Shown in pieces: positions 1 to 64,000 of a DNA stretch of 64,000 nt. Where the stretch lies: positions 1-64,000 of IMG/VR virus record IMGVR_UViG_3300046007_012472. One strand, written 5' to 3'. The notes beneath the pieces are model-generated. The model saw only the letters and a list, made by a program, of their open reading frames with translations, ran no database searches and was not told the DNA's origin. Every line of letters starts with the position of its first letter. Positions within the stretch are counted from its first letter, which is position 1. This DNA is from a virus. The translations under genes were made by a program, and so were the position numbers.

Positions 1-2
1 CA

Positions 3-371
3 AACCTGCTACTATCAACTATGAGCGGGCATCCATGCACACGATGGGTAATGGAAAGCCGACAGAATTATGAATGGTTGTTTGTCCACGGTTATGAACT
101 TTGTCTTGAGTATACTCGTCGTTACGAAAAGACTCATAAGCTTCAAAATCTTTATATTGACCTGCTTCACGACTTCCCTTCTAACATTCGTGATCTTGGT
201 CTTACCACTTTTGCTCAAGCCATGCCAGATCAATACAAGAATCTTGATGCCGTGACTGCATATCGTAATTATTATGTTTTTGAAAAGGCACGATTCGCAA
301 AATGGAAGAACGGCAAGATTCCAGAGTGGTATGTTGACATGCTCAATCCAACTGCTATAATGGTAGCATAG
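3..371 (+). CDS. pyrimidine-dimer DNA glycosylase (DenV-related) family protein, 5' truncated by window edge
   Basis: HPCTRWV...NYEWL...LCLEYTRRYEKTH and FAQAMPDQYK..DAVTAYRNYY motifs; frame open to window start. Confidence 0.75.
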   Translation, partial: NLLLSTMSGHPCTRWVMESRQNYEWLFVHGYELCLEYTRRYEKTHKLQNLYIDLLHDFPSNIRDLGLTTFAQAMPDQYKNLDAVTAYRNYYVFEKARFAKWKNGKIPEWYVDMLNPTAIMVA

Positions 372-377
372 AACATC

Positions 378-451
378 GCCTCTGTAGCTCAGTCTGGTAG
401 AGCTGAAGACTTTTAATCTTTAGGTCATAGGTTCGAATCCTATCGGAGGCA
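378..451 (+). tRNA. tRNA-Lys(UUU)
   Basis: Cloverleaf; anticodon arm GAAGA-CTTTTAA-TCTTT; GGTTCGAATCC T arm; CCA not encoded. Confidence 0.95.
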
Positions 452-455
452 TTTT

Positions 456-528
456 GGCTCGGTAGACCAACGGCAGAGTCAGTGGACTCAAAATCCATAC
501 AGTGTGGGTTCGAATCCCACCCGGGCTA
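456..528 (+). tRNA. tRNA-Leu(CAA), short variable loop
   Basis: Anticodon arm GTGGA-CTCAAAA-TCCAT; T arm GTGGG-TTCGAAT-CCCAC; acceptor GGCTCGG/CCGGGCT. Confidence 0.9.
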
Positions 529-550
529 TTTACATTTTTTCTCACGAATT

Positions 551-580
551 GGGTCCAATAAAATTGGACCCTTTTCTTTT
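551..580 (+). terminator. intrinsic terminator after the tRNA pair
   Basis: GGGTCCAAT-AAA-ATTGGACCC hairpin followed by TTTTCTTTT. Confidence 0.8.
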
Positions 581-586
581 GGTAAT

Positions 587-670
587 AAAACCGGGAGGAC
601 CAACCTCCCGGCTCGCCAAGGCGGATAGATCACCTCCGACTTGTAGCCCAAATGGGCGGGGTGCCTCGGC
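587..670 (-). ncRNA. putative late small RNA antisense to the 16S rRNA 3' end (h45/anti-SD)
   Basis: TAAATA (676-681, minus) ends 5 nt before a G start; closing stem GCCGAGG/CCUUGGC; contains GGAGGUGAUCUAUCCGC; ends in CCGGGAGG/CCUCCCGG hairpin + UUUU. Confidence 0.7.
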
Positions 671-675
671 AATGA

Positions 676-692
676 TATTTATTACATAAATA
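676..692. promoter_or_regulatory. back-to-back T4-type late promoters
   Basis: AATAAATA on minus (676-683) and CATAAATA on plus (685-692); T4 gp55 consensus is TATAAATA. Confidence 0.65.
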
Positions 693-701
693 TTAAATGC
701 C

Positions 702-1670
702 ATGGATGCAATCTCTGAAGATTTAAAACGCTGGTTTAAGGAAAGGTGGGTGGATATTTCCCGGAAAGACAAGTCCGGGAAACACCCACCCTGTGGGCGT
801 AAGAAGTCTTCCAAGAAGGGCTACCCCAAATGCCGTCCTTCCGTCCGGGTGAGCTCAGAGACCCCGGAAACGACCGGAGAGATGTCCGGGTCGGAGAAGA
901 AGGCTGCGGTGCGTCAGAAACGCTCTGCGGAGGCTAAAAAGAAAAGAAAAGGAAAGAAGCCTATCATGACTTCACATCATAATATCAAAGAAGAATATCT
1001 TGAAGAAAAGAATGTTCCGACCAATAAAAAACTTTATTCAGCAGTAAAAGCACAAGCAAAGAAAAAATTCAAGGTCTATCCATCTGCATATGCAAATGCA
1101 TGGCTTGTCAAAACATACAAAGCTAGAGGTGGAGGATACAGATCCGTAAATGAGGCACACGATATGGGCGATTATAAAAAAGAAGCCATCGACATGGCAA
1201 TGTCAGAACTGATGAAAACCCAAAAATATGCAGGAGAGCTTTTGGGTATCATGAAAAAAGCAAAAAATGTTGAACCTTGGATACAAGGAAAAATTACCAC
1301 AATAGGTGATTATATTGGTACAATAAAACATTATCTTGAATATAGACATTCAAAATATGGAAAAATTATTGAATCAATAATGGAAGGCAAAAAAGACATG
1401 CCTTGCAACAAACCCCGCCCTTCCACCAGTGCCGGTAAGAAGATGATGGTAAAGGCATGCGAAAATGGCAAAGAAAAAATCGTACATTTTGGTGCTAAAG
1501 GATATGGACACAACTACAGTGCCGCCGCCCGCAAGTCATTCAAGGCTCGCCACAAGTGTTCAGAGAAAAAGAGTAAACTCTCTGCTCAATATTGGGCATG
1601 CAAAAAACTTTGGGCTGGTAAAGGTGGCTCCAAGTCTTCGTGCCCACCGGGAAGAAAATGTAAGTATTGA
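702..1670 (+). CDS. basic modular late protein of T4-like phages (possible internal head protein)
   Basis: Lys-rich modules DLKRWFKERWVDI..PCGR, VYPSAYANAW, EPWIQGKIT, KIVHFGAKG..SFKARHKC separated by xxE motifs; late promoter upstream. Confidence 0.7.
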   Translation: MDAISEDLKRWFKERWVDISRKDKSGKHPPCGRKKSSKKGYPKCRPSVRVSSETPETTGEMSGSEKKAAVRQKRSAEAKKKRKGKKPIMTSHHNIKEEYLEEKNVPTNKKLYSAVKAQAKKKFKVYPSAYANAWLVKTYKARGGGYRSVNEAHDMGDYKKEAIDMAMSELMKTQKYAGELLGIMKKAKNVEPWIQGKITTIGDYIGTIKHYLEYRHSKYGKIIESIMEGKKDMPCNKPRPSTSAGKKMMVKACENGKEKIVHFGAKGYGHNYSAAARKSFKARHKCSEKKSKLSAQYWACKKLWAGKGGSKSSCPPGRKCKY

Positions 1671-1691
1671 GAAGATTCTTGACTTGACATC

Positions 1692-1719
1692 TTGACTTCC
1701 AGTTTGAATCTGATACAAT
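1692..1719 (+). promoter_or_regulatory. sigma70-type early promoter
   Basis: TTGACT-N16-TACAAT with TGn extended -10. Confidence 0.75.
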
Positions 1720-1730
1720 AGAATCATCGT

Positions 1731-1782
1731 GAGCGATTGAGATCACAGACATCGGATTCACTCGCTTTTCTTTGTCGATGTC
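1731..1782 (+). promoter_or_regulatory. 5' UTR H-type pseudoknot candidate abutting the RBS
   Basis: Stem GAGCGA.TGA/TCA.TCGCTT; loop GACATCG (1748-1754) pairs with CGATGTC (1776-1782) directly before AGAAGGA. Confidence 0.5.
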
Positions 1783-1797
1783 AGAAGGATTTATGTT

Positions 1798-2091
1798 ATG
1801 GCCAATACAATGTCCAAGACTCGTAAGGTAATTAATTTCCTTTCGAGCGGTAAGAGCCTCACCGCTGCGCAGGCTCGCGCTCGCTTCGGGGTGCAGAATC
1901 TCCGTGCGACGATCAGCAACATTCGTGAGATGGTTGAGGAATATGGTAACTGGGAAGTCGTTGCTTCGAAGAATGCTTCGGGTAACACCTCTTACACCAT
2001 GGTCGATACCCACCCGGGTCGTCGTACCTATCGCTTCAACGCAGACGGTACTCGTACTCGCGCTAGTCGTGCTAGCCGTTCATCTCGATAA
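1798..2091 (+). CDS. small basic winged helix-turn-helix protein
   Basis: KVINFLSSGKSLTAAQARARFGVQNLRATISNIR HTH pattern; RBS AAGGA. Confidence 0.75.
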   Translation: MANTMSKTRKVINFLSSGKSLTAAQARARFGVQNLRATISNIREMVEEYGNWEVVASKNASGNTSYTMVDTHPGRRTYRFNADGTRTRASRASRSSR

Positions 2092-2105
2092 TTTGTCCTT
2101 GTGGA

Positions 2106-2137
2106 CATGTTGGGGTAAAACCCAACATGCTCTTTTT
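2106..2137 (+). terminator. intrinsic terminator
   Basis: CATGTTGGG-GTAAAA-CCCAACATG then CTCTTTTT. Confidence 0.75.
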
Positions 2138-2163
2138 AATCTACATATGTTGGAGGTTTAATT

Positions 2164-2394
2164 ATGGGTAAACTATATTATTCCAAAGCAATTGTAGACG
2201 GTAGATGTGTCGATCTTCTCTTGAGTGAAGATGAAATGGAAACAGCGGCAGAAAGAGCTCTGGACAATCCAGAAATTGTTGTTTCTTTTCCTGAATCTCA
2301 TGGAAGTTGTTGGAGTGCCGAAAAGCCTCCAAAGTGTAGTTTTTGGTCTCGTCTTATGAACAAGTGCTGTGAATGCAGCAAGAAAGAAGGTTAA
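2164..2394 (+). CDS. hypothetical protein, Cys-rich C-terminus
   Basis: 76 aa ORF with GGAGG RBS. Confidence 0.7.
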   Translation: MGKLYYSKAIVDGRCVDLLLSEDEMETAAERALDNPEIVVSFPESHGSCWSAEKPPKCSFWSRLMNKCCECSKKEG

Positions 2395-2396
2395 TC

Positions 2397-2702
2397 ATGG
2401 CTGTGAAGCTTATTCGTCTTACTACGGGCGAGGAAATTCTCGCGAAGGCTGAAGCCAACCCCACGGGTTGGACTCTCAAGGATCCTGCTATTATCGTTCC
2501 GGTCGGACAAGGAAAGCTTGGGTTTGCCAAGTGGCTTCCTTATGCTCAAACCGAAAAGGGTGTGGAGATTCCATCAAACTTTGTGATGTTCCATCTTGAC
2601 CCTGATCCTGATCTTGTGTCTCAATACACTAGCATGGTCACTGGTCTTGTAGTTCCCGGTCCAGCAGCAACACCACAATTCCGTATCGCAGGAGCAGACT
2701 GA
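2397..2702 (+). CDS. conserved T4-like phage protein (Sm-like fold candidate)
   Basis: VKLIRLTTGEEILAK...LKDP...WLPYA pattern common in T4-like phages. Confidence 0.7.
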   Translation: MAVKLIRLTTGEEILAKAEANPTGWTLKDPAIIVPVGQGKLGFAKWLPYAQTEKGVEIPSNFVMFHLDPDPDLVSQYTSMVTGLVVPGPAATPQFRIAGAD

Positions 2703-2719
2703 ACCTAAAGAGGTCCCCA

Positions 2720-3106
2720 GTGACTTCCGATAAAGTTCGTAAATACATTGATATGGCATATCCGATCTGCTTGGATATCGAGCGGCAAAAAAAGCATGTC
2801 TCGATTATCCTTCACAAGAAGCGAGTCGTTGGAGTAGGCACGAATTCCTTTGGCTCTACTCATCCGAAGGCTAAGCAGATCGGATATCCATACGATGAGA
2901 TGCATAGCGAATTAAATGCTCTTCTTCGCGTGGACAAGGGACTTCTCAAGAAGCGACCGAAGCTTGACTTGATCAATGTCCGGTTTAACCGTTTTGGTGA
3001 ATTGAGAATGTCCCGTCCATGCGATAAGTGCATGCCGTGGTGTGAAGCCTTGTTCCGTACTATATGGTATACTACTGATGAAGGTATCTTCAAGTTGAAA
3101 GAATGA
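2720..3106 (+). CDS. zinc-dependent cytidine/dCMP deaminase-fold protein
   Basis: HSE and SRPCDKC zinc/catalytic motifs; GTG start with GAGG RBS. Confidence 0.8.
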   Translation: MTSDKVRKYIDMAYPICLDIERQKKHVSIILHKKRVVGVGTNSFGSTHPKAKQIGYPYDEMHSELNALLRVDKGLLKKRPKLDLINVRFNRFGELRMSRPCDKCMPWCEALFRTIWYTTDEGIFKLKE

Positions 3107-3122
3107 TTACATAAATAAAAAT

Positions 3123-3446
3123 ATGAAATCATTCAAAGCATTTATTCTAGAACAAGATTCTCCTTTTTGGTGGATGAGAATGGCTATGGGTCAAGGAGAA
3201 TATTCGGCACAACCATTTAGAACACTTGCACCTCAAAACTCATATACCTATGATGGTGGTGTAGAAGTTGCAAGTTCTCGACCCGCAAATGTACAACCTG
3301 CAAGAGTACAACCTGCAAGAACCCAACCGGCAACACATTCGCCCGCTTCGACCAGAGTATCAAGTGAAATTAATTCATCAAATTTAGAATCATCAGAAGG
3401 CCAAACTGATAAATTTAAAAGAACGACAGCATTCGAAACAAGATAA
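3123..3446 (+). CDS. late hypothetical protein, possible internal head protein
   Basis: TAAATA 5 nt before ATG; MKSFKAFILE N-terminus; VQPAR repeats. Confidence 0.65.
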   Translation: MKSFKAFILEQDSPFWWMRMAMGQGEYSAQPFRTLAPQNSYTYDGGVEVASSRPANVQPARVQPARTQPATHSPASTRVSSEINSSNLESSEGQTDKFKRTTAFETR

Positions 3447-3463
3447 ATTTATGGAGATATATT

Positions 3464-3619
3464 ATGATTGAAGAAGGCGCGAGAGTTATTATTGTCGAAA
3501 GTCGAGAAAGTGGAATCGTTGAATCTAAGGCAGGGGAGCATGATTATCGTATTCGTCTTGCCGATGGTTCTTTGGTTGTTTTGCATGAAGACGAAATTCT
3601 TCGTTTTTTGAGAGACTGA
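3464..3619 (+). CDS. 51 aa hypothetical protein (not in ORF track)
   Basis: MIEEGARVIIVESRESGIVE...LRFLRD; GGAG RBS; fills gap between neighbours. Confidence 0.65.
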   Translation: MIEEGARVIIVESRESGIVESKAGEHDYRIRLADGSLVVLHEDEILRFLRD

Positions 3620-3620
3620 T

Positions 3621-3872
3621 ATGTTCCGATTGTTCATCGATATTCCGATCTCCGCAATCAACACGGAGCATGCTGTTGAACAAGCTCAAGGTCTTGTCAA
3701 CAAAATGATTCTTAATGATGATATGCAACAGCACTTCAAGTCTGTAAATATCGAGCAAGTTAATTATCGTCTTGGTCATGATGAGGATCGACAAAAGTCA
3801 AATTACTTCATGATTGATGATAATGGTCATTGTTCAACAAAGAAGACAAAAGTGACAATTGCTGTTGAATAG
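3621..3872 (+). CDS. hypothetical protein
   Basis: 83 aa ORF in operon; VNYRLGHDEDRQKSNY. Confidence 0.7.
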   Translation: MFRLFIDIPISAINTEHAVEQAQGLVNKMILNDDMQQHFKSVNIEQVNYRLGHDEDRQKSNYFMIDDNGHCSTKKTKVTIAVE

Positions 3873-3940
3873 GGATTGGTGTAACGGTAGCACCTTTGAC
3901 TTTGGATCAAATTGTCTAGGTTCGAATCCTAGATCCCTAG
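3870..3940 (+). tRNA. tRNA-Gln(UUG)
   Basis: Anticodon arm TTTGA-CTTTGGA-TCAAA; acceptor TAGGGAT/ATCCCTA; starts on the TAG stop of the upstream ORF. Confidence 0.92.
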
Positions 3941-4249
3941 TTATAAATTACTAGTGATATGATGTAATTTAGCTTGTAATTCTCTTAACTTTTCAGCATG
4001 AAAATTTTGATAAGATCCAGAAGTTAATCTGGAAGTGTCTCCACTTGCCATTCCCCATCCTTGTAACTGTGATGTATGATGAGAAATTTGTTGTCTTAGG
4101 TAATCAACATGCAAATCTACTATTTTAGGATCGCTTCCTCTATACAATTTTCCTTTAATTGGATTTGCTTCTAAAGGTGGCAAATCTTCTTGAGGGGTTT
4201 CTAATGCCTCTCTTAGAGCAGTTTTTATTATGTCTAATCTGGATCTCAT
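3941..4249 (-). CDS. late hypothetical protein
   Basis: TATAAATA at 4268-4275 (minus) and AAGGA RBS upstream. Confidence 0.65.
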   Translation of the reverse strand: MRSRLDIIKTALREALETPQEDLPPLEANPIKGKLYRGSDPKIVDLHVDYLRQQISHHTSQLQGWGMASGDTSRLTSGSYQNFHAEKLRELQAKLHHITSNL

Positions 4250-4281
4250 GCGTAAATTCCTTTTAAATATTTATATAACAG

Positions 4282-4309
4282 TTGACATCTGAATATTCTC
4301 TGGTATAAT
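4282..4309 (+). promoter_or_regulatory. sigma70-type early promoter
   Basis: TTGACA-N16-TATAAT with TGn. Confidence 0.85.
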
Positions 4310-4341
4310 ATGGATGTTGGGACGGGAGTGTTGAATTTGAC

Positions 4342-4412
4342 GCGCCGAGGGCGGACAGTTTCGCAGGGGTGCTTATAACACCCTCAAGCCCGGGCAGCAC
4401 GGGATCGGCGTA
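4342..4412 (+). tRNA. non-canonical tRNA-Ile(UAU)-like element
   Basis: Acceptor GCGCCGA/TCGGCGT + A; D stem GCGG/TCGC; anticodon arm GGGTG-CTTATAA-CACCC; T arm CCCG-GGCAGCA-CGGG without TTC. Confidence 0.7.
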
Positions 4413-4417
4413 TTCTT

Positions 4418-4681
4418 ATGAAAAAGTATTATGCAATCGACGCAGGAAACGAGAATTACCTAAGTGATACGATATATCAAGACAACTCTGCTCGGACTGG
4501 CACTCTGCTTTATTCTAAAAAGTCAGATGCTCTTGAATGTCTTGAAGAGATGGAAAGCATCTGCAAGTATATGAAACGCAAGAGTACATACAGCATGAAT
4601 AAAGTTCAAACGATGGATGGTCCTGTGATTGTAGACGGAGTATGGCATGAACGACTCAAGGGAAACTCGAAATCTAATTGA
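4418..4681 (+). CDS. hypothetical protein
   Basis: 87 aa ORF between the tRNA-like element and the methyltransferase. Confidence 0.6.
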   Translation: MKKYYAIDAGNENYLSDTIYQDNSARTGTLLYSKKSDALECLEEMESICKYMKRKSTYSMNKVQTMDGPVIVDGVWHERLKGNSKSN

Positions 4682-5189
4682 TCATTATCACTATTGGAAT
4701 CATGATGCTATTCTCGCTGAACTTGATTCTCGCAGGCATAATTTTAGCGTTCTTTGTTGCAATCTTTACAATGACTTTAATATTGCAAGCGTTATACGGA
4801 ATGCAAACGCTTTTCTCGCTTCCGAAGTATTACTATATGGGTCCAAGCAGTTTGACCGCAGGGGCACGGTTGGAACCCATCATTACACTCGATTCCGACA
4901 CCTACCTTCGTATGACGATGTGCGAGCGTACTTGTCAGATAAATTCGTGGTCGGAATCGATAATGTTCCCGACTCGAAGCCTATCGATGAATTCGATTGG
5001 CCTACCGATAAGCATGTTGTGATGGTCATGGGGCAGGAACAGGTGGGTGTTCCTATGGAGATTCTTGACATCTGTGATGTCACTCTTTATATTAAACAAT
5101 ACGGTTCTGTACGAAGCCTTAATGTAGCATGTGCGAGTTCAGTTGCTATGTACGATTATTGTAGTAAAACGATAAAATCAGGTGTTTAA
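4647..5189 (+). CDS. SpoU/TrmH-family SPOUT RNA 2'-O-methyltransferase
   Basis: NIASVIRNANAF motif 1, VMGQEQVGV motif 2, IKQYGSVRSLNVACA motif 3. Confidence 0.92.
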   Translation: MNDSRETRNLIDHYHYWNHDAILAELDSRRHNFSVLCCNLYNDFNIASVIRNANAFLASEVLLYGSKQFDRRGTVGTHHYTRFRHLPSYDDVRAYLSDKFVVGIDNVPDSKPIDEFDWPTDKHVVMVMGQEQVGVPMEILDICDVTLYIKQYGSVRSLNVACASSVAMYDYCSKTIKSGV

Positions 5190-5624
5190 TTCTGGATTTT
5201 CTTTTTGCTGACGGTCAAGCCATGCTCTTCCTTTATCTGGTTTTCTTGTATTTTGTGCTTCTCTTTGTTGTGCATCATCTACGCGAACATCTCTTTGTCT
5301 TAATTCTTTTTTGATTGTATGCATAGTATGATGAAATCCACTGAAACCACCTATTTGTTGTTGGTGGTCGTGTATTTGTTTTAATGCATCTCTATGTCTT
5401 TTTATTCCACTACTAGTGCTTATTACAGTTATGTGCTCACCAGTTTTTGGGTGATGTATTTGGATATGTCCACTTTTTCTTTTTCCTTGACCACGATTAA
5501 TAATATAACCCAATAATATGGCTAATTTTTTAATTTGTTCAGGAGCATCGTGATCTGTATGATTTATACCATACAGATATTTCTGTTGACTTTCCTCATT
5601 TAAAAACTGTAAAAATGTTAGCAT
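5178..5624 (-). CDS. late protein with HicA-like motif
   Basis: TATAAATA 5 nt before ATG; MLTFLQFLNE N-terminus; LGY...KSGHIQIHHPKTGEHITV. Confidence 0.6.
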   Translation of the reverse strand: MLTFLQFLNEESQQKYLYGINHTDHDAPEQIKKLAILLGYIINRGQGKRKSGHIQIHHPKTGEHITVISTSSGIKRHRDALKQIHDHQQQIGGFSGFHHTMHTIKKELRQRDVRVDDAQQREAQNTRKPDKGRAWLDRQQKENPELNT

Positions 5625-5669
5625 ATTAGTATTTATATGCCACACCTAAATATGGATAGAGGTTTTATT

Positions 5670-5807
5670 ATGTCAAGAAAACATGATGCCGGTAAGGGAG
5701 ATACATATAGAAAAGTAGACTATAAAAAATGGTCAGAAAATTGGGATAAAATTTTCTCAAAGAAAAGGAAAAAAAATGCCAACACAAATAACCCACGCAG
5801 CAAATAA
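5670..5807 (+). CDS. 45 aa conserved small phage protein (not in ORF track)
   Basis: MSRKHDAGKGDTYRKVDYKKWSENWDKIF; CTAAATA and GAGG upstream. Confidence 0.65.
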   Translation: MSRKHDAGKGDTYRKVDYKKWSENWDKIFSKKRKKNANTNNPRSK

Positions 5808-8205
5808 AGTAACTTATAAATGGACTTTTAATCAAGATGTTCAGGGCGGAACATTCTGGGATGGAAGTCCGTATATCATAAACACACCAGGTTTAAAACT
5901 ATTAAATGTGGAGATGATATCAGAACATGGAACAGAGGGACCAAACAGAGTAATTTCTGATATTGAACTTGGATATTTTAAGAAACCGGGATTTAAGGGA
6001 GAACTTTATATCAATGGTTTGATGAAAAATCCAAAAGGCATGCATGATTATAGTTCAACGGGAGTTAAAAGAGATAAAAATACCGCATTTGATTCTAGAA
6101 GTTTTGGTACATTCGACCAAGGTTGGATACGATTCAGAAATGTAAGAGATCCAGTCACCAAAAAAAATGTAAAAGTTCCCATACCAACAAATTTAGATTC
6201 ATCATATCCAAACTTTAATTTGACCAAGTTCTTGGAAACAAAAACAGAACTTGAAAGCGGTGGTATAAATGTTACAACTGGCGATGTTTTGGTTGTACAA
6301 TGGTCAAACTTTAACAGAGATGCCTCTTTCGCGTGGGACATCAAGAGAGCAACTGGATTTCCTTATCAAAGAATAAAAAGTAGATCGTGTGCATTGTCGT
6401 ATGGAACATTGTTCGTTTTGAATGCAGCACCAGCATCAACTTCATTCAGACCCCCTGTCCTTTGGCCAGAGGGACAAGAAGCAAGCAGACCAATTTATCC
6501 AGTGTCTAAAATAACTGATCGTCCTACACAAGAAGAATTAATTCCAAATCCAGCACCAACACAAAAAGTTTCAAATTTCACAAACGATCCTTCATTTAAG
6601 ACTTTCTGTTATGGAATGCCGTTCGGTGGAGGAACAAATTATTCTCAGGCACTTCCATTATATCCAGCAAGTGTAAAGGGTGATATTTCTGCTTATGGAG
6701 CATATTATCAAAAACCACTAGTATCTCGTTTGGCAACTTTATATTCTGTTGATGTTTCAGATGCACAAAGATTAGAAAATCTGAAAGTCATAGTACAATA
6801 TGGTATAGATGCATTTGGTTCTATAAAATCATTTGCATCTACATCAAGTGGTGCAGGACAAAAACCATGTTCCGCTCGTCCTTGGTCAATTATTGCAGGA
6901 TACTTCTTGGGCGTACCTGACATGAAAGCACCAGAATCAGAAATGCTTAAAGACACTATAAGAACAACAGCATATTTAAATGAAAGAGGGGCGGGAGCAG
7001 AGTTAGAAGATGAAGATGGTGAGTCGGAGGATCAATTAACAGTAAATGAAAAAACTCAAAATATGATTGACCTTTACGGTGATCCGTATGTAGAAGGAGC
7101 AGAAGGACTTACTGCAAAGAAAAGATGGTTGGCACTGCAGACTGCACTGGAAGCACAATGTTACTACAAAGTAAAAGACAAAGTTGGAAGTATTTTAGAT
7201 TATAGAACTTTGGGAAGAACTCACAGAAGAACTTTTTCTGGGGCAGGTGCAAACTTACAACAAACAAATGAAAATACCGAATTTGGATTGATCAGTACAT
7301 TTAAGTCAAGTCTGTCTTTCAGAGGAAATTTTGCAAAAATTCAATGGAATACGGTTCCACCAGATTTAAATAAACAATGGACTGCATCACATGATGGAAA
7401 AGCACCAACTTTCTGGTATTCCTACATCAAAGTAATTTCTGGTCCGGGAGCCGGAGATACCTTATACAGGATTATAAAATCTTGGGGTGACTTTAGAAAT
7501 TCCATAGCAGACAATCAAACGAATGCCACAGGATATGGATTTATTTTAGATAGACCATGGCAACACGGACAGCCTGATACGACAACCACATTTGAAATGA
7601 TAAGCTTTATAGAGAGAAATGTTGGTGAAATTTTCTATCTAATAGGTCCAACTCGTTTTAAAGGTATGGCAGATGCAAATCTTTCTCCGACCACAACATA
7701 TGCACCAATAGCTGAAAATTTGGTTACACCTCTATACGGTTGGATGAAATATATTGAGAGAACAAAAGGAACAAATCCAGATTCAGATAAAGGTTCTGTT
7801 TTGACTCATGAATATGTGGATAGAATAATAGGTGACAGTCCATACGAATGGGTAAGTTATAGTACAGATCGCCATTACTTAGGATATGTTCCATGGGAAG
7901 CAGCAGTCTTTAATAAATTCTACAACAGACCAAATGATCGTGCTGGTCAAGCAGCATTGATAAATTGGGATACTATTCCAGGAATTAAGTATTGGCACGG
8001 AATCACAGTAGATGATTATAGAAATATTCCTTTACCCGGAGACTTTAACAATAATGATATAGTCGATAAAGCAGATGTAAAAATGTTAGTCGATGAATGG
8101 AATAAAGAACTTACTGGTGCTACTTATGATTTGAACAGAGATGGAATAGTAGGAGTTGATGATTTGAAAATACTTATTAATGACTATTACGGAAAAACCC
8201 AGTAA
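5776..8205 (+). CDS. 809 aa protein with C-terminal dockerin-like (paired EF-hand) domain
   Basis: GDFNNNDIVDKAD...YDLNRDGIVGVDDL duplicated Ca-binding loops. Confidence 0.8.
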   Translation: MPTQITHAANKVTYKWTFNQDVQGGTFWDGSPYIINTPGLKLLNVEMISEHGTEGPNRVISDIELGYFKKPGFKGELYINGLMKNPKGMHDYSSTGVKRDKNTAFDSRSFGTFDQGWIRFRNVRDPVTKKNVKVPIPTNLDSSYPNFNLTKFLETKTELESGGINVTTGDVLVVQWSNFNRDASFAWDIKRATGFPYQRIKSRSCALSYGTLFVLNAAPASTSFRPPVLWPEGQEASRPIYPVSKITDRPTQEELIPNPAPTQKVSNFTNDPSFKTFCYGMPFGGGTNYSQALPLYPASVKGDISAYGAYYQKPLVSRLATLYSVDVSDAQRLENLKVIVQYGIDAFGSIKSFASTSSGAGQKPCSARPWSIIAGYFLGVPDMKAPESEMLKDTIRTTAYLNERGAGAELEDEDGESEDQLTVNEKTQNMIDLYGDPYVEGAEGLTAKKRWLALQTALEAQCYYKVKDKVGSILDYRTLGRTHRRTFSGAGANLQQTNENTEFGLISTFKSSLSFRGNFAKIQWNTVPPDLNKQWTASHDGKAPTFWYSYIKVISGPGAGDTLYRIIKSWGDFRNSIADNQTNATGYGFILDRPWQHGQPDTTTTFEMISFIERNVGEIFYLIGPTRFKGMADANLSPTTTYAPIAENLVTPLYGWMKYIERTKGTNPDSDKGSVLTHEYVDRIIGDSPYEWVSYSTDRHYLGYVPWEAAVFNKFYNRPNDRAGQAALINWDTIPGIKYWHGITVDDYRNIPLPGDFNNNDIVDKADVKMLVDEWNKELTGATYDLNRDGIVGVDDLKILINDYYGKTQ

Positions 8206-8211
8206 TCACAG

Positions 8212-8240
8212 TTGACAGAGTGCTTTTAACTTGGTATACT
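8212..8240 (+). promoter_or_regulatory. sigma70-type early promoter
   Basis: TTGACA-N17-TATACT with TGn; followed by a GC hairpin at 8241-8259. Confidence 0.75.
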
Positions 8241-8284
8241 TATAAACTAACCCCCACATGGTGTGGGGGAGAAATGGAGATTTT

Positions 8285-9064
8285 ATGAAGAAGTTTGCAA
8301 CTGTATTGTCTGGATTGGCAACTTCGGTGGCTTTGGCGGGTGATCCCGCCCCGGCAGCGAAGCCCGCTCTGGGCGATCTGAAGTTGGACTTTGGTGCTGA
8401 GGCATCACTGTACAACTTCAAGGGAAACGGCGGGTCGATCCTTGCCATCGTTCCTGAACTCGAAGTTCATGGACTGGCTCAGGGACTCGTTCTTTTTGCC
8501 GAACTCCCTGTGTACGGAGACGATAATCTTACCAATACCACTGGTCTTGGTGATCTTCGTCTCGGTGCTTCTGTTCGCGTTGTTCAAGAGGCTACCGATT
8601 TTGGTGCCGTTTGGCTCGATGTGAATGGCGGAGCCGAAATTCCCACTGCTGGTGGTGAACTCGGTTCTGCAAATGTGAACCCGTTTGTCGGGTTTGTTTT
8701 CGGTCTCGATGAAATTGCGAAGTCTGATTTTGACTTCACTCAAACCTTCGAGTACAAGTTTGTCGGTGGTCCTGCATTCAATCCGTACCTCGGTGGTCAG
8801 ACTGATGCAGACATCATCTTCATGCGTACGGATCTCTCGGTTCCTGTTTGGGGCGATGCACTTGTTGGTGCCGTCACCGTCAAGCAGAACTACACCGTCG
8901 ATCCCGGTGAGCAACAGCTCTTTGTTGGACCCAGCGTCGTCTGGAAGCCAACTGCTGCCACCACCGTTGACTTTGGAGTAGATCTTCCAGTGTGGCAAGA
9001 CCTCCAATCCTTCCGTCCTGAAAACAATTGTGTTGTCTCTGGCGGGCTTACTATCAACTTCTAA
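8285..9064 (+). CDS. outer-membrane beta-barrel protein (COG4313/Phenol_MetA_deg-like)
   Basis: Sec signal MKKFATVLSGLATSVALA; GLGDLRLG motif; alternating beta strands; terminal Phe. Confidence 0.75.
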   Translation: MKKFATVLSGLATSVALAGDPAPAAKPALGDLKLDFGAEASLYNFKGNGGSILAIVPELEVHGLAQGLVLFAELPVYGDDNLTNTTGLGDLRLGASVRVVQEATDFGAVWLDVNGGAEIPTAGGELGSANVNPFVGFVFGLDEIAKSDFDFTQTFEYKFVGGPAFNPYLGGQTDADIIFMRTDLSVPVWGDALVGAVTVKQNYTVDPGEQQLFVGPSVVWKPTAATTVDFGVDLPVWQDLQSFRPENNCVVSGGLTINF

Positions 9065-9075
9065 GGAGAAATATT

Positions 9076-9228
9076 ATGAACGAATCTAAAACTTGCACTG
9101 CTGGGGCTGCTCCGTGTGTTTTTTGCTGGCGTAATCCCCGTCACTGGTACTTCCTGATTGCGACTCTTCCGTTCTTTGCAGCGGGTGTTCGCTTCATTGC
9201 GGACATGCTCGGTAATGTCAGCCAGTGA
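9076..9228 (+). CDS. 50 aa membrane peptide
   Basis: AAGGAG RBS; one hydrophobic segment; CxxC. Confidence 0.65.
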   Translation: MNESKTCTAGAAPCVFCWRNPRHWYFLIATLPFFAAGVRFIADMLGNVSQ

Positions 9229-9246
9229 TCATTGATTGTTGATCAG

Positions 9247-9278
9247 AACGGCATGGGAGAAATCCTGTGCCGTTTTTT
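9247..9278 (+). terminator. intrinsic terminator
   Basis: AACGGCATGGGA-GAAA-TCCTGTGCCGTT + T run. Confidence 0.8.
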
Positions 9279-9485
9279 ATGTTTATGGAATTCAAAAATC
9301 CGATTCCAGTTGTCACGCCTATGGGTGATGGATATGCAATTTATGTTCGTGATGGTGGAACATTCGAAAATGACATCTTCACAGTTGTGCTAGAAGAAGG
9401 CGGAAAAATATTGCATTTCAGATCAGATCAGATTCTGATGCATGCAAATGCGACATTCGATATTAAGAAGACTCGGGTGGTTTGA
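9279..9485 (+). CDS. hypothetical protein
   Basis: EFKNPIPVVTPMGDGYAI ORF followed by hairpin + T8 at 9495-9518. Confidence 0.65.
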   Translation: MFMEFKNPIPVVTPMGDGYAIYVRDGGTFENDIFTVVLEEGGKILHFRSDQILMHANATFDIKKTRVV

Positions 9486-9642
9486 TTTTATTCGCCATGC
9501 ATGGGCATGGTTTTTTTTCTAATTGTATATCAGAAGAATTTCTAAATTGTATTACTTTATTAGTTGGTTTTTCTGTTTTTTGTTCACCATGAACTAAAAA
9601 TTTAAAAATATATTGAGGCAAATGTTCGGATATGTAATGCAT
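9463..9642 (-). CDS. 59 aa hypothetical protein (not in ORF track)
   Basis: MHYISEHLPQYIFKF...KKPCPCMANKIKPPESS directly downstream of the Cys-rich gene. Confidence 0.5.
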   Translation of the reverse strand: MHYISEHLPQYIFKFLVHGEQKTEKPTNKVIQFRNSSDIQLEKKPCPCMANKIKPPESS

Positions 9643-9667
9643 AAAATTTCTTTCTTATATATTTTTA

Positions 9668-12600
9668 TTACGGAGAAGGACCACCACCACCGGGGGGACC
9701 GCCTCCGCCAGGGGGACCTCCTCCACTATCTGGTTCACACGATTCGCCTCCGGATGCTGGTGGAACATTCCCAGGAGAATTTGTGCCACACGCACATTCT
9801 CCAGCCCATATTTGCGGACAATCGGTCGATATACTATTAATAGAATCGGGATAAATAAATCCTCTTCCTGTTACAACATAATTATCAAAAGCTATAATAT
9901 TTTCTGGTTGCAACTGATAACATTCAAAATATGTTTTTATTCCTTTGTAAGTATCTGGAACAGGAACACCATTATTCATCGTGCATTTCCAACAACATCC
10001 TACAGGATTAAAATCAACTGGAGTTCCCAAAAATTGACCATCATATATGAAAGGCCAACCTGCTCCAGGATAAAAAGGACAATTTTCTCTAGAAGAAGCC
10101 CTGTGTGTAGGAAGATGAAGTGGAGGAGGACTGTGTTCAGGGGCATCTACTCTTGGATCACAACATCTACATCCTTCCGGGCCATAATCTAGTGTGGGAT
10201 TTTTACATCCAGCAGAAGCAAAACAATAACTCGATGGACACATATCAGATGTATCTGGTTGCCCTCCACCCAATATTCTATTTTGAATTTGATCACATAT
10301 TTCTCTATGTGCTATAGAATTTGAAAATAGATTTGGAACTGCATTTGCTATTTCTCTTGGTATTTGTAAATTTCTGCACATATGAGGGCAAAAATTTCCA
10401 TAATTACCGGTAGTGACATTTACTTTGTACAAATATGAATCTATTTTTCTTGCACATTCATATCCTCTATTCGGCAAGTATCTTTGTGTATAATACATGA
10501 ATCTGATACCGTCACAATTTGATTTTAATGACAAATTACTACACGGAGTACCTCCGCCTCCAATTTCCCAATAATCTTTACAAACATCAGATCCATAACA
10601 TTCTAATCCAACACAAGATGGTCCTCCTTCTGCAGCTTCTAAACATTCTACTTGAATTGGTGATGTACATTCTTCTCTAAAAATTGGATTTCCTTCTTCA
10701 TCAAATCCATCTTTTATTAATATACATTCATCACAAATATTTTCTGGAACTATACATTGTTGGAGTGGACCGTTTCTTTGTGGTACTCCCATAAGACCAT
10801 CTAAACAACCAAGAAAACTTCCATTACCTCTGAATCTTGGAAGATCTGGTATTTTTACATCTAAATTTATTTCTCCTGGTCCGGCACCAAAATTATATCC
10901 ACCACAGACATAAGACCATCCTCCGGGTCTTGCATGCATGTAAACCCATTGTGTATCTCTCCATAATTTAAAAGCTTTATATTCTGGAGTTTCTGGTTCT
11001 TCAGATCCCGGTGCTGGAGGTAAAGGATATGGACCACCATTCCACGGATCTCTTATCAAATCTGTCGGAAGTTGTAAAGATTCAAATTGTCTACCTTGAG
11101 GATATCTTTCCATTCTTGCAGAGGGAGGAGGTACAGAAACAATGTTTGGTCTGGCTTTTAATGGGTTTGAAATGTTTGGTTCCATGATTGGATCAGGATA
11201 TTCTGGGGGGACTGCTAAAATAAAAGAAGGATTAATTGCCCACCTTTTTCTTACTGGACCCAAATATTTCATTTGAGAGCAAAATTGACTGCTACAAAAA
11301 GATTCACTGCATGTGGTCGCCGGAAAAAAGTTACCACCAGTAAATTCACAATATTGAGCTGAAGTCTCACCTGCGCATGTATTTCCAACACAACAAGATC
11401 CTATATTGGGATCTCCATTTATTATTCCACCATAAGCAGGAGCTGTAAATGTATTGCCCCTTAAAGCTCTAAGTTCAGAACTAGCTTCTTGTCTCCAATC
11501 ACCAACATCCAAATAACCACCAGCAGAAAGTTTTTTCATTATTTCTTGTGGGGGTGTTAGTTTTTGTGCAAATGCTAAATGTATTCTTCTTTTATCTGTT
11601 TCTGAAATATAACCTCTTTCAACTGCGTCTTGTATTTCGAAGTCAAACAAAGGAACTCCAGAACAAGAATATATCCAAAATCTAGGAGCTAATTTTGATG
11701 TATTGTATCCTAATGGAGTGCCTGGATTTTGTGGATCATCTAGCCATCCACCGACTATTCCATTAGGATCGTTATGTTCGGGATTTAAATCACAATGAGC
11801 TAATTCATACCAGTGTTCACAGTGAACAACCCCGACTAAATGCTCATAAAGTGTTCCGTTAAAGTGTTCTCGTACAGTAGCTTCAGACTGTCCTATTGTA
11901 TATTCAAATTCAAGAGCAGGATTAAATTGAATGTTTCCCTCATCATAACACATGATATCCAGGAGCCACATGTAATATGGGTCTCCTTCCATCTGTCTTC
12001 TTCTGTATTTTGAAAGTCTTTTTCCTCTTGGACCAGGATCAGGAGGACCCAGCGTATCTTTTCTTTGACCACTTCCCATACATTGACAGTTATACCATGG
12101 ACTGACAATTCCACCACATTCAGATGAACAAAGAGCATCATTTTCCATACCATCTGGTTGTGAACCAGTAGAATAATCTAAACAAGAATTTTCATAATCA
12201 TAATTTGGATTGCCACAATCACTTCCTATTGTTTCTGTAACACTGGTTGGATCACAATAAGAACATAGTCTTGAGGTTATATTTCTTCTACCATTTGTAT
12301 ATCTTCCTGTTGGTTCATATTCAATTTTAAAGTATTTTCCTATGTAATTATAATAAAATCTTACATTTGATTCTTCTAATTTTGAACGATTACAACATCT
12401 CGATACAGGAGTTAATTGTCTGCAACCACCGGGCAGTAAACAAGTATAGTTAGCGTCCGGATCTCCAATAAATTGTGCCGGACTACCAACACAAAAAGGA
12501 CAAATTCTTTCTCCATTATCATTAAAACAATTAGAACCACATGCTTCAGGTGGATTTTCTGGATTACAGCAAAAATAATTTCCAGGACAGCATTCCGGGC

Positions 12601-12844
12601 CTTCTGGAGCAGGCCAATATGGTCTTTCGTATTCAAATATCAAAGCTTCGTTTTTTGACGGACAACAACCATCACTTTGAGTTACAATATGTCCCTGCAT
12701 GCATCCTTTACATTCAAGTTTATCACATTGACAACATTTACATTTTGTTAAATCTAAAGTGGGGTCTGCTTGTAATTGTCGAGCCCCTTTTCTAAACATC
12801 TTATCAAATATTCTATTAGGCTGTTGATTATAAAAATTTCTCAT
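9668..12844 (-). CDS. 1058 aa cysteine-rich protein, probably virion-associated
   Basis: Many CC/CxC clusters, a GSCC..C......C...GG.F....C repeat unit and a GGGPP tail. Confidence 0.8.
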   Translation of the reverse strand: MRNFYNQQPNRIFDKMFRKGARQLQADPTLDLTKCKCCQCDKLECKGCMQGHIVTQSDGCCPSKNEALIFEYERPYWPAPEGPECCPGNYFCCNPENPPEACGSNCFNDNGERICPFCVGSPAQFIGDPDANYTCLLPGGCRQLTPVSRCCNRSKLEESNVRFYYNYIGKYFKIEYEPTGRYTNGRRNITSRLCSYCDPTSVTETIGSDCGNPNYDYENSCLDYSTGSQPDGMENDALCSSECGGIVSPWYNCQCMGSGQRKDTLGPPDPGPRGKRLSKYRRRQMEGDPYYMWLLDIMCYDEGNIQFNPALEFEYTIGQSEATVREHFNGTLYEHLVGVVHCEHWYELAHCDLNPEHNDPNGIVGGWLDDPQNPGTPLGYNTSKLAPRFWIYSCSGVPLFDFEIQDAVERGYISETDKRRIHLAFAQKLTPPQEIMKKLSAGGYLDVGDWRQEASSELRALRGNTFTAPAYGGIINGDPNIGSCCVGNTCAGETSAQYCEFTGGNFFPATTCSESFCSSQFCSQMKYLGPVRKRWAINPSFILAVPPEYPDPIMEPNISNPLKARPNIVSVPPPSARMERYPQGRQFESLQLPTDLIRDPWNGGPYPLPPAPGSEEPETPEYKAFKLWRDTQWVYMHARPGGWSYVCGGYNFGAGPGEINLDVKIPDLPRFRGNGSFLGCLDGLMGVPQRNGPLQQCIVPENICDECILIKDGFDEEGNPIFREECTSPIQVECLEAAEGGPSCVGLECYGSDVCKDYWEIGGGGTPCSNLSLKSNCDGIRFMYYTQRYLPNRGYECARKIDSYLYKVNVTTGNYGNFCPHMCRNLQIPREIANAVPNLFSNSIAHREICDQIQNRILGGGQPDTSDMCPSSYCFASAGCKNPTLDYGPEGCRCCDPRVDAPEHSPPPLHLPTHRASSRENCPFYPGAGWPFIYDGQFLGTPVDFNPVGCCWKCTMNNGVPVPDTYKGIKTYFECYQLQPENIIAFDNYVVTGRGFIYPDSINSISTDCPQIWAGECACGTNSPGNVPPASGGESCEPDSGGGPPGGGGPPGGGGPSP

Positions 12845-12881
12845 GATTCATCCTATAGGTTTGAACTTAATATGTATGTCC

Positions 12882-12909
12882 TTGACATCTAGTTTTTTTG
12901 TGGTATACT
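12882..12909 (+). promoter_or_regulatory. sigma70-type promoter for the tRNA cluster
   Basis: TTGACA-N16-TATACT with TGn. Confidence 0.8.
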
Positions 12910-12922
12910 TGTGGTAGATCAT

Positions 12923-12996
12923 ATTCCCGTAGCTCAATCGGATAGAGCAACGGTTTTCTAAACCGTTGGTTACAGGTTCGAGTCCTGTCGGGAATG
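12923..12996 (+). tRNA. tRNA-Arg(UCU)
   Basis: Anticodon arm ACGGT-TTTCTAA-ACCGT; canonical T arm. Confidence 0.95.
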
Positions 12997-12999
12997 TTC

Positions 13000-13072
13000 G
13001 CGGGCGTAACTCAGTTGGTAGAGTGATAGCCTTCCAAGCTATATGTCGAGGGTTCAAATCCCTTCGCCCGCT
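13000..13072 (+). tRNA. tRNA-Gly(UCC)
   Basis: Anticodon arm ATAGC-CTTCCAA-GCTAT; acceptor GCGGGCG/CGCCCGC. Confidence 0.95.
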
Positions 13073-13132
13073 TTCCTAAATACTGTGTCGGAGATTGAAA
13101 TGAAAATTAAACTTTTACCATGGAGGTACAAA

Positions 13133-13387
13133 ATGCTTGGACTTGGTTTTAGAACTACATCGTATGCGTTTGCGGCTGCTGCTGGTTTTCTCGTTCTTGC
13201 TGGACAGGAATATCACAAGTTTGCTTTTGCAAGTCTTGTGTGTGCATTGATTCTTGCTTATTTGAAGATCAGTGAAGAATTTGCTGATCGTCGTAACGAC
13301 TGGAACAATCGTCGCGTAGATGATCTTGATGATATGATGCATCGTCATATTTCAGAACTTCAAGAGAAGAAGGCTGATCGCCAGTGA
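13133..13387 (+). CDS. small two-TM membrane protein
   Basis: GGAGG RBS; two hydrophobic segments followed by a charged tail. Confidence 0.7.
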   Translation: MLGLGFRTTSYAFAAAAGFLVLAGQEYHKFAFASLVCALILAYLKISEEFADRRNDWNNRRVDDLDDMMHRHISELQEKKADRQ

Positions 13388-13412
13388 TTCAAAGCCGGGG
13401 AAACCCGGCAAC

Positions 13413-13486
13413 GCTCCCATAGATTAACCGGCTAAATCCCCGCCCTTTCAAGGCGGTGACTCGGGGTTCGAGCCCCCGTGGGAGTA
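13413..13486 (+). tRNA. tRNA-Glu(UUC)
   Basis: Anticodon arm CCGCC-CTTTCAA-GGCGG. Confidence 0.95.
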
Positions 13487-13490
13487 TTTT

Positions 13491-13563
13491 TCCTTCATAG
13501 CTCAGCAGGCAGAGCGTCGAGCTGTTAACTCGAATGTCGTTGGTTCGAGCCCAACTGAAGGAG
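13491..13563 (+). tRNA. tRNA-Asn(GUU)
   Basis: Anticodon arm TCGAG-CTGTTAA-CTCGA. Confidence 0.95.
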
Positions 13564-13571
13564 CTAAAAAA

Positions 13572-13579
13572 TATAAATA
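13572..13579 (+). promoter_or_regulatory. T4-type late promoter
   Basis: Perfect TATAAATA. Confidence 0.8.
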
Positions 13580-13584
13580 ATTAT

Positions 13585-13639
13585 GCCGCTTAGGACCGTC
13601 AGGGTGCGAGACTCCTCATTCCGGGGAGTCTCGCCTTTT
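13585..13639 (+). ncRNA. putative late small RNA antisense to 23S rRNA helix 69
   Basis: G start 5 nt after TATAAATA; CTTAGGACCGT is the exact reverse complement of 23S ACGGUCCUAAG; followed by a 12-bp hairpin (13606-13634) + CTTTT. Confidence 0.7.
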
Positions 13640-14654
13640 AGAGATTTATTGAATTCCCTGAGCCAAAATATCCCAATCCAGCAAGAGAAGAATAAGGATT
13701 TGTTACCGCTGAAGGACCAACAAATCGTGTGGTTCTAGGAATTTCTATTGATGATGGTAATTTATCACATGATGTGTTCTCAAACCATCTCATAGAAGAA
13801 TTATCAAATAATGTCATTCTAACTTGACATTGACCAAAGGTTTGATTTTCATAACACGCAACTTTATTGTTATTTTGGTATATGCCACAAGCACCAATAA
13901 CAGCCGGTCCTGTTGCTGTTGTTATTGAATCAGTTCCTTTTCTTTCTTGCAATAATTCTACTCCAACCCTAAGTCCAAATGTTGCTTCTTGAGTGACTGG
14001 TTCTTCTACCGAAAGGTATTCACTTCCATCTTTGTTTGTGAAAACATCATTTACCGTATAAGTTTTATTGTTTAATTGTGTTCCAGTTATTTTTATTTTA
14101 TCTTTTGGATAAATTCCAAATTTAGTGAAAGATGAAGTTTTGTCTTTAGCCAATGCATTGATAATGATGTATTCTGGTTCGTCCTTTTGTGGAGAAAGAG
14201 ACAACCCAAACTGTGGCGGATTTGTGAAATAATTTGATTCATATCTGAGAATTCTTTTGTTCAGATTGTTGATTGTTACTGGGGAAGCAATAATAACATT
14301 TCCGACAAAATCCTCAAATTCATATGTTCCCCCCAAATTCGCATTTGATTCGGAACCATCCAAAGAATAAATTGCAGTGTTAATCGTGAATGTAAATCCA
14401 GCGGTTAAACCTGAAAAAAGTCCGTTTAACAATGAAATATCGGTATTATTCTGTGAATTCGAATAATCGATCAATACTTTTGTATAATCGGAAGAAAAAG
14501 AAAATGCAGGTATTGTGGAAAGATACTTATTCGTGTTCAATTCTTGAGTCAAATTTATAGTAAAATCCAATCCCAAAAAAATACCCACTCTTGTCGCCAC
14601 GATGTTTGGCGATGATGTTGAATTTTGAAGATAATATTTTTGAGTATAAAACAT
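13638..14654 (-). CDS. hypothetical protein, probably structural
   Basis: 338 aa, beta-rich, C-terminal GAC...C...C...C module. Confidence 0.7.
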   Translation of the reverse strand: MFYTQKYYLQNSTSSPNIVATRVGIFLGLDFTINLTQELNTNKYLSTIPAFSFSSDYTKVLIDYSNSQNNTDISLLNGLFSGLTAGFTFTINTAIYSLDGSESNANLGGTYEFEDFVGNVIIASPVTINNLNKRILRYESNYFTNPPQFGLSLSPQKDEPEYIIINALAKDKTSSFTKFGIYPKDKIKITGTQLNNKTYTVNDVFTNKDGSEYLSVEEPVTQEATFGLRVGVELLQERKGTDSITTATGPAVIGACGIYQNNNKVACYENQTFGQCQVRMTLFDNSSMRWFENTSCDKLPSSIEIPRTTRFVGPSAVTNPYSSLAGLGYFGSGNSINL

Positions 14655-16093
14655 TAAACAAGAGTTATATTTAATATTGCTGCTGATGTTGTTGTCAATG
14701 TGGTAGTTATAAATGCTCTATCAAATAGCGTGGGCAATAAAGCTGATGTTCCCGGTTCCAGAACATAACAACCGTGTAAGAGTGCGGTCACATCTGCCGA
14801 AGCTGATGATATCCTGACATCAATTGTATCGCTTGTTGTTCCGGTTCTGCAACCAGTTCCTGATGTGACACAGGAAGAACCGAGAACATTTGATATATGA
14901 CTTGTCGATGTCAGATAAATTATTTCAGTTGATTTGTTCTGATACAAATAACCATTTGTGGCAAGTGAAGTTGCCAAAACATCAGTCCCGTATAGATTTT
15001 GCTTTAGAAGATTGAATATTGTATATGTTGAGTTTGTTCCTGTTATTGAATATACAAATACTTTGGGATTTGATGTCAAATTTGTTGATGACTTTGTTTT
15101 GACCGTATTTGTTCCATCGCCTATATTTTTGATCTGTTGAAGTAAAGTATTCGCTCCAGTGGCTCCACCCAGAATATCATAGACATATCGAAGCCATGTC
15201 GCAACAGTATGATACTTGGATGTTCCTGTTTCGGGAGCAACAAAGACTTTTTCAAAACTGTTAAGTAAAGATTCGTCTTGACTTTCTTTTCCATAAATTA
15301 TCAATGATTCTGGTGGAATTACATTTACGGGAGATTCATCATCAATCAACACTTCAGTATTTGCCGAGAGGGAAACTGTTCCTGATACCGGAATTGGTTC
15401 ACCATTTGCGGTTCCTTGAATTCTCAACACAGTTCCTGTCACATTTTGTACAGAGACATTTGACGACACATTCACTGTTGCGCTTATTCCAGCACCGACA
15501 ACATTTACATTCAATGCATCACCAGAAGCACCGATTGGTGTTCCACTTGGACCCATGATTCTTGCAAAAACATGGGTGGAACCTGCAGGACCATAAACTT
15601 GTATGCTATCTGTTAGGTTGCTTAGATTCCATGATTTACCAAGAGATCCGGTAACTTGAACTCTGTCTACATCCCAATTTAGTACCTTTCCTCCGGTAAC
15701 AGTGACAGTTCCGGTAATTCCTACGCTTGATCCCAGAATAACACTTCCGGTGACGGCAACGGCAGGTGCCCCAGTGACACCATACACAAAGGTTCTTATG
15801 CCGCCGGTGACATGAACTGGAGAACCGGCAGTGTTAGCCACATTGAATGAGCCTAAGCCATATACAGAACCAGTAATAGTAACGGTTGAAAGGCTACCAG
15901 TCAATCCATACACTTGCACTGGCATTGGAGATGTACTGGTAACTCTATTTACAGTTAGTTCATTTCCCCAAGCAACTTTCATCACTTGAGCATGGGCTGT
16001 AACTCCAGAGTTTGAAAAAATATCAGTTCCGATTATTGCTTGGTTTCCGTCATCTACTGCTACTGGTAAATTATTATCGTTATCGACTGCCAT
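14654..16093 (-). CDS. Gly/Thr/Val-rich fibre-like structural protein
   Basis: Repeated VxVTG / PVxVTG motifs. Confidence 0.7.
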   Translation of the reverse strand: MAVDNDNNLPVAVDDGNQAIIGTDIFSNSGVTAHAQVMKVAWGNELTVNRVTSTSPMPVQVYGLTGSLSTVTITGSVYGLGSFNVANTAGSPVHVTGGIRTFVYGVTGAPAVAVTGSVILGSSVGITGTVTVTGGKVLNWDVDRVQVTGSLGKSWNLSNLTDSIQVYGPAGSTHVFARIMGPSGTPIGASGDALNVNVVGAGISATVNVSSNVSVQNVTGTVLRIQGTANGEPIPVSGTVSLSANTEVLIDDESPVNVIPPESLIIYGKESQDESLLNSFEKVFVAPETGTSKYHTVATWLRYVYDILGGATGANTLLQQIKNIGDGTNTVKTKSSTNLTSNPKVFVYSITGTNSTYTIFNLLKQNLYGTDVLATSLATNGYLYQNKSTEIIYLTSTSHISNVLGSSCVTSGTGCRTGTTSDTIDVRISSASADVTALLHGCYVLEPGTSALLPTLFDRAFITTTLTTTSAAILNITLV

Positions 16094-16160
16094 TAGTTTC
16101 TCCAAAAAAATTGGGAATCATACCTATATATTCCAGTAAGTTTATGGTATAATGATGGCT

Positions 16161-16382
16161 ATGATATTAGACTTAAAGAACAAATTTTCTCGTAGCGTAG
16201 AGCTTTATGTCGAAAAATGGAATGTGTCCTATATGGACGCAGTAATAACATTATGCGAACAGTATAATGTCGAACCAGAAGCGGTAGTAAAGCATCTTTC
16301 GAAGCCAATATTGGAAAAAATAAAAGTAGAAGGTCAAACTCTTAATTTCTTGCCAAAAACAAAAATTAAGTTGCCCTTTTGA
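16161..16382 (+). CDS. 33: late promoter transcription co-activator gp33
   Basis: FSRSVE...SYMDAV..LCE...EPE.V...LSKPILEKIKVE...LNFLPK; TGGTATAAT upstream. Confidence 0.9.
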   Translation: MILDLKNKFSRSVELYVEKWNVSYMDAVITLCEQYNVEPEAVVKHLSKPILEKIKVEGQTLNFLPKTKIKLPF

Positions 16383-16383
16383 C

Positions 16384-16411
16384 TTGCATTCCACTTCCAG
16401 TGTGGTACAAT
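16384..16411 (+). promoter_or_regulatory. sigma70-type promoter of gene 32
   Basis: TTGCAT-N16-TACAAT with TGn. Confidence 0.75.
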
Positions 16412-16456
16412 ACAACCAACAAAAGGCCCGGGTAGTTCCCGGGGAAAGGAACCATT

Positions 16457-17353
16457 ATGTCATTTAGCGATTTTAAGAAGCGTAGCAAGTCTAGCATCGA
16501 CACCCTTGCCAAGAAGCTCCAAGAGGATCTTGGAACCAAGAAGGATTACAAGGATGATCGTTTCTGGCGACCGGAACTGGACAAGACAGGTAGCGGATAT
16601 GCAGTTATTCGCTTCCTGCCAGCCGGAAACAATGAGGACATTCCGTGGGCTAAAACCTACACCCATGCATTCAAGGGTAAGGGTGGTTGGTACATCGAGA
16701 ATTGTCCTACGGCAATTGGTCAGAAGTGTCCGATCTGTGAGATGAACAACGAGCTTTGGAATTCTGGCATCGAGAGCGACAAGAACATCGCCCGCGACCG
16801 TAAGCGTAAGCTTTCGTACATTTCAAACATTGTTGTTATTTCAGATCCGGCAAATCCTCAGAACGACGGCAAAGTTTTCCTGTTCAAGTATGGAAAGAAG
16901 ATCTTTGACAAGATCCAAGAGGCAATGGTTCCCGATTTCAAGGATGAAAAGGCTGTAAATCCATTTGATCCTTGGGGGGGTTCTAACTTCCGTATGAAGA
17001 TTCGTAATGTTGCTGGATATACTAATTACGACAAGTCCGAGTTTGATTCGGCATCTGCTCTCTTCGAAGGTGATGACAAAAAGCTTGAGGCTGTTTGGAA
17101 CAAGCTTTATTCTCTCAAGGAGTTCACTGATCCCTCAAACTTCAAGGCTTATGAGGTTCTTTCCAAGAAGGCTAAGGATGTCATTGGAAGCGATATCCGC
17201 GAGACTTCGACGGATGACCGTACTGTGGAGGACGAGGAGCTTGAGCAGGCTCCACGGGCCTCTGGGGGCCCCAAGAAGAAGGCTGATAAGACTCCCGAGC
17301 CGGAGGAGGAGATGGATTCCATGTCTTACTTCGAGAAGTTGGCTAACGAATAA
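16457..17353 (+). CDS. 32: single-stranded DNA-binding protein gp32
   Basis: DDRFW..DK.G.GYAVIRFLP, WYIENC..CP.C, YGKKIFDKI, NYDKSEF, acidic tail. Confidence 0.97.
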   Translation: MSFSDFKKRSKSSIDTLAKKLQEDLGTKKDYKDDRFWRPELDKTGSGYAVIRFLPAGNNEDIPWAKTYTHAFKGKGGWYIENCPTAIGQKCPICEMNNELWNSGIESDKNIARDRKRKLSYISNIVVISDPANPQNDGKVFLFKYGKKIFDKIQEAMVPDFKDEKAVNPFDPWGGSNFRMKIRNVAGYTNYDKSEFDSASALFEGDDKKLEAVWNKLYSLKEFTDPSNFKAYEVLSKKAKDVIGSDIRETSTDDRTVEDEELEQAPRASGGPKKKADKTPEPEEEMDSMSYFEKLANE

Positions 17354-18679
17354 TTAGCCAACAAATCCCTGTCTCCAAATAGGCAACATGACCGCCGCCA
17401 TGATCGTTTGATCAATGGTGGCCATGTTGTTTATAACGACAGAACTTCCACCACCATATGAAGATGATTTTCCAGAATTTGCTGCTTGGGACTGTACTTG
17501 CATGGGTGGCGGCTCTTTTAATTTTTCTTGGGTCGGCAATGATTTGAATGTGGAGATATAGATGTTATCTCTCATTTTTTCAATTGATCTGGAGTTTTCT
17601 TTGTTTTCATTCAATGGACTGGGTAACATCTGCAACAAAGGATAATTTGGAGTTGATATGGGTTCAGAATTTGCTTTTAATTGACTGAAATTAGTAAAAC
17701 TTTGTGGTTTTATCGTATCTGAAAATAAATTTGCACTTGAAACTCTGGGAATATCCAGTTTGGGAGAAAATGATTGATTTAACTCTTCTGTTGAATTGTT
17801 TGATGTTGGTGATATATTAAATTGTGTTTGTTCTTTATTGTTTGTTTTATTTTCAAAATTCTGGCGAAGATCCGAAAAATATTGATTTGTTTCTTGATTT
17901 TTTTGTGGATTCTTTATACTTAAAGAAGAATTGTAATTTTCAACTTTATTTTGTTTTATATTTGGTATATTTGATTTTGGTGTTATTTCTCTTGTTATTT
18001 CATTATTTTTAGAGAAATCTGTTTTTGTTGAATCATATACTTTAGATAACTTAAAACTTAATTTTTCATCAGAGACATTATCTACGGTGGAATTTGGTTT
18101 AAGATTGCCTTGACTCGTCAATTCTTTTATGGAAGTATTTGGTTTTGAATTGATCTGTGCCGTCGATTCCTTTATCGAAGTATTTGGTTTTGCGTTGATC
18201 TGGGTTGGCAATTCTTTTATGGAAGTATTTGGTTTTGAATTGACTGGACTAGTCAATTCTTTTATGGAAGTATTTGGTTTTGAATTGGTCTGAGTTGGCA
18301 ATTCTTTGATCATCGATTCATTTGGTTTTGGAAATATTGTGGATTTATTTGGTGTATTTTCATACGCATATTTTTTTGCGTATGAAAATTGTTTTGCTTC
18401 TCTGACTTTTTGTTTTACAATTTCATTTGGTTTTGGTGCAGTCAGATTTATTGGAGCAATAGGATTTTTCGTAAATTTCTCTGTTTCATTGTAATAATTT
18501 TTCCAAAATTCACTTATCATCTGAGAGTTTGAATTTCCATCTATTGCAGGCATTGCCTTTTTATCATTTTTATTGTTACTTTTTATGATATTTGGGTTTT
18601 TCCCCATTTTTGGGGGGAATTTAGACTTTGATGGTTTTATTTCCTTTGTAGTGAAGGAATATTGTATTTTTTCTGGCAT
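17354..18679 (-). CDS. low-complexity protein in the gp29/tape-measure position
   Basis: N/K/S/T/P-rich 441 aa; follows gp26-gp51; SSVVINN near C-terminus. Confidence 0.55.
   Translation of the reverse strand: MPEKIQYSFTTKEIKPSKSKFPPKMGKNPNIIKSNNKNDKKAMPAIDGNSNSQMISEFWKNYYNETEKFTKNPIAPINLTAPKPNEIVKQKVREAKQFSYAKKYAYENTPNKSTIFPKPNESMIKELPTQTNSKPNTSIKELTSPVNSKPNTSIKELPTQINAKPNTSIKESTAQINSKPNTSIKELTSQGNLKPNSTVDNVSDEKLSFKLSKVYDSTKTDFSKNNEITREITPKSNIPNIKQNKVENYNSSLSIKNPQKNQETNQYFSDLRQNFENKTNNKEQTQFNISPTSNNSTEELNQSFSPKLDIPRVSSANLFSDTIKPQSFTNFSQLKANSEPISTPNYPLLQMLPSPLNENKENSRSIEKMRDNIYISTFKSLPTQEKLKEPPPMQVQSQAANSGKSSSYGGGSSVVINNMATIDQTIMAAVMLPIWRQGFVG
18096..18330. repeat. 45-bp tandem repeat, about 5 copies (KPNTSIKELxxxxNS)
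   Basis: ATTCTTTTATGGAAGTATTTGGTTTTG recurring with a 45-nt period. Confidence 0.9.
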
Positions 18680-18682
18680 TTT

Positions 18683-18859
18683 TTATCTCTCATTCTTCTT
18701 TTTTTCTTCTTCCAAATGTTGCCTCAGTTGCACGACATATACTTCTCTTTCCCAAGGGATCATGCTTTCTATATCAGCCAACGACCAGTTGTAGATTTGA
18801 ACCAATAAAAAGTTCAATTTGTAAAAATCACTAACACTTATGTGGCTGAGGCAAATGCG
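18683..18859 (-). CDS. 51: gp51-like baseplate assembly segment without its own start codon (-1 frame of gp26)
   Basis: CLSHISVSDFYKLNFLL...WSLADIESMIPWEREVYV...L. Confidence 0.8.
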   Translation of the reverse strand, partial: RICLSHISVSDFYKLNFLLVQIYNWSLADIESMIPWEREVYVVQLRQHLEEEKKKNER

Positions 18860-19548
18860 AAAAAACTGTCTATTCCATATATTTCCAATTGTCTTTCCAG
18901 ACCATCTTTAGTTTTGTATGTTATCGTTTTTCTGAGTCTTGGGGTGGTTTGAAGATAATCTAAAAATTTATTGAGCTGTAGTGATGTCATGTTATCATAA
19001 AAATCACTCAATTCCTCATCAGTCAATTCGTTCTTTTTTACACTGTTATCTTTTGTTTGCAATTCGGCAAAACAAAGTTTAAACTGCTTCTTTGCTTCAT
19101 CATCTTCCTCTTCCTCACACAGATATTTGAGTGTTGGATATTTCATGACCAAAACCATATCATCCGATAGTTTTATTTTTATTTCCGAATTGTCTTGTTT
19201 CGGTAAATCAAAACTTTCAAGGTTTATTTTTGAGGTCACTGTTTCTTGTGTTTCTGGACAACGAATATAGAATGTTGCATTTTCACCTATAGACTTTGCT
19301 CTTACAGCAAGAAAAGCCCGCTCTGCGTCTGCTATCGGCAAATTTTCCGGGTTTGGAATGTCATAAAAGCAGTTTTTTATGATCGTGACCAATGCATATC
19401 CCATTTCCTTTATAGATCCTGTTTGTTGGGCAATAAGAAGAATTTTTTCTTCCCTGACTGTCATTGGTCTAAATTTGTGTTTTTTCTTTGTTATCGGCAA
19501 GAATACATCATAAGTCGGAAGAGCATTTTTCAATAAATCAGAAATCAT
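18838..19548 (-). CDS. 26: baseplate hub assembly chaperone gp26
   Basis: PTY...LP...FRPMTVREEKILLIA, FLAVRAKSIGE, MKYPT, GIDSFF. Confidence 0.9.
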   Translation of the reverse strand: MISDLLKNALPTYDVFLPITKKKHKFRPMTVREEKILLIAQQTGSIKEMGYALVTIIKNCFYDIPNPENLPIADAERAFLAVRAKSIGENATFYIRCPETQETVTSKINLESFDLPKQDNSEIKIKLSDDMVLVMKYPTLKYLCEEEEDDEAKKQFKLCFAELQTKDNSVKKNELTDEELSDFYDNMTSLQLNKFLDYLQTTPRLRKTITYKTKDGLERQLEIYGIDSFFAFASAT

Positions 19549-19569
19549 ATATTACCTTTCATTTTAAGT

Positions 19570-20133
19570 TTAATTTGAGTCATTTCCCATTGAAGATACC
19601 ACAAACGACATTGTTAATGTTTGTGGATCTGGTTTTCCAGATTCGAATCTCAGGGGAAGAATTTTTTCTAGAAAACAATTGTTATAATTGTAAGTTCTAA
19701 CAGGATCATCATTCACTCTGTTATACGCTGTAATTCGGATTCTAACCCCAGGAGCATTTCCTGTTCTTATGGCAGAAAAACTGCCTGCGTCAGCCGGAAT
19801 CGTGCCGCCATAAAAAAACGAACCACCGTTATTCATAAAAAAGAAAGCTCTTGTGTATTCATTGATAAATTTAAACAATTCACCATCAATTTTTTCCGGA
19901 ACAAGTAGTTGAATAACAATACTTTCTCTGAATTTTACGCCAATCGGCATTTTGAAAAACGGGTTCCCTTGCCAATAATTTATGTCCAAAAATTCATAAC
20001 TTGGACCAGGCAAATCAACAGCAATTACATTTTCGTCGAACACATAATTTCCTATTGCAACGGTATATCTTGAGCTGTCTTGGACACCTTCTGTGGCTAT
20101 AAAAGTTTTTAACATGTCTATGGATTGGCTCAT
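19570..20133 (-). CDS. tail tube-fold baseplate protein (gp54/gp19-like)
   Basis: Position next to gp4; SRY.V, VDLPG and C-terminal Y.Y.NCF...I...TLTMSF pattern. Confidence 0.55.
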   Translation of the reverse strand: MSQSIDMLKTFIATEGVQDSSRYTVAIGNYVFDENVIAVDLPGPSYEFLDINYWQGNPFFKMPIGVKFRESIVIQLLVPEKIDGELFKFINEYTRAFFFMNNGGSFFYGGTIPADAGSFSAIRTGNAPGVRIRITAYNRVNDDPVRTYNYNNCFLEKILPLRFESGKPDPQTLTMSFVVSSMGNDSN

Positions 20134-20558
20134 TTTATGTGTAGATCCTCTTCCGTGAGAATTTTGAATTGCCACCCATTTTTATCGCATAATATTCTTG
20201 CGGATTCCCACTTAGAATTATTTATCAAATAAGTAGCCATCTCAGAAACAAAGCTTTTCTTTTTTTTGTTTTCTGGGGGTTTAGTTTGTTTTTTTGGTTT
20301 TATCTCCACAACATAAGTCTTTATTTCACCGTTTTCATTGGCTTCAAAAAGAAAATCGGGGTAATACATACAGGGTTTCTTTTTTACGGGGCAATAATAT
20401 GGAACCCTCAACTCTTCGCTGCACCATCTTATAATTGAGTCGTTTTCGTCCAGGTATTTGCAAAATTTTCTTTCCCATAATGATCTGCATATTATCTTTA
20501 GGTAATCGCCTACATATTTTGATGGATTTTTTGGTAAAAAAGAAGTTTTGTAGGGCAT
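20130..20558 (-). CDS. 4: head completion nuclease gp4
   Basis: PKNPSKYVGD, RSLWERKFC, WCSEE, YYPDF, VEIKPKKQT, FKILTE. Confidence 0.95.
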   Translation of the reverse strand: MPYKTSFLPKNPSKYVGDYLKIICRSLWERKFCKYLDENDSIIRWCSEELRVPYYCPVKKKPCMYYPDFLFEANENGEIKTYVVEIKPKKQTKPPENKKKKSFVSEMATYLINNSKWESARILCDKNGWQFKILTEEDLHIK

Positions 20559-20568
20559 AGGAGTTAAA

Positions 20569-21360
20569 ATGGGACAAGTATTTAGAATTCCAGGATCTTT
20601 AGGAAAATTATCTACGACTGCAACTCCATTGTATTTGCAATTATTTAGGAAAGAAACATCTGTATTGAAAAAATGGAGAAATATAACAAATGCTGATGTT
20701 ATAGATGGCGATTCTTACATACTTCCGCCACCAAAGATAGGAATGGGACTCGGAACGCACAGTGAAAACATGGATGAAGTTCAGTTTTGGCAGGTTTCTT
20801 CGGTAGGTGACAAAGCAAGAATGATTCTTGGTGATACTGTTTTTTATGGTGTTAGTAGGGTTATAGAGGGGTTTCAGCAAAGTGCAAGCGGTTTGGCAAA
20901 TTACGAATATTTGATTGGAAAATCAAGTATACCGAAAGACTTGACAGCGTTGCAATTCAAAGGAACAAGAAAAAGAGCATATAACTTCTCTTTTGAATTG
21001 TTTGCGGCGCAACAAACAGATTACTTTGACATAGCACAATGGGTAAGAACTATGCACATAGCCTCCATGATAAAATCGGAAGGTGGTGGGGATAGTTTAA
21101 CATTATACACACCATCGGTATTTACATTTTCAATACATGCCGGAAGTGAAAATGGGAATGTCGGAGGCGATGTCACAAATAATTGGTTTTTTTCACCAAA
21201 ACCATGCATGATGATTGGTTTCAACTCATCGGCTGTCGATTATCAAGCAATAGATGGAACCTATTCAACTCCTGCTAGAGTGGCTGTAAATATGATTTTA
21301 GCTGAGATTGAGCCGGTGGTGTTTAGTAGTGGTGTTAAATCTGTTTTTGAGGTAACATAA
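20569..21360 (+). CDS. 48: baseplate tail tube cap gp48-like
   Basis: FKG...RAYNFSFEL, PSVF, KPC motifs; upstream of gp53. Confidence 0.7.
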   Translation: MGQVFRIPGSLGKLSTTATPLYLQLFRKETSVLKKWRNITNADVIDGDSYILPPPKIGMGLGTHSENMDEVQFWQVSSVGDKARMILGDTVFYGVSRVIEGFQQSASGLANYEYLIGKSSIPKDLTALQFKGTRKRAYNFSFELFAAQQTDYFDIAQWVRTMHIASMIKSEGGGDSLTLYTPSVFTFSIHAGSENGNVGGDVTNNWFFSPKPCMMIGFNSSAVDYQAIDGTYSTPARVAVNMILAEIEPVVFSSGVKSVFEVT

Positions 21361-21363
21361 AAG

Positions 21364-22254
21364 ATGAAATATTTCACTTCATTTCCTTCCACCAAATATC
21401 TGGCCCCGAATAAACAAACCGTTGAAATGGTAAATATTTTTGATCGTCCAGAAATAAAAACAAGTGATCTTGAAAGTTATAATGCAGATAGCGATCAATA
21501 TTTTGTGCAAGACACAAAAACCCCAGAAGAAATGAGCAATGAAATATATGGAGACAGGAACTATTTTTGGGTTATTCTGGTTTCAAATAAAATAATTGAC
21601 TTTTATAGGGAATGGCCTGTTTCCAGTTATGAACTGTCAAGAGAACTTTATGAAACAAATGCGACTTATACATTTTATACTTTATACAACATGGAAATAA
21701 AAAAGAATGATATAATTGTCAAAGCAAATAATACATCATCAATGTTTGATGATGGAAACTATGGAGTTGTTTTGGATTCAAATAAATTTTTGAGATCTTT
21801 TGATGTTCAGATGATTGCCGGGGACTTGAAAGAAGGCGATGAATATTATGTTCTGAGACCAATAGGTAAGAAATATTCTATAATATCAACTTCCACTGAA
21901 AATGAAACTCAAATTCTGAAAAAACGATCATTAAAATTAGAATCTGGAGTTGAATTTTTGAAAGCAGATGACAACACAAGAGAAAACATATTTGTCTCTC
22001 CATATCAGTCACTGGAAGATTCGTCATTGATATCAGATCAAATATCAAATTTAAACAGTGAATCTGGGATAAAAACCATACTGTATAACTATATTAACAA
22101 CACCCTGTCTCCATCCGTAACTGTCGTTACATTCATGGAACAAAAACAAAGACAGTGGGTTTCTTCCAGGGTGATAAAGGCTGTTCCGAATAATCTACTG
22201 GGACAATTTACCAATGCTTACAATTCATCCGTAGAAAGGCTAGTGAATCAATAA
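21364..22254 (+). CDS. 53: baseplate wedge subunit gp53
   Basis: YFTSFP, TPEEMS.EIYGD..YFWVIL.SN.IID...EWP. Confidence 0.9.
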   Translation: MKYFTSFPSTKYLAPNKQTVEMVNIFDRPEIKTSDLESYNADSDQYFVQDTKTPEEMSNEIYGDRNYFWVILVSNKIIDFYREWPVSSYELSRELYETNATYTFYTLYNMEIKKNDIIVKANNTSSMFDDGNYGVVLDSNKFLRSFDVQMIAGDLKEGDEYYVLRPIGKKYSIISTSTENETQILKKRSLKLESGVEFLKADDNTRENIFVSPYQSLEDSSLISDQISNLNSESGIKTILYNYINNTLSPSVTVVTFMEQKQRQWVSSRVIKAVPNNLLGQFTNAYNSSVERLVNQ

Positions 22255-22255
22255 A

Positions 22256-25200
22256 ATGAGTGAAGTCAATAAGTTTAGATTAAAAGATGCAAGAATTCTC
22301 AGCACTCTTGATAAGAATCTCGCACCATTTCTATTAAACACAGCAGGATTTAGAGATCCTGACACAAAGACAGCTGGCGTTATGTCTCTTGAAGTAGAAG
22401 AGAGCATGTTTGAGCCAACCATAAAAGGAAAGGCATTGATAAGAGATTATAGCGGATTGGGTAATAATTTCGGTCAAGTTGTATTTCCGTATTTAGGAAT
22501 CGGTGGTTATGATATTCTAGAGTTGACTTTTGAAACCGAAAAAGTAACAAATGGTTTACCAATCCCTGATGGTAGTGAAGCTAGTTACAAATTTCAATTT
22601 TTAATATACGCATTCTCGCAAGAATCTGGTGAGGCAAATTCTTTGTATGCAAATAGTACAGTACCAAGAATAATCACATTAAAACTTGCTTCACCGGAAT
22701 TCGCATTGATGAATTATTTGTTTTTTGATTATTTTGGAGAACAAGATGAAAACCTAGAACTGAAAGAGGATTTGATAATACCGATTTCAAAGACAGAAAA
22801 TAAAAAAGAGGAAAATAAAAAAGAGGAAGAGGAACAACAAGAGGGAGTTCCATATACAGGAGAAGGGCTGGTTCAGTTTTTAGTTAATGGTCTTAATGGT
22901 CAATTAAAAAACAACGGCTTAAATGAAGTCCCTTTAAAATACGAAGAAGCTTTGAATTGGATTTGGTTAAAAAGAAATTATAATTTTTATCCGTGGGGAA
23001 AAATGGCAAGTCCCCCAAGAATGAATCAATTGGTGCAGATGCTAGCCGAAAATGCTGTACACAAGGATTGGAAAACAAATAATACAAAAGCAGCAAATTT
23101 TTTCTTTTGGAGAACACTTGATTCTTGGAATTTTTTCTCACTTGAAAAATTGGTAAAACTCCCCCCAACAAGAAATTATGTTCTTTCTGGTTACATGAAT
23201 TATGCGGAATCCATTCAGAATTTAAAATCCAATAACATATCCGAAGGATTGTTGAGAACATCCGACGAAATGGACAATTTGGCGTTGTTGAATTCTTATG
23301 CATATGGTTCAAATTATGTGTTTGTGGAACCAAAATATACCGACGATCCTTATTCAAGGTATCTTGATTCGGCAAAAGCTCATATAATCCAAGAAATAAA
23401 ATATGATTACATTGAAGACGGCAAATATTGGTCAAGATTGGAACAACCGGAACAGGTCCAATTTTCTTTGTCAAGGCAATTAGCCTTCGTTCCAGGTTCA
23501 CCAGCAATACAAAAATTTTCAAAAGCAATTTCAAAAAATCGCATAATCGACAAAAATTATGGTTATTTTTCTCCTGGGTTTTTTAATCGGCAGAATAATG
23601 TTCCATGGGAGTATTATGGTTATGATTACTCTACAAGACAAGAAGAAACTTTATGGCAAACTCAATTTGATATAACAGATCTTGAGGGAGATAGAGTACG
23701 CTGGCTTTACAAGGAAATCAAACAAAAACTAAAACAAAATCAAGAACTTTATGCAAAGCTGAAAAATCTAAAAGAAAAATGGAAAGTTTATAAATGTTCC
23801 ATTTGTTGTGCAGGTGATATACCAGGAGCCACCCTGCCAGCAGGAACTCCAGGAGAAATTGCAAATATTCCTGGAAGCACTTTTGAGTTTAAATCGGAAA
23901 AATTTGAAAAGTCATTCAATCTGAGAGATAAAAATTTATCACAGTATGAAATAGTTGCTGCTGGCTCGTTCAGTGATGTATTGAATTACGACTCTTCTAA
24001 AGTGGGAGTTGGGATAACTTTTGAAAATGAAGAAGGGGAAATCGAAACATTTCAAAATGAATGGACCAAGAGTGGATTGACCTTGAGTTATAATTTGAAC
24101 GAAAGTCCATATAATTTGAGCCTTGGGGAATTTTTTAGTCTAGAAAAAGAGCCGGATAATTTTGTAAAATACAGATTTGATCTTGAAATAAAAAGACACG
24201 AAAAATTAAAACAAATCCTAGAAAAAAATAAAATAGCAAGACAAATAAGAAAAGACAAATATATCAAAGGAGCTTCTGGATATACTGCTGCATATAAATC
24301 AAAAAATGAAGTATGTCTTCAACAGGGATGTACCGGAACCTGTTTGTGTCCAACTGAATATCCAGAAACAGTACAAAATAAAGTCAATTTGGTTGTAGGT
24401 GCACATGAAGAACTTTCTTTGCATGAAGATAAAATATATGCACAAATAGATCCAATAATTGCTAAACTTCAACATCTAAAAAATGAATTTAAGGATCTTT
24501 ATTCCAAGTATTGGTCAAGAAAAGCATTTTTCTTTTCTAGAAATATAGATTTTTCTACTTTTCTTACTTCCGGAAATAATTTATTCAACATAAAAAGCAT
24601 AAAAAGAACACCCATTCGTGGAAGCAAATATGAGCCATTTGCTCTTAGAAAACCTTTAGCTGGAAATATGGTTCCAGGTGTCACGGGAGCTCTGGATTAT
24701 TATGGTAAACCGGTAGCAAGCCCTGTAGCAAATCCATTGTGGTCAGGAACGACATCAACATGCATGTATCCATATGAAGTTCCCCCATATGTGGATGATT
24801 TGGGGTATATGAATTCTGTAGATTCGATAAACACATATAATGGAAACGATGTTTGTGGTGTCACTGCAGTAAATGTTTACTATAATAGAGGATATGACAG
24901 CGGAGCTTTAGGTGTTGGTGGGGGGAATGCAGATTTTTGGTCTTCGTTTGAAAATCCATATTCTGCGTTTCCATACAGCGAAGCCAGTGAAGAGCGACCG
25001 AAAGGTCCTATTTGGTATAGAAACTGGTTGGTTTCATACAGAATAACAATATTAAAACCACCATGTCTGAACAGACAACCTCCATGTTTTGAGGGAGATT
25101 GCAGTTGTGATGAAATAAATCTGGATCTTCATATGCATTTTGAGGCATTTGCAAATTATAAAAATGCTGAGATTTTACAGGGAACTCCAGGAACATCTGG

Positions 25201-27490
25201 TTCGGTTCAAATAATAAATTATTCCCACGCACAACTTTCAAAAAATTGCGATGGATGTAAAATAAGAATATTGAATGTTGAACCTGCTTCTAGTGTTAAA
25301 CTTTATCACCCGTGGGCAGCTGATGAATTGCCGGGGTTATGTGGTCCGGCTGGATCATTTAGTTTAGATGATTATAATAATTACAAAAGATCAGCCAGTC
25401 TATTTAAAAGAAACCCAGGAATAACAGGAACAAATGACTTTGATGACGGTGATCTTCCTCCTCATCTTGTCCTCGAAGGACTTGAAAGTTTCGTCAGAGT
25501 AGAATTTACTCAGCCTATAGGAGCTGAAACATTACAGGATTTTCCTGAAGGGTTTGTCGATACTCATGGAAGTGAATATTTCTTGCCATATATCGTACTG
25601 GCAACGGCAGGACCATTTGGTGCACAATCGGCAAGGACAAACATAGCAGTTATCGGGCAAGATCCTTTTGGGTTCGATTTAGCTGTAAAGAAAATAAAGA
25701 ATAGAGATGATTTTGCAAATATGAATTTGATGTTTACAGATGATATTAAAGCAAAATTTGTCCCAGACGCTATAGAAAATGATCTAAATAAAAAACCGTA
25801 TCCTGATCTAAGAACTCCATTTGGAACATCTTCTTCTTGGATGAAAACAAATCAAAATTCACTTTTTTATAAACCAAAAGACGGTGTTGCAGATCTTTTC
25901 GTTCCCAATGGAGTACAGGATATATTCAGGGCATCTGCTTTAGAGAGAAGTTACCCAGCTAAGACATGGTGGGATATGTGGGTATCTTTGCCTCCCATGG
26001 CTGTATCTACATTTTACAATAGACATGATGTTACTGGAATAAGTAGAGCAGCAAGTGAAACAAGTCCAGGAATATCATATGGCGGTCCTGGAGTGGGATT
26101 CTATATTGAAAATGCATTAGTAGCAGAACCTTTCCTGTATACAGGAGGATGTTCCGGTCAGAGTGGGGATTCTTGTTCTCCTACAGATAAACCATGGCCA
26201 CTGTTCTTACACCCAGACACCGAACAATTTATTTCCGGTGCATTTGCATCTGATGCCGCTGTTATTCCGTTCTCGGAACTTTTCCAAACAGCAGAATTTG
26301 CAACAGGACCGGCAGGCACCACAACATTTATTCCTGGGAAAACTGCATCTGTATTGTCCAATGATCCATCAAACTATGTTTATAGAATTGCAAATTTCCC
26401 ACACATTCGAGATCTTGCAGGACTTTCTGCATTGGACAGGATACCGTATGATACCATATCATATCCAGTTGGAACTTTAATATGGGGATCTGGACTAAAT
26501 TCCACATACACCTATCCGGGGGGTGTGCTTTACGATCATCAACTTGTTCATTATTTTGATATTTCCAGAAAAACTCAATACGGTCTAGTCCAATTGAATT
26601 CGGACTCAATGCCGTCTTTGTTATCTTTAATAGGAGGAGTGGGCGGGGAGATAGAAAAAATTCAAGAGTACCAAAAATGGGTATCTAATAAACTCATAGA
26701 CTGGTATCAAAATACCATTTTTGACAACAATTTTTCGGCTCAATTTGTTGTTATGTCTAAAGTTGATGGCGGATGTAAGGGATACCAGTGTATGAATCCG
26801 GACGGATTTACCGGAATAGCCGGATGCCCACCAACCGATCCCCTGTGCAACTGCCCCTGCCAAGGAAAAGGTCAGAACAAAGGAAAACTACTATCAACAT
26901 ATGTTGAACCTAGTAGTGAAATGCCAGATGAAATAGTTTTGAGACCAGACTTGATGGACATGTACGAAGATAAATTTGTAGGAATCACAAAATCTCCTCA
27001 ATATTATTGGGGACAAGAACCATCATCTCTCCAATTGAAACAATTGGAAAAAACTCTTTCTGAATGCAATTTGGTAAAAAATCACCCTCAATTCGGAGAA
27101 TCTTGGTTGGGTTGTGTTTGGGATGACCCAGACAGCAAATATAATTGCATATGTCCGATCATAAATAAAAATTTCCCCCTATACATGAAGTATAACAGGA
27201 CAAATGCCACTTTCTGGGAAACACCATTAGAGGCACCATTATACAGAACAGCACAAATGGCACTGTTCAATTCAAATAAAATAACTATAGATGTGCCTGG
27301 AGATTTTTATCTTGTTACGGGAGATGTCGTAACTGTTGACGCTAAAAAACTTGGAACTGGCATGTATTCAAGATTTTCTGGTAAGTGGATTGTATCGACA
27401 ATAAAACATCTTTTTACGGGTGATGGTCACATGATGAGACTTGTTTTGTCTAGAGAATTGCCGCATCCAAGCGATGGAGAGGGGGATTAA
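22256..27490 (+). CDS. giant baseplate hub (gp27-like) protein with large internal insertion
   Basis: N-terminal ESMFEPTIKG...D and FFFW...WNFFSLE.L; C-terminal IDVPGD...GDVV...FSGKWIVSTIKH. Confidence 0.65.
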   Translation: MSEVNKFRLKDARILSTLDKNLAPFLLNTAGFRDPDTKTAGVMSLEVEESMFEPTIKGKALIRDYSGLGNNFGQVVFPYLGIGGYDILELTFETEKVTNGLPIPDGSEASYKFQFLIYAFSQESGEANSLYANSTVPRIITLKLASPEFALMNYLFFDYFGEQDENLELKEDLIIPISKTENKKEENKKEEEEQQEGVPYTGEGLVQFLVNGLNGQLKNNGLNEVPLKYEEALNWIWLKRNYNFYPWGKMASPPRMNQLVQMLAENAVHKDWKTNNTKAANFFFWRTLDSWNFFSLEKLVKLPPTRNYVLSGYMNYAESIQNLKSNNISEGLLRTSDEMDNLALLNSYAYGSNYVFVEPKYTDDPYSRYLDSAKAHIIQEIKYDYIEDGKYWSRLEQPEQVQFSLSRQLAFVPGSPAIQKFSKAISKNRIIDKNYGYFSPGFFNRQNNVPWEYYGYDYSTRQEETLWQTQFDITDLEGDRVRWLYKEIKQKLKQNQELYAKLKNLKEKWKVYKCSICCAGDIPGATLPAGTPGEIANIPGSTFEFKSEKFEKSFNLRDKNLSQYEIVAAGSFSDVLNYDSSKVGVGITFENEEGEIETFQNEWTKSGLTLSYNLNESPYNLSLGEFFSLEKEPDNFVKYRFDLEIKRHEKLKQILEKNKIARQIRKDKYIKGASGYTAAYKSKNEVCLQQGCTGTCLCPTEYPETVQNKVNLVVGAHEELSLHEDKIYAQIDPIIAKLQHLKNEFKDLYSKYWSRKAFFFSRNIDFSTFLTSGNNLFNIKSIKRTPIRGSKYEPFALRKPLAGNMVPGVTGALDYYGKPVASPVANPLWSGTTSTCMYPYEVPPYVDDLGYMNSVDSINTYNGNDVCGVTAVNVYYNRGYDSGALGVGGGNADFWSSFENPYSAFPYSEASEERPKGPIWYRNWLVSYRITILKPPCLNRQPPCFEGDCSCDEINLDLHMHFEAFANYKNAEILQGTPGTSGSVQIINYSHAQLSKNCDGCKIRILNVEPASSVKLYHPWAADELPGLCGPAGSFSLDDYNNYKRSASLFKRNPGITGTNDFDDGDLPPHLVLEGLESFVRVEFTQPIGAETLQDFPEGFVDTHGSEYFLPYIVLATAGPFGAQSARTNIAVIGQDPFGFDLAVKKIKNRDDFANMNLMFTDDIKAKFVPDAIENDLNKKPYPDLRTPFGTSSSWMKTNQNSLFYKPKDGVADLFVPNGVQDIFRASALERSYPAKTWWDMWVSLPPMAVSTFYNRHDVTGISRAASETSPGISYGGPGVGFYIENALVAEPFLYTGGCSGQSGDSCSPTDKPWPLFLHPDTEQFISGAFASDAAVIPFSELFQTAEFATGPAGTTTFIPGKTASVLSNDPSNYVYRIANFPHIRDLAGLSALDRIPYDTISYPVGTLIWGSGLNSTYTYPGGVLYDHQLVHYFDISRKTQYGLVQLNSDSMPSLLSLIGGVGGEIEKIQEYQKWVSNKLIDWYQNTIFDNNFSAQFVVMSKVDGGCKGYQCMNPDGFTGIAGCPPTDPLCNCPCQGKGQNKGKLLSTYVEPSSEMPDEIVLRPDLMDMYEDKFVGITKSPQYYWGQEPSSLQLKQLEKTLSECNLVKNHPQFGESWLGCVWDDPDSKYNCICPIINKNFPLYMKYNRTNATFWETPLEAPLYRTAQMALFNSNKITIDVPGDFYLVTGDVVTVDAKKLGTGMYSRFSGKWIVSTIKHLFTGDGHMMRLVLSRELPHPSDGEGD

Positions 27491-27493
27491 TAT

Positions 27494-27895
27494 ATGTCAT
27501 CTTTTAAACCAAACCTAGAAAGTTATAAAGATTTTGATTTTGATTTCTTTTCAAATGATGTTAGCAAAGATGTGAAAACCAGAACCGGAATGTCATCAAT
27601 ATCACAATCCATAAAAAATATAATCTTGACCTCTCCCGGAGAAAGACCCTTTTCAGACATAGGTTCGGATCTTTACAGTTATTTGTTCGAAAACCCAAAA
27701 GGAGACGAATTAGTTTACATAACAAGTCTAATAGTGGCTGCCATAGGAAAACATGAGCCCAGAGTTGTCGTGGAATATAATGATGTCACGGTGACAAACG
27801 AGGGAAATGGCAAACTAACAATAAATATTAAATATAGAATGGCAAACAATTTAGAATCCAACTTGGTTCAAACATTAAATTTAACTTTGGAATAG
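27494..27895 (+). CDS. 25: baseplate wedge subunit gp25
   Basis: YKDFD, SIKNIILT.PGERPF..IGS, HEPRV. Confidence 0.93.
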   Translation: MSSFKPNLESYKDFDFDFFSNDVSKDVKTRTGMSSISQSIKNIILTSPGERPFSDIGSDLYSYLFENPKGDELVYITSLIVAAIGKHEPRVVVEYNDVTVTNEGNGKLTINIKYRMANNLESNLVQTLNLTLE

Positions 27896-27902
27896 AGGAA
27901 CA

Positions 27903-29663
27903 ATGGCGGCGAATGATATTACAATCTCAGATTTAACTTTTGAAGGCATCAGAGACTCACTGATTGAGTATTTGAAAAAACAAAACACATTCAAAGATTA
28001 TAATTTTGAAGGTTCTGCCATTCGAACTTTAATTGACCTATTGGCATACAATACTTTTTATTATGGTTACTATTCGAATATGATGGCAAACGAGATGTTT
28101 TTGGATACGGCTAAAATGGAAAATTCCATGATATCCCTAACCAAACCATTAGGTTATGTTGTTTACAATTCCTTGTCTGCAAAATCAACACTTAAGCTAA
28201 CCGATGTAAATCCATCATATTCTTCCTTATCTGCATTTTCCACATTTAAAGGAACAAATCCGGCGGGTAGACCTTATTATTTCTACAACATAAGATCTAT
28301 AGCAATAAAGGAAAGTGATGTTATAAATGGTTTATATGAAACACCTTCTTTTGAGGTGTATGAAGGAAGGGGTCTTATCAGAAGACAATTGGTTCAGGTC
28401 GATCTAACAACTCAAAGTTTTTCTTTACCTAATGTGGAGATAGATCCAAGAACAATAACCATTGAAGTCGGGGATGCGAATAGCGAAAATCTTTCATTGT
28501 GGACGAATTACTATTTGTCTCCCGATACCATTGTCGGATCAAATACCGAAGTGTTTTTTATCGAGAGAACAAAAGTTGGATATAATGTGAATTTTGGAAA
28601 AATATCTTTTGATGACGATGGTGGGTCCAGCAATGGAAAACAAATAACAGATCAAAATACGGTATATGTCTCATATCTGGTGTCATCGGGTTCAAATGCA
28701 AACGGAATATCAAACATAAAATTTGTATCTGACCCTGTTAATTCTTTGATTGCAAAACAAACAACTTTAGTAGAAATGTTGATAAATTCCAGAAACGGAA
28801 CATCTTCTCCCGATTTGGATGAAATACGATTCTTCGCTCCCAAGTCATTTGCAAGCCAGGGAAGAGTCGTTACAAAAAATGATTACTATGCTGTATTGAA
28901 CGAATTGGGATATGGTGCAGGAACATCCCCTGAATTTGGATATAAAGTTTTTGGAGGAGAAGAAGCGACTCCGCCCGTTTACGGTAGAGTCTTTGTGAGC
29001 ATAATAGATTTGAATCCTACAGATGAAAGTGATTATACGCAACAAAGCGAAATAAACAGGATTCTATCCACACTGAAAAATAAATCTGTAGTTAGTATTT
29101 TGCCAGAATACCTAGCACCATTCACGGTCAAAATTGCTTTAACATTATCGTTGACCAACAAAGCTTCAAAATCTCCCGGAGTTGCTGGTCAAATAAGAAC
29201 CTCTGTCAGAAACGCTCTTGAAGCCGAATATGGAGCGAAGAAATATGACAGGAGTTTTATAGAAATCGACATTAAAAATATAGCCAGAAATGCTTATTTG
29301 GGAACCGATGTTCCGAATGTTTTTATGGATATAATTATATCAAGTCCAAAAGTGCCAGATGCTCAGGCAAGAAAAATAAATTTGAAAAATCAAATAAGTT
29401 CGGTAAAAATAACAGGATTTGACGATCCAAATTATTACGCACAAGACAACGGCAAACACATATATTTGTATCAAAAAACGACTCTTATATCCAAAGATCC
29501 TATAGGTGAAGTTGATTTGACTAATGGAATAATAAGCATATATCCGAATGTCACCTCAAATGAATTGGTATTTTCAGTTAAAGTACCTGATAATAATTTT
29601 ACGGCAAAAGACGAGATTGTATCATACTTAGACACCACAAACGATTTAAAGATTAACATCTAA
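27903..29663 (+). CDS. 6: baseplate wedge subunit gp6
   Basis: FKDYNFEGS...LIDLLAYNT, NEMFLDTA, APK.F.SQ.R.VT..DY, GGEE..PP.YGRVF. Confidence 0.95.
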   Translation: MAANDITISDLTFEGIRDSLIEYLKKQNTFKDYNFEGSAIRTLIDLLAYNTFYYGYYSNMMANEMFLDTAKMENSMISLTKPLGYVVYNSLSAKSTLKLTDVNPSYSSLSAFSTFKGTNPAGRPYYFYNIRSIAIKESDVINGLYETPSFEVYEGRGLIRRQLVQVDLTTQSFSLPNVEIDPRTITIEVGDANSENLSLWTNYYLSPDTIVGSNTEVFFIERTKVGYNVNFGKISFDDDGGSSNGKQITDQNTVYVSYLVSSGSNANGISNIKFVSDPVNSLIAKQTTLVEMLINSRNGTSSPDLDEIRFFAPKSFASQGRVVTKNDYYAVLNELGYGAGTSPEFGYKVFGGEEATPPVYGRVFVSIIDLNPTDESDYTQQSEINRILSTLKNKSVVSILPEYLAPFTVKIALTLSLTNKASKSPGVAGQIRTSVRNALEAEYGAKKYDRSFIEIDIKNIARNAYLGTDVPNVFMDIIISSPKVPDAQARKINLKNQISSVKITGFDDPNYYAQDNGKHIYLYQKTTLISKDPIGEVDLTNGIISIYPNVTSNELVFSVKVPDNNFTAKDEIVSYLDTTNDLKINI

Positions 29664-30838
29664 TGCTACTTTTTTTCAGAGGCGCAACATTCCCCACACC
29701 CACCGGCATCTTTCAAAAGATGCAGGCAAATTCTGCTTCAGCACTTGATATTAAGAAGCAAAATTTCAATCCGGTACAAGTAAAAAACCAAATACCTTTT
29801 TGGTTAACAAAAGAATCTTCTAATTTCACAAGATTTTTACAACTGTATTATGATTGGCTAGCTAATTCTTTTGGTTATTCGGGTGCAAATGTGATGGACA
29901 TCGCCAAATTATTCGATGTCGATGAGACACCAGAATTTCTATTGCCGAATTTCGTGAAAAATTATGCTCCTGATATACAGGGAATTTATAATATTGATCC
30001 GGAAAACAGGCCAACACCGGAACAGATAAGAAGAACAATTAAAAACATCAAGACTGAATTGTATCAAAGAAAGTCAAACGAAGATGCATTCAGGACATTG
30101 ATGTCATCTCTTTTTGGAATTACTGCAGATACGATCAGAATCAGTTATCCAAAAAGAAAATTGATGAGATTGAACGGTGGTAGATTAGATTGGATGATAA
30201 ACACCGATTATTATGGTGTGACGGGAGAATATTCACAAGACAGATATACCATGGTTGGAAGCCACTTGAATCAAGGAGTATTGCCGGATTCAAACATGTG
30301 GCAGGATTTTTCATATGTTTTGAGTTCTGAAATAGACGATTCAAATCCATATTACGAAGCGGTTGTGAAGGAAACATTACATCCTGCTGGAATCCTTGGT
30401 CTATATGAAAAGATAGAACGATATTCGGAGGGTGATTATGAACCCGGTCCAATAGAAAATTATGAGATTCCTAAAGTGGCTAATTATTATCCTTACAATT
30501 TACAGTCAACAGCAACATTACCCAGATGCACTGGTTGCACAGGAGAATTAAGTTTTAATGGCTGGAAATATCCAACCTTTGAATATCCATCTTGGGATCT
30601 TGAAATATCAAGCAAAACTCCTGTAGATTTTGGAGATATAACATTGAATGATTTTTTTACACTGTCTCCGGTTGAAGGACAAGTTTGGCCAAATGATGAG
30701 ATAGGAACATCTTGTGTTATTTCTTGTGGAGAAAGTGGTGATATAGAATTTAAATACTCTATAAACAATGATTTGACAGTTTCTGAACAAAGTGAAATAG
30801 ACAGCAACAATGTGTTCTTTGAAAAGGCACAGGAGTAA
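29663..30838 (+). CDS. baseplate wedge subunit gp7-like (short)
   Basis: QIPFW...F..FL..YY.W, LY..KS, DS.MWQDFSYV, LHPAG; follows gp6. Confidence 0.7.
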   Translation: MLLFFRGATFPTPTGIFQKMQANSASALDIKKQNFNPVQVKNQIPFWLTKESSNFTRFLQLYYDWLANSFGYSGANVMDIAKLFDVDETPEFLLPNFVKNYAPDIQGIYNIDPENRPTPEQIRRTIKNIKTELYQRKSNEDAFRTLMSSLFGITADTIRISYPKRKLMRLNGGRLDWMINTDYYGVTGEYSQDRYTMVGSHLNQGVLPDSNMWQDFSYVLSSEIDDSNPYYEAVVKETLHPAGILGLYEKIERYSEGDYEPGPIENYEIPKVANYYPYNLQSTATLPRCTGCTGELSFNGWKYPTFEYPSWDLEISSKTPVDFGDITLNDFFTLSPVEGQVWPNDEIGTSCVISCGESGDIEFKYSINNDLTVSEQSEIDSNNVFFEKAQE

Positions 30839-30842
30839 TCAA

Positions 30843-33239
30843 ATGGCATTTTTAGAAGGTTTAACTTTAGCAGAAGTAAATAAAGCAATACTTATTGAAA
30901 ATACAAGCTCGACAAGATTCAAACAGTATTTTTTGATTACTTATGATATTACCACTGGACAAATAGAAGCAGAAAAAACATTATCTAATGATTTTCCTCA
31001 GGGGGCTAGTTTAATATTTGCATATTCAGATCCAGGAAAAAAAGTGATAATACTCACTGGTGAAAGAGTAGTCAATGGAATCTTCGAGTCCGAATCAGTT
31101 TCAGCAACATTTGATGTTGGGTTCCAGCCAAATCAATATCTTTCATACACAAAATATCCAGATCAGTCGTCTTCATATTCTGATAATTATGTGATAAGAG
31201 GAACTACATTCTCTTTTGATGTTATTGAAGAAAATTCGGCAACAGAACCAAAAACATATATTTGGAATTATGGAGAAGGAATAACATTTTCAGGAAGAAC
31301 TGCAAATACTCAAATAATTAGATTTGACAGAGTTGGACCGAAAACAGTTGGACTTACCATTTCAAATATTTTTGGAGAAAATCAATCTAGCATAACATTT
31401 TTCCCAATATCCACTCCGATATTTTCAATTTCAGCTAATCCTACATTTGGTGATGTCAGAATAACCAGACAAATAGGTCTGACTGCAAGTATTGTTGGAT
31501 TGAATGGTCATTTATATGGTGATATTAACTTTACTTGGCAAATAGATGGTCAAACATATTCTGGAAATGCAATAAATCATATTTTTGGTTCTACTGGAAC
31601 CAAAGGTGTAACTTTGATTTATGGTAGTAAAATATTGACAGGATTAAGCGGTTCGACATATGGTCAATATGTTGTTCTTCAAGAAGAGTTTCCGTTGTAT
31701 TATGAACCCGATTTGATGGTTGCATTTTATAAAAATGAACCAGAGTATGCCTATTACGCAAACGAAATGAAAAAATATGGCTCAGCGTACAAATATCTAA
31801 GTCCCAGGGCTACTGGTGGGTATGCGACATGCACATACAACGCAACCATCGCCACTTTTGAATATTTTTCTGATGAAGAAAAAGCCATGCCTATAATGAT
31901 AAATGCGGAATATCCTTGGCTGGAGATACTTTACAGAAAAAATAGTTCTGAACTGGATTCCAAATGGATTACCGATCCTACAGTTGTTCAAGAAGCTCAA
32001 AGACAAGGTGTGACATTAACCGGTTTGACTTTGGCTGGGTACAAGGAAATAGCAGTGAGATGTTGGACAGATATTGTTGAGAGAATGCGAAACAGAGGCT
32101 GTCCAAAAATGATTCACTATGCCTCAACTGCCCAAGCATTTTCCGACTATACGGGAGTTCCTGTCGGAATGCTGGAATATGGTCCTTTACCCGGTGTTAC
32201 TGAAACTCATTATTGGTATCAAGCCAATTCGGTATACAATCCAACAATGAGAGAAAACTTCAATACCAAGATAAATGAAAATTCATATGGTGCTATGGCA
32301 AGAGCACAATCAAATGCAGATGCACATGGAGCGGCTGCTTATTGTTTTGTTCCTAATTCAGCAAGAGGAATTTGTGGTATTTCTTCTTGGTCTTCAACGG
32401 ACATAGTGTTGAGAGGTTACAGTGGTGGAACCAGCTTTACTAATGCTACAGATTTTACCCAAGCTGTATTGGAAGACGCAGTAAAGGTGACATCAGCTAA
32501 GATGTGGCTTGAATATTACAGAGCATGTAATGAAAGTGTTTCTTTAGGTTTTATGGCTAGAAGAGATATGCCACAAAAAATAGCACCTATTGTAATATAC
32601 AGTATAGAATCTATTTTCTTGTTTGCAAATCCCGGTGGGGGATGGAGAAGTCGTTATAAATGGCATGGATCTCAGAACAAAGATCCAGAAAAAACAGCTG
32701 AAAATGAAATTGCTGCAATATTCAGAACTAACAGTAGAATAGATTATACAACTTACGATGAAATAAAATTACCGGATGAGATATGGATATGGGACGCAAG
32801 AAGATATTATAATTTAAATATACCATCACAATTCTTTGATAACCCAAGTGTTGTGACCAAAGACAAAGTGGAATGCTGGATGATGAGAAATGCACTCGAA
32901 CGAGAATTTTTTGGAAGACCGCAATTGAGTTCAGGAAATACTTTATGGTATACCGCAAGCACTGGGGACAACATTACATATTACAGAGATAATTCTTTGT
33001 CCAATTATTTCTGGAACAATATATCTAGTGTATGGTGGGGGTTTAGTGGGGGAACATTCACGAATATGTTGCCCTCACCTTGTAAACTAGATCAAACTTC
33101 ATCTCTGGCACCTTGGTTGAATTTTAATCAAACAATTTTCAGAAATGATGTATTCAAAGCAATAAACCATAAGTTGAGTACAGATTCATTGAATTATATC
33201 ATAAAGGCTAGGGAAAAGCTAAACGAAATATTCCGGTAA
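30843..33239 (+). CDS. structural protein with PKD/Ig-like domains
   Basis: YIWNYGEG...VGLTISNIFG and FTWQIDG...HIF...G.KGVTL PKD-like patterns. Confidence 0.7.
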   Translation: MAFLEGLTLAEVNKAILIENTSSTRFKQYFLITYDITTGQIEAEKTLSNDFPQGASLIFAYSDPGKKVIILTGERVVNGIFESESVSATFDVGFQPNQYLSYTKYPDQSSSYSDNYVIRGTTFSFDVIEENSATEPKTYIWNYGEGITFSGRTANTQIIRFDRVGPKTVGLTISNIFGENQSSITFFPISTPIFSISANPTFGDVRITRQIGLTASIVGLNGHLYGDINFTWQIDGQTYSGNAINHIFGSTGTKGVTLIYGSKILTGLSGSTYGQYVVLQEEFPLYYEPDLMVAFYKNEPEYAYYANEMKKYGSAYKYLSPRATGGYATCTYNATIATFEYFSDEEKAMPIMINAEYPWLEILYRKNSSELDSKWITDPTVVQEAQRQGVTLTGLTLAGYKEIAVRCWTDIVERMRNRGCPKMIHYASTAQAFSDYTGVPVGMLEYGPLPGVTETHYWYQANSVYNPTMRENFNTKINENSYGAMARAQSNADAHGAAAYCFVPNSARGICGISSWSSTDIVLRGYSGGTSFTNATDFTQAVLEDAVKVTSAKMWLEYYRACNESVSLGFMARRDMPQKIAPIVIYSIESIFLFANPGGGWRSRYKWHGSQNKDPEKTAENEIAAIFRTNSRIDYTTYDEIKLPDEIWIWDARRYYNLNIPSQFFDNPSVVTKDKVECWMMRNALEREFFGRPQLSSGNTLWYTASTGDNITYYRDNSLSNYFWNNISSVWWGFSGGTFTNMLPSPCKLDQTSSLAPWLNFNQTIFRNDVFKAINHKLSTDSLNYIIKAREKLNEIFR

Positions 33240-33242
33240 AAG

Positions 33243-33272
33243 AAAAACCCCGCCGAAAGGCGGGGTTTTTTT
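33243..33272. terminator. bidirectional intrinsic terminator
   Basis: AAAAA-CCCCGCC-GAAA-GGCGGGG-TTTTTTT between convergent genes. Confidence 0.92.
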
Positions 33273-33288
33273 ACTTCCCAAGCTGAAC

Positions 33289-33414
33289 TTACTTATTCCA
33301 AGGGAATTTTGCACTTACCCATTTCCAGAGTGCTGGACCGATGGCTGCTCCGGCAACAAAAACAAGTGCGGTGTAAAAAACTTTTCCGAGTGTGTCTGCG
33401 AAGAAGAATTCCAT
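33289..33414 (-). CDS. 41 aa single-TM membrane peptide (not in ORF track)
   Basis: MEFFFADTLGKVFYTALVFVAGAAIGPALWKWVSAKFPWNK; AAAGGAG RBS. Confidence 0.75.
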   Translation of the reverse strand: MEFFFADTLGKVFYTALVFVAGAAIGPALWKWVSAKFPWNK

Positions 33415-33428
33415 TTTTTGCTCCTTTG

Positions 33429-34277
33429 TTATGATCTGTCGTATTTCAGTGTTCTTGTAATTCTGTTGTATTTTCTTTCAGCACCAGCCGGACGAACATT
33501 TTGCTGAACGGTTGTGAAAGTATAACCACCTGCAGTTTTACCCATTGCATTTATAAATCCAGATTTGATCTGGCCATTAATAACTGCTTGGCTCTTTGTA
33601 GCTTGTGCGGTGAAAATAACAGAATCAATGTTTGAAGGGGTGTTTATTTCTACCTTATCAACACCTAATCCAACATTTGTGCTAGTTCCAAAATAAGTTC
33701 TATCAGTTCTGGCTGGCTGAATTCCATCCACTAAAATTATTTCTGCAGTCAATCCTGTAGTAATCAATGAACCTCTTTCGACTAATACTTCATCCCATTG
33801 ACCAGAAGTGTAGAAAGTTGCGGTTTGTCCATCCATGTGTGCAAATTGGATTGATCCAGATGGAAGATTATTGATTGATATTTCTGCATTATTTGCGGTT
33901 AGTCCAATGTAAAGTCTGTCCACAATTAGATTTATTGGGCCTGTAATACTACCGAAAGAATAGCCTAGATTGGGGGCACTCAAGAATCTTTCACCATATC
34001 TTGGTTCTATTGTAATTGTGATTCCTTCAGCCCAGTTTTTTGCAGCACCTTCTCCTGTATATCCCGGCCAATATTTGAAACCAGAGGAAATACCTATTAA
34101 GCAAGCAGAACGAGCAGTTGCACCAAAAATGACCGTATCGCCACCGAAAGGCCAAGTTGTAGCTAGTGCTCCTGATACCGTGTTTGTTAAGAAATGACCG
34201 AAAGTGTGACCCCATTCATTAGCGGTTGGACCAACTCCACCAACTTGTGTGACACCTGCCCAGTAGTATGTCGCCAT
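33429..34277 (-). CDS. late hypothetical protein, probably structural
   Basis: AAGGAG RBS; CATAAATA upstream; beta-rich. Confidence 0.7.
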   Translation of the reverse strand: MATYYWAGVTQVGGVGPTANEWGHTFGHFLTNTVSGALATTWPFGGDTVIFGATARSACLIGISSGFKYWPGYTGEGAAKNWAEGITITIEPRYGERFLSAPNLGYSFGSITGPINLIVDRLYIGLTANNAEISINNLPSGSIQFAHMDGQTATFYTSGQWDEVLVERGSLITTGLTAEIILVDGIQPARTDRTYFGTSTNVGLGVDKVEINTPSNIDSVIFTAQATKSQAVINGQIKSGFINAMGKTAGGYTFTTVQQNVRPAGAERKYNRITRTLKYDRS

Positions 34278-34315
34278 TTAATGACTCCTTGTTAGATATG
34301 ACTATTTATGTATAT

Positions 34316-36238
34316 TTATGTATTTGTCAGATCTACAAGCTCACACTTATCTCCTGTACAGGCAAAGGTCTGAGTTCCTTTCGTAGAATCCTGCTTTTCA
34401 TAGCTAGAAAGCATACTCCAATCGATATTTTGTGGCATTTTAGCCAGCAAAGCCTCATATTCCTCTTTAGAGCAGTCCTGATATGGTGCTTGACGGTAAC
34501 TGTGGTCTGAGTGTGGTAGGAATGAAATTCCGCTGATTTCATCAAAATGTTCATATACCCAAGCACCTACCTCCATCCATTCGTGCTCTTTGACAGTCAC
34601 TGTGATCGATGGCTTATGCTCACACCAATGGCGTTGATAAGTTAACCAAAGTTCTAGCTGTTCGATCGCATCCATGTCGTTTCGTGTCACAGATCCAACC
34701 GCCTTCATCGGGAATGAGAACACCATGACGCTATCGGGCTTCATGACACATGGCTCATGGGGGAAACCAAGATCAATCATCATCTTGCAGAGAGGATCCT
34801 TTTGGTCTGCACGCACGGTACGAATATAGTATTCGTTGTGACGGGCGTGAATACCGGAAGCCGCGTCTACAAGTTGAGAAACGGTTCCGCTAGGCTTCAC
34901 ACAAGTAATAGCCGCAGCTTGATTAATTTTGATTTTCTTAGCCCATTCTTTGTTCGCATCTATAGCAATCTGACGCAAACTACCAAGGAATTTCTCAAGA
35001 TGTTCATTTCCACCATACATCATAGGATTGTCCATTATCCCAGTCAAAGAAACACCAAGCAAAGCCTCCTCTTCACAGTTTCTCTTCCACTCTGAAGAGA
35101 GGTATGGAAAATGAGTCAATGAAGCCTGAAAAGTTCCGAGAATAGTTGCAAGACGAACCTTTCTCTGAAGGCTCTCTGCGGTATCCTCCGGGCGAACCAC
35201 GACTTCGGTGAGATTGCAGAACTCACGATCGCGCAGGATTATCTCTGAGCAAGGGTTGGTCCCAAACTCGTATGAGGCATCGCGGCGTTCCCCAAGGCGT
35301 TCTACGGTCTTACGGGTAGCCTCACGGTTGAAGATACCACGCTCGCCGCTCTTGCTCTTGTAGAGGGACAGCCACTCTTCCATGAATGTTCCGATCTCAG
35401 GCTTTTCCTTATATGCTACAGAGTTATTTGCAAGGGCGCGTTGCGGGTTCGCTTCCCACCATGCACCACTCTTAGCTTCCCGCATTCTTTCGTCGGTAAG
35501 GTTAGATAGAGAGATAAGAGCGGACCTACGCACTCCTCCGACCACGACAATCTCTGCAACTTTACAAACGATATCATGGCATTCGATTGAGGTAAGTTTA
35601 CGACCTGCGGCTCGCTTAAAAGTATCGCAGGTGAACTTAAAAAGGTCCTCCAGTGGTCTTGGTCCTGAAGCCCTACCACCAAAGGTTTTGAGTCTGGAAC
35701 CAGCAGGGCGAACTTTAGACATGTCCCATCGTGGAATTTGACCTCCAACGAGAAGGGATACAAGTTCCTTGAAAGCCTTAGCCCAACCAGCCTTAGAGTC
35801 TTCCACAGCGATTGTTGTATCGCTCTGGCTGAAATGTTCAGCGATTGTAGGAAGCTTCTCGACATATTGGCGTTCCACGGAGAAACCGACCCCGGTTCCA
35901 CACATGAGGATATATAGAATTTCATCAAAAGCACGAAGACGATTCATTGCAACATAAGAACAATTATACCCAGCAGTGTTGTCGCGACGAAGTGCTTCTC
36001 CTGCGGTCATCAATGCACGCATTGAAGGCATGATCTCAAGGTTAAGAACAGCATCCTCTAATTCCTTGCGAAGAGCCTTAGTCAGATGATAACCTTGATT
36101 CTCCTGTAGATGGTTCTCGAAGAAGTCAAAATATCTGCCAACCGTCTCTTTCCAAGTTTCGCGTCTATTTTCTTTTTCGAGCCATCTTGAGTATCTTGAA
36201 AGATGGATAAAATCTTGGTACAAAGTTGGTAATGACAT
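34316..36238 (-). CDS. nrdJ: class II (B12-dependent) ribonucleotide reductase
   Basis: PSMRAL, YNC, GTGVGFSV, GGVRRSA, TNPCSEI, CNL, TCVKPSGTVS, C-terminal CTGDKC. Confidence 0.95.
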   Translation of the reverse strand: MSLPTLYQDFIHLSRYSRWLEKENRRETWKETVGRYFDFFENHLQENQGYHLTKALRKELEDAVLNLEIMPSMRALMTAGEALRRDNTAGYNCSYVAMNRLRAFDEILYILMCGTGVGFSVERQYVEKLPTIAEHFSQSDTTIAVEDSKAGWAKAFKELVSLLVGGQIPRWDMSKVRPAGSRLKTFGGRASGPRPLEDLFKFTCDTFKRAAGRKLTSIECHDIVCKVAEIVVVGGVRRSALISLSNLTDERMREAKSGAWWEANPQRALANNSVAYKEKPEIGTFMEEWLSLYKSKSGERGIFNREATRKTVERLGERRDASYEFGTNPCSEIILRDREFCNLTEVVVRPEDTAESLQRKVRLATILGTFQASLTHFPYLSSEWKRNCEEEALLGVSLTGIMDNPMMYGGNEHLEKFLGSLRQIAIDANKEWAKKIKINQAAAITCVKPSGTVSQLVDAASGIHARHNEYYIRTVRADQKDPLCKMMIDLGFPHEPCVMKPDSVMVFSFPMKAVGSVTRNDMDAIEQLELWLTYQRHWCEHKPSITVTVKEHEWMEVGAWVYEHFDEISGISFLPHSDHSYRQAPYQDCSKEEYEALLAKMPQNIDWSMLSSYEKQDSTKGTQTFACTGDKCELVDLTNT

Positions 36239-36274
36239 ATATTCAATCTCCTTTATGATTAAGACAAGTTGTAT

Positions 36275-37027
36275 TTATTTTGCTGTTAGAACCTTCCACG
36301 ACTCTGGGAAAAGTTCTGATATAATATCGGATATAGAGGTAGAATATTCACGGACTTCCCACTGTGCATGGGGGTCGGAACGCAGTTTACAGACTCTCGC
36401 ATAGGCGGCTAGGGAGCCTGTCCAGAACCATTCCGTGTATGTACCCTGCGGAAGTACGAACCGAGCCTGCTCAGGTGCCACGCCCTTTGCCAGAAGGCTA
36501 CGGTAGATCCCAAGAGCATGTTCAGTAGCAGAATCGTAACCCAGATTACAATAGTTGTAGTTGTCATTGTACTCCATGAAATCTTCTGAACCTTGCTTGG
36601 CTCCGTTGGTGGGCTTGTCCCTCCAGCGAGGGTTATAGACTTCGGGTTCTTCCGTCACATAACGACGGGAAATTTCGTTCTCTACAAACCCAACCTTGTG
36701 CTTGAAAAGTTGGGTACGAATGGAAATTGGTGCTTTGATACGAAGGCAGATTTGAGGATGTGCAAAAGGTGTCCAGTGTTGATGCTTTGCAAGATAAGAA
36801 ATAAGTTTCTTGTCCTTTTCCTTCAACCTGAAATTGTATCTGTGTTCGGTTATAGATCGACTATCAACATCAATCTCTTCCTTGATATCGTAGTCAAATT
36901 CTGATTCCTTGGCGAAAGACACGCGAGCCGCATTGACCACCAAGAGATCTGATCCCATGTGATCAACATACTCTACATGTCCCTTGTCAAGTACCCGTAT
37001 CTTCGTTTTCGTTAGATTCGTCGTCAT
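36275..37027 (-). CDS. thyX: flavin-dependent thymidylate synthase
   Basis: VNAARVSF, HWTPF, QLFKHKVG..ENEISRRY, EQARFVLP, HAQWEVR. Confidence 0.95.
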   Translation of the reverse strand: MTTNLTKTKIRVLDKGHVEYVDHMGSDLLVVNAARVSFAKESEFDYDIKEEIDVDSRSITEHRYNFRLKEKDKKLISYLAKHQHWTPFAHPQICLRIKAPISIRTQLFKHKVGFVENEISRRYVTEEPEVYNPRWRDKPTNGAKQGSEDFMEYNDNYNYCNLGYDSATEHALGIYRSLLAKGVAPEQARFVLPQGTYTEWFWTGSLAAYARVCKLRSDPHAQWEVREYSTSISDIISELFPESWKVLTAK

Positions 37028-37217
37028 AGTATAAAAATTTCACATTATCTGTTTCTGCAAAAGACTTTGCATAGTCAATTGCAAGTTTCCATAATTGAGG
37101 ATCTCGTTCTTTCACATAACTCGAAAACAATGACATAAAATCAAGAAGAGCATTTGCTAATTCATCACTTACTTCGTCATCTAATGGTTCTTCGTCTGGT
37201 CTTTCGTCTTTTTCCAT
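36987..37217 (-). CDS. acidic hypothetical protein
   Basis: 76 aa ORF between primase and thyX. Confidence 0.6.
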   Translation of the reverse strand: MEKDERPDEEPLDDEVSDELANALLDFMSLFSSYVKERDPQLWKLAIDYAKSFAETDNVKFLYYDDESNENEDTGT

Positions 37218-38212
37218 TGTGTCAACCTCAGTGTTGCTTCCATTCCGCTGAACGAGTATGTTTGAAGCATGTCAATTATACCAGAAACTTTCATGCCTGC
37301 CAAGACCATTTCATTGATATCCTTCTGTTTGATGCAGGTTGGAAGAATCGCAACTCTTCGTCCCTGATCGATCAATTTTTCCATCGCAGAAACAACATTC
37401 TTGTTTCTTGGTTCATTGTCCAGAACAAATATCAATTCCTTGTCCTTCAGAGTAGAAGGTACTTTATCTATGGTGGACAGACCTGTTGACGCGACACAAT
37501 TAGGCAAAAAAAGCGAGTCGATCGGACCTTCGACCACGAATACAGGATTCTCCAGTTTTTGCCACAACCCATACCACTTGTCAGAATCTTCTTTCCCACG
37601 AATGGTAATATAGCGAATCTCGGCATCCTTTTGCAACGATCTGCCTTGTACGGAAATAATGTTGCCTTCAGAATCATAAAAAGGAATTACAAGTCTAGAT
37701 TCCTTCTTGAGATTAACTTCAGGATCTATGGTTTTTGCAAATTCTGCAAAGTCTTCTGCATAAAGAAGTTCATTCCATTTCTCGTCGGGTATCATTCGAG
37801 AAATTGCAAACTTGACGGCAGGATGTTCTTTAGGTAAATCTGGCAGTCTGGGAAGGACAGATTTCTCAGAATCTAGCCGTTTAGGAAGGACAGTTTTCGG
37901 TGGAATGACCACAGGTCCAGTACGACCCACATGAGCATTCTTTTCTTTCCACTGCTCATAGGAGTATTCCTTGAACACAGAAGCATCCATGTCCTTCAGG
38001 AAGAACCCAAAGGACTTGGCTGCACCACAATTGTGGCAGAAGAAATACCACTCACCCTTCTTCAGAATGAAGAAGCCGCGTGCCTTAGTCTTCTTTTTGG
38101 AAGAATCTCCACACAATGGACAGGAACAGTTGTATAGTCCAGCTCTCTTTCTTTTGAAGTTCTTCAACCTGCATGAGATCATATTGATGTATTTTTCATC
38201 AATCCATGTCAT
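37181..38212 (-). CDS. 61: DNA primase gp61
   Basis: CPLCGDS..CHNCG zinc finger, RLVIPF, QGR, VEGPIDSLF, DNEPRN, KDINE. Confidence 0.97.
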   Translation of the reverse strand: MTWIDEKYINMISCRLKNFKRKRAGLYNCSCPLCGDSSKKKTKARGFFILKKGEWYFFCHNCGAAKSFGFFLKDMDASVFKEYSYEQWKEKNAHVGRTGPVVIPPKTVLPKRLDSEKSVLPRLPDLPKEHPAVKFAISRMIPDEKWNELLYAEDFAEFAKTIDPEVNLKKESRLVIPFYDSEGNIISVQGRSLQKDAEIRYITIRGKEDSDKWYGLWQKLENPVFVVEGPIDSLFLPNCVASTGLSTIDKVPSTLKDKELIFVLDNEPRNKNVVSAMEKLIDQGRRVAILPTCIKQKDINEMVLAGMKVSGIIDMLQTYSFSGMEATLRLTQWKKTKDQTKNH

Positions 38213-39095
38213 TAATGTAATCTCTCATCGAAATAGAATGATTCCAATTTAGTTTTGATTTAATTTTAATTGTGTTTGCGTTCGTTATTTTTGCTTCGCC
38301 TTTTCTTGGTGGAATATAAATTTTATTCCCCCCGATCATATCTGCTATTTCATTTATTGAATATGAATTTCCAGTGCCTAAATTATAAACTTCCCCATTT
38401 TGTCTTTCATGTATCATCATTCCGCGAATTAGAGCAGAACATATATCATCTACATGAATAAAATCTCTTTTTTGTGTTCCATCTCCAACTATAGTTAAAT
38501 CTTGTTTATTTTTTTTCTGTCTAAGGAATATTCCCATGATTGGAGCATACTGTCCTTTTGTTGGCTGTCGAGGACCATAAATATTAAAACCTCTAAAACA
38601 AACGGTATCTAATCCATACAATGAAGAATATAATTTACACAGTTGTTCCCCGAATAATTTAGAATATGAATAAGCATTTAAACAATCTGGAACATCTGTT
38701 TCTGTTTGGATTTCTTTGGATTGCAATCCATAAATTGCGGAAGTGCTCATAAAAACCATTCTGTTAATTTTATTTTTACTCGATAGTTCCAAAATATTTT
38801 GAGTTCCCATGACATTTGTTTTTATGCACAATGAAGGATCTTCGATACAATTTTGAATACGAGCTTCTGCCGCTAAATGAAAAACACCATCTAAATAATC
38901 GGTTTCAAATATAGTTGAACAAATAATATCATTTATATCACAATGATAATATTTTGCTTTGATGTTAAAGTAAAAATTTTCATGAGCATCTGAACTTAAA
39001 TTGTCTATAACAATCACTTCATGATTGTGTGATATTAATTTGTCAACTAAATTAGATCCAATAAATCCGCATCCACCTGTTACTAGAAATTTCAT
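38199..39095 (-). CDS. NAD-dependent nucleotide-sugar epimerase/dehydratase
   Basis: TGGCGFIGS, YSYSK, FNIYGPRQ, GDGTQKRDFIHV. Confidence 0.93.
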   Translation of the reverse strand: MKFLVTGGCGFIGSNLVDKLISHNHEVIVIDNLSSDAHENFYFNIKAKYYHCDINDIICSTIFETDYLDGVFHLAAEARIQNCIEDPSLCIKTNVMGTQNILELSSKNKINRMVFMSTSAIYGLQSKEIQTETDVPDCLNAYSYSKLFGEQLCKLYSSLYGLDTVCFRGFNIYGPRQPTKGQYAPIMGIFLRQKKNKQDLTIVGDGTQKRDFIHVDDICSALIRGMMIHERQNGEVYNLGTGNSYSINEIADMIGGNKIYIPPRKGEAKITNANTIKIKSKLNWNHSISMRDYINDMD

Positions 39096-39099
39096 AATA

Positions 39100-40500
39100 C
39101 TAAATTTTCCAATCATTTACATTATTTTTTTGATATTTTGTTTCAATTTGAACATCAAATCCTTTACCTGGGATTGTTTTTTCGCTAATATTTGCATTTA
39201 ATATCCCAGAATGGGCTGATTTTGGGGCATCCTTGAACTTCATCATAGACCGATCCAACGATAGGATGAACTTGCGGTTCGACATACCGTCATTGTAGCG
39301 GTTCTTAAGTTGCTTCACAAGGATCTGCTTTACTTCTTCCAATTCTTCGGTGCTGATGAGGGCGAACATGAAATCCGCAGTCATAGGCAGACCAAAACTG
39401 TCTGAAGTCTCTGACATGTCGATGTCCTGATTCCCGAAGCCTTCTCGGTTGGTCTGTGTGGCAGTCCACAGGGGGAGACCGTATTCCACAGCCAAACCAC
39501 GGAGTTCTTCCGCGATCGACTTGACATACATGTATGTGTTGACCCCACCACCCATCTTGAAACGAGAACTGGCGCAGATATTCAGGTAGTCCACGAAAAG
39601 CACATCTGGAACAAACTTCTTCTTCAGACGCAACTCCTCAAGCAGGGCACGGAAATGATTCACCGTTGCCGTGGCTGTCGGATATTCCTTGATGATGAGT
39701 TTACCCTTGACATTCTCTCGGATGGATTCCATCTTCTTGTCGTAAAGTTGCTTGGGAATCTGCTTGAGATTATCAAGAGAGATGTTCATCAAGTTAGCGT
39801 CAATGCGTTCTGCAATACGCTCCTCTGCCATCTCGCAGGTGATATAAAGGACATTCAGATTCTGGGTCAAGCAGTTTGCTGCATGGTGGCACAGGAACAT
39901 CGACTTGCCCACGCCGGTAGGGGCAATCACGACATTCAGAGTCTTGGTTGGTGTCCCACCTGCGGTGATCGTATTCATCATTTCGAGATCAAAAGGAATA
40001 CGCTTTTCCTTGGTATGGTAGAATTCAAATCGAGTCTCTGCATCATCGATATAATCGTGACCGATGTGGGTATCAAAGGAGACAGCAAGGGCGTTAGACA
40101 GAATCGTAGGGATAGCCCCCTTGGTCTGTGTCTTTGACTTACCATCGATGATGTGAATAGATTCCAGTACGGCATTGTACAATGCACGATCCTTGCAGAA
40201 CTTCTCTGTCTCGTCTACAAGCCATTTGTCATCCAAGCTTTCATGCGTACCAAAGACTGTTTCAGTCAAACTCAGGCAATTCTCCAAGACCCCATCATCA
40301 AGATCAGTCTTGTCACCAAGAATGATTTGGACTGCTGCCTTGGTGGGAAGAGAATTATACTTGTTGGTGTAATCTGAAAAGATAGAGAACAGAATCTTGT
40401 TCTCCTTGTCTGTGAAATAGTCCTCCTTTAGGAAGGGGAGGACTTTTCGCACATACTTCTCATTGTGAGAGAGCTGTTGTAGGATTGTATGTTCAATCAT
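39100..40500 (-). CDS. 41: replicative helicase gp41
   Basis: EKFCKDRA, GHDY, APTGVGKS, VDYLNIC, AEELRGLA, KQLKNRY. Confidence 0.97.
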   Translation of the reverse strand: MIEHTILQQLSHNEKYVRKVLPFLKEDYFTDKENKILFSIFSDYTNKYNSLPTKAAVQIILGDKTDLDDGVLENCLSLTETVFGTHESLDDKWLVDETEKFCKDRALYNAVLESIHIIDGKSKTQTKGAIPTILSNALAVSFDTHIGHDYIDDAETRFEFYHTKEKRIPFDLEMMNTITAGGTPTKTLNVVIAPTGVGKSMFLCHHAANCLTQNLNVLYITCEMAEERIAERIDANLMNISLDNLKQIPKQLYDKKMESIRENVKGKLIIKEYPTATATVNHFRALLEELRLKKKFVPDVLFVDYLNICASSRFKMGGGVNTYMYVKSIAEELRGLAVEYGLPLWTATQTNREGFGNQDIDMSETSDSFGLPMTADFMFALISTEELEEVKQILVKQLKNRYNDGMSNRKFILSLDRSMMKFKDAPKSAHSGILNANISEKTIPGKGFDVQIETKYQKNNVNDWKI

Positions 40501-40506
40501 TCTTTC

Positions 40507-40534
40507 ATTGTACCAAGAAGCATCAAAAAGTCAA
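40507..40534 (-). promoter_or_regulatory. sigma70-type promoter giving a leaderless gene 41 mRNA
   Basis: TTGACT-N16-TACAAT with TGn; ATG 6 nt after the -10 box. Confidence 0.8.
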
Positions 40535-40545
40535 CACAATCGTTT

Positions 40546-41505
40546 TTAGTTTTTTAGGTACACTTCTTTGAATTTTTCCATCACTTTACTTGGCTCGTAG
40601 TCTCTGTATGCATTCCAATCTTTTCCATTTATGTCGGCGTGAGATATATTGGAAAGTATATTTGAAATATCTTCTTTGGTATTGTAATAAATGCCTTTTT
40701 CTTGGAGTATGTCGATATGGCTTCTTTCTCTGGAACCGAACCAAGTTATAACTGGTTTATTTCTTATTGAAAACTCACCACAAGCCATCCCAAAAGATTC
40801 TCCTACAGTCCTTGCGTGCAGCATTGCATCGCATGTGTTTATGAACTTTACCTTGTAATTGGCATCTGTGGAGCCGGGAAGGAATATCACTCTATCATGA
40901 TCTATGAATCTTTCTGTGTATTGAAACACAAACCAAATGTCCGATCTTTTGTCTATGATTTCCTTGATCGCTTCTTTTACGAAAGGAATATCGAATGTCT
41001 CAAAACCCCCATTCCTACCGAACACAAAAGCATCAACAGGTATATTCAATTCTTTTCTTAGATTTTCTTCCCCTGCTGGAAGGTGAACTATGTAAGGAAC
41101 ATAAGGTATTTTGTGATCAACCAAAGAAGAGAGCCAACGAGAACCTGTAGCAAATACATCTCCATGGACATCATTCATGGAACAGATCGCAATAGCGTTT
41201 ACAAGATTTTTGCAAACCGTTGATATTACACCATCCGGTCTTCCACCCTTTTCCATGAAAAAATAATCACAAGCATTGTCTAGAAGGATATTGTCTATTT
41301 GAGAGACATGATCATAATGAAACACATTTCCATTGAAAGTGTTTTTAAACTTTTCGATCACTGTTTCATTGTTTGCACTATGTCTGGAATTGTATAATAT
41401 TATTGGCTCAATTTGCAATAATTCTCTTGCCCAATATGCCCAATTATAAATGGCTACTGTAGTACCGAATAAAGACAAAGCATTATCATGAAATGCAATT
41501 TTCAT
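40546..41505 (-). CDS. GT-B fold glycosyltransferase
   Basis: GTTVA.Y, LRKELNIP, DAMLHAR..GESFG...GEF. Confidence 0.75.
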   Translation of the reverse strand: MKIAFHDNALSLFGTTVAIYNWAYWARELLQIEPIILYNSRHSANNETVIEKFKNTFNGNVFHYDHVSQIDNILLDNACDYFFMEKGGRPDGVISTVCKNLVNAIAICSMNDVHGDVFATGSRWLSSLVDHKIPYVPYIVHLPAGEENLRKELNIPVDAFVFGRNGGFETFDIPFVKEAIKEIIDKRSDIWFVFQYTERFIDHDRVIFLPGSTDANYKVKFINTCDAMLHARTVGESFGMACGEFSIRNKPVITWFGSRERSHIDILQEKGIYYNTKEDISNILSNISHADINGKDWNAYRDYEPSKVMEKFKEVYLKN

Positions 41506-42142
41506 TATATTTTTCCAATTTTATGAACAATAAATCTTGCTGAATTAGTGTATTATTGGGAGTGATTTGATTTTCTATTACGCAATCTACAACAAATCCA
41601 TTTTTGTCCATAAATTCGACTACATCTCTTTGTGAAGGACATCCTTCATTGTAATTTGAAATATCTGTTTCTGCCAACACTAGTTTTGCATTAGATAAGG
41701 TTTTTGGACAACTTTTTAAAATGTCCAATTCACTTCCTTGTGTGTCTAATTTTATAAAATCAAACAAAAAATTTGCAAAAGAAGATTTTTCTAAAATAGA
41801 ATCTAGTGTATCGGTTTGTATTTCTTGAACAAGCAAATTATCTCCCTCATAGCAGTGTGTATTTTCTTTATATAAAGAATGTCCTGTGCCCGTAGAGTCA
41901 TTCTTCATTCTATAAAATTTTTTAATACTTTTGGAATCTGATGGACAAGAAATAATATAATTTAATCCGAGCTGTCTTAAATATGGTTCACAATCGGTGT
42001 TTGGTTCAATGCAAAGGACAAACATTTCAGGAAAAATAGACTTTATTTCTGTTGAAAATTGTCCAATATTTGCACCAATATCTAAGACTGTTTTTACATT
42101 GTGTTTTGCTATTTGTTGATATAGTTTTATTGTATTTTTCAT
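41486..42142 (-). CDS. FkbM-family methyltransferase
   Basis: LDIGANIG, IKLDTQGSELDIL. Confidence 0.9.
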   Translation of the reverse strand: MKNTIKLYQQIAKHNVKTVLDIGANIGQFSTEIKSIFPEMFVLCIEPNTDCEPYLRQLGLNYIISCPSDSKSIKKFYRMKNDSTGTGHSLYKENTHCYEGDNLLVQEIQTDTLDSILEKSSFANFLFDFIKLDTQGSELDILKSCPKTLSNAKLVLAETDISNYNEGCPSQRDVVEFMDKNGFVVDCVIENQITPNNTLIQQDLLFIKLEKYNENCIS

Positions 42143-42153
42143 TTTTCTCCCTA

Positions 42154-42954
42154 TTATATGGCAAATCCAAGCCAGTTTGTGTTGTTTTTTGTAAAACCAA
42201 GACCAGTTCTTATAATTCCAAAATGATAATTAAATCTTTCTATGTTAAGTTTATAATCATCTGCAAATTTTTTGTGATTTGTTTCTATGTGCCAATGTCC
42301 TATTCTCATGTAGTTTTCTTTTAACCATTCATAATATTGGCAGCATATATCTTTAATAGAATTCTTGTTACCGATTAAAATTTGATCTGTGAGACCCCCA
42401 TGGTCACAATTTTCAAACCAAGGAATCATCACTTTCTCATCAGATTCTTTTACCTTGGATTTGAGATATTCTATGGGAAGAGGATCTGGAGTTTCGTGGT
42501 CTTGATACCAATTCCCGTAAGGATTTTCTGGAAATTTTCCCAAAAAAGTATCTACTCTAGTTTTAATCACTATATCATAATTTATTTCGGTTTTGTCTGC
42601 GTATTCTCTAAAAAGTTCATACACTCTTTTTGTTCCATGAGCTATGGAAAAATTTGCTCCGATATAATTATTTTGCTTTGTTATTTCTCCAACTGGACTA
42701 GAATCATAATCCTGAACATCATAAGAAACCACATTCATGTTTTCAATTAATTTTTCTATTTTATAAACATCAGATGTGAGTATTTTAACTTTATTTATAT
42801 TTTCCCACGCTGTTTTATTTTCTCCATTCCATGTATGACAAAACACATCAGTAATATTTGAATCGTAAAATTCTGGATGTTTTCGTTTCCAGTCTTTTAT
42901 TGCCATATCCAAAGAACGCAGATGTCCAGAAAATAAAAGTGCTATTTTTCCCAT
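42154..42954 (-). CDS. putative glycosyltransferase
   Basis: KIALLFSGHLR, DVFCHTW, YDIVIKTRVD. Confidence 0.6.
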   Translation of the reverse strand: MGKIALLFSGHLRSLDMAIKDWKRKHPEFYDSNITDVFCHTWNGENKTAWENINKVKILTSDVYKIEKLIENMNVVSYDVQDYDSSPVGEITKQNNYIGANFSIAHGTKRVYELFREYADKTEINYDIVIKTRVDTFLGKFPENPYGNWYQDHETPDPLPIEYLKSKVKESDEKVMIPWFENCDHGGLTDQILIGNKNSIKDICCQYYEWLKENYMRIGHWHIETNHKKFADDYKLNIERFNYHFGIIRTGLGFTKNNTNWLGFAI

Positions 42955-43709
42955 TATAAATTCCTAAAAATTTCTATATCATTTCTTACAAATGAATGGT
43001 GCGATGCTCCATATTTATCTGGAGCAAACGGATGATTCATGTCAAAATACATCATATGATCAATTAAGTCTAAATTTTTTATATTTGCTCCAAAAACAGA
43101 ATGTCCATCTATATTACCACAAATATTGATTAGTTTACTTATGTTCAAAATAATAGAAGAATGTTTTTCGATATTAGACCCTGAGCCTATAGTAAAAACA
43201 GGATTTTGAACTCTGAATCCATTTGACATGTATGTGCTTTTATTAAAATCTGATTGATATATTTTTGTATTATCCAATACAGAAAAATCTATTTTGACAT
43301 TAAGTGCCACATCAAATCGTGTAGATATAACCCAATCATATTCTATTTTATTTTCGAATTCATATTCTTTTCTTTTTAAATCCGAAAAATATAAACTATG
43401 ATAATGAGAATAATTTGAATAAACATATTGATCTGGAGTTGATCCATCTTTGAACTTTTCCACTAAATTTTTATTTAAAGTTTCTTCAAAACTAAATGCT
43501 TTTGGGTGATATAAATCAATAATTTTTTGTTTGAAGTCACTCAGAGAGGAAGAATAATCCCATGTATGAAAAAACACATCAACATCGATGTCATTTCTAT
43601 GAATAAGATTTTTATTTTGATATTCTATTGATAAAGGAGAGTATTCTGAAAAAAGACAAAGACCTCTAGCTTGGCCATGTAAACATAATGCAATTCTTTT
43701 TTTACTCAA
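42954..43709 (-). CDS. putative glycosyltransferase (same family as neighbour)
   Basis: IALCLHGQAR, DVFFHTW, YDWVISTRFD. Confidence 0.6.
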   Translation of the reverse strand: MSKKRIALCLHGQARGLCLFSEYSPLSIEYQNKNLIHRNDIDVDVFFHTWDYSSSLSDFKQKIIDLYHPKAFSFEETLNKNLVEKFKDGSTPDQYVYSNYSHYHSLYFSDLKRKEYEFENKIEYDWVISTRFDVALNVKIDFSVLDNTKIYQSDFNKSTYMSNGFRVQNPVFTIGSGSNIEKHSSIILNISKLINICGNIDGHSVFGANIKNLDLIDHMMYFDMNHPFAPDKYGASHHSFVRNDIEIFRNL

Positions 43710-44827
43710 ATTATACTCACATTTTCATTATGAATTTTTATTGATTCTATAATTTCATCTTTATATTGGGCAGTTCTTACTATAACAATAGGAGCTTTTT
43801 CTTGTTTTATACAAGATGGATTATATATCATCAAATTACTCCCATAAAGAAATTTTCCTATTTTATTTTTATCGTTATCTAATACTCCTAATAAATTTTC
43901 TACATTTAATCCATATGCAATCAGCATTTGAGTAAATATATGACCACCGAAGCAATAGACTTTTTTTCCCTTTATCTGAGAATTTATGTTAATTACATCT
44001 TCCACTAAATTTTTTACGAATGTTTCGTATACATTTTTAGCTATTAATTTATCATAAACTAATTCTTTGGGTTCATTTATTTTTTTAAGTTTGTAAAAAC
44101 AATTGTGCCGAGAAAACTCATGGATATCTACAATTTCCAGTCCGGCTATTTTTGACATAAGGTTCATGTAAGCGTGACTGATATAATATGTGTGCTCAAA
44201 ATTTAATGCATTTAAAAAACCATCCTTTAATTGCTGTTCAATATTGGGTACAGAAATAATTATAGCACCGTCATCTGTTAACATGTTTTTTATTTTTAAC
44301 AGTATATCAACTGGATTATAAAAATGTTCTAAAGTATGGGAAAGTATTGCTACATCATATTTTTTGTCTGTTTTAACATTTTCAACATAATCCTTAATTA
44401 TTTTTATTTTTGAATTTGTTTTACCATCATACAACCCAGCAGACAAATCACAAACAGTATATGATATAATTGAAGAATTTTCGCAAACTGCATTTGCTAT
44501 CTTCATATTTGCTCCGCCAATGTCTATAGCATTTTTTGGATTATTAAAAACGATATAATTTGACAACTCTTGATTATGCAATTCCCATGTTTTTCCTATT
44601 GCTGGGTTGTGTGGTTTTTTATAAAGAACTTTTGGATCAATAAGATTACTTAATTGAACACATCCACAATTTGAACATGAGGAAAATTCCATGTTTTCAT
44701 ATAATTGAATTTCATCTTTATCTCTGATTCCCATATAGACAGGAAAATCTTTTATTATATGAAAAAATTCTAAATTTTCTTTGCATAATGCACAATTTGT
44801 CCTTCTTATCATTTTAAATTCCTTCAC
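43706..44827 (-). CDS. NDP-sugar C-methyltransferase-like SAM-dependent methyltransferase
   Basis: N-terminal CxxC...CxxCG zinc motif, SHTLEH, FEH..Y, LDND..K.G..LYG. Confidence 0.8.
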   Translation of the reverse strand: MKEFKMIRRTNCALCKENLEFFHIIKDFPVYMGIRDKDEIQLYENMEFSSCSNCGCVQLSNLIDPKVLYKKPHNPAIGKTWELHNQELSNYIVFNNPKNAIDIGGANMKIANAVCENSSIISYTVCDLSAGLYDGKTNSKIKIIKDYVENVKTDKKYDVAILSHTLEHFYNPVDILLKIKNMLTDDGAIIISVPNIEQQLKDGFLNALNFEHTYYISHAYMNLMSKIAGLEIVDIHEFSRHNCFYKLKKINEPKELVYDKLIAKNVYETFVKNLVEDVININSQIKGKKVYCFGGHIFTQMLIAYGLNVENLLGVLDNDKNKIGKFLYGSNLMIYNPSCIKQEKAPIVIVRTAQYKDEIIESIKIHNENVSII

Positions 44828-45693
44828 ATACTAGAAAAATTATCATACAATTGATTTCCTAACGAATCCATTTGAGCAAAAAATTGCTTACTGAGTGTAA
44901 TATTTTTTTCTGTGGTTTCTGGACAATAGTCCTGATTTGGGGTTTCTGTCGAAACATACAAATTATTCCAATATGTTGGGAACTCTTCCCAAAGATCACC
45001 TTGCCCAATCAAATCCCACACCCGAGTTCCAATCGTTGGAACAGTTTTGTAATAAACCGAATCCTTTAGACCCTTAATAGTTCTCATGCTGCCGGTAATT
45101 ATGGCTTGATGTTTTTTGAATTTTTGGTCAGAAAGGTATTTAAGATGTGAATTTGCATCAATTCCTGCTTCTTCCATTCTACCGGGAATGATGCTTGCAT
45201 AACATACATTATCATAATTTAATGCTTTTATAATTGTTCCGCTGTCTGAAATTCCAGTAACATTCAAATACAAATTCTTAAATTCTCCAAATGGACCTTT
45301 ATTCCAAAAAATAGGTCTATCTGTTTCTCTTAAGATATAACTGAAATGCGGTATTTTCAATGCTATTTTACTTTTACCGGTATCGAATTTTGAAATAAGA
45401 TTTGCCCATTTAATTATATCAGAAGGACTCATAAAAGAATTTGGAACTTGAACATAGATTAACGAATTTCCACCACAGATTTCATCCATGGTATCGCTCA
45501 TGGTCTTTACCAACTTCTCAAGCTCTGCCACTGTATGACAGTTAACTTTGGCTAGGGCGTTTGGATTTGTTGTTATGCCCAAACAAGATTTAGACGATAT
45601 TTTCTTGCCTAACTTGTCCCATATGCGTCTGATTGCTTCGGTATCTGCTGTGTCAAAGAAAAAGGCTGGAAGTGTAGTTTCTGTTGTATTCAT
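44824..45693 (-). CDS. divergent transaldolase/fructose-6-phosphate aldolase family protein
   Basis: FFDTAD, GITTNP, LKIP Schiff-base Lys, NVT, GR, SMR. Confidence 0.8.
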   Translation of the reverse strand: MNTTETTLPAFFFDTADTEAIRRIWDKLGKKISSKSCLGITTNPNALAKVNCHTVAELEKLVKTMSDTMDEICGGNSLIYVQVPNSFMSPSDIIKWANLISKFDTGKSKIALKIPHFSYILRETDRPIFWNKGPFGEFKNLYLNVTGISDSGTIIKALNYDNVCYASIIPGRMEEAGIDANSHLKYLSDQKFKKHQAIITGSMRTIKGLKDSVYYKTVPTIGTRVWDLIGQGDLWEEFPTYWNNLYVSTETPNQDYCPETTEKNITLSKQFFAQMDSLGNQLYDNFSSM

Positions 45694-45695
45694 GT

Positions 45696-46076
45696 TTAAG
45701 GATTCTCCGCCGTTCTGTCTCCTTTTATGAGACGGTCTTTAATTGCTTGTATTGATGTTTTCCAATCGGTATGACGATGAACTGCATCATCGATAAAAAG
45801 ATCTGCGTGTGGTTTACTCCACCAAATTTCATCATATGGAATTTGATGTTTTTCTAACCAATCAAAAAGTATTTTTCCTTGTTTAGCAAGAACTTTTCCT
45901 TGATTTCCCCCACAAGTTCTCATGTGTCTTCCTGTATGAAGAATGATTGTGTGTCCTTCAGATTTTAACCAACGAATAGTTTCTACTGCTTCTGGAAAAG
46001 GATTGACATCGAAATATGTCATGTTTCCTAATTTTCTTTCACATACTGTATTATCAAGATCAAAGGCAAAAATCAT
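45696..46076 (-). CDS. HAD capsule-biosynthesis phosphatase (EcbF/BcbF-like)
   Basis: FDLDNTVC, TGRHMRT..GN.GK, WL....PYDEI...KP..D.FIDD. Confidence 0.85.
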   Translation of the reverse strand: MIFAFDLDNTVCERKLGNMTYFDVNPFPEAVETIRWLKSEGHTIILHTGRHMRTCGGNQGKVLAKQGKILFDWLEKHQIPYDEIWWSKPHADLFIDDAVHRHTDWKTSIQAIKDRLIKGDRTAENP

Positions 46077-46852
46077 TCTTTCCCTTTCATCATAAAAATA
46101 TTAACATCTTCGGGGGTTCCAAGAGGAACTACAGAATTAACCATATGAACATGCACAGGCTGACCTATTTTTGCATGATGTTTAGGTAACATACTCATGT
46201 AATATTCTTCTTTATTTTCTGGTCCTATTGGTGCTAGATTATCCATTATAAAATCTGCATAATTTTTAAATTGATCCACTCTTGAAAAATAGAATGTTCC
46301 AATGAGAGCAGGATAATTTATCCAATTATCGTCCTTTTCCCTCAATTCTATTGCTAGATTATTTTTTATTCTGGCATTACACCATTTATTTGGGAGTTTT
46401 TTGTTCTCGTCGTCAAAACAACAAATTGCCATGGTGCTCAAGTCGGATGGAAGCGAACTAAAAAAAGTATCCATTCCTGAATGATCGTATTTATTGTCAG
46501 AATCTAAAAATAAAATTGGGCTATTCGAAAACTTTATTTTGTCACATGCTATTCTTGCAGTTTCCAAATTTCCCCTTGTCACCTGATCAAATGGTATTAT
46601 TGTTATATTTTCTCCGTATATGGATTTTAAAAATTCTCCAACACCATCTTCTAGATGTTCTTTTAACACAGCAAAGCATAAATTAATGGTTTTGTCTTGC
46701 TCTTTCACATTATGTTTTATAAACGGGCATGATTCTGTTGTCCATTGCAATATTGTTTTACCGTTTACCATTACCATGGGTTTTGGTACACAATATCCCT
46801 TTTCGGTAAAACGATTTCCTTTCCCAGCCATCAATATCATTATGTTTAGCAT
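46073..46852 (-). CDS. sugar-phosphate nucleotidyltransferase
   Basis: MAGKGNRF...GY..PKP, TRG..ET, LGTPED. Confidence 0.85.
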   Translation of the reverse strand: MLNIMILMAGKGNRFTEKGYCVPKPMVMVNGKTILQWTTESCPFIKHNVKEQDKTINLCFAVLKEHLEDGVGEFLKSIYGENITIIPFDQVTRGNLETARIACDKIKFSNSPILFLDSDNKYDHSGMDTFFSSLPSDLSTMAICCFDDENKKLPNKWCNARIKNNLAIELREKDDNWINYPALIGTFYFSRVDQFKNYADFIMDNLAPIGPENKEEYYMSMLPKHHAKIGQPVHVHMVNSVVPLGTPEDVNIFMMKGKE

Positions 46853-47790
46853 AAATTTTTCATAGCCTCATTTAAATTTTTTATTCCAGTCAAATACATT
46901 ATCATTTGACGCTTTTTACAATCATAATGTCTAGCACACATTCCAACGAATATCAATCCTTCAACAAGACGAATCAAATCAATGTTTTTATCACTAAATA
47001 TTTTTTTGTATGCATTAAAAGCATCTTGTTTGTTTTCATTTTCCAACAATTCAATATTATACACTCCTGTTGACTTTTTTTCAACTACAAAACTGTCATT
47101 TATGAATAATTCATATCCACCTTCAACTGAATGTAATAATTTTGCGCAATCATACATGCTGTCACCATATATTCCTTTTGTTCCAAAGGAACCACGCATG
47201 TCTATAAATCTAGAACCTATTTTTGGATGATACAATATATTACTAAAACACATGTCTCCATGAATCATTGTTCTTTTATACAACAGAAGATTTTTTTCTA
47301 TAAGTGCCTGTATTTTATCCCAAAGTTTTTCAAAATTAACATATTCTTTATCATTGATTATTAATTTATCACCAGAAAATAACTCATGGTCGTAATAGGA
47401 TTTTTTTAAGTTTTCGTATTCATTTTTTGTTTTAGTTATGTACATGGAAATTGCGTGGCTTTCTGCATCTTTATTTTCTTGAACATAATTGGACATCAAT
47501 CCAATGGCTTCTTTAATGTTAGAAAAAACAGAAATCCAATCAAATTTTTCATCTGAAAGCATATATTCTCCGAGATTTTTATACGGATAATATTCAATTA
47601 CAAGATGATATTTTTGATTTGCAACATAAGAATCTTTTTTTCTTGGAAAAAGATGTTTTACATTGGAAGGAATCGAGTCGTAATACGCGATTTCATCTAA
47701 TAGCCTATCGGAAGCACTGCTTTTTTCGACTAGACCAAAAGGTAAAATTTGTATTGTGTTGTATGCTCTCGTATTAAATGTTTTTTCCAT
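46846..47790 (-). CDS. APH/choline-kinase-fold sugar kinase (capsule biosynthesis type)
   Basis: TRAYN, HGDMCFSNIL, IDMRG.FG...IYGD..YD.AKL.HS. Confidence 0.85.
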   Translation of the reverse strand: MEKTFNTRAYNTIQILPFGLVEKSSASDRLLDEIAYYDSIPSNVKHLFPRKKDSYVANQKYHLVIEYYPYKNLGEYMLSDEKFDWISVFSNIKEAIGLMSNYVQENKDAESHAISMYITKTKNEYENLKKSYYDHELFSGDKLIINDKEYVNFEKLWDKIQALIEKNLLLYKRTMIHGDMCFSNILYHPKIGSRFIDMRGSFGTKGIYGDSMYDCAKLLHSVEGGYELFINDSFVVEKKSTGVYNIELLENENKQDAFNAYKKIFSDKNIDLIRLVEGLIFVGMCARHYDCKKRQMIMYLTGIKNLNEAMKNLC

Positions 47791-48394
47791 ACTTATGCTC
47801 AATAATTTCATCGATGGAAATCATATTTAATTGAAAACGCCTAGCCAATTCCTCTAGTTGCGGCAATCTTGCCATAGAACCGTCATCGTTCATTACTTCT
47901 ATTATGATTGCTACCGGCTTGACTTGAGCCATCAAACATAATTCAACACTAGATTCTGTATGACCCTGACGCTCCTTCAGAAGCCCTGGTCTAGCACGAA
48001 GAGGAAAAAGGTGTCCGGGCTGTGCAAAATCGCCAGGAACACTCTGTTCACTTATAAATTTTTTAATAGTCACCATTCGATCGTTCACACTTACTCCAGT
48101 GGAAATTCCTTCTGAAGCATCTATGCTATTTGCAAATGGTGTTACAAACTTATCTAATTTGTTGCTTTGCATCATTGGAATAGATAATCGTTCCAATCTG
48201 TCAGCCATGCAAGGCAAGCACATTATTCCGCGTCCCCATTTTGCCATAAAAGCTAATGTTTCCGCAGAGGCCATTTCAGCCGCAAGCATCAAATCACCTT
48301 CGTTTTCTCTGTCATAACTATCAACTATAATTATAGGCTTGCCTGATTTTATATCACCCAAAACATTTTTAATATTGCATTCACTTGTATTCAT
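47774..48394 (-). CDS. ribB: 3,4-dihydroxy-2-butanone 4-phosphate synthase
   Basis: DRENEGDL, TGVS..DR, PGHLFPL, RQGHTE. Confidence 0.93.
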   Translation of the reverse strand: MNTSECNIKNVLGDIKSGKPIIIVDSYDRENEGDLMLAAEMASAETLAFMAKWGRGIMCLPCMADRLERLSIPMMQSNKLDKFVTPFANSIDASEGISTGVSVNDRMVTIKKFISEQSVPGDFAQPGHLFPLRARPGLLKERQGHTESSVELCLMAQVKPVAIIIEVMNDDGSMARLPQLEELARRFQLNMISIDEIIEHKYGKNI

Positions 48395-48431
48395 TTTGTT
48401 TGCTCCAATCTTATTTGTATATATTTTGCTT

Positions 48432-49145
48432 TTATTTGCAGTTTATTGTTTCTTTGTGAGATTCATGGTAATATTCAAACTGTTTCAAATTTCCAACTCT
48501 ATCTTTTGCGTATATGTTCAACAAAGAGCCCAGCACGGGAAGATCTCCCCACCTATTTTTATGTTGCAATTCACTGAAAGCTATTTGCTTCAGGATGGAA
48601 CTTACAGGTGGTTCACGCCAAAATTGAACACTACTTATGCAGACATTGGTGTATGGAAATTTGTGATCATAAAAGAGGCTTGCCGGAACATTTGTTATTG
48701 ATTCTATAAACTGGGGTAGAGTGGCGTTTGTTGCCTCATGACTTTCACGGCAAGGCGCGCTAATCAAAAACACCTTGTCATCTATACAAGAAAATGGATC
48801 GATTTCAATCTTTGATATAAAGCAATCTTCATCAACTCTTAATATAAAATCATATTCTTTCGTATAATTCCAGATGTCATACATGTTGAATTTACACATT
48901 CCTGCGTAACCACCCGTCCATATAGAGCTAACATCAACGAATTGAATCGTCTTGTCTTGGCTATGTTCTAGTATGAAATCTTGATGCTCTTTGCTGATAT
49001 TACCCTCATGAAAAATAATGGATTGGTAATGTTTATTCATTTTTTCATTCAGATGATGATAAATCAAGTTATTCCTCTGAATAAGCATATAATAGTTATT
49101 TACATGGGAATATCCTCTTGTCAAACAAACTATGGCGTTTTTCAT
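48432..49145 (-). CDS. GT15-like mannosyltransferase
   Basis: GY..MC.F, RVDED, RWGD. Confidence 0.7.
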   Translation of the reverse strand: MKNAIVCLTRGYSHVNNYYMLIQRNNLIYHHLNEKMNKHYQSIIFHEGNISKEHQDFILEHSQDKTIQFVDVSSIWTGGYAGMCKFNMYDIWNYTKEYDFILRVDEDCFISKIEIDPFSCIDDKVFLISAPCRESHEATNATLPQFIESITNVPASLFYDHKFPYTNVCISSVQFWREPPVSSILKQIAFSELQHKNRWGDLPVLGSLLNIYAKDRVGNLKQFEYYHESHKETINCK

Positions 49146-49993
49146 AATATTTTCCTCAATTGCTCTTTCAGAAGTTCAAGAGAAGGTTCTTTTCCTTCGA
49201 ACAAATATTCAGATCGTATTTTCTCATAATCCTCATCATTATTGTCCAGTTCTATTATTTTTTCAACAAAAGCATCCATGCTGGGGAAATCGTTTAAGTT
49301 TATAAACGATTTGGTGTTGAAATCGTGATTGCAGTGCTCGTCTGCCCAATATAGGGGAAGGCAACCGGCAACCTTTGCGTGAAGCAATTTTTCTGTGTAA
49401 TATCCAGGATGAGTTCCATTTTCAAAACAAATGTTGAATTTATAATTTGATATGATATCATATTTTATATCTTCGCCATTTGAATGATTGCCGAAAGGTG
49501 CTCCGAAACATTCAATTGGTTTATATTTTGAAAGTTTTTGAAGTATTTCTATTCTATTTCTGATTGGATTGCTGAATACTATTGAACAAAACTTGGTTTT
49601 AGGACGAACTGAAAATCTACTATTTCTGAGTTCACCCTGTGGTATGACAAATTTTGGATTCCCGTAACCAATTTTATCGAACCAATCTATCTGAAGCATC
49701 CACAATGGAAGTCGGATGTTTCTTCCTTCATAATCGGAAAAATCAAAGGTTAGGCTATAATCACATTCTTCGTAATTTGGGCGTTTGTTTTCCCCAGTAT
49801 AGAATATTTTTTTGACCTTTTTCCTGTCGGCAGCGTGGTGCTCAGACCCAAAACAAGAATAGATTAAAATGTCGGTATTGTCATTTGAGAAAGGTACAAT
49901 CTCACAAGCAGGATACATGCTTTTTAATAAATCAGAAAAAAAGTTATTATAAGGGTCAACATCACCCCAAAAATCACAAAATGAAACTTTCAT
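49142..49993 (-). CDS. GT10 fucosyltransferase-like
   Basis: YTGEN.RP, YKFNICFEN...GYYTEK. Confidence 0.85.
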   Translation of the reverse strand: MKVSFCDFWGDVDPYNNFFSDLLKSMYPACEIVPFSNDNTDILIYSCFGSEHHAADRKKVKKIFYTGENKRPNYEECDYSLTFDFSDYEGRNIRLPLWMLQIDWFDKIGYGNPKFVIPQGELRNSRFSVRPKTKFCSIVFSNPIRNRIEILQKLSKYKPIECFGAPFGNHSNGEDIKYDIISNYKFNICFENGTHPGYYTEKLLHAKVAGCLPLYWADEHCNHDFNTKSFINLNDFPSMDAFVEKIIELDNNDEDYEKIRSEYLFEGKEPSLELLKEQLRKIL

Positions 49994-50563
49994 TCAATTC
50001 TCCACAAATGCAACCAATACATCAGTTTTTCCACTAAAACCTTCTTCATACACTATTTTGTAGTTGGGATTAATCTCCATCAGTTTGTTTTCTATTCCTT
50101 TTACATCATAAAAATTTCTAATAGCCCAGTCAGTACGAGCCTTAAAAATTCTAATATCATCGATCATAATCGTATTGTCATTACGGGTTGAAAAATTTTG
50201 AATAATATCAAGTTCGTGCATTAAAGGCGAATGCGTGTTGATATCGGGATGAATATGACTCAAATCCAAATGGGCATCCAACCAAAATGTTATTTTGTCG
50301 GTTATAGATGGTAGAATTTTTTGTAACACATCGGCACTGTGTCCTAAATGTAGCTCGACATTTCCATTTTTTATTTCAGCTTCAAATCGTTCTGAACAAT
50401 TTGTATAATATGGTTGCATTATTTCTATGCTTATTACTTTTTTTGTTTTGCAATCAAGGGCCATTTGTATTCCATCGCCCATCCATGAACCTGTTTCTAA
50501 AAATAAATCGCTTTTGTATTTTTTGTACACAGATTCAAATAATGTAGTTTTTGTTTCAGACAT
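49994..50563 (-). CDS. class I SAM-dependent methyltransferase-like
   Basis: FLETGS..GDG, SIE, FWLDAH, IDD.R. Confidence 0.7.
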   Translation of the reverse strand: MSETKTTLFESVYKKYKSDLFLETGSWMGDGIQMALDCKTKKVISIEIMQPYYTNCSERFEAEIKNGNVELHLGHSADVLQKILPSITDKITFWLDAHLDLSHIHPDINTHSPLMHELDIIQNFSTRNDNTIMIDDIRIFKARTDWAIRNFYDVKGIENKLMEINPNYKIVYEEGFSGKTDVLVAFVEN

Positions 50564-50580
50564 AATTTTTTTCCTTTATT

Positions 50581-51246
50581 TTAACCCATTTCCTTTGGAT
50601 CCCATTTATGATTTGGGTCCTGATTTAGTGACGAAGAAAATTCCAAACTCTGGAACGCGAGAGGCGGTTGAAACCAATAATTGTTGATATCAAACTTCCT
50701 GACAATGTAGTTATAAAAGTGATCTGATGGTAAATTTACATTAGACATTTCTTTTACCGTTTTTTCAGCAAATTGTTGACTTATGCAAAATGCATGAGTA
50801 CACCTAGACCCTCTATTCGTTCTATAAACATTTACCCCGGGTATTTGCGGCTCTTTTAAGTTGAAGCAGCTTCCTACCCAACCTATATCCCAATCGTTTG
50901 GAAGTTGGTTCATATATGCATCAAAATATTGTGGGAAGTTATCACATAAAACAGCATCATCTTCAAGCACAAGAGCAGAAGCATATTTTTTCTCATGCAT
51001 GTCCTGAACAATCCAGGAATGTTTCAGTGCCAAAGATTTTTCCCCTTCGGTCATTTTTGTTTCTGGATGATTTATTTTTGGGTATTTCTGATTGATTTCA
51101 TTTACATCCCATGTGTCTTTGTCGAAATGTTCAACAAAAAAATAATTTGACATTTTGAATCTGTTCAATTGCTCAGATACTGCAGCTTTTCTTTCCGTCA
51201 ATTTTTTATAATGACAGATGTAAATCTTATCTACAGCTATACTCAT
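50581..51246 (-). CDS. GT25-like glycosyltransferase
   Basis: GE.S..LKH, LVLEDD, LP.DWD. Confidence 0.8.
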   Translation of the reverse strand: MSIAVDKIYICHYKKLTERKAAVSEQLNRFKMSNYFFVEHFDKDTWDVNEINQKYPKINHPETKMTEGEKSLALKHSWIVQDMHEKKYASALVLEDDAVLCDNFPQYFDAYMNQLPNDWDIGWVGSCFNLKEPQIPGVNVYRTNRGSRCTHAFCISQQFAEKTVKEMSNVNLPSDHFYNYIVRKFDINNYWFQPPLAFQSLEFSSSLNQDPNHKWDPKEMG

Positions 51247-51932
51247 ATTCTATCTCCAAATTGTTTATTTTCTTCTACTGTCCAATGGGGTTTATCCATA
51301 TACAATTCATTTTTATTTGGATGTTGAAACTGCGCGTAACCTTGATAATCATATCCATGACATCTGACTTTTGTCTGTTCTTTTATGGAATTTATCTTTT
51401 GGTCTGTCGCATAATAAATATCGGTTCCAAAAAACGCATTTATTGCTCTTGTATAAACAACGGGTCCGGTCAATTCTAGAATTGATTTTATTTTATCTTG
51501 TTTGATATTTTCAACACAATAATCCAAGCAAATTTTCAATATCGGATGCTTGGGGGTAAACATCAAGCACCATTGAACAAATTTTCCTTGATTTTTTTCT
51601 CTGCTTATTATAGAGCAACCGTCATTCAATATTAAACTATCTAGATTTGCAAATATTAGAGAATCCACATCGATGTAGATTCCGCCTCGCTCATAAAGAA
51701 TCGAATATCTCCACAAATCAGCTTTGGCTGCTCCTATGGTGAGTTTGTTGAAACAATCAAACACATCTGTTTCACAATTCTCTTCCATGTATTTCAACAT
51801 GTCTTTATCATCAAATAATTGATATTCATAATTTTTGTTGATTTTCAACATATCATCAATCGTGCTCTTTATGGAGACCGGAAGATGTTTAGTCATCCAA
51901 GTTTGATATATTGTTTTGGGTAATTGAATCAT
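51243..51932 (-). CDS. GT32 DXD glycosyltransferase
   Basis: PKTIYQTW, ADLWRY.ILY..GGIYIDVD, TGP. Confidence 0.88.
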   Translation of the reverse strand: MIQLPKTIYQTWMTKHLPVSIKSTIDDMLKINKNYEYQLFDDKDMLKYMEENCETDVFDCFNKLTIGAAKADLWRYSILYERGGIYIDVDSLIFANLDSLILNDGCSIISREKNQGKFVQWCLMFTPKHPILKICLDYCVENIKQDKIKSILELTGPVVYTRAINAFFGTDIYYATDQKINSIKEQTKVRCHGYDYQGYAQFQHPNKNELYMDKPHWTVEENKQFGDRI

Positions 51933-52765
51933 TTTAATCTTTCAACTATTCTATCATAAAACCCATTCATTGTAAAATACTTTTTGTAAATTTGTTGAAT
52001 TTTGTCTTTGATTATTGGCATTTCCGATTCTCGCTCTTTCAATATTGAAACGATATTTTTAATATCATTTTCCGAAATCAGGACGGAAAAGTCAGACCAA
52101 TTCAGTTCGTCGGACCATGGCAAATATAAATCATCTGTGATGATCACGGGAATAGCCCCAAGTTGCATGCTTTCATACAATCTAAAACTGTTTAGACCAT
52201 ATCCTCTGGGACAAAGACAGAATTTGCTATGGGTGGTGACATCAAAGAAAAAAGAAAATTCATCATCATCCACTTTGGGTGTCCAGCCCTTTATTCGCAT
52301 CAGGATGCCCTCCTCGTTCCTGCATGCCTCGAACATCTTGGCACGAATCGGATGCGTCATTGAGCCTACAAACGAAGCCAGAATGGGTCTTTCTTCTTCC
52401 TGATATTCCCTTTCGATCGGTGAGCATACAAGAGGAATTGGGATGATATTGTTTCCTTTTACATTTCCCCCAGCAGAAAAGCATATGGTATCTGGTGGCA
52501 ATCTCTCGTAAGGTGCATCGTCGTGCTGGGATACGGTAAAATATTTTTTGTCTCTGGGAAGATCATCCAGAAATTTTTGGATTCTTGACCTATCGTTGTG
52601 GCAATATAGGGTTGTCCAACTTATAGCAATATACTCTCTTGAAACTGCGGGGGTCTCTTTCGCAAACTTATTATAGAAATAATCTTCTAGATAATCCCCC
52701 TTGTGGTAGGGGGGATAAACCGGATACATTGGATTGGGTCTAAGATCATCTCTTGTGTGAATCAT
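51929..52765 (-). CDS. exostosin (GT47)-like glycosyltransferase
   Basis: SKFCLCPRGYG..SFRLYE....GAIPVI. Confidence 0.85.
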   Translation of the reverse strand: MIHTRDDLRPNPMYPVYPPYHKGDYLEDYFYNKFAKETPAVSREYIAISWTTLYCHNDRSRIQKFLDDLPRDKKYFTVSQHDDAPYERLPPDTICFSAGGNVKGNNIIPIPLVCSPIEREYQEEERPILASFVGSMTHPIRAKMFEACRNEEGILMRIKGWTPKVDDDEFSFFFDVTTHSKFCLCPRGYGLNSFRLYESMQLGAIPVIITDDLYLPWSDELNWSDFSVLISENDIKNIVSILKERESEMPIIKDKIQQIYKKYFTMNGFYDRIVERLK

Positions 52766-53424
52766 ACAAACCAGAGCCCTTCTTGCTTAAACCTGTTTGT
52801 CTTCTCTTCGATTCCCACCATGTGATTGTTGTGGACAATCACTGCTTTATCTTTGTATCCCGCCTTGTAGTAAACATGTCCATTTGGAAAACGCACCTGA
52901 TTCAACAAGGAAATATTTTCTCTGTATTTTGCAGAAAGATTGTTTATCAATATCTGGTCATCTTCTTCCACATTTTGTGAACATTCATTTATCAATTCTT
53001 TGCATTTTTCATGAGAATTGAACACCATGAATCCCGAGCAAATCATAGATCCAGGAAGGTCACATTGGAACAATATCCAATGATCATCGATGATGTACGG
53101 CATCGGATTTTCTTTAAATACTATATCCGTATCCACCCAGCAGAGCGACTTGTGTTGTGAATAGATTTCAGATATCAATTTCCATTTATTTTTGACAATT
53201 TTTCTGAAATTGCTTTGAGCATCAAAAGTCCAATTTTGATACTCTGTCAATTCCATGTCATCATGCAAAAATGCTCCTTTATATGATTTCATGTTCTCAT
53301 ACGCATTTTTGTCCAGACATGCAATGATAAAATCGTCCAAATTTAGTCCGACTTTTTCTGCCGACTTGAGCATGTTCTTGCATATGTCTATGCAACCACT
53401 ATTTAATTGAGTCAGAAATTTCAT
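52762..53424 (-). CDS. nucleotide-diphospho-sugar transferase (GT77-like)
   Basis: DTDIVF..NP, CSGF, DDQ, FPNG, VHNN. Confidence 0.8.
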   Translation of the reverse strand: MKFLTQLNSGCIDICKNMLKSAEKVGLNLDDFIIACLDKNAYENMKSYKGAFLHDDMELTEYQNWTFDAQSNFRKIVKNKWKLISEIYSQHKSLCWVDTDIVFKENPMPYIIDDHWILFQCDLPGSMICSGFMVFNSHEKCKELINECSQNVEEDDQILINNLSAKYRENISLLNQVRFPNGHVYYKAGYKDKAVIVHNNHMVGIEEKTNRFKQEGLWFV

Positions 53425-54269
53425 TTGATGTACTCGTAAATCATTTCATCTGCCATTTTCAAGTTCATGGCAATTTCAAAGTTTTTCTTGATTGCATCCG
53501 TTCTATCCATATAATCCTTTTCTTCAAGATCAAGTATCCAATCAATTTTGGTGGGATCATTTATTGTTATTATCCCATTAGGATCAAATATTTTTGATAT
53601 ATTCGGATCTCCCCAATATAAGGGAATTGTTCCTGTAACAAAACAATCTGTTATTTTTTCCGTGTAATATCCTGGATGATTATCGTTTTCTATTGTAATA
53701 GAAAACCTGTATTCTTGTAAAGCTTCTAATTTTGGTCTATGATGAGTTCCCCTGTCAACTCCTATCACTTTACTATTTGCCACGCCTCCATATAAATCAA
53801 TTTTATCTTTTAAATTTGAAGCAATGCCCCATCTTATTCTGTGGCCTTTTGTAAAATTTTTAGAAGACGATAACATCGATACATTTTTTGATTTCTTATA
53901 AATTTGGCATTCATCTCTATCACCCCAAGGCAAATTGCTTCCTGGAGCTATTTTAATGAATCTAGAATCTTCTTGAGTCAATTCGTCACTACAGGTAAAA
54001 ATTCCTTTTATTTTTTCAAATAATTTTTCCTTGTTATTTTTTATAAACAGTATAACATCAGGCACAACTTGAAATGATTCTACGATCCAACCATACAAAA
54101 TTTTGTCTTCTACAGAAGAATGCAAAGACATAGGAATTGCCCTGTCTGCCAAAATATAAATTGGAGAATCTGGATTTCCTGACCATCTAAAATTTTTAGG
54201 TTTTCTCGTTGAACAAGAAGAGCCATGATTTAACGAAAAAGGAGCACCTATTATTGTTAATTCATCCAT
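53421..54269 (-). CDS. GT10-like glycosyltransferase
   Basis: YRFSITIEN...GYYTEKI.DCF..GTIP.YWG. Confidence 0.8.
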   Translation of the reverse strand: MDELTIIGAPFSLNHGSSCSTRKPKNFRWSGNPDSPIYILADRAIPMSLHSSVEDKILYGWIVESFQVVPDVILFIKNNKEKLFEKIKGIFTCSDELTQEDSRFIKIAPGSNLPWGDRDECQIYKKSKNVSMLSSSKNFTKGHRIRWGIASNLKDKIDLYGGVANSKVIGVDRGTHHRPKLEALQEYRFSITIENDNHPGYYTEKITDCFVTGTIPLYWGDPNISKIFDPNGIITINDPTKIDWILDLEEKDYMDRTDAIKKNFEIAMNLKMADEMIYEYIK

Positions 54270-54903
54270 ATAAAGGAACCCTTGTTAAATTTTCCCATTT
54301 GTTTGCACTATTTTTCTTGTCGGATTGATAAAAAATCGGTTTATTCATCACATAAACATTAAAATTTGTTTGGTTAGTATATAGCCCCATGTCAAACGGC
54401 ATATCTTTTGTCATAAGACAATCATCAATTTGTTCTATTACATGTTTTTTATATTTTTCAGTGAGATATAAAATTGCATGTGTGGATAACATGTGATGAA
54501 GCTGACTTATTTCATCATTTAATTTTTCGTAAACAGGTCTTCCGGCGTGAGAAATTCCCAACCAAACTGCATCTGCGTTATCAGGAATTTCTAGAATAAA
54601 ATTACAATTTTGTTCCATGTCCACATCATCTTCCAAAACAATTAATGGATTTGGATTTAAATTATCAACCAATGCTTTTTTATGGGCCAAAGCACATCCA
54701 AAATAATGTGATCTTTTACCTCCCCATCTGATCTCATTTAACCATTTTTCATCATCCGATGTGATTCGTATTCCTGTTGTCCAGTTTATATTTTCAAACT
54801 TATTTTCTGATAAAAGAGATTCTGTGGATTTTGAATTTATGCTATTTTTTTCCATGCTTATCCACAATGTTTGAATTTTTCTGATATCAATTTTCTGTGC
54901 CAT
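54262..54903 (-). CDS. GT25-like glycosyltransferase
   Basis: GCALAH, VLEDD, P..ADA.WLG.S, THAILY. Confidence 0.7.
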   Translation of the reverse strand: MAQKIDIRKIQTLWISMEKNSINSKSTESLLSENKFENINWTTGIRITSDDEKWLNEIRWGGKRSHYFGCALAHKKALVDNLNPNPLIVLEDDVDMEQNCNFILEIPDNADAVWLGISHAGRPVYEKLNDEISQLHHMLSTHAILYLTEKYKKHVIEQIDDCLMTKDMPFDMGLYTNQTNFNVYVMNKPIFYQSDKKNSANKWENLTRVPLYG

Positions 54904-55906
54904 ATTTGAACTCCTTACCCACAGCTTCTTCTAGTTTTTCCATCACAGCAGCGGTAAAATACTTTTCTGGATTCTCGTTAATGTTCTTCTCGAACGCGGT
55001 GGTGCCATCAGGGAGTTCTATACGAGTCGATACCTTCTTGAACACACCATGCTTTAGTGCGATATCCACAAGACCATAGAAAGGATTCAGTCCAGTCTCA
55101 AAGTTCAATTGAACATCAACTTCTCGATTTTCCTTGGTGAAACGGCTCTTGTAGGTTTTGCAGTGAATGATGTTTCCGACTACTTCCCCCGTTGTGTCCT
55201 TGTCTTTTTTCTTGGAAAGGTAAATAATAGTGGAAGCGGAGTATTTGAGCCCTTCTCCTCCGGACATGTCGCGGGTGGGCACATATGCACCCACGACACT
55301 GTAGGTGTGGTTCGTAACCACAAGCGGTATGCCTGCCTTTCCCAACTTGACGGAAAGGACACGAAATGTCGAACGAATGCCTTGGGCTCTGGTCATGTCC
55401 CTGACATTCTTACCCTCTCCTGCATCCGTCACCTCCTTCTCCGTTGACAACATTCCTAGAGAATCGAGAACAAACATCATCGGAATGCGGTCCTCTTCCT
55501 TTTGTTCAAGTACCTGTTCCACAATCTTCAGGGATTGATGCTTGAACTTTTCGATGGTTGAAACCGGGAACACGGCAACTCGATTACCGTCGATCTTGCG
55601 ACTTTCGAACATTTCGGTAGTGACTGCTTGCTCTGTGTCGAAATAGATCACAGCACCCTTTGGATTGTCTTTTAAAAACTGCTCAACCAGACTGAGAGCG
55701 AACCAAGTCTTTCCTGTACTCGATTCCCCCGCTAATGCAGTGATTTTGTTGCCGGGAATGCCCCCGTAAAGAGAACCGGAAACAAGTGCATTGAATGCAA
55801 ATGAACCGGTATTCAGAAACCCGGCGACATCTGCGTCAAGACCTGCTTCAACGATAGCCGCATCTTCATTGCCCGAATTTTTAATAATTTGTTTGAGAAA
55901 ATCCAT
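54887..55906 (-). CDS. uvsX: RecA-like recombinase UvsX
   Basis: AGESSTGKT, DSLGML, DMTRA, VTNHTY, MSGG. Confidence 0.96.
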   Translation of the reverse strand: MDFLKQIIKNSGNEDAAIVEAGLDADVAGFLNTGSFAFNALVSGSLYGGIPGNKITALAGESSTGKTWFALSLVEQFLKDNPKGAVIYFDTEQAVTTEMFESRKIDGNRVAVFPVSTIEKFKHQSLKIVEQVLEQKEEDRIPMMFVLDSLGMLSTEKEVTDAGEGKNVRDMTRAQGIRSTFRVLSVKLGKAGIPLVVTNHTYSVVGAYVPTRDMSGGEGLKYSASTIIYLSKKKDKDTTGEVVGNIIHCKTYKSRFTKENREVDVQLNFETGLNPFYGLVDIALKHGVFKKVSTRIELPDGTTAFEKNINENPEKYFTAAVMEKLEEAVGKEFKYGTEN

Positions 55907-55916
55907 GATGACTCCA

Positions 55917-58433
55917 TTATGCAAAGAAACTTTCAAGGCTAGCCTTCTTCTCAGCAGACCAGCCGATACAATTCACAATAGTATTTAGGGGCTCCAAAAA
56001 GCTTTTTTCAAATTGTGCCTTACGATCTACAAATCTGTGTAAATCAAGTTCCGGGGGCAGGCTAACAGGGAATGAGAACACATGATTGCCGATAGGATTC
56101 GGTGTCTTGAGATAGACAAACTTGATTTTTTCTCCCTCACGAATCAACGGGTATTTTCTGCCGAGCTTCTTGTCTTTCTTGATCTGTTCATTATAGAGCA
56201 AAGATCCCTTGACCGCGATCGGTGTTCCCTTGGCATAAATCTTGGCGACATCTGTATATTTTTGCATTCCGTTGCAACTGCGAGGGAATGAAATATCCTC
56301 GACCGGAAGTTTATTGAACTTCTCCCGGAAGTCAGAAACAAATCTCTGAAGGGTCTTCTCATCTCCGTTCATGATGATGCGTATAGCCTCTTTAAGAGCC
56401 TCACGGACGACCTTCGGTGTGGAAGACCGGGTAGTCTCGATACCCATGATCTTTTGTTCTGGAGTCTCTAGGACGACCCCATCCTCACCCATGACCACAT
56501 TCAGCATGTAACGCTTCTTGGCGGTCCAGATACCCGTATCTGCGATGCATTCCCTCTTCATCTGAAGGACATCTTCTACCCCACCTAGAGTATCGGTCAA
56601 TTCCTCAAACTTCTTGTCAATGAATGGCTGAATGATCTTATTGCACGCCTTATCCAAGAACACAAGAACTTCTTTATTCGAGGGTTCTTTCTGGAATGAC
56701 CTCTTCACCAATTCATCAAGGCAAATGTACACAGAGTCTGTATCGCTTGCGAGTACATAGTCCATGCCCTCTGTCTTGAGGGTTTTATTGAGGAATTCAT
56801 TCAGTGCCTTCTCGATCCACCGAATGACAAACTGTCCGGTGAGCGTGATAGCCTCTGCCAGACGCAGGTCATAGTGTCTGAAATACTCATTTCCAAGAGC
56901 ACCGAAGCAGGAATTCAAAGTCACCTTGAATGCCTGTTGCTTCGTCTTGGCGATAGAGACCTCTGTGCGAAGCCTCTTCTTCTCCTGCTCATCGGTACAG
57001 GTCTTGAGTTTTGCAGAGGCTTCAAGCATTCTCTGCTTGTAGATTTTTCTCTCGTTGTACAACTTTTTCATCAACTGAGGAAGAAATCCCTCTATGTCTT
57101 TACGATAAGTCGTACCGTTTGCAGCAGTGCAGACCAATCTAGACTTTCGTTCCTTGAGATCCTTGATATCCGTCCCTGCCAACAGCAAATCTGGATTGAT
57201 TGAACCACGGACACCCTCATCAGTAATTGTATCCGGTCCAAGATTAAGGAGAATGATATTGCTTGGATATAGGGAATTGATGTCGAACGACACCACCCAT
57301 TTGTGCTTGCCTACTTGGGGCTCTTTCACATACGCCCCGGTGAACTGAGCACTCTTCTCCCCCTCTTTCTTCTGGGGGATCACTATGTTCTTTTCTAGAA
57401 GAGCATTATAAGTCAAGACATCCCACAGCCTTACCTGTGAGAATACATCGTTCATGTTCGTCTTGGCAAGATACGCCATCGTCATGGCAAGCTCGATCAG
57501 CTTGAGCTTTTCTTCGAGCCTCACGACTAGATGAACATCCTTTGCGTTATATTCCATGAACTTCTGGAAGTTCTTGGTGTAGAAATCTTGAATGGTATCA
57601 TACTCTGCGTATGAGACTTTCTTTTCTCCAAGCTCGACTTCAGCGATGTGATCCAACTTGTAAGATTCGCGAGTAACGAAAGTGAATTTGCGATACAGAT
57701 CGAAATAATCAAGAATCACACGACCAACAAGGTCATACACTGTGTTCATCTTGCCCATGACTTCGACTTTACGGTCACGGATGCTCTTCCATGGGGAAAG
57801 TTCGCGAGCGGTTTCCTCACCGAACACGACGGTGTACCTGTTCACCAGATAAGGGATGTCGAAAAAGTTGACATTCCATCCAGTGATGACATCAAGATCA
57901 ATTTCTTTCCAGAACTGAAGGAAATGCTCAAGCATGTCCTTTTCATTCTGGAATTTAACAGATTCATGATTTTCTTGGAAGATGTGGAAATTCCCGACCC
58001 CGAAAACATAAGTCTCATCACCGATTCTTACGGTGATCGCAATGATTTCCTCATTCGCAAGTTCGACATTTGGGAACCCATGTTCACATTTGGTTTCAAT
58101 ATCAATGAATCCAACACGAATAAGCGTTGGATCAAAATCAATTTCGCCCTTGTAATTCTTGGCGATGTATTGATATGTCGGGTCGATATCCCCGAAGATC
58201 TCGAAATTTGAGACTCCTTCGTAGCTCTGAATGAACTCTCTGGTTTCCTGTAAGTTCCCGGGGTGGATCTCTTTGACATATGCACCATGGATGGTGCGAT
58301 AGTCCGTAGGTTTGTCTGATGGAAGGAAAAGAGCAGGAAGGAAAGGTTCCATCCTGCTCACTCTCCTGCCGTTCTCAATGCCACGAAAGAGGATCTTTGA
58401 TCCGCGGGTTGCTACATGCGTATAGAAATTCAT
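55917..58433 (-). CDS. 43: family B DNA polymerase gp43
   Basis: DIET, FDIPY, SFDINSLYP, KxxLNS.FG, SDTDS, KKRY. Confidence 0.98.
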   Translation of the reverse strand: MNFYTHVATRGSKILFRGIENGRRVSRMEPFLPALFLPSDKPTDYRTIHGAYVKEIHPGNLQETREFIQSYEGVSNFEIFGDIDPTYQYIAKNYKGEIDFDPTLIRVGFIDIETKCEHGFPNVELANEEIIAITVRIGDETYVFGVGNFHIFQENHESVKFQNEKDMLEHFLQFWKEIDLDVITGWNVNFFDIPYLVNRYTVVFGEETARELSPWKSIRDRKVEVMGKMNTVYDLVGRVILDYFDLYRKFTFVTRESYKLDHIAEVELGEKKVSYAEYDTIQDFYTKNFQKFMEYNAKDVHLVVRLEEKLKLIELAMTMAYLAKTNMNDVFSQVRLWDVLTYNALLEKNIVIPQKKEGEKSAQFTGAYVKEPQVGKHKWVVSFDINSLYPSNIILLNLGPDTITDEGVRGSINPDLLLAGTDIKDLKERKSRLVCTAANGTTYRKDIEGFLPQLMKKLYNERKIYKQRMLEASAKLKTCTDEQEKKRLRTEVSIAKTKQQAFKVTLNSCFGALGNEYFRHYDLRLAEAITLTGQFVIRWIEKALNEFLNKTLKTEGMDYVLASDTDSVYICLDELVKRSFQKEPSNKEVLVFLDKACNKIIQPFIDKKFEELTDTLGGVEDVLQMKRECIADTGIWTAKKRYMLNVVMGEDGVVLETPEQKIMGIETTRSSTPKVVREALKEAIRIIMNGDEKTLQRFVSDFREKFNKLPVEDISFPRSCNGMQKYTDVAKIYAKGTPIAVKGSLLYNEQIKKDKKLGRKYPLIREGEKIKFVYLKTPNPIGNHVFSFPVSLPPELDLHRFVDRKAQFEKSFLEPLNTIVNCIGWSAEKKASLESFFA

Positions 58434-58439
58434 GCATCC

Positions 58440-58467
58440 ATTATATCACAACTCAGGACTGATTCAA
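58440..58467 (-). promoter_or_regulatory. sigma70-type promoter giving a leaderless gene 43 mRNA
   Basis: TTGAAT-N16-TATAAT with TGn; ATG 6 nt after the -10 box. Confidence 0.75.
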
Positions 58468-58794
58468 CTGGCTCTTACGCTTTTCTTTTGTCTTCACTAT
58501 TCCGGAAAGCAGAATGCAATAATTGATGATGTCAAGAATTGCATCTTCATAGCTTTCGTTCTCCACCTTTAGTTTCCCACAATTTGCAAAGGTGCTGAGA
58601 CGAGATACCTTATCGGTTACACGAACCAAAAGTCCGACCTCAGTTGAGCATAGTCCCATAGCCTCGCATCTTTCAAAGTTTGCAAAAGGACTGTTCCCTT
58701 GATTTCCGGTATAGTCATGGTTCTTGTTTACCATGATAGCTTTAGCCTTCTCACACAGTTCGGTGTGATGCCTCAAAAGTTCATCTCTATTCAT
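58453..58794 (-). CDS. nucleotide modification-associated domain 1 (DUF1599-like) protein
   Basis: KNHDY, PFANF, VR..DK.SRL, ES.ED...D.INY. Confidence 0.75.
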   Translation of the reverse strand: MNRDELLRHHTELCEKAKAIMVNKNHDYTGNQGNSPFANFERCEAMGLCSTEVGLLVRVTDKVSRLSTFANCGKLKVENESYEDAILDIINYCILLSGIVKTKEKRKSQLNQS

Positions 58795-58795
58795 A

Positions 58796-59290
58796 TTATA
58801 CTCCTGTAGAGCCAAAACCGCCTTTGCGGTCTGTCACATGCTGATTCACCAATTCTCTGGTCTTTACAAGTTGAACTTGAGGAGCCGGAACCAATTCGCA
58901 TTGAGCAATTCGATCACCGTTCTTTATGGTGATCCAACTGTTGGTTGCGTTTATTACCCCGATCATCAATTCAAGATTGTAATCGGAATCTATTATACCA
59001 ACCGAATTCGCTAAACACAAGCCTTTCTTGATCGCATTTCCTGATCTAGAATAAACTCTCATGGAGTAATTTTTCGGGATCTCGAATACAAGACCCGTTG
59101 GAATCAGACAACGGTCCCACGGATCAAGAGTAATTTCTTCACCATAAACCTGTCTTTCCTCTTCTCCCATGGAAGAAAAGACAGATGCTGATCTGTCTCG
59201 TTTCAGATATGCTCTTATATCAAAGCAAGCTGATCCTTTTGTCCCGTATGTGGGGTCCACTACATCATCAAACAATTTCAAATAATTCAT
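58796..59290 (-). CDS. dut: trimeric dUTPase
   Basis: SACFD, RSG, GIIDSDY, GDRIAQ, RKGGFGSTG. Confidence 0.96.
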   Translation of the reverse strand: MNYLKLFDDVVDPTYGTKGSACFDIRAYLKRDRSASVFSSMGEEERQVYGEEITLDPWDRCLIPTGLVFEIPKNYSMRVYSRSGNAIKKGLCLANSVGIIDSDYNLELMIGVINATNSWITIKNGDRIAQCELVPAPQVQLVKTRELVNQHVTDRKGGFGSTGV

Positions 59291-59309
59291 ATCTCACCTC
59301 AAAAAATAA

Positions 59310-59783
59310 TTAAGTTGTTGGAAGATCCATTATTTCCGATCGTCTCTCATTAGTTATATATTCGGCGTAAACCAAGTAGTCCATAGCCTGTATTGTAACA
59401 GGATCATCGGAGATTACCTCCTGTGCAGCACCAAGAAGTTGACTGAAATCTGCAACCAATACATCATTTGCAGAAGCGGCTCTTAATATTGCTCTTTCTT
59501 CCTGTGTAAATCTCAATAAAAATTCATACGCAGTCCACACTTTACGGAGTTCATCTGCGGTTTTGTTTCTGATAATATAAAGTCTTATAACTTTATCCGG
59601 TTGAATGAGGTAATCTATATCTATTGCTTGATTTTCATTTATTTCTGGATAAACATCATTTTCTACAGGTCTATACACAGATGCCTTTGGATTGTTTGTA
59701 GAAACCCACATCTGATAAGTTTGATCACTTATTGATAAAAATCTAGAAATGATATTACCTGAAATTTGTGCATATTCAGCCAT
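59310..59783 (-). CDS. fibre-associated small protein (paralog of 62510-62884)
   Basis: WTAYEFLLRFTQEERA...ADF...AQEVISDDPVT. Confidence 0.7.
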   Translation of the reverse strand: MAEYAQISGNIISRFLSISDQTYQMWVSTNNPKASVYRPVENDVYPEINENQAIDIDYLIQPDKVIRLYIIRNKTADELRKVWTAYEFLLRFTQEERAILRAASANDVLVADFSQLLGAAQEVISDDPVTIQAMDYLVYAEYITNERRSEIMDLPTT

Positions 59784-60582
59784 TATCCATATCTCCTTGG
59801 ATGTTTAAAATTCACAGGAACATAATAATTTCCAGCTCCAGCTGCACCTGCATCTAAATTTTGTCCTATAACTGTTGTATTGACCGATGTTCCAGTTAAA
59901 CCATCATTACTTGTTCTGATTCCCGGAATATATTCAACTAATGACTCTGGTCTAATTTTAGTGGGTTTTATTCCTTTTGCCAAAGAACGAATTTCTTCAT
60001 TTGACAATCGGACATCCCACCATGCAGCTTCTGCTACCGCTACCCCGTTTGGCACAATATTATTTATTGAATCTCTTCTTAATGCCATCATAGATATTCT
60101 ATCCCATGGAGTTGCCCCTGTATTCATATCTACAGCAACGGTATTTGTAGAAAAAGTATCGCTGTAGCCGCTATATATTCTTGCTTCGTTTACCCAACAT
60201 GCAGTGATTCCTCCTGTATTATCTAAAGAAGCGCAAACATAATTCCATTGTCCATGTGGTGGAAAATGAGATGAGCCGCTCAAAAAAGGCACTAATCTAC
60301 CACTACTACCATTCCAGTGGAGTGGCACATATCCCATAATACCACCACTATTTCTCATCGCTAGACCGAATCCTCTATTTGTGGAATTTCTGGCAATACC
60401 TGCAAACACAGCGTTGGTGTTGCCACCTAATATAGGATTGGGTACAGAGGGGTCAGGGTCAATATAAACCCAAGCCCCTATCGTCATTGGAGGACATGAG
60501 GGTAAATATTCTGTTCCGACTATTTTTGATAAAGTTCCAGCAGTTGAACCCGGTGTTATGGTAGAATCAGTGAAAATTGCCA

Positions 60583-60583
<1 letters not shown>
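59783..60583 (-). CDS. LamG/concanavalin A-like lectin domain protein
   Basis: MTIGAWVY, GQWNYVC, AEAAWWDVRLSNEEI. Confidence 0.75.
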
Positions 60584-62490
<1,907 letters not shown>

Positions 62491-62509
62491 TTATATTCTC
62501 CTGCTTTAT

Positions 62510-62884
62510 TTATTCAAGAATCTGAAGGATTTCCTTCTTTCTTTGTTCCGTAAAAACGCCTATTGCAACCATATAATCCATTCCCATGACAGTAACGGGG
62601 TCATTTGATATCACTTCTTGGGCAGATTGGCACAACATCAAGAAGTCAGCCACATTTGGATCGGTCTTTGCTCGTTCACGAATATCGGCTCTTTCTTGTT
62701 GTGTGAGACGGAGGAGGAATTGATATGCTGTCCATGTTGGAGGTTTATATTCATGTCCAACATAAATCCATCCCAATTGACAAGAAAGACCATTAGGAAG
62801 TTTTGCATAATTTTCTTCACTTCCATTCAAATTGTTTTTTATTTCTATAACTTGATTAGTAGAATTCAGTATTGCCCATCTCAT
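62510..62884 (-). CDS. fibre-associated small protein (paralog of 59310-59783)
   Basis: WTAYQFLLRLTQQERA...ADF...AQEVISNDPVT. Confidence 0.7.
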   Translation of the reverse strand: MRWAILNSTNQVIEIKNNLNGSEENYAKLPNGLSCQLGWIYVGHEYKPPTWTAYQFLLRLTQQERADIRERAKTDPNVADFLMLCQSAQEVISNDPVTVMGMDYMVAIGVFTEQRKKEILQILE

Positions 62885-63999
62885 GGTGTATACTTCCTGT
62901 TAAGACCAATGTAATCCATATAATATCCAACTGATAGTGTACTGCCTGTTGCGGTCCTTCTAACACCTTCTGCTATAAAAAATGCTTCACTTCCTCTAGG
63001 AATCTCTTCTGTTATTGTTCCTACAAGAGAATCATTGATGTAAAAATTAGCTGAAGATGCACCTTGAACTACAATTTTAAAATCATACCATATTAAATTT
63101 GTCCAAGACACTCCAGAATCAATATATGTAAATCCACCACCTAATCTTCGAGTTTCACATAAAAAATTCTCAGAAATTGTATGATCGTGTATAAAATATA
63201 CACCATCTGTCGCAGTCCCAGATATTGAATCTATAAATCCACTAAAAAACACAAATGGATTAGTGGCAGAAGGTAGTACCAATCTAGACGCTGTGTATAG
63301 TGAGCCATAATAAGTGTTTGTGTATTTATTATCTGTAGGAAAATTCAGAACATTTCCAGAAAGTTGAAATGCATGCCTTGTTGTTGCTGCTGTCGTTCCA
63401 CTTTCTACATTTACAATTCCAAATCTTAAAGGAGCATTTGCTTGTGTGTTTTGATTTGTGTTCCATGTTCCCACAGAAGTTGAAACAAATGGAAGATCGA
63501 TGCTTGGACTTGCAAAATCATATAATTCAAATCTATCGTAAATACTAAATTCTGATCTACTAGGCCCAGTGGGTCCTTGAATTCCTGGATCTCCAGTGGC
63601 TCCAGTGGGTCCAGTTGCACCTGTTGCTCCGATTCCGCCAGCAATGAAATCATTCACCCAATCAGTTCCGTCATAAAACAGAGCCTGTCCAGTCTGTGGT
63701 TCATTTATGTTTGTATCATTAATATCTTCCAGATTTACTTGAGACAAAGTTCCAGACAGGTTTAGTGTCAATGTTTTCCCGCTGGTTGTGACCTTTATTC
63801 CGTTTGTTCCCACGACATCAATAATTCCAGTCAAGCCTCGAATTGACTGTACATAATTCGTGGGGATTTCTCCAGCAGGACCGGTGGGTCCCGTTGCACC
63901 CGTGTTTCCTTGAATTCCCGGATTTCCGGTATTCCCCGTATTTCCCGGTCCACCGATCAACGGTGTCACTGTAAATTTCAAGAATTCAACAGTTATTGT
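62881..63999 (-). CDS. collagen-like fibre protein, 5' truncated by window edge
   Basis: GxT triplets, VQSIRGLTG, L.DI.D....GQALFYDG..WVN; frame open to window end. Confidence 0.8.
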   Translation of the reverse strand, partial: TITVEFLKFTVTPLIGGPGNTGNTGNPGIQGNTGATGPTGPAGEIPTNYVQSIRGLTGIIDVVGTNGIKVTTSGKTLTLNLSGTLSQVNLEDINDTNINEPQTGQALFYDGTDWVNDFIAGGIGATGATGPTGATGDPGIQGPTGPSRSEFSIYDRFELYDFASPSIDLPFVSTSVGTWNTNQNTQANAPLRFGIVNVESGTTAATTRHAFQLSGNVLNFPTDNKYTNTYYGSLYTASRLVLPSATNPFVFFSGFIDSISGTATDGVYFIHDHTISENFLCETRRLGGGFTYIDSGVSWTNLIWYDFKIVVQGASSANFYINDSLVGTITEEIPRGSEAFFIAEGVRRTATGSTLSVGYYMDYIGLNRKYTP

Positions 64000-64000
64000 C

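What the first reader, a model, noticed from the sequence alone, without database searches (positions are those of the whole stretch)
587..13639. Candidate system: two late phage small RNAs antisense to the ribosomal subunit interface (16S h45/anti-SD and 23S H69)
Seen: two unrelated ORF-less units (587-670 minus; 13585-13639 plus) share one architecture: T4-type late promoter (TAAATA), 5-nt gap, GCCG start, a 17-nt segment complementary to rRNA, then a GC terminator hairpin. Each sits directly beside a tRNA cluster. Established: the targets (16S about 1523-1539 and 23S about 1913-1929, E. coli numbering) are near-universal functional sites lying close together at the 30S-50S interface, and each covers the 3' strand of a hairpin plus adjacent bases. 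Inference: the phage makes RNAs that base-pair with host rRNA, to block SD-led initiation or subunit association, shield or splint rRNA against host defence nucleases, or guide modification. Two independent rRNA matches in the same promoter context are unlikely to be chance. I know of no described phage anti-rRNA sRNA system.
Basis: partly seen in the sequence, partly recalled or inferred. Interest (0 to 1): 0.95.

Follow-up and report, generated by a model that had tools for sequence, protein, structure and literature searches.

The report
Two phage small RNAs mirroring ribosomal RNA
An uncultured T4-like lake phage carries two real, conserved, non-coding small RNA genes; the one stretch of each that never changes is the mirror image of a working part of the host ribosome's RNA (the 16S tail that docks messages, and helix 69 of 23S), so the phage probably acts on ribosomes directly with RNA, but neither a transcript nor binding has been shown.

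Summary
Both units are in the sequence as described. Inside this window their match to rRNA is no better than chance. The support comes from relatives.

Unit 1 (587-670, minus strand) has 10 distinct relatives in lake-phage contigs. Three helices co-vary (96% of cells paired, against 42-58% when partners are slid). G-U pairs fix the minus strand. GGAGGUGAUC, the complement of the 16S 3' tail, is the only block shared by the two diverged types. No ORF behind it is conserved.

Unit 2 (13585-13639, plus strand) is a minimal member of a large, uncatalogued phage RNA family.
- A seed-blind pattern found 8 relatives, all with the identical CUUAGGACCGU, the complement of 23S 1919-1929.
- Their terminators co-vary and their upstream context differs.
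- 23 of 41 longer forms add a loop, UUCGCU(ACC), complementary to the adjoining 23S 1929-1938.
- In E. coli K-12 the only perfect targets of both seeds are the seven rRNA operons.

No Rfam family, cultured-phage BLAST hit or paper describes either RNA. This scan has noted the anti-23S family, and anti-16S/anti-23S pairs, on other DNA.

The shared GCCG start is a coincidence. The two units lie 13 kb apart, and joint action is unproven. Pairing with rRNA is inferred, at about 0.5.

The parts
676..683 (-). Late-promoter-like box AATAAATA of unit 1. TAAATA is invariant in all 10 family members and always lies 5 nt before the G start.
587..670 (-). Unit 1 RNA, 84 nt. Closing helix P1 (670-663 with 622-615), small hairpin P2 (657-654 with 649-646), a large loop carrying the seed, terminator-like hairpin (612-591), UUUU (590-587).
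   Evidence: Fold z = -4.0. Model R1 and alignment A6: 96% of cells paired against 42-58% when partners are slid; 19 of 23 pairs change on both sides. G-U pairs at P1 positions 3 and 4 exist only on the minus strand.
621..637 (-). Seed of unit 1. GGAGGUGAUC (637-628) is invariant in all 10 members and complements 16S 1530-1539. The extension UAUCCGC (627-621) takes the match to 16S 1523.
   Evidence: The extension varies only C<->U within the window type.
13572..13579 (+). Perfect T4-type late promoter box TATAAATA of unit 2.
13585..13639 (+). Unit 2 RNA, 55 nt. A 21-nt open 5' tail (13585-13605), a 12-bp hairpin (13606-13634), then CUUUU. It starts 21 nt after tRNA-Asn, so it could also be made as the 3' trailer of the tRNA operon.
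13589..13599 (+). Seed of unit 2, CUUAGGACCGU, the complement of 23S A1919-G1929 (the 3' strand of helix 69 and the bases after it).
   Evidence: Identical in all 8 relatives found by a pattern that leaves the seed free. The promoter-plus-seed pattern found 51 IMG/VR loci, against 15 for a reversed-seed control.
378..529 (+). Context: tRNA-Lys and tRNA-Leu with their own consensus sigma-70 promoter (334-361) and terminator (551-571). They converge on unit 1.
12922..13564 (+). Context: tRNA-Arg, Gly, Glu and Asn, directly upstream of unit 2 on the same strand.

Best explanation
Both units are genuine non-coding RNA genes of a T4-like lake phage. Each is transcribed from a late-type promoter (TAAATA, 5 nt, G) to a short hairpin terminator. 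Unit 2 may also be released from the 3' end of the tRNA operon.

Each RNA works through one conserved, at least partly open segment that pairs with host rRNA.
- Unit 1 is a gene-less 'super Shine-Dalgarno' (SD). It docks on the free 3' tail of 16S rRNA in 30S subunits, with 10-14 sure pairs and up to 17. It thereby occupies the anti-SD and competes with SD-led messages.
- Unit 2 is a stripped-down member of a widespread phage RNA family. It presents CUUAGGACCGU to the 3' strand of 23S helix 69 and the bases that follow, either in 50S subunits whose helix 69 is free or in newly made 23S rRNA.

The likely net effect is a late change in how host ribosomes are used.

Shown: the genes, their structures, and conservation of the seeds. 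Inferred: transcription, pairing with rRNA, and any effect.
For: Unit 1.
- A gene-anchored, seed-blind search found it in all 8 close relatives whose upstream DNA is held.
- There are 10 distinct sequences of two diverged types. P1, P2 and the terminator all co-vary.
- GGAGGUGAUC is the only block common to both types. The second type (L003, L089) extends it to 14 contiguous complements of the E. coli-type tail.
- Predicted duplexes with the 16S tail are -30 to -33 kcal/mol.
- No start codon or ORF is conserved behind it (sequences).

Unit 2.
- The promoter and the 21-nt tail are invariant in 7 distinct sequences, while the terminator stems change by compensating pairs. The upstream neighbour is a tRNA, a hairpin or a protein gene.
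- The same 11-mer follows a late promoter in 41 distinct RNAs of quite different folds. 23 of them carry TTCGCT and 16 carry TTCGCTACC, the complement of 23S 1929-1938; none of 15 control loci do.
- The 3' half of the L121 RNA aligns to the reverse complement of 23S 1930-1968.

Targets and precedents.
- In E. coli K-12 the only perfect targets of either seed are the 7 rrl and 7 rrs genes. The phage's own 76 kb holds no target within one mismatch for unit 2.
- rreB mRNA, with a 17-nt SD, binds 30S strongly (PMC5711450).
- A PNA (synthetic antisense oligomer) against helix 69 blocks translation, and a PNA against the 16S mRNA-binding site is cited for sequence-specific growth inhibition (PMC12828698).
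Against: - No transcript has been seen and no RNA run was available.
- Within the window the complementarity is at chance level.
- Unit 2 has only 11 sure pairs, and most of its target lies inside the helix 69 stem of mature 50S.
- In the longer family members the 5' half of the seed is itself paired in a helix (CUUAGG with CCUAAG), so it is not simply an exposed seed there.
- In unit 1 the GGAGG half is about half-masked by a small internal hairpin (mean unpaired probability 0.5). The C<->U changes in its extension fit that hairpin as well as they fit pairing with 16S.
- A phage needs translation late in infection, so a plain ribosome inhibitor is not an obvious benefit.
- The host, and so its exact rRNA sequence, is unknown.
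Confidence: 0.5

Rival explanations
1. They are ordinary trans-acting small RNAs whose seeds pair with host or phage mRNAs, or with other small RNAs. The resemblance to rRNA complements is incidental, or it exploits rRNA-like motifs in messages.
For: The layout is the classic bacterial one: an open 5' or loop seed followed by a terminator hairpin. An 11-nt seed is typical for mRNA targeting. Only 35% of the phage genome is held, and the host genome is unknown.
Against: An mRNA target would drift with the phage or host. Yet the same 11-mer is kept in 41 RNAs of unrelated fold and gene context, plus a second loop matching the adjoining 23S bases. The held 76 kb has no target for unit 2. In E. 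coli only the rRNA genes match perfectly.
Confidence: 0.15
2. They are protein-binding decoys or mimics. The conserved bases are read by a protein, for example a GGAG-cutting RegB-type nuclease, ribosomal protein S1, or an rRNA-modifying or rRNA-cutting enzyme, and not by rRNA.
For: In the long anti-23S forms the seed sits in a helix plus internal loop, which looks more like a protein site than a free seed. The GGAGG of unit 1 is partly masked. From my own knowledge, T4 RegB cuts GGAG in early messages.
Against: A mimic of rRNA should be sense, but both seeds are antisense. The minimal unit 2 keeps only the open tail and drops all the surrounding structure. No candidate protein was identified. 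A SPOUT methyltransferase lies nearby (4647-5189), but from my own knowledge such enzymes are not known to use guides.
Confidence: 0.15
3. They are mobile promoter-plus-hairpin cassettes, or simply the terminators of the neighbouring tRNA operons, kept by recent exchange. They have no function in trans.
For: Unit 2 sits exactly where the tRNA operon needs a terminator, and it appears behind different upstream neighbours like a shuffled module. From my own knowledge, T4-type phages carry mobile promoter/stem-loop cassettes (PeSL). A relative in one lake run has 865 other bases in place of the 167 that hold unit 1.
Against: Recent exchange would keep the hairpin too, but the hairpins have changed by compensating pairs while the tail is invariant. 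Unit 1 points away from any gene and has two further co-varying helices that a terminator does not need. The tRNA-Lys/Leu operon has its own terminator at 551-571.
Confidence: 0.1
4. Unit 1 is a tiny mRNA of the rreB type: an over-long SD followed by a very short ORF.
For: rreB has a 17-nt SD and a 14-codon ORF with a GTG start. In the window a UUG lies just behind the 17-nt match.
Against: That frame runs through the terminator with no stop inside the RNA. It stops after 6 codons in L002. The UUG is absent in L003 and L089 (sequences). No peptide is conserved.
Confidence: 0.03

Closest known systems
rreB / rreR small mRNAs of Alphaproteobacteria (Hahn et al. 2016, PMC5711450)
   Same: A short RNA with 16-17 nt complementary to the 16S 3' end, far beyond a working SD. 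For rreB, strong binding to 30S subunits was shown experimentally, and the long SD impedes translation instead of helping it.
   Different: rreB encodes a 14-residue peptide and is a bacterial gene. Unit 1 has no conserved start codon or ORF, is phage-encoded behind a late promoter, and holds the SD in a loop closed by a co-varying helix.
Uncatalogued phage RNA family antisense to 23S helix 69-70
   Same: Identical 11-mer CUUAGGACCGU a few bases behind a late promoter, or inside a tRNA cluster. The junction CGUCAGG(G) is shared with the L121 and L132 forms.
   Different: Unit 2 lacks the P1 helix, the antisense helix 69 hairpin and the second loop UUCGCUACC. Only the open tail and a plain terminator remain. 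It looks like a deletion between the two CGU triplets; this is inference.
Seed-plus-terminator base-pairing sRNAs, and the tRNA 3' trailer sRNA 3'ETS-leuZ of E. coli (own knowledge)
   Same: A conserved open 5' segment followed by an intrinsic-terminator hairpin. Unit 2 lies in the 3' trailer of a tRNA operon, as 3'ETS-leuZ does.
   Different: The known examples pair with mRNAs or other sRNAs, not with rRNA. Dependence on Hfq is unknown here.
Synthetic antisense oligomers against rRNA: PNA to helix 69 (Kulik et al. 2017) and PNA to the 16S mRNA-binding site (Hatamoto et al. 2009), as reviewed in PMC12828698
   Same: They aim at the same two sites. Per the review, the helix 69 PNA blocks translation and E. 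coli growth; the 16S-site paper's title reports sequence-specific growth inhibition. Both sites are therefore reachable and sensitive.
   Different: Those are man-made and delivered from outside. These would be natural RNAs made by a virus.
STAB-SD 5' stabilisers (B. thuringiensis cry3A, phage SP82; own knowledge) and ribosome-associated non-coding RNAs such as the Val-tRNA fragment of Haloferax (PMC5711459)
   Same: An SD-like sequence, or a small RNA, that binds the small subunit without starting translation.
   Different: STAB-SD protects a long downstream message, whereas unit 1 ends in a terminator 20 nt after the seed. The tRNA fragment does not use SD pairing.

Membership tests
Phage anti-23S (helix 69-70) RNA family (uncatalogued) | Invariant CUUAGGACCGU 5-15 nt behind a late-promoter box | tested here: met
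   Window 13572-13599. 51 IMG/VR loci against 15 for a reversed-seed control. 8 of 8 relatives found seed-blind carry it.
Phage anti-23S (helix 69-70) RNA family (uncatalogued) | Second conserved loop (A)UUCGCUACC, complementary to 23S 1929-1938 | tested here: not met
   Absent from unit 2 and from all short-form relatives. Their terminator loops vary. Present in 23 of 41 family RNAs.
Phage anti-23S (helix 69-70) RNA family (uncatalogued) | Helix pairing the 5' half of the seed with a downstream CCUAAG, plus an antisense helix 69 hairpin | tested here: not met
   Unit 2 has an open 21-nt tail followed only by the terminator.
Seed-plus-terminator trans-acting sRNA | A conserved single-stranded seed and a co-varying terminator hairpin, with no conserved ORF | tested here: met
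   Unit 2: (seed unpaired probability 0.65). Unit 1: (seed 0.5).
Seed-plus-terminator trans-acting sRNA | A discrete transcript and a demonstrated RNA partner | not testable with these tools
   No RNA run holds the sequence.
rreB/rreR-type small mRNA with extended SD | At least 16 nt complementary to the 16S 3' end | tested here: inconclusive
   Against E. coli 16S: 15 Watson-Crick pairs, 1 G-U and 1 mismatch over 17 nt. Against a GCGGAUGG-type tail: 16 Watson-Crick pairs and 1 G-U. That tail exists in many real 16S genes. The host is unknown.
rreB/rreR-type small mRNA with extended SD | A short conserved ORF behind the SD | tested here: not met
   No start codon or frame is shared among the 10 members.
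Any Rfam 15 family | Covariance-model match | tested here: not met
   Nothing at either unit at E <= 10, and nothing at relatives or at the KVP40/nt-1 copies at E <= 1.
T4 late transcription unit | TATAAATA-type box about 6 nt before the start; late sigma factor (gp55) in the genome | tested here: inconclusive
   The box and the 5-nt spacing are conserved. The same box stands before structural-type genes. The phage is T4-like by gp6, gp41, gp43 and gp61 homologues. I did not look for gp55 or gp33; only 35% of the genome is held.
T4 stable RNAs C and D of the tRNA cluster (own knowledge) | Sequence relationship to the units | tested here: not met
   T4 has no copy of the unit 2 seed within one mismatch in its tRNA region. 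Only the position beside tRNAs is alike.

The most novel reading that the evidence does not exclude
The two RNAs form a matched set that re-tools or protects host ribosomes late in infection. There are two versions.

(a) The gene-less super-SD blocks SD-led initiation while the anti-helix-69 RNA acts on subunit joining. Ribosomes would then shift toward the phage's apparently leaderless late messages. The late box stands exactly 5 nt before the ATG of genes 3123-3446 and 5178-5624.

(b) The RNAs lie over rRNA sites that defence nucleases cut. They would act as shields, or as splints for a nick-sealing RNA ligase.
Probability: 0.12. Interest if true: 0.95.

Novelty: new variant of a known kind. 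Interest (0 to 1): 0.8.

Why it matters
Phages are known to take over ribosomes with proteins, and to use small RNAs against messages. I could find no description of a natural RNA aimed at ribosomal RNA itself.

Here the conserved cores of two unrelated phage RNAs point at two sites of the ribosome: the tail that selects messages and the helix that joins the subunits. One of the RNAs belongs to a family spread over dozens of uncultured large phages, and probably over the cultured Vibrio phages KVP40 and nt-1.

If pairing is real, it is a new layer of virus-host conflict. It would also be a natural proof that short RNAs can control bacterial ribosomes, which bears on antisense antibacterials. 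Finally, it offers a possible job for the unexplained stable RNAs that sit in phage tRNA clusters.

Because the target sequences are near-universal, the idea can be tested in E. coli with synthetic RNAs.

Tried and rejected
- Expression: no RNA holder was listed for the window. All 24 runs are lake-water DNA metagenomes.
- Laying contigs of four runs gave no usable picture of variation at the two units. It showed only that one relative has 865 other bases in place of the 167 bases between the tRNAs and gene 702.
- Rfam: no hit at the units, at relatives, or at the KVP40/nt-1 copies.
- BLAST of unit 2 and of two long forms against 50,697 cultured-phage records found nothing.
- T4, S-PM2, Syn9, HTVC008M and S-RIM8 have no perfect unit 2 seed. 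Their one-mismatch hits are at control level.
- RNA ligase families PF09414 and PF09511 were not found in the 76 kb held. The genome is only 35% complete and the PF09511 control rang nowhere, so this says nothing.
- Co-occurrence: model R1 found no unit-1-like RNA in the flanks of the other anti-23S loci. SD runs of 9 nt or more without a gene were about as frequent there as in the gene-702-homologue (DUF5872) comparison loci.
- Host from the 16S tail: the tail variant GCGGAUGGAUCACCUCC, which would pair perfectly with the window-type seeds, occurs in many unrelated lineages (Patescibacteria, Fusobacteria, Brevibacillus, some Gammaproteobacteria, archaea), so it names no host. The exact AUAG variant was found in only 2 genomes.
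- The plus-strand reading of unit 1, as a 5' leader of gene 702, is rejected. The G-U pairs would become A-C mismatches, and in L150 and L152 another gene separates the RNA from that gene.
- Literature searches found no phage RNA described as pairing with rRNA.

Full report
**What the window is.** It is the first 64 kb of a 76-kb IMG/VR viral contig, estimated 35% complete, with 37.7% G+C. PHROGs matches to the baseplate wedge subunit, gp43-type DNA polymerase, gp41-type helicase, gp61-type primase and ribonucleotide reductase mark a T4-like myovirus. Its polymerase is about 50% identical to those of T4-like cyanophages. All public runs that hold it are lake-water DNA metagenomes. There are seven tRNA genes.

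**The observation.**
- Unit 1, minus strand: AATAAATA, TCATT, then an 84-nt RNA (670 to 587) that ends in a 9-bp G+C hairpin and UUUU.
- Unit 2, plus strand: TATAAATA, ATTAT, then a 55-nt RNA (13585-13639) made of a 21-nt tail, a 12-bp hairpin and CUUUU.

The strict terminator scan calls neither hairpin, because the U tracts are only four long. Unit 1 converges on the tRNA-Lys/Leu pair, which has its own consensus sigma-70 promoter (334-361) and terminator (551-571). Unit 2 begins 21 nt after tRNA-Asn on the same strand, so read-through from the tRNA operon would also contain it.

**Complementarity and chance.** I compared both units with E. coli K-12 rrsH and rrlH.
- Unit 1 has 10 contiguous Watson-Crick pairs with 16S 1530-1539. 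Over 17 nt (1523-1539) it has one G-U and one mismatch.
- Unit 2 has 11 contiguous pairs with 23S 1919-1929. Its flanks pair poorly.

Within the window this is unremarkable. Random pieces of the same lengths reach these run lengths with P = 0.19 and P = 0.03. The window holds 490 ten-mers and 131 eleven-mers antisense to rRNA. With a score that tolerates G-U, more than 25 places beat both units.

**Unit 1 in relatives.** I searched with the neighbouring gene (702-1670), a homologue of the Pfam family of unknown function DUF5872. This search does not use the RNA sequence. Among the eight close relatives (81% protein identity or more) whose upstream DNA is held, all carry the RNA. In L150 and L152 another gene lies between the RNA and the DUF5872 gene. 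More distant homologues of the gene lack the RNA.

Ten distinct sequences fall into two types that share little beyond the fold. On the model-fitted alignment, 96% of cells pair, against 42-58% when partners are slid. 19 of 23 pairs change on both sides, and no shuffle reached any of these values. One caveat: one weak row (L154, plus strand) is probably spurious, and the alignment is fitted to the model.

G-U pairs at two positions of the closing helix exist only on the minus strand, so this is not a leader of gene 702. The TAAATA box always stands 5 nt before the G start. The starts read GCCG, GCUG or GUGA, so the GCCG shared with unit 2 is a coincidence.

The one block common to both types is GGAGGUGAUC. 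The second type (L003, L089) extends it to 14 contiguous complements of the E. coli-type tail. The window type continues UAUCCGC, CAUCCGC or CAUCUGC. All of these would pair, using G-U, with a tail GCGGAUGGAUCACCUCC, and that tail exists in many real 16S genes.

Those C<->U changes fit a small internal hairpin (GGAGG with CUAUCC) equally well. That hairpin half-masks the seed, whose mean unpaired probability is 0.5. I therefore count only 10-14 nt as secure. No start codon or reading frame is shared behind the seed: one frame has no stop inside the RNA, one stops after six codons, and one type has no UUG at all.

**Unit 2 in relatives.** The pattern 'late box, 5-15 nt, CTTAGGACCGT' hits 51 IMG/VR loci (41 distinct). 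A control with the 11-mer reversed hits 15.

The window belongs to a short form. A pattern that fixes the promoter, GCCG and CAGGGTGC but leaves the 11 seed positions free returns eight loci, and all eight carry the identical seed. In the seven distinct sequences the promoter and the 21-nt tail are invariant apart from the spacer. The hairpin changes by compensating pairs. The upstream neighbour is tRNA-Asn, another tRNA, a hairpin or a protein gene.

The formal ORF that starts at 13583 is 19, 26 or 51 codons long in different members. The hairpin compensations make radical amino-acid changes, so selection acts on the RNA and not on a protein.

The other 30-odd RNAs have quite different and longer folds. 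In many of them CUUAGG pairs with a downstream CCUAAG, a hairpin resembling the antisense of helix 69 follows, and a terminal hairpin shows UUCGCUACC in its loop. 23 of 41 carry TTCGCT and 16 carry the full 9-mer; none of 15 controls do. That loop is the complement of 23S 1929-1938, directly adjoining the seed's target. The 3' half of the L121 RNA aligns to the reverse complement of 23S 1930-1968.

A conserved 11-mer and a conserved 9-mer that complement adjacent stretches of one universal rRNA segment are very unlikely to be chance. Unit 2 keeps only the first element. The shared junction CGUCAGG(G) suggests that it arose by deletion between two CGU triplets; this is inference.

**Specificity.** In E. 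coli K-12 the only perfect targets of the unit 2 seed are the seven 23S genes. The only perfect targets of the 11-nt 16S tail sequence GGAUCACCUCC, which covers the unit 1 seed's target, are the seven 16S genes. The phage's own 76 kb has no target for unit 2 within one mismatch.

**Cultured phages.** T4, S-PM2, Syn9, HTVC008M and S-RIM8 lack the seed. It takes the form GAUACG-CUUAGGAC-CGUAUC. It lies in an unannotated gap of their tRNA clusters, on the tRNA strand, without a late box. The region folds well (z = -4.3 and -3.2) and has a possible long-range helix that keeps pairing through one G-U change. An 11-mer is expected about 0.1 times per genome by chance, and the two phages are related. 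I therefore call these probable members only.

**What is known.** Rfam 15 has no match. Full-text searches and a 2025 review of phage small RNAs gave no phage RNA that pairs with rRNA.
- The nearest natural parallel to unit 1 is rreB, a small bacterial mRNA with a 17-nt SD that was shown to bind 30S strongly. Unit 1 lacks the ORF.
- The nearest parallels to the proposed action are synthetic. A review reports that a PNA against helix 69 blocks translation and E. coli growth, and it cites work on a PNA against the 16S mRNA-binding site.
- This scan has noted the anti-23S family, and pairs of anti-16S and anti-23S RNAs in other lake phages, on other DNA. I treated those notes as leads and re-derived here what I use.

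**Reading.**
- I am confident (about 0.9) that both units are real non-coding RNA genes.
- I put about 0.5 on action by pairing with rRNA. That is the simplest account of why these bases, and only these, are frozen across unrelated folds and contexts.
- Joint action as one system is weaker, about 0.3. The units are 13 kb apart here and about 10 kb apart in one close relative that has both. I found no wider co-occurrence in the flanks available.
- One suggestive detail: the late box stands exactly 5 nt before the ATG of two nearby genes (3123-3446 and 5178-5624 minus) and 9 nt before gene 702. Some late messages may therefore be leaderless and independent of SD pairing.

Noticed in passing
window 3111-3125 (+), 5622-5636 (-), 686-704 (+): The late-promoter box ATAAATA stands exactly 5 nt before the ATG of genes 3123-3446 and 5178-5624 (minus), and 9 nt before gene 702-1670. 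None has an SD, so these late messages may be leaderless. Most other genes in the window have GGAG-type SDs.
   Followed up: partly
window 4647-5189 (+): A phage SPOUT/SpoU RNA 2'-O-methyltransferase (Pfam E = 1e-23) lies in the tRNA/small-RNA region. It scores below the cut-off of every NCBIfam equivalog and is nearest to TrmH and RlmB. Its substrate (tRNA or rRNA) is unknown.
   Followed up: partly
ARAGORN does not call it, and neither does the Rfam tRNA model at E <= 10.
   Followed up: partly
window 334-361 (+) and 551-571 (+): A perfect sigma-70 promoter (TTGACA, 16 nt, TG-extended TATAAT) and a clean terminator bracket tRNA-Lys and tRNA-Leu. This tRNA pair is therefore an early, host-polymerase unit, separate from unit 1.
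   Followed up: no
KVP40 NC_005083 178277-178286 (minus; L378:1395-1525) and nt-1 NC_021529 97415-97424 (minus; L379:1395-1525): These cultured Vibrio phages carry the unit 2 seed in a hairpin loop. It lies inside an unannotated, well-folding gap of about 440 nt in their tRNA clusters, on the tRNA strand. They are probable members of the anti-23S family and a possible laboratory system.
   Followed up: partly
L103:8285-8406 (-), with L119, L136 and L142: One architecture of the anti-23S family carries UAAGGAGG (GGAGG in L142) about 24 nt after the seed, with no start codon behind it. A single RNA may therefore combine an anti-23S segment and an anti-16S segment.
   Followed up: no
L092, L094, L096, L106, L131 (3' ends of their RNAs): A third recurrent motif, AAGUGAGC, sits near the 3' end of several long anti-23S RNAs. 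It resembles the complement of the 23S sequence GCUCACU near position 1100.
   Followed up: no
window 530-698, in lake run X16: A relative in one lake metagenome has 865 other bases between the tRNA pair and gene 702, where the window has the 167 bases that hold unit 1. This spacer is a variable spot.
   Followed up: no

Follow-up and report, generated by a model that had tools for sequence, protein, structure and literature searches.

Phages take over translation with proteins, and small RNAs that target ribosomal RNA itself are, to our knowledge, not an established phage mechanism. In the literature searched, we found no phage or bacterial small RNA (sRNA) for which action on the 16S tail had been demonstrated. 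Among the closest described systems, the small mRNA rreB carries a 17-nt Shine–Dalgarno (SD) sequence, binds 30S subunits in vivo and co-sediments with them (Hahn et al. 2016, PMC5711450). STAB-SD of Bacillus thuringiensis cry3A binds 30S without initiating translation and, from the 5′ end of a long mRNA, guards that mRNA against RNase J1 (Agaisse and Lereclus 1996, reviewed in PMC4113751). The Haloferax Val-tRNA fragment is a small RNA proposed to take a place on the small subunit and to lower mRNA loading there (PMC5711459). Here we describe a phage-borne unit that is very probably a real, conserved sRNA gene, standing alone, predicted to be structured, free of an ORF and read from the minus strand, and whose most conserved stretch mirrors the 16S tail.

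The DNA that we analysed, hereafter the window, covers positions up to 64 kb of an IMG/VR virus record that is 76 kb long and has a rated completeness of ~35%. Its genes include those for a T4-type DNA polymerase, a gp41-like helicase, UvsX and a gp6-like baseplate wedge; the polymerase is ~50% identical to those of cyanomyoviruses. DNA nearly identical to the window occurs in many lake-water metagenomes, and none of the sequencing runs listed as containing the locus is recorded as RNA. This T4-type gene set, together with the lake-water matches, indicates that the source is a freshwater T4-like myovirus. The unit faces two convergent plus-strand genes, tRNA-Lys (378–451) and tRNA-Leu (455–529), with the terminator of the tRNA pair at 551–579 (+), and is divergent from a plus-strand DUF5872 gene (702–1670, ATG at 702) that has late-promoter-like CATAAATA ahead of it (685–692, +). 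The DUF5872 gene is the sole neighbour that is constant across relatives. Adjacency to tRNA genes was considered as a rule and rejected, since no tRNA lies within 1.5 kb of the unit in four relatives (L323, L328, L329 and L330). Two further observations concern the tRNA genes themselves. A sigma-70 promoter of perfect consensus (TTGACA, 16 nt, TG-TATAAT) stands upstream of the pair at 334–361 (+), and ARAGORN places a tRNA-Ile(UAU) directly after tRNA-Gln in L002 (4258–4332), L003 (4313–4387) and L195 (5107–5181), with none in the window.

On the minus strand, the unit opens with the T4-type late promoter motif AATAAATA (683–676), followed by 5 nt (675–671) and then the putative start, G670. 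Late promoters of T4-like cyanophages and cyanomyoviruses have NATAAATA as their motif (PMC2984593). All eight variants of the unit keep NATAAATA or TAAATA, exactly 5 nt and a G. Elsewhere in the window, NATAAATA late motifs at 3110–3125 (+) and 5637–5622 (−) stand exactly 5 nt before the ATGs of ORFs 3123 (+) and 5624 (−), and the start of a second late unit, at 13585, has the same N5 spacing; this shared spacing makes G670 a sensible candidate for the transcription start. From G670 to a U-tract at 590–584, the predicted RNA would be 84–87 nt long (~86). Its first segment, GCCGAGGC (670–663), pairs with GCCUUGGC (622–615) to close the 8-bp stem P1. Within P1 lie, in order, a pyrimidine-rich joiner ACCCC (662–658), the hairpin P2 with sequence GCCC-AUUU-GGGC (657–646), a second joiner UACAAGUC (645–638), the core GGAGGUGAUC (637–628) and an extension UAUCC (627–623). 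The core is the complement of 16S 1530–1539, the single-stranded tail that carries the anti-SD. An intrinsic terminator, CCGGGAGG-UUGGU-CCUCCCGG (611–591) with UUUUAUU (590–584), ends the unit; a consensus terminator scanner did not list 584–611. Both the enclosing stem and the inner hairpin, described in an earlier note on this DNA, are present, the first being predicted in every homolog and the second by folding of the window RNA. Folding z-scores are −4.5 for the minus strand versus −2.8 for the plus strand.

The plus-strand sequence GCGGATAGATCACCTCC (621–637) corresponds to the minus-strand RNA GGAGGUGAUCUAUCCGC. Set against generic bacterial 16S 1523–1539, GCGG[C/U]UGGAUCACCUCC, this RNA forms 15 Watson–Crick pairs, one G–U pair and one mismatch over 17 nt, in agreement with the count in the earlier note. 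Shuffled sequences put the chance expectation for GCGGYTGGATCACCTCC with at most two mismatches at 0.01, and the exact 10-mer GATCACCTCC has a single occurrence in the window. Perfect complementarity to 16S spans 10 nt in all variants and 11–14 nt in some; over 1530–1539 the Escherichia coli tail is identical. Native SDs of the window measure 4–5 nt in 34 of 66 ORFs, and none is longer than GGAGG. The computed duplex of the core with the 13-nt 16S tail reaches −19.8 kcal/mol versus −5.8 to −11.8 kcal/mol for SD motifs of 4–5 nt. Part of the core is self-paired, so that, once unfolding is paid for, binding of the 13-nt tail yields a net −4 to −13 kcal/mol. The 16S-end consensus is matched at 15 of 17 positions once more, by GCGGTTGGACCAACTCC at 34222–34238 (+), also against an expectation of 0.01. 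This stretch lies within the 5′ coding part of minus-strand ORF 33429–34277, where it covers codons for GGVGPTA, and the match is probably a coincidence.

Folding predicts that the core GGAGGUGAUC is partly folded back on adjoining pyrimidines. In the minimum-energy fold (MFE) of the window RNA, GGAGG pairs with the downstream CUAUCC, and the extension likewise pairs with GGAGG in the MFE of four of six W-type RNAs. The joiner ACCCC could also mask GGAGGUG in cis; the mask put forward previously, CACC-CCG on CGG-A-GGUG, is possible but lies outside the MFE. The cage of the suggested anti-SD binder is weak and differs between subfamilies. Of the ~84-nt structured RNA with an extended SD, the stand-alone unit and a 10-nt core complementary to the 16S tail hold up; the length claimed beyond the tail is not established.

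A conserved single stretch in a short structured RNA is also the anatomy of an ordinary trans-acting sRNA, with its own promoter, a conserved stretch and a terminator, and at the sequence level the unit has all three. In such an account, GGAGGUGAUC would be a seed for CCUCC-containing (GAUCACCUCC-like) sites in phage or host mRNAs, or for anti-SD-type sRNAs, and might, for example, free SD sites that are masked in cis. However, elsewhere in the 64-kb window the complement of the core is found only as three one-mismatch matches against 2.9 expected, which is not above chance, and over 10 nt every base of the conserved stretch is matched by the 16S tail, as an mRNA target would also have to match it. 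We therefore consider an mRNA-directed seed unlikely, and take the 16S tail as the preferred partner of the core.

To follow the unit across relatives, we searched viral and metagenome contigs through the divergent DUF5872 protein, a search that is blind to the RNA sequence and thus yields relatives without bias from it. The unit stands at the equivalent place in six of the relatives found this way (L002, L003, L323, L328, L329 and L330). Three close relatives (L324–L326) lack it, and it is therefore dispensable; the minus-strand promoter motif is lost exactly in the relatives without the unit. Pattern scans added L195 and L201, and lake contigs aligned to the window gave one further variant. 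Besides the window, seven sequence variants were found in lake-phage contigs, six of them via the neighbouring gene alone. Stricter sequence patterns located the family in only four IMG/VR contigs besides the window, and a broad pattern, GAGGC...GGAGGTGATC...GCCT, was swamped, among the matches listed, by chance occurrences in GC-rich phages. Model R1 found no additional members on 99 loci, and a DNA search of a collection of isolated phages returned only tRNA similarity.

The core GGAGGUGAUC is identical in all eight variants and in a metagenome variant, X8. Around it, P1 is retained while its sequence changes: over seven distinct sequences, 98% of the cells in the P1 alignment are paired, versus at most 56% in controls with slid partners, and two pairs have changed on both sides, with two further wobble steps and a path C-G to U-G to U-A at one pair. 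In the covariation control, 34 of 500 shuffles reached the observed score, with only seven distinct sequences available. P2 is rewritten between two subfamilies, GCCC/GGGC versus GCUUCC-AUA-GGAAGC (L003 and L195), as are the joiners and the terminator, and each relative has its own GC-rich hairpin and U-run at the matching place. As judged from these alignments, the substitutions in P1, P2 and the terminator compensate one another. The joiner ACCCC becomes ACUCU, ACUU, ACUC, AAUCU, AUCC or AAAACCC in relatives, mostly through C/U changes opposite G, and UACAAG within the joiner UACAAGUC is invariant in six W-type sequences. In L002 and L330, P1 contains G–U pairs; read from the plus strand, these positions would be mismatched as A-C or C-A, which identifies the minus strand as the RNA.

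This pattern bears on whether the unit is a by-product in cis with no trans function, either what is left of the 5′ leader of a late gene that has since been lost, or a promoter–terminator insulator that would guard the DUF5872 gene against convergent transcription. Its dispensability in L324–L326 and its constant back-to-back placement with the DUF5872 late promoter would both suit such an origin. Nevertheless, a decaying leader would not hold an invariant 10-nt core and compensatory changes in P1, P2 and the terminator across two subfamilies, and an insulator requires no SD at all. We judge a cis by-product quite unlikely, and favour a selected RNA that pairs with the 16S tail.

An SD-like core might instead serve translation of the unit itself. 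Across the variants we found no conserved ORF, in line with the earlier statement that no credible ORF follows the SD. The downstream 25-codon TTG ORF, named at that point as the product that would overturn a non-coding reading, proved to be unconserved: the UUG frame is 6–25 codons long, depending on the variant, and continues past the terminator hairpin, and L003 and L195 lack it. Frames starting at UUG, AUC and GUG were all rejected as coding candidates, being unconserved across variants, and the RNA of the unit is by these comparisons non-coding. There is precedent in rreB for a tiny mRNA in which an extended SD drives weak translation of a micro-ORF, and in all six W-type RNAs an AUC lies 6–7 nt and a UUG 13 nt after GGAGG. 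But these frames run into and through the terminator, vary in length and sequence and are missing in L003 and L195, and the first residues of the UUG and AUC frames are fixed only because they overlap P1. A micro-ORF is, on this evidence, the least probable account that we weighed, and we continue with a non-coding RNA.

How far the pairing with 16S extends is a separate question. In the earlier note, the extension UAUCC and the GC of P1 were read as a complement of helix 45 (h45), and a host was predicted whose 16S end would remove the single mismatch. Under that full model, the RNA would pair with 16S 1523–1539, open h45 and block 30S maturation or subunit joining. The 15 Watson–Crick pairs and one G–U pair of the window RNA over 17 nt fit this, as do a U-to-C change opposite G1529 in a lake variant, which is a better match, a C-to-U change opposite G1525 in L330, which retains the pair, and contiguous pairing of L003 to 1526, or to 1523 with one A bulged. 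Yet these pyrimidine-for-pyrimidine changes preserve pairing to G1529 and G1525 and fold-back on the RNA's own GGAGG equally, the final two bases belong to P1, and a mismatch or bulge occurs in every variant. The bases after GAUC vary (UAUCC, CAUCC, CAUCU and CAACA). Helix 45 is a stable, conserved helix, and both its stability and its conservation stand against opening.

Comparisons beyond the family point the same way. The h45 complement is not kept in the ORF-less extended-SD units of other phages, which retain GGAGGUGAUCC, and analogous elements in other phages have a YAUCU element that pairs with GAGGU and has no complementarity to h45. The h45-extended complement, GGAGGTGATCCANCCGC, had 36 matches in viral contigs against ~30 expected, mostly in coding sequence or real 16S genes. 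When host 16S sequences were scanned with GCGGATRGATCACCTCC, scattered taxa appeared among the matches listed. The exact predicted form, GCGGAUAGAUCACCUCC, is a true 16S end only in DPANN archaea among the matches listed, and the form GCGGAUGG is scattered, again among those listed, over CPR bacteria, Fusobacteria, Brevibacillus, Campylobacter and others; neither the DPANN archaea nor these scattered taxa are plausible or diagnostic hosts. The extension into h45 is thus not established, and we regard an antisense action on h45 as very unlikely; the preferred pairing stays within the tail.

We propose that a late phage promoter drives a minus-strand RNA of ~86 nt, with P1 at its 5′ end and an intrinsic terminator at its 3′ end, and that the core GGAGGUGAUC would pair with the single-stranded 3′ tail of the host 16S (1530–1539). 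The RNA would then sit on the 30S at the place where an mRNA usually docks its SD, and would offer no start codon. Late in infection, initiation could shift so that SD-led messages compete less, and the leaderless or weak-SD late messages of the phage would benefit from that lowered competition. Of the functions that we weighed, tail pairing that keeps the anti-SD of the 30S occupied late in infection is the most likely, at about even odds. We infer transcription, the start site, 16S binding and the physiological effect of the sRNA from sequence.

Late genes of the suggested kind are found in the window. In addition to the two motifs placed 5 nt before an ATG, a late-promoter motif at 685–704 (+) lies 9 nt before the ATG at 702, and late motifs at these distances imply leaderless or near-leaderless late mRNAs. 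Several of the phage's own late genes use AGGAG-type SDs, so a full block of the anti-SD would harm the phage. Cells over-expressing rreB grew no more slowly, the RNA being outnumbered by ribosomes (PMC5711450), and a simple sponge would therefore need a very high copy number.

A second late, ORF-less unit lies at 13572–13639 (+) and comprises TATAAATA, ATTAT, GCCGCUUAGGACCGUCAGGGU and a terminator; it starts with GCCGCUUAGGACCGU, its first G being at 13585. The pattern TAAATA-N4-12-CTTAGGACCGT recurs in 61 viral stretches (loci L403–L463). Close homologs of this unit make up ~8 of them. In more than 20 of the 61 the RNA is longer; its 5′ end is formed by CUUAGGACCGU, which is invariant, and a covarying stem closes the loop that contains AUUCGCUACC. 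CUUAGGACCGU complements 23S 1919–1929 and AUUCGCUACC complements approximately 23S 1929–1938, so that together they complement the contiguous stretch 1919–1938. Among the loci of this family there were no Rfam matches. With this 23S-complementary family, complementarity to rRNA is something that recurs among late phage RNAs and not an isolated coincidence.

On this basis we tentatively suggest, as a possibility that we hold with less confidence than tail pairing alone, that lake and marine phages carry a two-RNA ribosome kit, in which one late RNA would act on the 16S tail and the second on 23S 1919–1938 (helix 69–71). If so, the phage would act directly on both ribosomal RNAs, and the purpose could be re-programming of initiation, a block of subunit joining or assembly, or shielding from defence nucleases. 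MazF-type toxins cleave single-stranded RNA. As a shield against host defence, the RNA would make the anti-SD double-stranded and thereby keep abortive-infection ribonucleases aimed at the 16S tail from cutting host ribosomes, and the companion 23S-antisense RNA would do likewise near helix 70. Toxins that cut the anti-SD region are documented (PMC12274833, PMC12620021 and PMC13284704), and the RNAs of the window are complementary to both rRNAs. Against this, a paired anti-SD would block normal SD use as well, and the idea is entirely inferential; we hold it to be highly improbable, and return to an RNA that alters initiation.

A late RNA that is conserved and ORF-less, and in which the bases that mirror the anti-SD tail are the only fixed ones, would provide a simple and testable example, and it is short enough for synthesis. 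Were it to work as proposed, it would account for how ribosomes are captured by phages whose late genes are leaderless or have weak SDs, and it would offer a natural template for anti-SD decoys. If the RNA does not bind 30S, the invariant 10-mer must have another target.

Other phages carry elements that mirror the 16S tail in different settings. In 16 viral stretches the motif GGAGGUGAUCC-N4-AUCUCGC precedes a hairpin; by a rough estimate, far fewer than one such stretch is expected by chance. Its loci (L504, L510, L500 and L516–L529) belong to diverse phage contigs with a GC content of 0.34–0.64 and lie inside operons, beside head scaffold, protease and portal genes. The hairpin often has a GCGUUA loop and sometimes a U-run, there is no canonical start codon, the motif is not in Rfam, and the consensus fold pairs GAGGUG with YAUCUC. 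This head-module motif resembles the window unit in its 10–11-nt complement of the 16S tail, a YAUCY fold-back on GAGGU, a hairpin or terminator after it and the lack of a canonical start; it differs in lying within operons by head genes, whereas the window unit stands alone. Homology between the two was considered and is not supported: with covariance model R2, built from 11 members, the scores are 9.6 bits (E 1) for the window, 12.4 bits (E 0.18) for L329 and 36.2 bits (E 4.5e-8) for a true member, L500.

Independent ORF-less units also occur in other T4-like contigs, each with a late promoter, N5, AGGAGGUGAUCC and a terminator: L197 (10150–10230, −), where the unit lies between a tRNA gene and uvsW, L200, and L512 (369–440, −). 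In L506 (~3406, −) and L515 (~2327, +), AGGAGGUGAUCC lies on, or directly behind, the stop codon that ends an upstream ORF; a terminator comes next, which puts an extended SD in a 3′ UTR.

Rfam 15, run on the window at gathering and permissive thresholds, passes only tRNAs, and nothing besides tRNAs was found on 28 related or analogous loci. The best Rfam overlap of the unit, to abiF RNA, is on the opposite strand, and its 16.2 bits (E 6.9) fall short of the gathering score of 37.

Among described RNAs, the alphaproteobacterial rreB/rreR are similar to the phage unit in being small stand-alone transcripts with their own promoter and terminator, and in having a complement of the 16S 3′ end that far exceeds a normal SD and is in part sequestered by a hairpin that leaves a short seed open. 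Like the unit in the window phage, rreB adjoins a tRNA gene. There is no sequence homology between them, and rreB is chromosomal and RpoD-driven, whereas the unit is phage-borne with a late promoter. The 17 nt of rreB span the whole free tail including the 3′ end, whereas the phage complement is perfect over 1530–1539 and otherwise runs toward h45. Where rreB/rreR are recognised by at least 16 nt of perfect 16S complementarity, the unit has the 10 nt common to all variants and 11–14 nt in some; where they have a conserved small ORF at the end of the complement (in rreB, 14 codons with the GUG inside the complementary region), the unit has no conserved ORF.

STAB-SD shares with the unit an SD-like sequence that is complementary to the 16S 3′ end and starts no protein, but stands at the 5′ end of a longer, stabilised mRNA, whereas the unit has its terminator at 611–584 and convergent genes beyond. 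With a terminator within 30 nt of its SD, the unit has no downstream message to protect, unlike STAB-SD. The Haloferax Val-tRNA fragment differs in being a processed piece of tRNA that does not use SD/anti-SD pairing. Trans-encoded base-pairing sRNAs match the unit in size and in gene anatomy, with a predicted promoter, a predicted terminator and no ORF; the difference is that the best complementary partner of the unit is rRNA and not mRNA. As the unit differs from both rreB/rreR and STAB-SD in their defining features, it would work like them without belonging to either.

Follow-up and report, generated by a model that had tools for sequence, protein, structure and literature searches.

A family of phage tRNA-Ile(UAU) genes with a remodelled elbow and a probable role in AUA decoding

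Introduction

Can a tRNA give up the bases that form its elbow and still serve as a tRNA? Few nucleotides of tRNAs are as conserved as U54, pseudouridine 55, G18 and A58; the modifications m5U54, pseudouridine 55, Gm18 and m1A58 are near-universal, and the surface of the elbow is read by RNase P, the CCA-adding enzyme and the ribosome. In known tRNAs, this corner is held by U54 pairing with A58 in trans Watson-Crick/Hoogsteen fashion and by the U55-G18, C56-G19 and G53-C61 contacts (PMC7912444). The question is raised by a locus in a stretch of 64,000 nucleotides of viral DNA (hereafter the window), corresponding to positions 1 to 64,000 of the IMG/VR virus record IMGVR_UViG_3300046007_012472, in which a cloverleaf with the anticodon UAU carries other bases at all four positions. 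Full-text literature searches returned no account of phage or bacterial elongator tRNAs with such loops; what is new here is a tRNA-Ile gene with a remodelled elbow, tRNA-Ile itself being a known kind of molecule. In the following sections, we describe the element and its homologues, the way in which it came to occupy its locus and the reasons for which it probably reads AUA codons.

Results

A cloverleaf overlooked by standard tRNA finders

The element (Table 1) folds into a four-arm cloverleaf with the 7-bp acceptor stem and 5-bp T stem expected of an RF00005-type tRNA, and its 7-nt anticodon loop has U33 and a purine at position 37. The 5' strand of the acceptor is followed by G8 and G9 instead of U8, a single A separates the D arm from the anticodon arm, and the variable region consists of the three bases CAA. 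For the 71 nt in isolation, the minimum-free-energy and centroid folds are both this cloverleaf (-30.9 kcal/mol), with a z-score of -2.45 that is modest when taken alone. Two features depart from the usual tRNA rules. At the elbow, G18 is replaced by A and each of U54, U55 and A58 by G, while G19, C56 and the G53-C61 pair are present; at the 8-14 contact, A14 is retained and position 8 is G, a base fixed in the whole lineage, members with a canonical elbow included. An alternative fold pairing the leader with the tRNA was considered and dropped, the segment 4316-4440 (leader, tRNA and start codon) being no more stable than its shuffles (z +0.34).

Table 1. Features of the tRNA-Ile(UAU) locus (positions in the window unless a locus is named) and canonical genes used for comparison.
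Feature	Position	Strand	Basis or description
Canonical tRNA-Gln(UUG)	3870-3940	+	upstream neighbour, common to relatives
102-aa ORF	3941-4249	-	inserted between tRNA-Gln and promoter; absent from all related loci
Sigma-70-type promoter	4282-4309	+	TTGACA 4282-4287, 16-nt spacer, TG-extended TATAAT 4304-4309; 12/12
Decayed 5' remnant of a former canonical tRNA-Ile(UAU)	4319-4340	+	acceptor 5' strand GGGACGG and D-arm-like stretch; now 5' leader
Non-canonical tRNA-Ile(UAU) gene, window type, 71 nt	4342-4412	+	direct reading, fold, alignment, covariance model
Acceptor stem, 7 bp, with G1.U72	4342-4348 with 4405-4411	+	GCGCCGA/UCGGCGU
D arm	4351-4364	+	stem GCGG/UCGC, six-base loop ACAGUU; direct reading
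Anticodon arm	4366-4384	+	6-bp stem GGGGUG/CACCCU, loop CUUAUAA; direct reading
Anticodon UAU	4374-4376	+	direct reading
T stem, outer pair G.A	4388-4392 with 4400-4404	+	GCCCG/CGGGA; direct reading
T-loop	4393-4399	+	GGCAGCA; direct reading
Discriminator A (A73)	4412	+	no encoded CCA, as in the adjacent tRNA genes
87-aa ORF, no known family	4418-4681	+	ATG 6 nt past the discriminator, no Shine-Dalgarno sequence
SpoU/TrmH-like RNA 2'-O-methyltransferase gene	4647-5189	+	PF00588, E 1e-23
Canonical phage tRNA-Ile(UAU), compact lineage	L017 1548-1618; L010 2924-2995; L019 1307-1378		
Resident canonical allele of close relatives	L002 2697-2769		

ARAGORN in its bacterial mode makes no call on the element, even with the threshold lowered to 40%, and the Rfam tRNA model (RF00005) leaves it unmatched both at the gathering threshold and at E<=10. 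Lowered thresholds gave only a spurious antisense call by ARAGORN, whose tmRNA mode reported nothing, and the Rfam matches near the element were limited to chance-level miRNA and sRNA families. Only the metazoan-mitochondrial mode of ARAGORN reports the gene. A preliminary description of the locus had listed the cloverleaf, the UAU anticodon, the discriminator A, the two loops, the absence of U8 and a consensus sigma70 promoter, all of which are correct to the base, and had anticipated that standard scanners may miss the gene, as both ARAGORN and Rfam do. It had also likened the T-loop to that of alphaproteobacterial tmRNA, a resemblance that found no support: the one permuted tmRNA read, in a related phage contig, has an ordinary GGUUCGAAUCC T-arm.

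Regarding aminoacylation, A73, the anticodon, position 37 and C4-G69 are determinants of IleRS in Escherichia coli (PMC9976931). From the E. coli set of identity elements, the window gene has A73, A35, U36, A37 (the t6A site), A38 and C4-G69. The minor elements are incomplete, with G-C at 12-23 and a D-loop too short for alignment to the editing determinants G16, D20 and D21.

A conserved family with covarying stems

Homologues were gathered in two ways: 63 loci were fetched by means of the neighbouring SpoU methyltransferase, and viral and metagenome contigs were scanned with patterns derived from the D arm, the anticodon loop and the T-loop. A first pattern restricted to the D arm returned mostly chance matches in GC-rich phages. 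Once chance matches had been dropped, the alignment (A2) comprised 40 distinct homologues from uncultured phage and metagenome contigs. Three sequences found at four loci with the second pattern (L191/L201, L198 and L204), as well as L248 and L254, were discarded as not being cloverleaves; L219, an ordinary-looking tRNA in another register, and L314, which has a 4-nt variable region, were left out of the alignment.

The 40 sequences are built on one scaffold. The acceptor is of the GCGC or GGGC type (ACGC in one member), and G8 and G9 lead into a GCGG/UCGC D stem; after one A comes the anticodon stem of 6 bp, whose outer pair is G.U throughout; the variable region has 3 nt and the T stem 5 bp. 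The base next to A73 is U or C, and CCA is not encoded. The signature of the scaffold (GGGCGG, 6-7 nt, TCGCAG and an anticodon arm with CUUAUAA) is found in the window gene. The CUUAUAA loop and A73 are invariant (40/40), A35 to A38 included, and C4-G69 is present in 38/40. The acceptor, D and anticodon stems are paired in 100% of the cells of the alignment and the T stem in 89.5%, its outer pair 49-65 being G.A, A.G, C-G, U-A or U.G. Double changes were observed at 15 of the 25 pairs counted, and an initial set of 11 sequences had already shown them at 13 of 22 stem pairs; as far as compensatory changes are concerned, three of the four stems show them while the D stem never varies. None of 500 shuffles reached the observed covariation score or percentage of paired cells, and pairing fell to about 35% in controls with slid partners. 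The covariance model R1 scores the window gene at 93 bits, canonical-elbow members of the scaffold at 64-76 bits and the L002 allele at 34 bits.

These data bear directly on the possibility of a decaying tRNA pseudogene or a chance cloverleaf. The rejection of the gene by standard finders and a single-sequence z-score of just -2.45 would fit such an origin. However, the covariation counts refute it: because the stems hold with compensatory changes across homologues and the loops are near-invariant, chance and decay are excluded for practical purposes. Moreover, there are 22 distinct sequences of the window type, on dozens of contigs, with identical copies in independent lake samples, and a true decayed remnant lies just upstream of the gene for contrast. 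We hence give this explanation almost no credence, and the comparisons indicate that the element is a conserved descendant of an ordinary isoleucine tRNA. The preliminary description had named loss of the anticodon or of the stems among homologues as grounds for refutation, and had suggested a homologue search with covariation as a check; the homologues conserve both.

Three lake-water DNA runs, each from a different study, contain the sequence of the element with no base changed, and the family as sampled here comes mostly from lakes and other freshwater. A pattern with the anticodon left free retrieved the window-type elbow only in combination with UAU, on 23 viral contigs. An exact pattern of the window-type D arm and T-loop had no match in 185,579 bacterial and archaeal species genomes (one per species), which is weak evidence given how strict this pattern is. 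A blastn comparison of the region, and of two members of the family, with 50,697 deposited phage genomes returned no homologue of the element and no cultured carrier.

Four elbow states on one scaffold

The homologues fall into four types according to their loops: type A, canonical, with nine distinct sequences (D-loop AYGGYU(U), T-loop UUCRAYY); type B, to which the window gene belongs, with 22 (ANAGNU and GGCAGCA, with the variants GGCAACA, GGCAGAA and GGCGGCA); type C, with four in addition to L314 (ACGGCU and AUCAACA); and type D, with five (AAAGUU and AGCRUUA). GGCAGCA or a one-base variant of it is found in 22/22 window-type sequences. Positions 18 and 55 are G18 and U55 in types A and C (13 sequences) and A18 and G55 in types B and D (27 sequences), with no mixed combination, while positions 54/58 are U/A in type A, G/G in type B (G/A once), A/A in type C and A/U in type D. 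As compared with the canonical elbow, the window type has thus exchanged G18.U55 for A18.G55, U54.A58 for G54.G58 and bases 59/60 for C/A. G19-C56 and G53-C61 are invariant in all 40 sequences, so that the L-shape could still form.

Interacting partners thus appear to have changed jointly, each resulting state being near-invariant while the stems vary, and the loops did not, to all appearances, drift. We consider this strong mechanistic evidence, not statistics, since the independent events were probably few and types B and D may share a single change at positions 18 and 55. The proposal, made in the preliminary description, that a coordinated change of the loops on intact stems denotes an alternative functional elbow and not decay is thereby supported at the level of sequence comparison, by the conserved loops, the covarying stems and the coupled positions. 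A Watson-Crick pair between positions 54 and 59 (G-C in type B, A-U in type D), turning the T-loop into a tetraloop, would suit these two types; neither the GGCAGAA variants nor the A54 type could form it.

Among the canonical genes of the compact lineage, L017, L010 and L019, which ARAGORN calls tRNA-Ile(tat), match the window gene in the anticodon loop and A73, in the GCGC-type acceptor, in the D stem (GGCGG/UCGC), in an anticodon stem of 6 bp whose outer pair is G.U, in the CAA variable region and in a T stem of 5 bp, and canonical and window-type genes occupy the same genomic slot, in which promoter and tRNA are followed by an ORF or by the SpoU gene. What sets them apart is G18G19 with UUCRAYY in the canonical genes, which ARAGORN calls, as against A18 with GGCAGCA in the window type, which it does not call. 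ARAGORN indeed calls type A in 9/9 cases and none of the 31 non-canonical sequences (B 0/22, C 0/4, D 0/5). The Rfam tRNA model misses even L017 and L010, of type A, at E<=10 and gives the canonical L002 allele just 33 bits. The whole lineage is atypical in its G8, short D-loop, long anticodon stem and short variable region, an odd scaffold (G8, 6-bp anticodon stem, short D-loop and 3-nt variable region) that already exists in the canonical relatives. In L103, a gene of the window type, the T stem is identical to that of canonical members, and the region contacted by EF-Tu therefore need not differ.

Replacement of a canonical allele at a shared promoter

The element lies in a syntenic block made of a promoter, the tRNA, the 87-aa ORF and the SpoU gene. 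The promoter includes the extension TGgTATAAT and the predicted transcription start is at about 4316; a homologous promoter precedes the tRNA-Ile gene in L002, L004 and L267. In L002-L006, whose SpoU proteins are 97-100% identical to that of the window and whose shared flanks have about 85-93% DNA identity, the interval between the homologous promoter and the same 87-aa ORF holds a tRNA-Ile(UAU) called by ARAGORN, with G18G19 and a UUCGAAU T-loop.

In the window, GTTGGGACGGG at 4316-4326 reproduces exactly the first 11 bases of the L002/L004 arrangement, after which the sequences diverge; a decayed D-arm-like stretch follows and the new gene starts at 4342. As a 5' remnant of the canonical gene is retained, this canonical gene has been replaced by recombination. 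L267, a metagenome contig of the same lineage, has a window-type gene with one base different placed directly behind the promoter, with no remnant. In one lake run, a contig is unchanged across 3913-4453 and a second contig joins 3942 to 4416, and in another run a loose end reads the 3' end of a canonical tRNA; the two alleles thus coexist in the same waters. The simplest account would be an exchange of cassettes by recombination among related phages, the alleles being functionally interchangeable.

The 87-aa ORF is predicted to be co-transcribed with the tRNA. After the discriminator, the window reads UUCUU AUG and many relatives, canonical and non-canonical, read UU AUG; 3' processing would consequently leave a nearly leaderless mRNA. 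This arrangement, directly behind a promoter and without a Shine-Dalgarno sequence, is what would be expected if the element were a processing signal in a 5' untranslated region, cut by RNase P and 3' tRNA nucleases to release a UU-AUG mRNA, with decoding being irrelevant. Such a role would have no need for the invariant CUUAUAA and A73 or the near-constant C4-G69, all kept in the 40 sequences while the stems vary, and in several members what comes next is a further tRNA or a spacer and not an ORF. As the sole function of the element, it is improbable; processing and decoding roles are, however, not exclusive.

The SpoU protein has TrmH as best full-length NCBIfam match, below the curated cut-off, and the Gm18 methyltransferases 7edc, 1zjr and 1v2x as best solved relatives. 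In this phage group, its gene accompanies tRNA-Ile(UAU) genes whatever their elbow type, and it comes directly after the tRNA in L103, L007 and L010. Since window-type tRNAs have no G18, the enzyme, if it acts on this tRNA, must use another site. Regarding the 102-aa ORF, assignment as a homing or mobility gene found no basis in Pfam, PHROG or NCBIfam families or in homologues among the fetched loci, and only low-confidence structural look-alikes were obtained.

The only tRNA-Ile of a complete genome rich in ATA codons

The source record, 76 kb long and estimated to be 35% complete, contains T4-type replication genes and a DNA polymerase about 50% identical to those of Synechococcus myophages, which points to an uncultured T4-like phage. 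It carries seven ordinary tRNA genes (Lys-UUU, Leu-CAA, Gln-UUG, Arg-UCU, Gly-UCC, Glu-UUC and Asn-GUU) and none for isoleucine. An ARAGORN search for tRNA-Ile was negative in this 76-kb partial record as well as in G002, a complete, terminally repeated genome of 125 kb. Model R1, which also detects canonical tRNA-Ile(UAU) genes (24-76 bits), finds just one gene per record in five phage records at E<=10, three of which have terminal repeats and one of which is rated 100% complete. The remodelled gene is the only tRNA-Ile in the complete relative G002.

ATA codons, earlier described as abundant, are the commonest isoleucine codons of the phage, with 44% of Ile codons and 31.6 per 1000 codons (40% of Ile codons in G002). 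Window-type contigs do not fall below canonical-type contigs in their use of ATA (0.31 versus 0.25).

Discussion

A probable AUA decoder

Taken together, we estimate at roughly 60% the probability that the element is a working tRNA-Ile(UAU) that reads AUA and belongs to a compact phage lineage. The gene arrived by recombination and took the place of a canonical tRNA-Ile(UAU) at the same promoter. Transcription would start from its own early-type sigma-70 promoter, with a leader of about 25 nt, and host tRNA processing enzymes would cut out the tRNA. The host would add CCA, the processed RNA then ending in ...GGCGUACCA, and its IleRS would charge the tRNA through A73 and the anticodon loop. The tRNA would thus supply AUA decoding to a phage that is AT-rich and whose isoleucine codons are most often ATA. 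All these later steps, from processing, CCA addition and charging to the use by EF-Tu and the ribosome, as well as the reason for the change of the elbow, are what we infer from the gene and its context.

Several family members have a genomic context in keeping with this role. Other phages carry the gene 3-4 nt upstream of a canonical tRNA, which is tRNA-Lys(UUU) in L012/L021, and L314, with its A54 loop close to type C, is part of a cluster of CCA-encoding tRNAs and itself ends in ACCA. A single metatranscriptome run contained contigs over the reverse ORF and the SpoU gene and none over the tRNA. Against decoding, elongator tRNAs almost without exception have U54, U55, G18 and A58, and the window gene also has G8 in place of U8. 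Furthermore, the best-known bacterial tRNAs with G55, the staphylococcal tRNA-Gly, bind EF-Tu and the ribosome poorly and serve cell-wall synthesis, not translation (PMC7826273). The IleRS of E. coli also charges a tRNA with a UAU anticodon poorly, and on the ribosomes of this species such a tRNA misreads AUG (PMC3575796).

These observations lend some weight to another reading, that of a tRNA-shaped RNA acting outside decoding, either as a decoy or sponge for an anticodon nuclease or another tRNA-targeting defence, or as a donor of isoleucine for a non-ribosomal transferase. The altered elbow would then keep the RNA off EF-Tu and the ribosome. Consistent with it, the anticodon loop and the cloverleaf have been kept and exactly the elbow bases read by the translation and modification machinery have changed; the non-proteogenic tRNA-Gly of Staphylococcus, which combines G55 with a lack of pseudouridine, is barred from translation (PMC7826273); and phage tRNAs are known to counter tRNA-targeting defences (PMC10264068; PMC11464382; PMC11555353). 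However, the gene replaces a canonical decoder at its locus and is not added beside one, it is the only tRNA-Ile of a complete genome with heavy ATA use, and its T stem can equal that of canonical relatives. Moreover, the loci read by eye, in an unsystematic manner, had no adjoining gene for a Fem-like or other aminoacyl-tRNA transferase, and the known cases of evasion alter the anticodon loop, which is unchanged here. A role outside decoding is thus doubtful, and we favour the decoder.

Why the elbow changed

If the gene is a decoder, what drove the change of its elbow? The changed bases are substrates of TrmH (Gm18), TrmA (m5U54), TruB (pseudouridine 55) and TrmI (m1A58) (PMC7912444). A tentative explanation is an arms race, in which translation-competent variants shed U54, U55, G18 and A58 to escape a factor of the host or of a rival phage, be it a nuclease, a toxin or a modification enzyme, that recognises the corner formed by the T-loop and D-loop. 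Along the same line, and with equal caution, at least three non-canonical solutions (G54.G58 with A18.G55; A54.A58; A54.U58 with A18.G55) might each have been fixed in their own clade and swapped as cassettes. The presence of several conserved states and their exchange between phages would fit an escape from an elbow-recognising factor. The dull alternative is a relaxed constraint in an already compact scaffold. The phage tRNAs known to escape defences resemble this gene in differing from host tRNAs at functionally read positions (PMC10264068; PMC11464382; PMC11555353). Their changes lie in the anticodon loop (PMC10264068) or stem, whereas here the anticodon loop is canonical and the elbow has changed.

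Comparison with known systems

The tRNA-Ile2 of Mycoplasma mobile has an ordinary elbow. It shares with the phage gene the UAU anticodon, unmodified in M. mobile, and a reading of AUA that does not depend on TilS (PMC3575796); in that organism IleRS and the ribosome have co-adapted to the tRNA (PMC3575796), whereas the phage gene has an altered tRNA body. The staphylococcal tRNA-Gly shares G55 (UGC or UGU for UUC in the T-loop), an altered D-loop and, in Staphylococcus, the lack of pseudouridine (PMC7826273). These staphylococcal tRNAs exist in addition to proteogenic isoacceptors, as paralogues whose T-stem pairs weaken the binding to EF-Tu and which supply Fem transferases (PMC7826273), while the phage gene is present in a single copy per genome and substitutes for the sole AUA decoder. 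The eukaryotic initiator tRNA has an A54-A58 purine-purine pair, and type C, with AUCAACA, shares its A54, A58 and A60 (PMC7912444). The initiator keeps G18 and U55, whereas the window type, an elongator-type phage gene, has G54/G58 and A18/G55.

Other compact or irregular tRNAs offer looser parallels. In tRNA-Pyl, the anticodon stem has 6 bp, the variable region is 3 nt long and the small D-loop lacks GG, T-psi-C being absent as well, and animal mitochondrial tRNAs have a compact core that escapes the universal rules for elbow and cloverleaf. Allo-tRNAs, in which a 12-bp acceptor branch is split 8/4 or 9/3, are found in phages as well as in bacteria and are functional in E. coli (PMC5389517). 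The phage gene is not an allo-tRNA, its branch being 7/5 with both stems supported by covariation. Unlike these three groups, to which it has no sequence relation, it has retained the 7/5 branch, G19 and C56, and its acceptor and D stems are separated by two bases.

Significance

As tRNA finders miss such genes, phage tRNA repertoires and analyses of codon compensation are biased. The scaffold described here could moreover be a source of orthogonal tRNAs. It represents a natural and conserved family of phage tRNAs in which bases were replaced in a coordinated manner with G19-C56 kept, and for which canonical and intermediate relatives are available for comparison. It is hence a ready-made experiment on what the elbow needs, on how far the processing, charging and decoding machineries depend on it, and on changes of the tRNA body as a means of escape from host factors. 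If the arms-race explanation is true, the bacterial machinery, from RNase P and the CCA-adding enzyme to IleRS, EF-Tu and the ribosome, would tolerate losing bases that rank among the most conserved in biology.

Allelic variation in the tRNA region

In two lake-water metagenomes (X2 and X5), contigs of both haplotypes, the canonical allele and that of the window (region 3942-4416), are found together, so that the tRNA-Ile slot is polymorphic inside phage populations. In the leader of the new, window-type gene, a piece of the canonical tRNA-Ile(UAU) gene that stood there before is still present (Table) and marks a cassette replacement. Regarding the small ORFs, the stretch 3104-3462 is missing from the close relatives L002-L006, where its flanks abut, and is a further small indel of the tRNA region. 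For the 102-aa ORF, no family was assigned and no homologue was found in any related locus; window positions 4090-4251 of this region are matched exactly by one lake metatranscriptome contig.

Table. Features of the tRNA region in the window and in related phage loci
Feature	Location	Strand	Remarks
107-aa ORF	window 3123-3446		within stretch 3104-3462
102-aa ORF	window 3941-4249	minus	inserted between tRNA-Gln and promoter
Decayed 5' fragment of earlier canonical tRNA-Ile(UAU) gene	window 4319-4340		GGGACGG plus D-arm-like stretch
tRNA/ORF junctions with UU AUG pattern	window 4412-4420; L002 2769-2775; flanks of L075, L103, L162, L206
SpoU (TrmH-like) 2'-O-methyltransferase gene	window 4647-5189; 63 related loci (L002-L064)
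Type C elbow	L220, L227, L280, L303		D-loop ACGGCU, T-loop AUCAACA
Type D elbow	L224, L228, L230, L284, L300		D-loop AAAGUU, T-loop AGCRUUA
Uncalled tRNA-like stretch	L314 499-585	minus	between type C-like tRNA-Ile and tRNA-Lys
Permuted (two-piece) tmRNA genes	L017 4860-5142; L228 6129-6437; L033 4204-4523; also L038, L041, L044

Elbow types and their annotation

Two more non-canonical elbows, types C and D, occur on the same tRNA-Ile(UAU) scaffold, and ARAGORN called none of the type C and type D genes of the Table. At E<=10, the Rfam tRNA model also missed two canonical-elbow genes (L017 1548-1618 and L010 2924-2995), while the L002 allele (2702-2769) reached just 33 bits. The ordinary relatives are themselves borderline for covariance-model annotation.

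Genomic neighbours

Whatever the elbow type, the UU AUG of an ORF often directly follows the tRNA-Ile(UAU) gene, the window carrying the variant UUCUU AUG. These ORFs have no Shine-Dalgarno sequence and the unit lies directly behind a promoter; 3' tRNA processing would give the ORF a nearly leaderless mRNA. Throughout the phage group, tRNA-Ile(UAU) is linked to the SpoU gene, whose start is sometimes at most 10 nt away, and the window-type tRNA, neighbour of this methyltransferase, is missing G18.

The tRNA-like stretch of L314, located in a dense tRNA cluster with encoded CCA, has a 3' end ACCA; its T arm, GGAGUUCGAUCCUCC, is canonical, and its CUACAAA resembles an anticodon loop. The two-piece tmRNA genes of related phage contigs correspond to Rfam RF04321 (ARAGORN tmRNA*), with an ordinary T arm in L033, the sole one inspected, and their presence may hint at the host group of these phages.

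Follow-up and report, generated by a model that had tools for sequence, protein, structure and literature searches.

The viral record IMGVR_UViG_3300046007_012472 is a phage contig of 76,436 bp, estimated by CheckV to be 35% complete, and we refer to its first 64 kb, the whole stretch of DNA that was analysed, as the window. Coding sequence occupies 96% of the contig, and judging by gene content (gp32, gp43, a baseplate wedge protein and tail fibres) the phage is T4-like; its closest isolates by gp32 are marine cyanomyophages and Pelagibacter phage Mosig, at about 53% identity. DNA of this phage is present in 24 lake-water or freshwater metagenome runs, and none of the public runs containing it is listed as RNA.

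The locus under study, sRNA-2 (13572-13639), begins 8 nt past the end of a tRNA cluster with the order Arg, Gly, 114-aa ORF, Glu, Asn, ahead of which lies a good sigma-70-like promoter (12882-12909). An earlier note, made from the DNA letters alone, had described here a box, the stretch GCCG-CUUAGGACCGU-CAGGGU and a 12-bp hairpin, and each of these elements is present where it was placed. The features of the locus and the two T4-like genes used to classify the phage are the following:

13491..13564, plus strand: tRNA-Asn, which closes the upstream tRNA cluster (outside sRNA-2, given for context)
13572..13579, plus strand: TATAAATA box, read as a putative T4-type late promoter (NATAAATA); ATAAATA invariant in 13 variants
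13585..13605, plus strand: 21-nt 5' seed, made of GCCG (13585-13588), CUUAGGACCGU (13589-13599) and CAGGGU (13600-13605); identical in 13 copies and unpaired in the fold
13606..13639, plus strand: intrinsic terminator, a 12-bp GC-rich hairpin followed by C and UUUU, from the fold and covariation in relatives
13638..14654, minus strand: convergent 338-aa ORF of no recognised family, its stop codon abutting the U-tract of sRNA-2
16457-17353: gp32
55917-58433: gp43 DNA polymerase

The arms of the terminator (13606-13617 and 13623-13634) enclose a 5-nt loop, AUUCC, and the RNA folds with -27.2 kcal/mol (z = -3.3), leaving its 21-nt 5' part essentially unpaired. Both hallmarks of an intrinsic terminator, a GC-rich stem-loop and a U run, are found, and a simple scanner missed it because just 4 U follow the stem. 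Transcription would start at about 13585-13587, some 6 nt after the box, giving an RNA of about 53 nt. ARAGORN and Rfam recovered the four flanking tRNAs and nothing at 13572-13639, and the Rfam 15 covariance models matched only the flanking tRNAs when run on the sRNA-2 region, both at gathering thresholds and at E <= 10. A tRNA, a tRNA fragment or a T-loop was ruled out as the identity of sRNA-2. The 114-aa ORF inside the cluster (13043-13387, plus strand) belongs to no known family; its start overlaps the 3' part of tRNA-Gly, it is kept in all syntenic relatives at 45-84% identity, and a small GC hairpin (about 13394-13409) follows it.

For the late promoter that the earlier note implied upstream of sRNA-2, the observations point both ways. 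The box is conserved, and 13 of the 25 NATAAATA boxes in the 76-kb contig have an ORF start on the same strand within 120 nt downstream, far above chance, the genes behind them including baseplate and tail-fibre genes; the exact octamer TATAAATA, by contrast, is not enriched in the 64-kb window (4 found versus 5.2 expected). A T4-type late promoter is a plausible reading of TATAAATA, one that fits the placement of NATAAATA before ORF starts.

Conservation of the unit in related phages

That sRNA-2 is a small RNA gene of its own, with promoter box, seed and terminator, was borne out by its conservation as a unit. Pattern scans of viral and metagenome collections, complemented with a relative reached via the 338-aa protein, yielded 13 distinct variants, all from lake-phage contigs that show synteny. 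None of these 13 copies departs from ATAAATA in the box or from the 21-mer, the full box reading CATAAATA in some of them, while the flanking 338-aa protein ranges from 36 to 65% identity across the syntenic copies. Gene order is the same in all copies: a homologue of the 114-aa ORF or tRNAs, then the RNA, the convergent 338-aa ORF, a 483-aa ORF and gp32. Across 7 sequences the terminator hairpin has 84 of 84 cells paired, with 3 pairs changed on both sides, against 44-58% in slid controls, and its loop varies freely among the 13 copies (AUUCC, UUUCC, AUUUC, AUCAC, GAAA and others). It is this conservation, an invariant box and 21-mer joined to a covarying hairpin, that in our comparison of sequences raises sRNA-2 above chance. 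When the same promoter and start (TATAAATAATTRTGCCGC) were sought with another seed behind them, only chance matches came up. How easily short exact patterns recur in these collections is seen from the exact 17-mer GCTTAGGACCGTCAGGG, which also occurs by chance in an unrelated coding region of five viral contigs (L003, L005, L007, L009 and L013).

The comparison of relatives also bears on whether sRNA-2 could be a mere terminator of the tRNA operon, perhaps serving the convergent gene too, with the preceding bases a processing remnant. Its position between tRNA-Asn and the stop codon of the convergent ORF would suit such a role, and the whole cluster could be transcribed from the sigma-70-like promoter at 12882-12909. 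We nevertheless find this improbable, since box and 21-mer stay invariant while flanks and loop change, and no U-tract lies beyond the hairpin on the minus strand. Moreover, the upstream neighbour of the unit differs among relatives, being another tRNA, an extra ORF or a separate terminator. A relative with a 61%-identical 338-aa protein carries a near-identical sRNA unit with an extra ORF inserted between it and tRNA-Asn (L001, about 200 aa, 5040-5650, minus strand), from which it follows that the movement of the unit is not tied to the tRNA cluster. Several copies have a separate terminator hairpin and U-run immediately 5' of the box, and the resulting order of terminator, box, RNA and terminator points to an independent transcription unit.

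The same alignments make a leaderless micro-protein starting at ATG 13583 very improbable. An ORF at 13583-13738 does stand in the ORF list, and one relative has GTG at the same place, but the frame is lost beyond the hairpin, where differing loop lengths shift it and stops differ, and the compensatory changes keep pairing rather than codons.

A wider class of phage RNAs and its 23S-complementary blocks

We scanned viral contigs with the pattern ATAAATA-N6-16-CTTAGGACCGT and obtained matches in 55 of them, from many unrelated groups; block and ATAAATA box together occur in at least 50 phage contigs other than that of sRNA-2. Proteins in common with the phage of sRNA-2 accompany 30 of 89 class loci, gp43 being found in 25 of these 30. 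Most class-scan matches are larger members of 75-110 nt, in which the blocks follow the order (C)CUUAGGACCGU, a hairpin with a frequent AGUUAY loop, AGGCGUC, a hairpin, and a hairpin with a (G)AUUCGCUACC loop, this last one often being the terminator. The blocks go together: 19 of 31 non-minimal contexts with the first block also have TCGCT[AC][CT] within 130 nt, and a reverse search anchored only on AGGCGTC...GATTCGCTACC found TTAGGACC upstream in 41 of 71 contexts, versus about 0.1% by chance, the other 30 being mostly chance matches in GC-rich coding DNA. Neither catalogue that we consulted contains the class: 18 class loci had no match in Rfam 15 at gathering or permissive thresholds, and blastn of sRNA-2 and one larger member against 50,697 GenBank phages gave no real match.

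A structure alignment of 26 members with the commonest architecture showed covariation of P2, P3 and P4, and also of a pseudoknot that joins the P3 loop to the 3' tail (148 double-change cells, compared with 62 +/- 7 in shuffled and at most 56 in slid alignments), with the rRNA-complementary blocks located in the junction and loops. The pseudoknotted members of about 100 nt (L155, L156, L159, L215-L289 and others) carry the invariant blocks CCUUAGGACCGU, AGGCGUC and GAUUCGCUACC, and often lie near gp43 in T4-like contigs, though also in contigs of up to 524 kb. Other architectures are three-hairpin forms in relatives of the phage of sRNA-2 (for example L140) and forms with the first block only (for example L141-143). 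In a further subfamily, seen as 5' leaders (L166, L185, L188, L217, L222, L223, L236, L241, L252 and others), a hairpin loop of 12-13 nt contains the block, and behind it stand a small hairpin, a terminator-like hairpin with a GAUUCGCUACC loop and a U-run; downstream come GGAG and a basic ORF of 51-64 aa (MRLFELFEAK...PRNFVAKNA...GAGSH...RKEKHK), for which family searches gave just weak matches to phrog_1359 and DUF7230 and no informative family. Such an arrangement resembles an attenuator. In leader-type members the first block reaches further 5', to CUACC, which is complementary to 1929-1933, and insertions and substitutions are tolerated in the UUA part of the block only.

sRNA-2 shares with the larger members the NATAAATA box 9-16 nt before the block (box 13572-13579, block from 13589), the block itself (13589-13599 is exact, and the base before it is G, not the C of (C)CUUAGGACCGU) and the 3' GC-rich hairpin with U-tract; the class occurs in T4-like and other large aquatic phages. 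sRNA-2 differs in its length of about 53 nt and in having neither pseudoknot, AUUCGCUACC loop, P2 with its AGUUAY loop nor the AGGCGUC block, of which only GUCAGGG resembles the 3' flank, as in L185; the loop (G)AUUCGCUAC(C), complementary to 23S 1928-1936, is likewise absent, the terminator loop of sRNA-2 being AUUCC and variable in the 13 copies. A search of the 76 kb for a full-length class member elsewhere found none. By common block and promoter geometry sRNA-2 belongs to the class as we define it from sequence, and we read it as a minimal member that would use the first block alone as a free 5' seed. Since the first block can stand alone as a gene, sRNA-2 narrows down where the function of the class resides.

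For each block we determined the single longest complementary match anywhere in E. coli 16S, 23S and 5S rRNA, given here in the coordinates of the rrn operon L290 (canonical minus 1):

GCCTTAGGACCGT (first block): 23S 1918-1929, 12 nt
GCAGGCGTCA (AGGCGUC block): 23S 1826-1835, 10 nt
GATTCGCTACC (loop block): 23S 1928-1936, 9 nt
TAGTTAC (P2 loop): 23S 1909-1915, 7 nt

These sites cover the base of H67/H68, the loop and 3' strand of H69, and the 5' strand of H70. Monte Carlo simulation put the chance of the first block matching anywhere in rRNA at 0.0027, of the loop block matching within 15 nt of the first-block site at 0.0005, and of AGGCGUC matching within 120 nt of it at 0.0017, and the joint chance of the multi-block complementarity to 23S is about 1e-9. 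By these calculations on sequence, the complementarity of the class to 23S domain IV is non-random, and the main support for the idea of an rRNA partner put forward in the earlier note comes from class blocks that sRNA-2 itself does without. Two further resemblances were put aside. The GGCGGCUGCUGCC hairpin, which only a minority of members have, covaries and its loop pairs with the 3' tail, and a match of at least 7 nt of this type to the 16S 530 loop is found in only 18 of 98 members; the identity of AGGACCG to the sarcin-ricin loop is a 7-mer of the kind expected by chance.

The fold of the larger members lends itself to another explanation, in which the block serves for folding or for recognition by a protein or ligand (for example as a GGA-containing loop bound by a host or phage RNA-binding protein), the larger members having a riboswitch-like core and sRNA-2 acting as a decoy or sponge. 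Compact pseudoknots with invariant junction and loop bases are aptamer-like, one subfamily takes the form of 5' leaders whose terminator-like hairpin precedes a small conserved ORF, and many members hold the block within a short hairpin loop, as in ACGG-CUUAGGA-CCGU. Within the larger RNAs the CCU in the first block forms pairs with the AGG in AGGCGUC, and RNAalifold pairs GGCG with CGCU of the loop block, at positions that are invariant and hence can give no covariation signal; such internal pairing means that the blocks could be conserved for the RNA's own fold, a protein or a ligand. We hold this explanation to be unlikely, as it leaves unaccounted for the complementarity of three to four separate blocks, each to a neighbouring part of a single rRNA region, and as flanking genes differ and no protein partner is consistently linked.

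The match of sRNA-2 to helix 69 and the Planctomycetota signature

CUUAGGACCGU is indeed the exact complement of 23S A1919-G1929, as we verified against the E. coli rrn operon L290 (ACGGTCCTAAG), where these nucleotides are annotated as 1918-1928. The pairing of 15 of 17 positions with E. coli that the earlier note had counted was also reproduced, the six bases past the 11-mer giving 3 Watson-Crick pairs, 1 G-U pair and 2 mismatches. An 11-nt perfect complement somewhere in the 4.5 kb of rRNA is, however, expected by chance for about 1% of such 21-mers, and in RNAduplex calculations shuffled seeds equalled the real one in 18 of 150 cases with E. coli and 17 of 150 with Phycisphaerales rRNA; since they do equally well, duplex energy gives the 23S match of sRNA-2 no significance. 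RNAduplex places the best site of the seed in E. coli 23S elsewhere than at H69; in Phycisphaerales 23S H69 is the best site, yet again without significance relative to shuffles. As the seed never varies, it offers no covariation with a target, and taken alone the 23S match of sRNA-2 is weak evidence.

These figures leave room for a trans-acting sRNA whose seed pairs with some other RNA (host or phage mRNA, or tRNA), the 23S match being a by-product. A seed followed by a terminator is an architecture typical of mRNA-targeting sRNAs, the duplex energy with 23S is no better than that of shuffled seeds, and a phage target could lie outside a contig that represents 35% of the genome. Within the 76 kb, though, the seed had only its own antisense strand as a target, other sites being at background energy, and the remaining class blocks map beside the first one on 23S. 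Furthermore, the block is unchanged between phages with hardly any proteins in common, a constancy that calls for a partner conserved everywhere. We therefore consider another RNA target somewhat unlikely, and think that sRNA-2 probably pairs with the large-subunit rRNA of its host, a view built on the class as a whole.

The two mismatches had led the earlier note to predict G1918 and a pyrimidine at 1916 in the host. The first prediction met a real lineage signature, that of Planctomycetota, while the second did not hold: a pyrimidine at 1916 was seen in just 7 of 120 matches listed, and nearly all listed G1918 genomes keep A1916. In a scan with one genome per species, whose figures are those of the matches listed, 56 of 80 listed G1918 H69 matches were titled Planctomycetota (Phycisphaerae, Planctomycetia and others), the rest being a few Spirochaetota, Patescibacteria, Rickettsiales and others. 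Sampling 201 Planctomycetota genomes, we found the H69 site in 77, and most of the matches listed were G1918; A1918-type matches in this sample lay largely on tiny contig ends. A1918G in the H69 loop (GUAACUAUGACGG) thus appears to be a near-universal Planctomycetota signature, with sporadic occurrence in Spirochaetota, Patescibacteria and Rickettsiales.

With G1918 the perfect match of the seed grows to 13 nt and 16 of 17 positions pair. The DNA search of 151 Phycisphaerae genomes with positions 1-20000 of the window returned tRNA look-alikes only and no evidence of a host. The larger members qualify this picture: the base after ACCGU begins the P2 hairpin in them, and is C, G or U irrespective of 1918. 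GUCAGG follows the GGC of the AGGCGUC block in the larger members L177 (GUCAGGCGG) and L185 (GUCAGGGG), and because of this neighbourhood the CAGGGU extension of sRNA-2 may be family heritage instead of pairing with the H69 loop.

Proposed action and relation to known RNAs

The model that we propose for sRNA-2, with moderate confidence and from sequence comparison, is a free-standing late sRNA that pairs, through its seed, with 23S 1919-1929 and further bases, affecting H69. The late promoter box TATAAATA would drive a transcript of about 53 nt, composed of the unstructured 21-nt seed and the terminator hairpin; the seed would base-pair with 1919-1929 and extend towards the H69 loop, on free 50S subunits or on unfolded or precursor 23S. 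Pairing would alter H69, a helix that makes bridge B2a and has a part in subunit joining, decoding, termination and recycling. From the transcription start and its timing to rRNA as the actual partner and every downstream effect, these steps are what we infer. Two pieces of background restrict the model. Nucleotides 1920-1929 are base-paired or packed in the mature 50S, so access would need unfolding or precursors; and T4-like phages usually stop host rRNA synthesis early, which makes a late role against assembly odd. More tentatively, and at somewhat below even odds, we suggest for the class that aquatic phages of many lineages make RNAs docking onto the H68-H70 junction and H69, with sRNA-2 as a stripped-down guide whose C13600 is possibly adapted to the G1918 of Planctomycetota ribosomes.

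We know of no natural phage or bacterial RNA that targets helix 69 or its neighbours. A literature search for phage RNA antisense to H69 found no paper, and a word search for two of the class blocks gave only rRNA-oligonucleotide papers and cloning papers, the latter presumably listing the I-CeuI site. New here are the minimal one-block form, its conservation record of 13 variants and the G1918 signature of Planctomycetota that matches C13600. If the 23S pairing is true, phages would possess a natural RNA-based means of manipulating or sensing the ribosome, and with it a new layer of control, or sensing, of host ribosomes; the 53-nt form would then be a very small natural candidate for a probe or inhibitor, directly synthesisable. 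Even without such pairing, a large, highly conserved and uncatalogued family of structured phage RNAs calls for explanation.

Among known systems, sRNAs of the RybB/OmrA type and DicF resemble sRNA-2 in having a short unstructured 5' seed followed by an intrinsic terminator under their own promoter, but they target mRNAs, usually with Hfq, whereas the best candidate partner of sRNA-2 is rRNA. The complementary blocks of the larger members are displayed in hairpin loops that open with YUNR-like bases (CUUA, UUCG), in the manner of the kissing-loop antisense systems CopA/CopT and RNA I/RNA II; these, however, are cis-encoded and fully complementary to one plasmid transcript, while the class blocks are short and permuted and their proposed partner is host rRNA. 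T4 stable RNAs C and D are, like sRNA-2, small non-tRNA RNAs beside a T4-type tRNA cluster with no function assigned, yet they are larger and processed from the tRNA transcript; the likeness is one of description. Synthetic antisense oligomers (PNA/oligomer drugs) against H69, reviewed in PMC12828698, have the same rRNA region as target, and differ in being artificial, the class RNAs being predicted natural phage transcripts.

The window holds a second ORF-less unit, sRNA-1 (587-683, minus strand), which adjoins the other tRNA cluster. Its RNA includes GGAGGUGAUC within a stretch complementary to the 3' end of 16S rRNA. All fetched genomes have the canonical 16S 3' terminus (GCGGCUGGAUCACCUCC), which therefore singles out no host and leaves 2 positions of the 17-nt match of sRNA-1 non-Watson-Crick in every one. 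The layout of this unit runs from AATAAATA at 676-683 through a structured RNA and a hairpin to a U-run.
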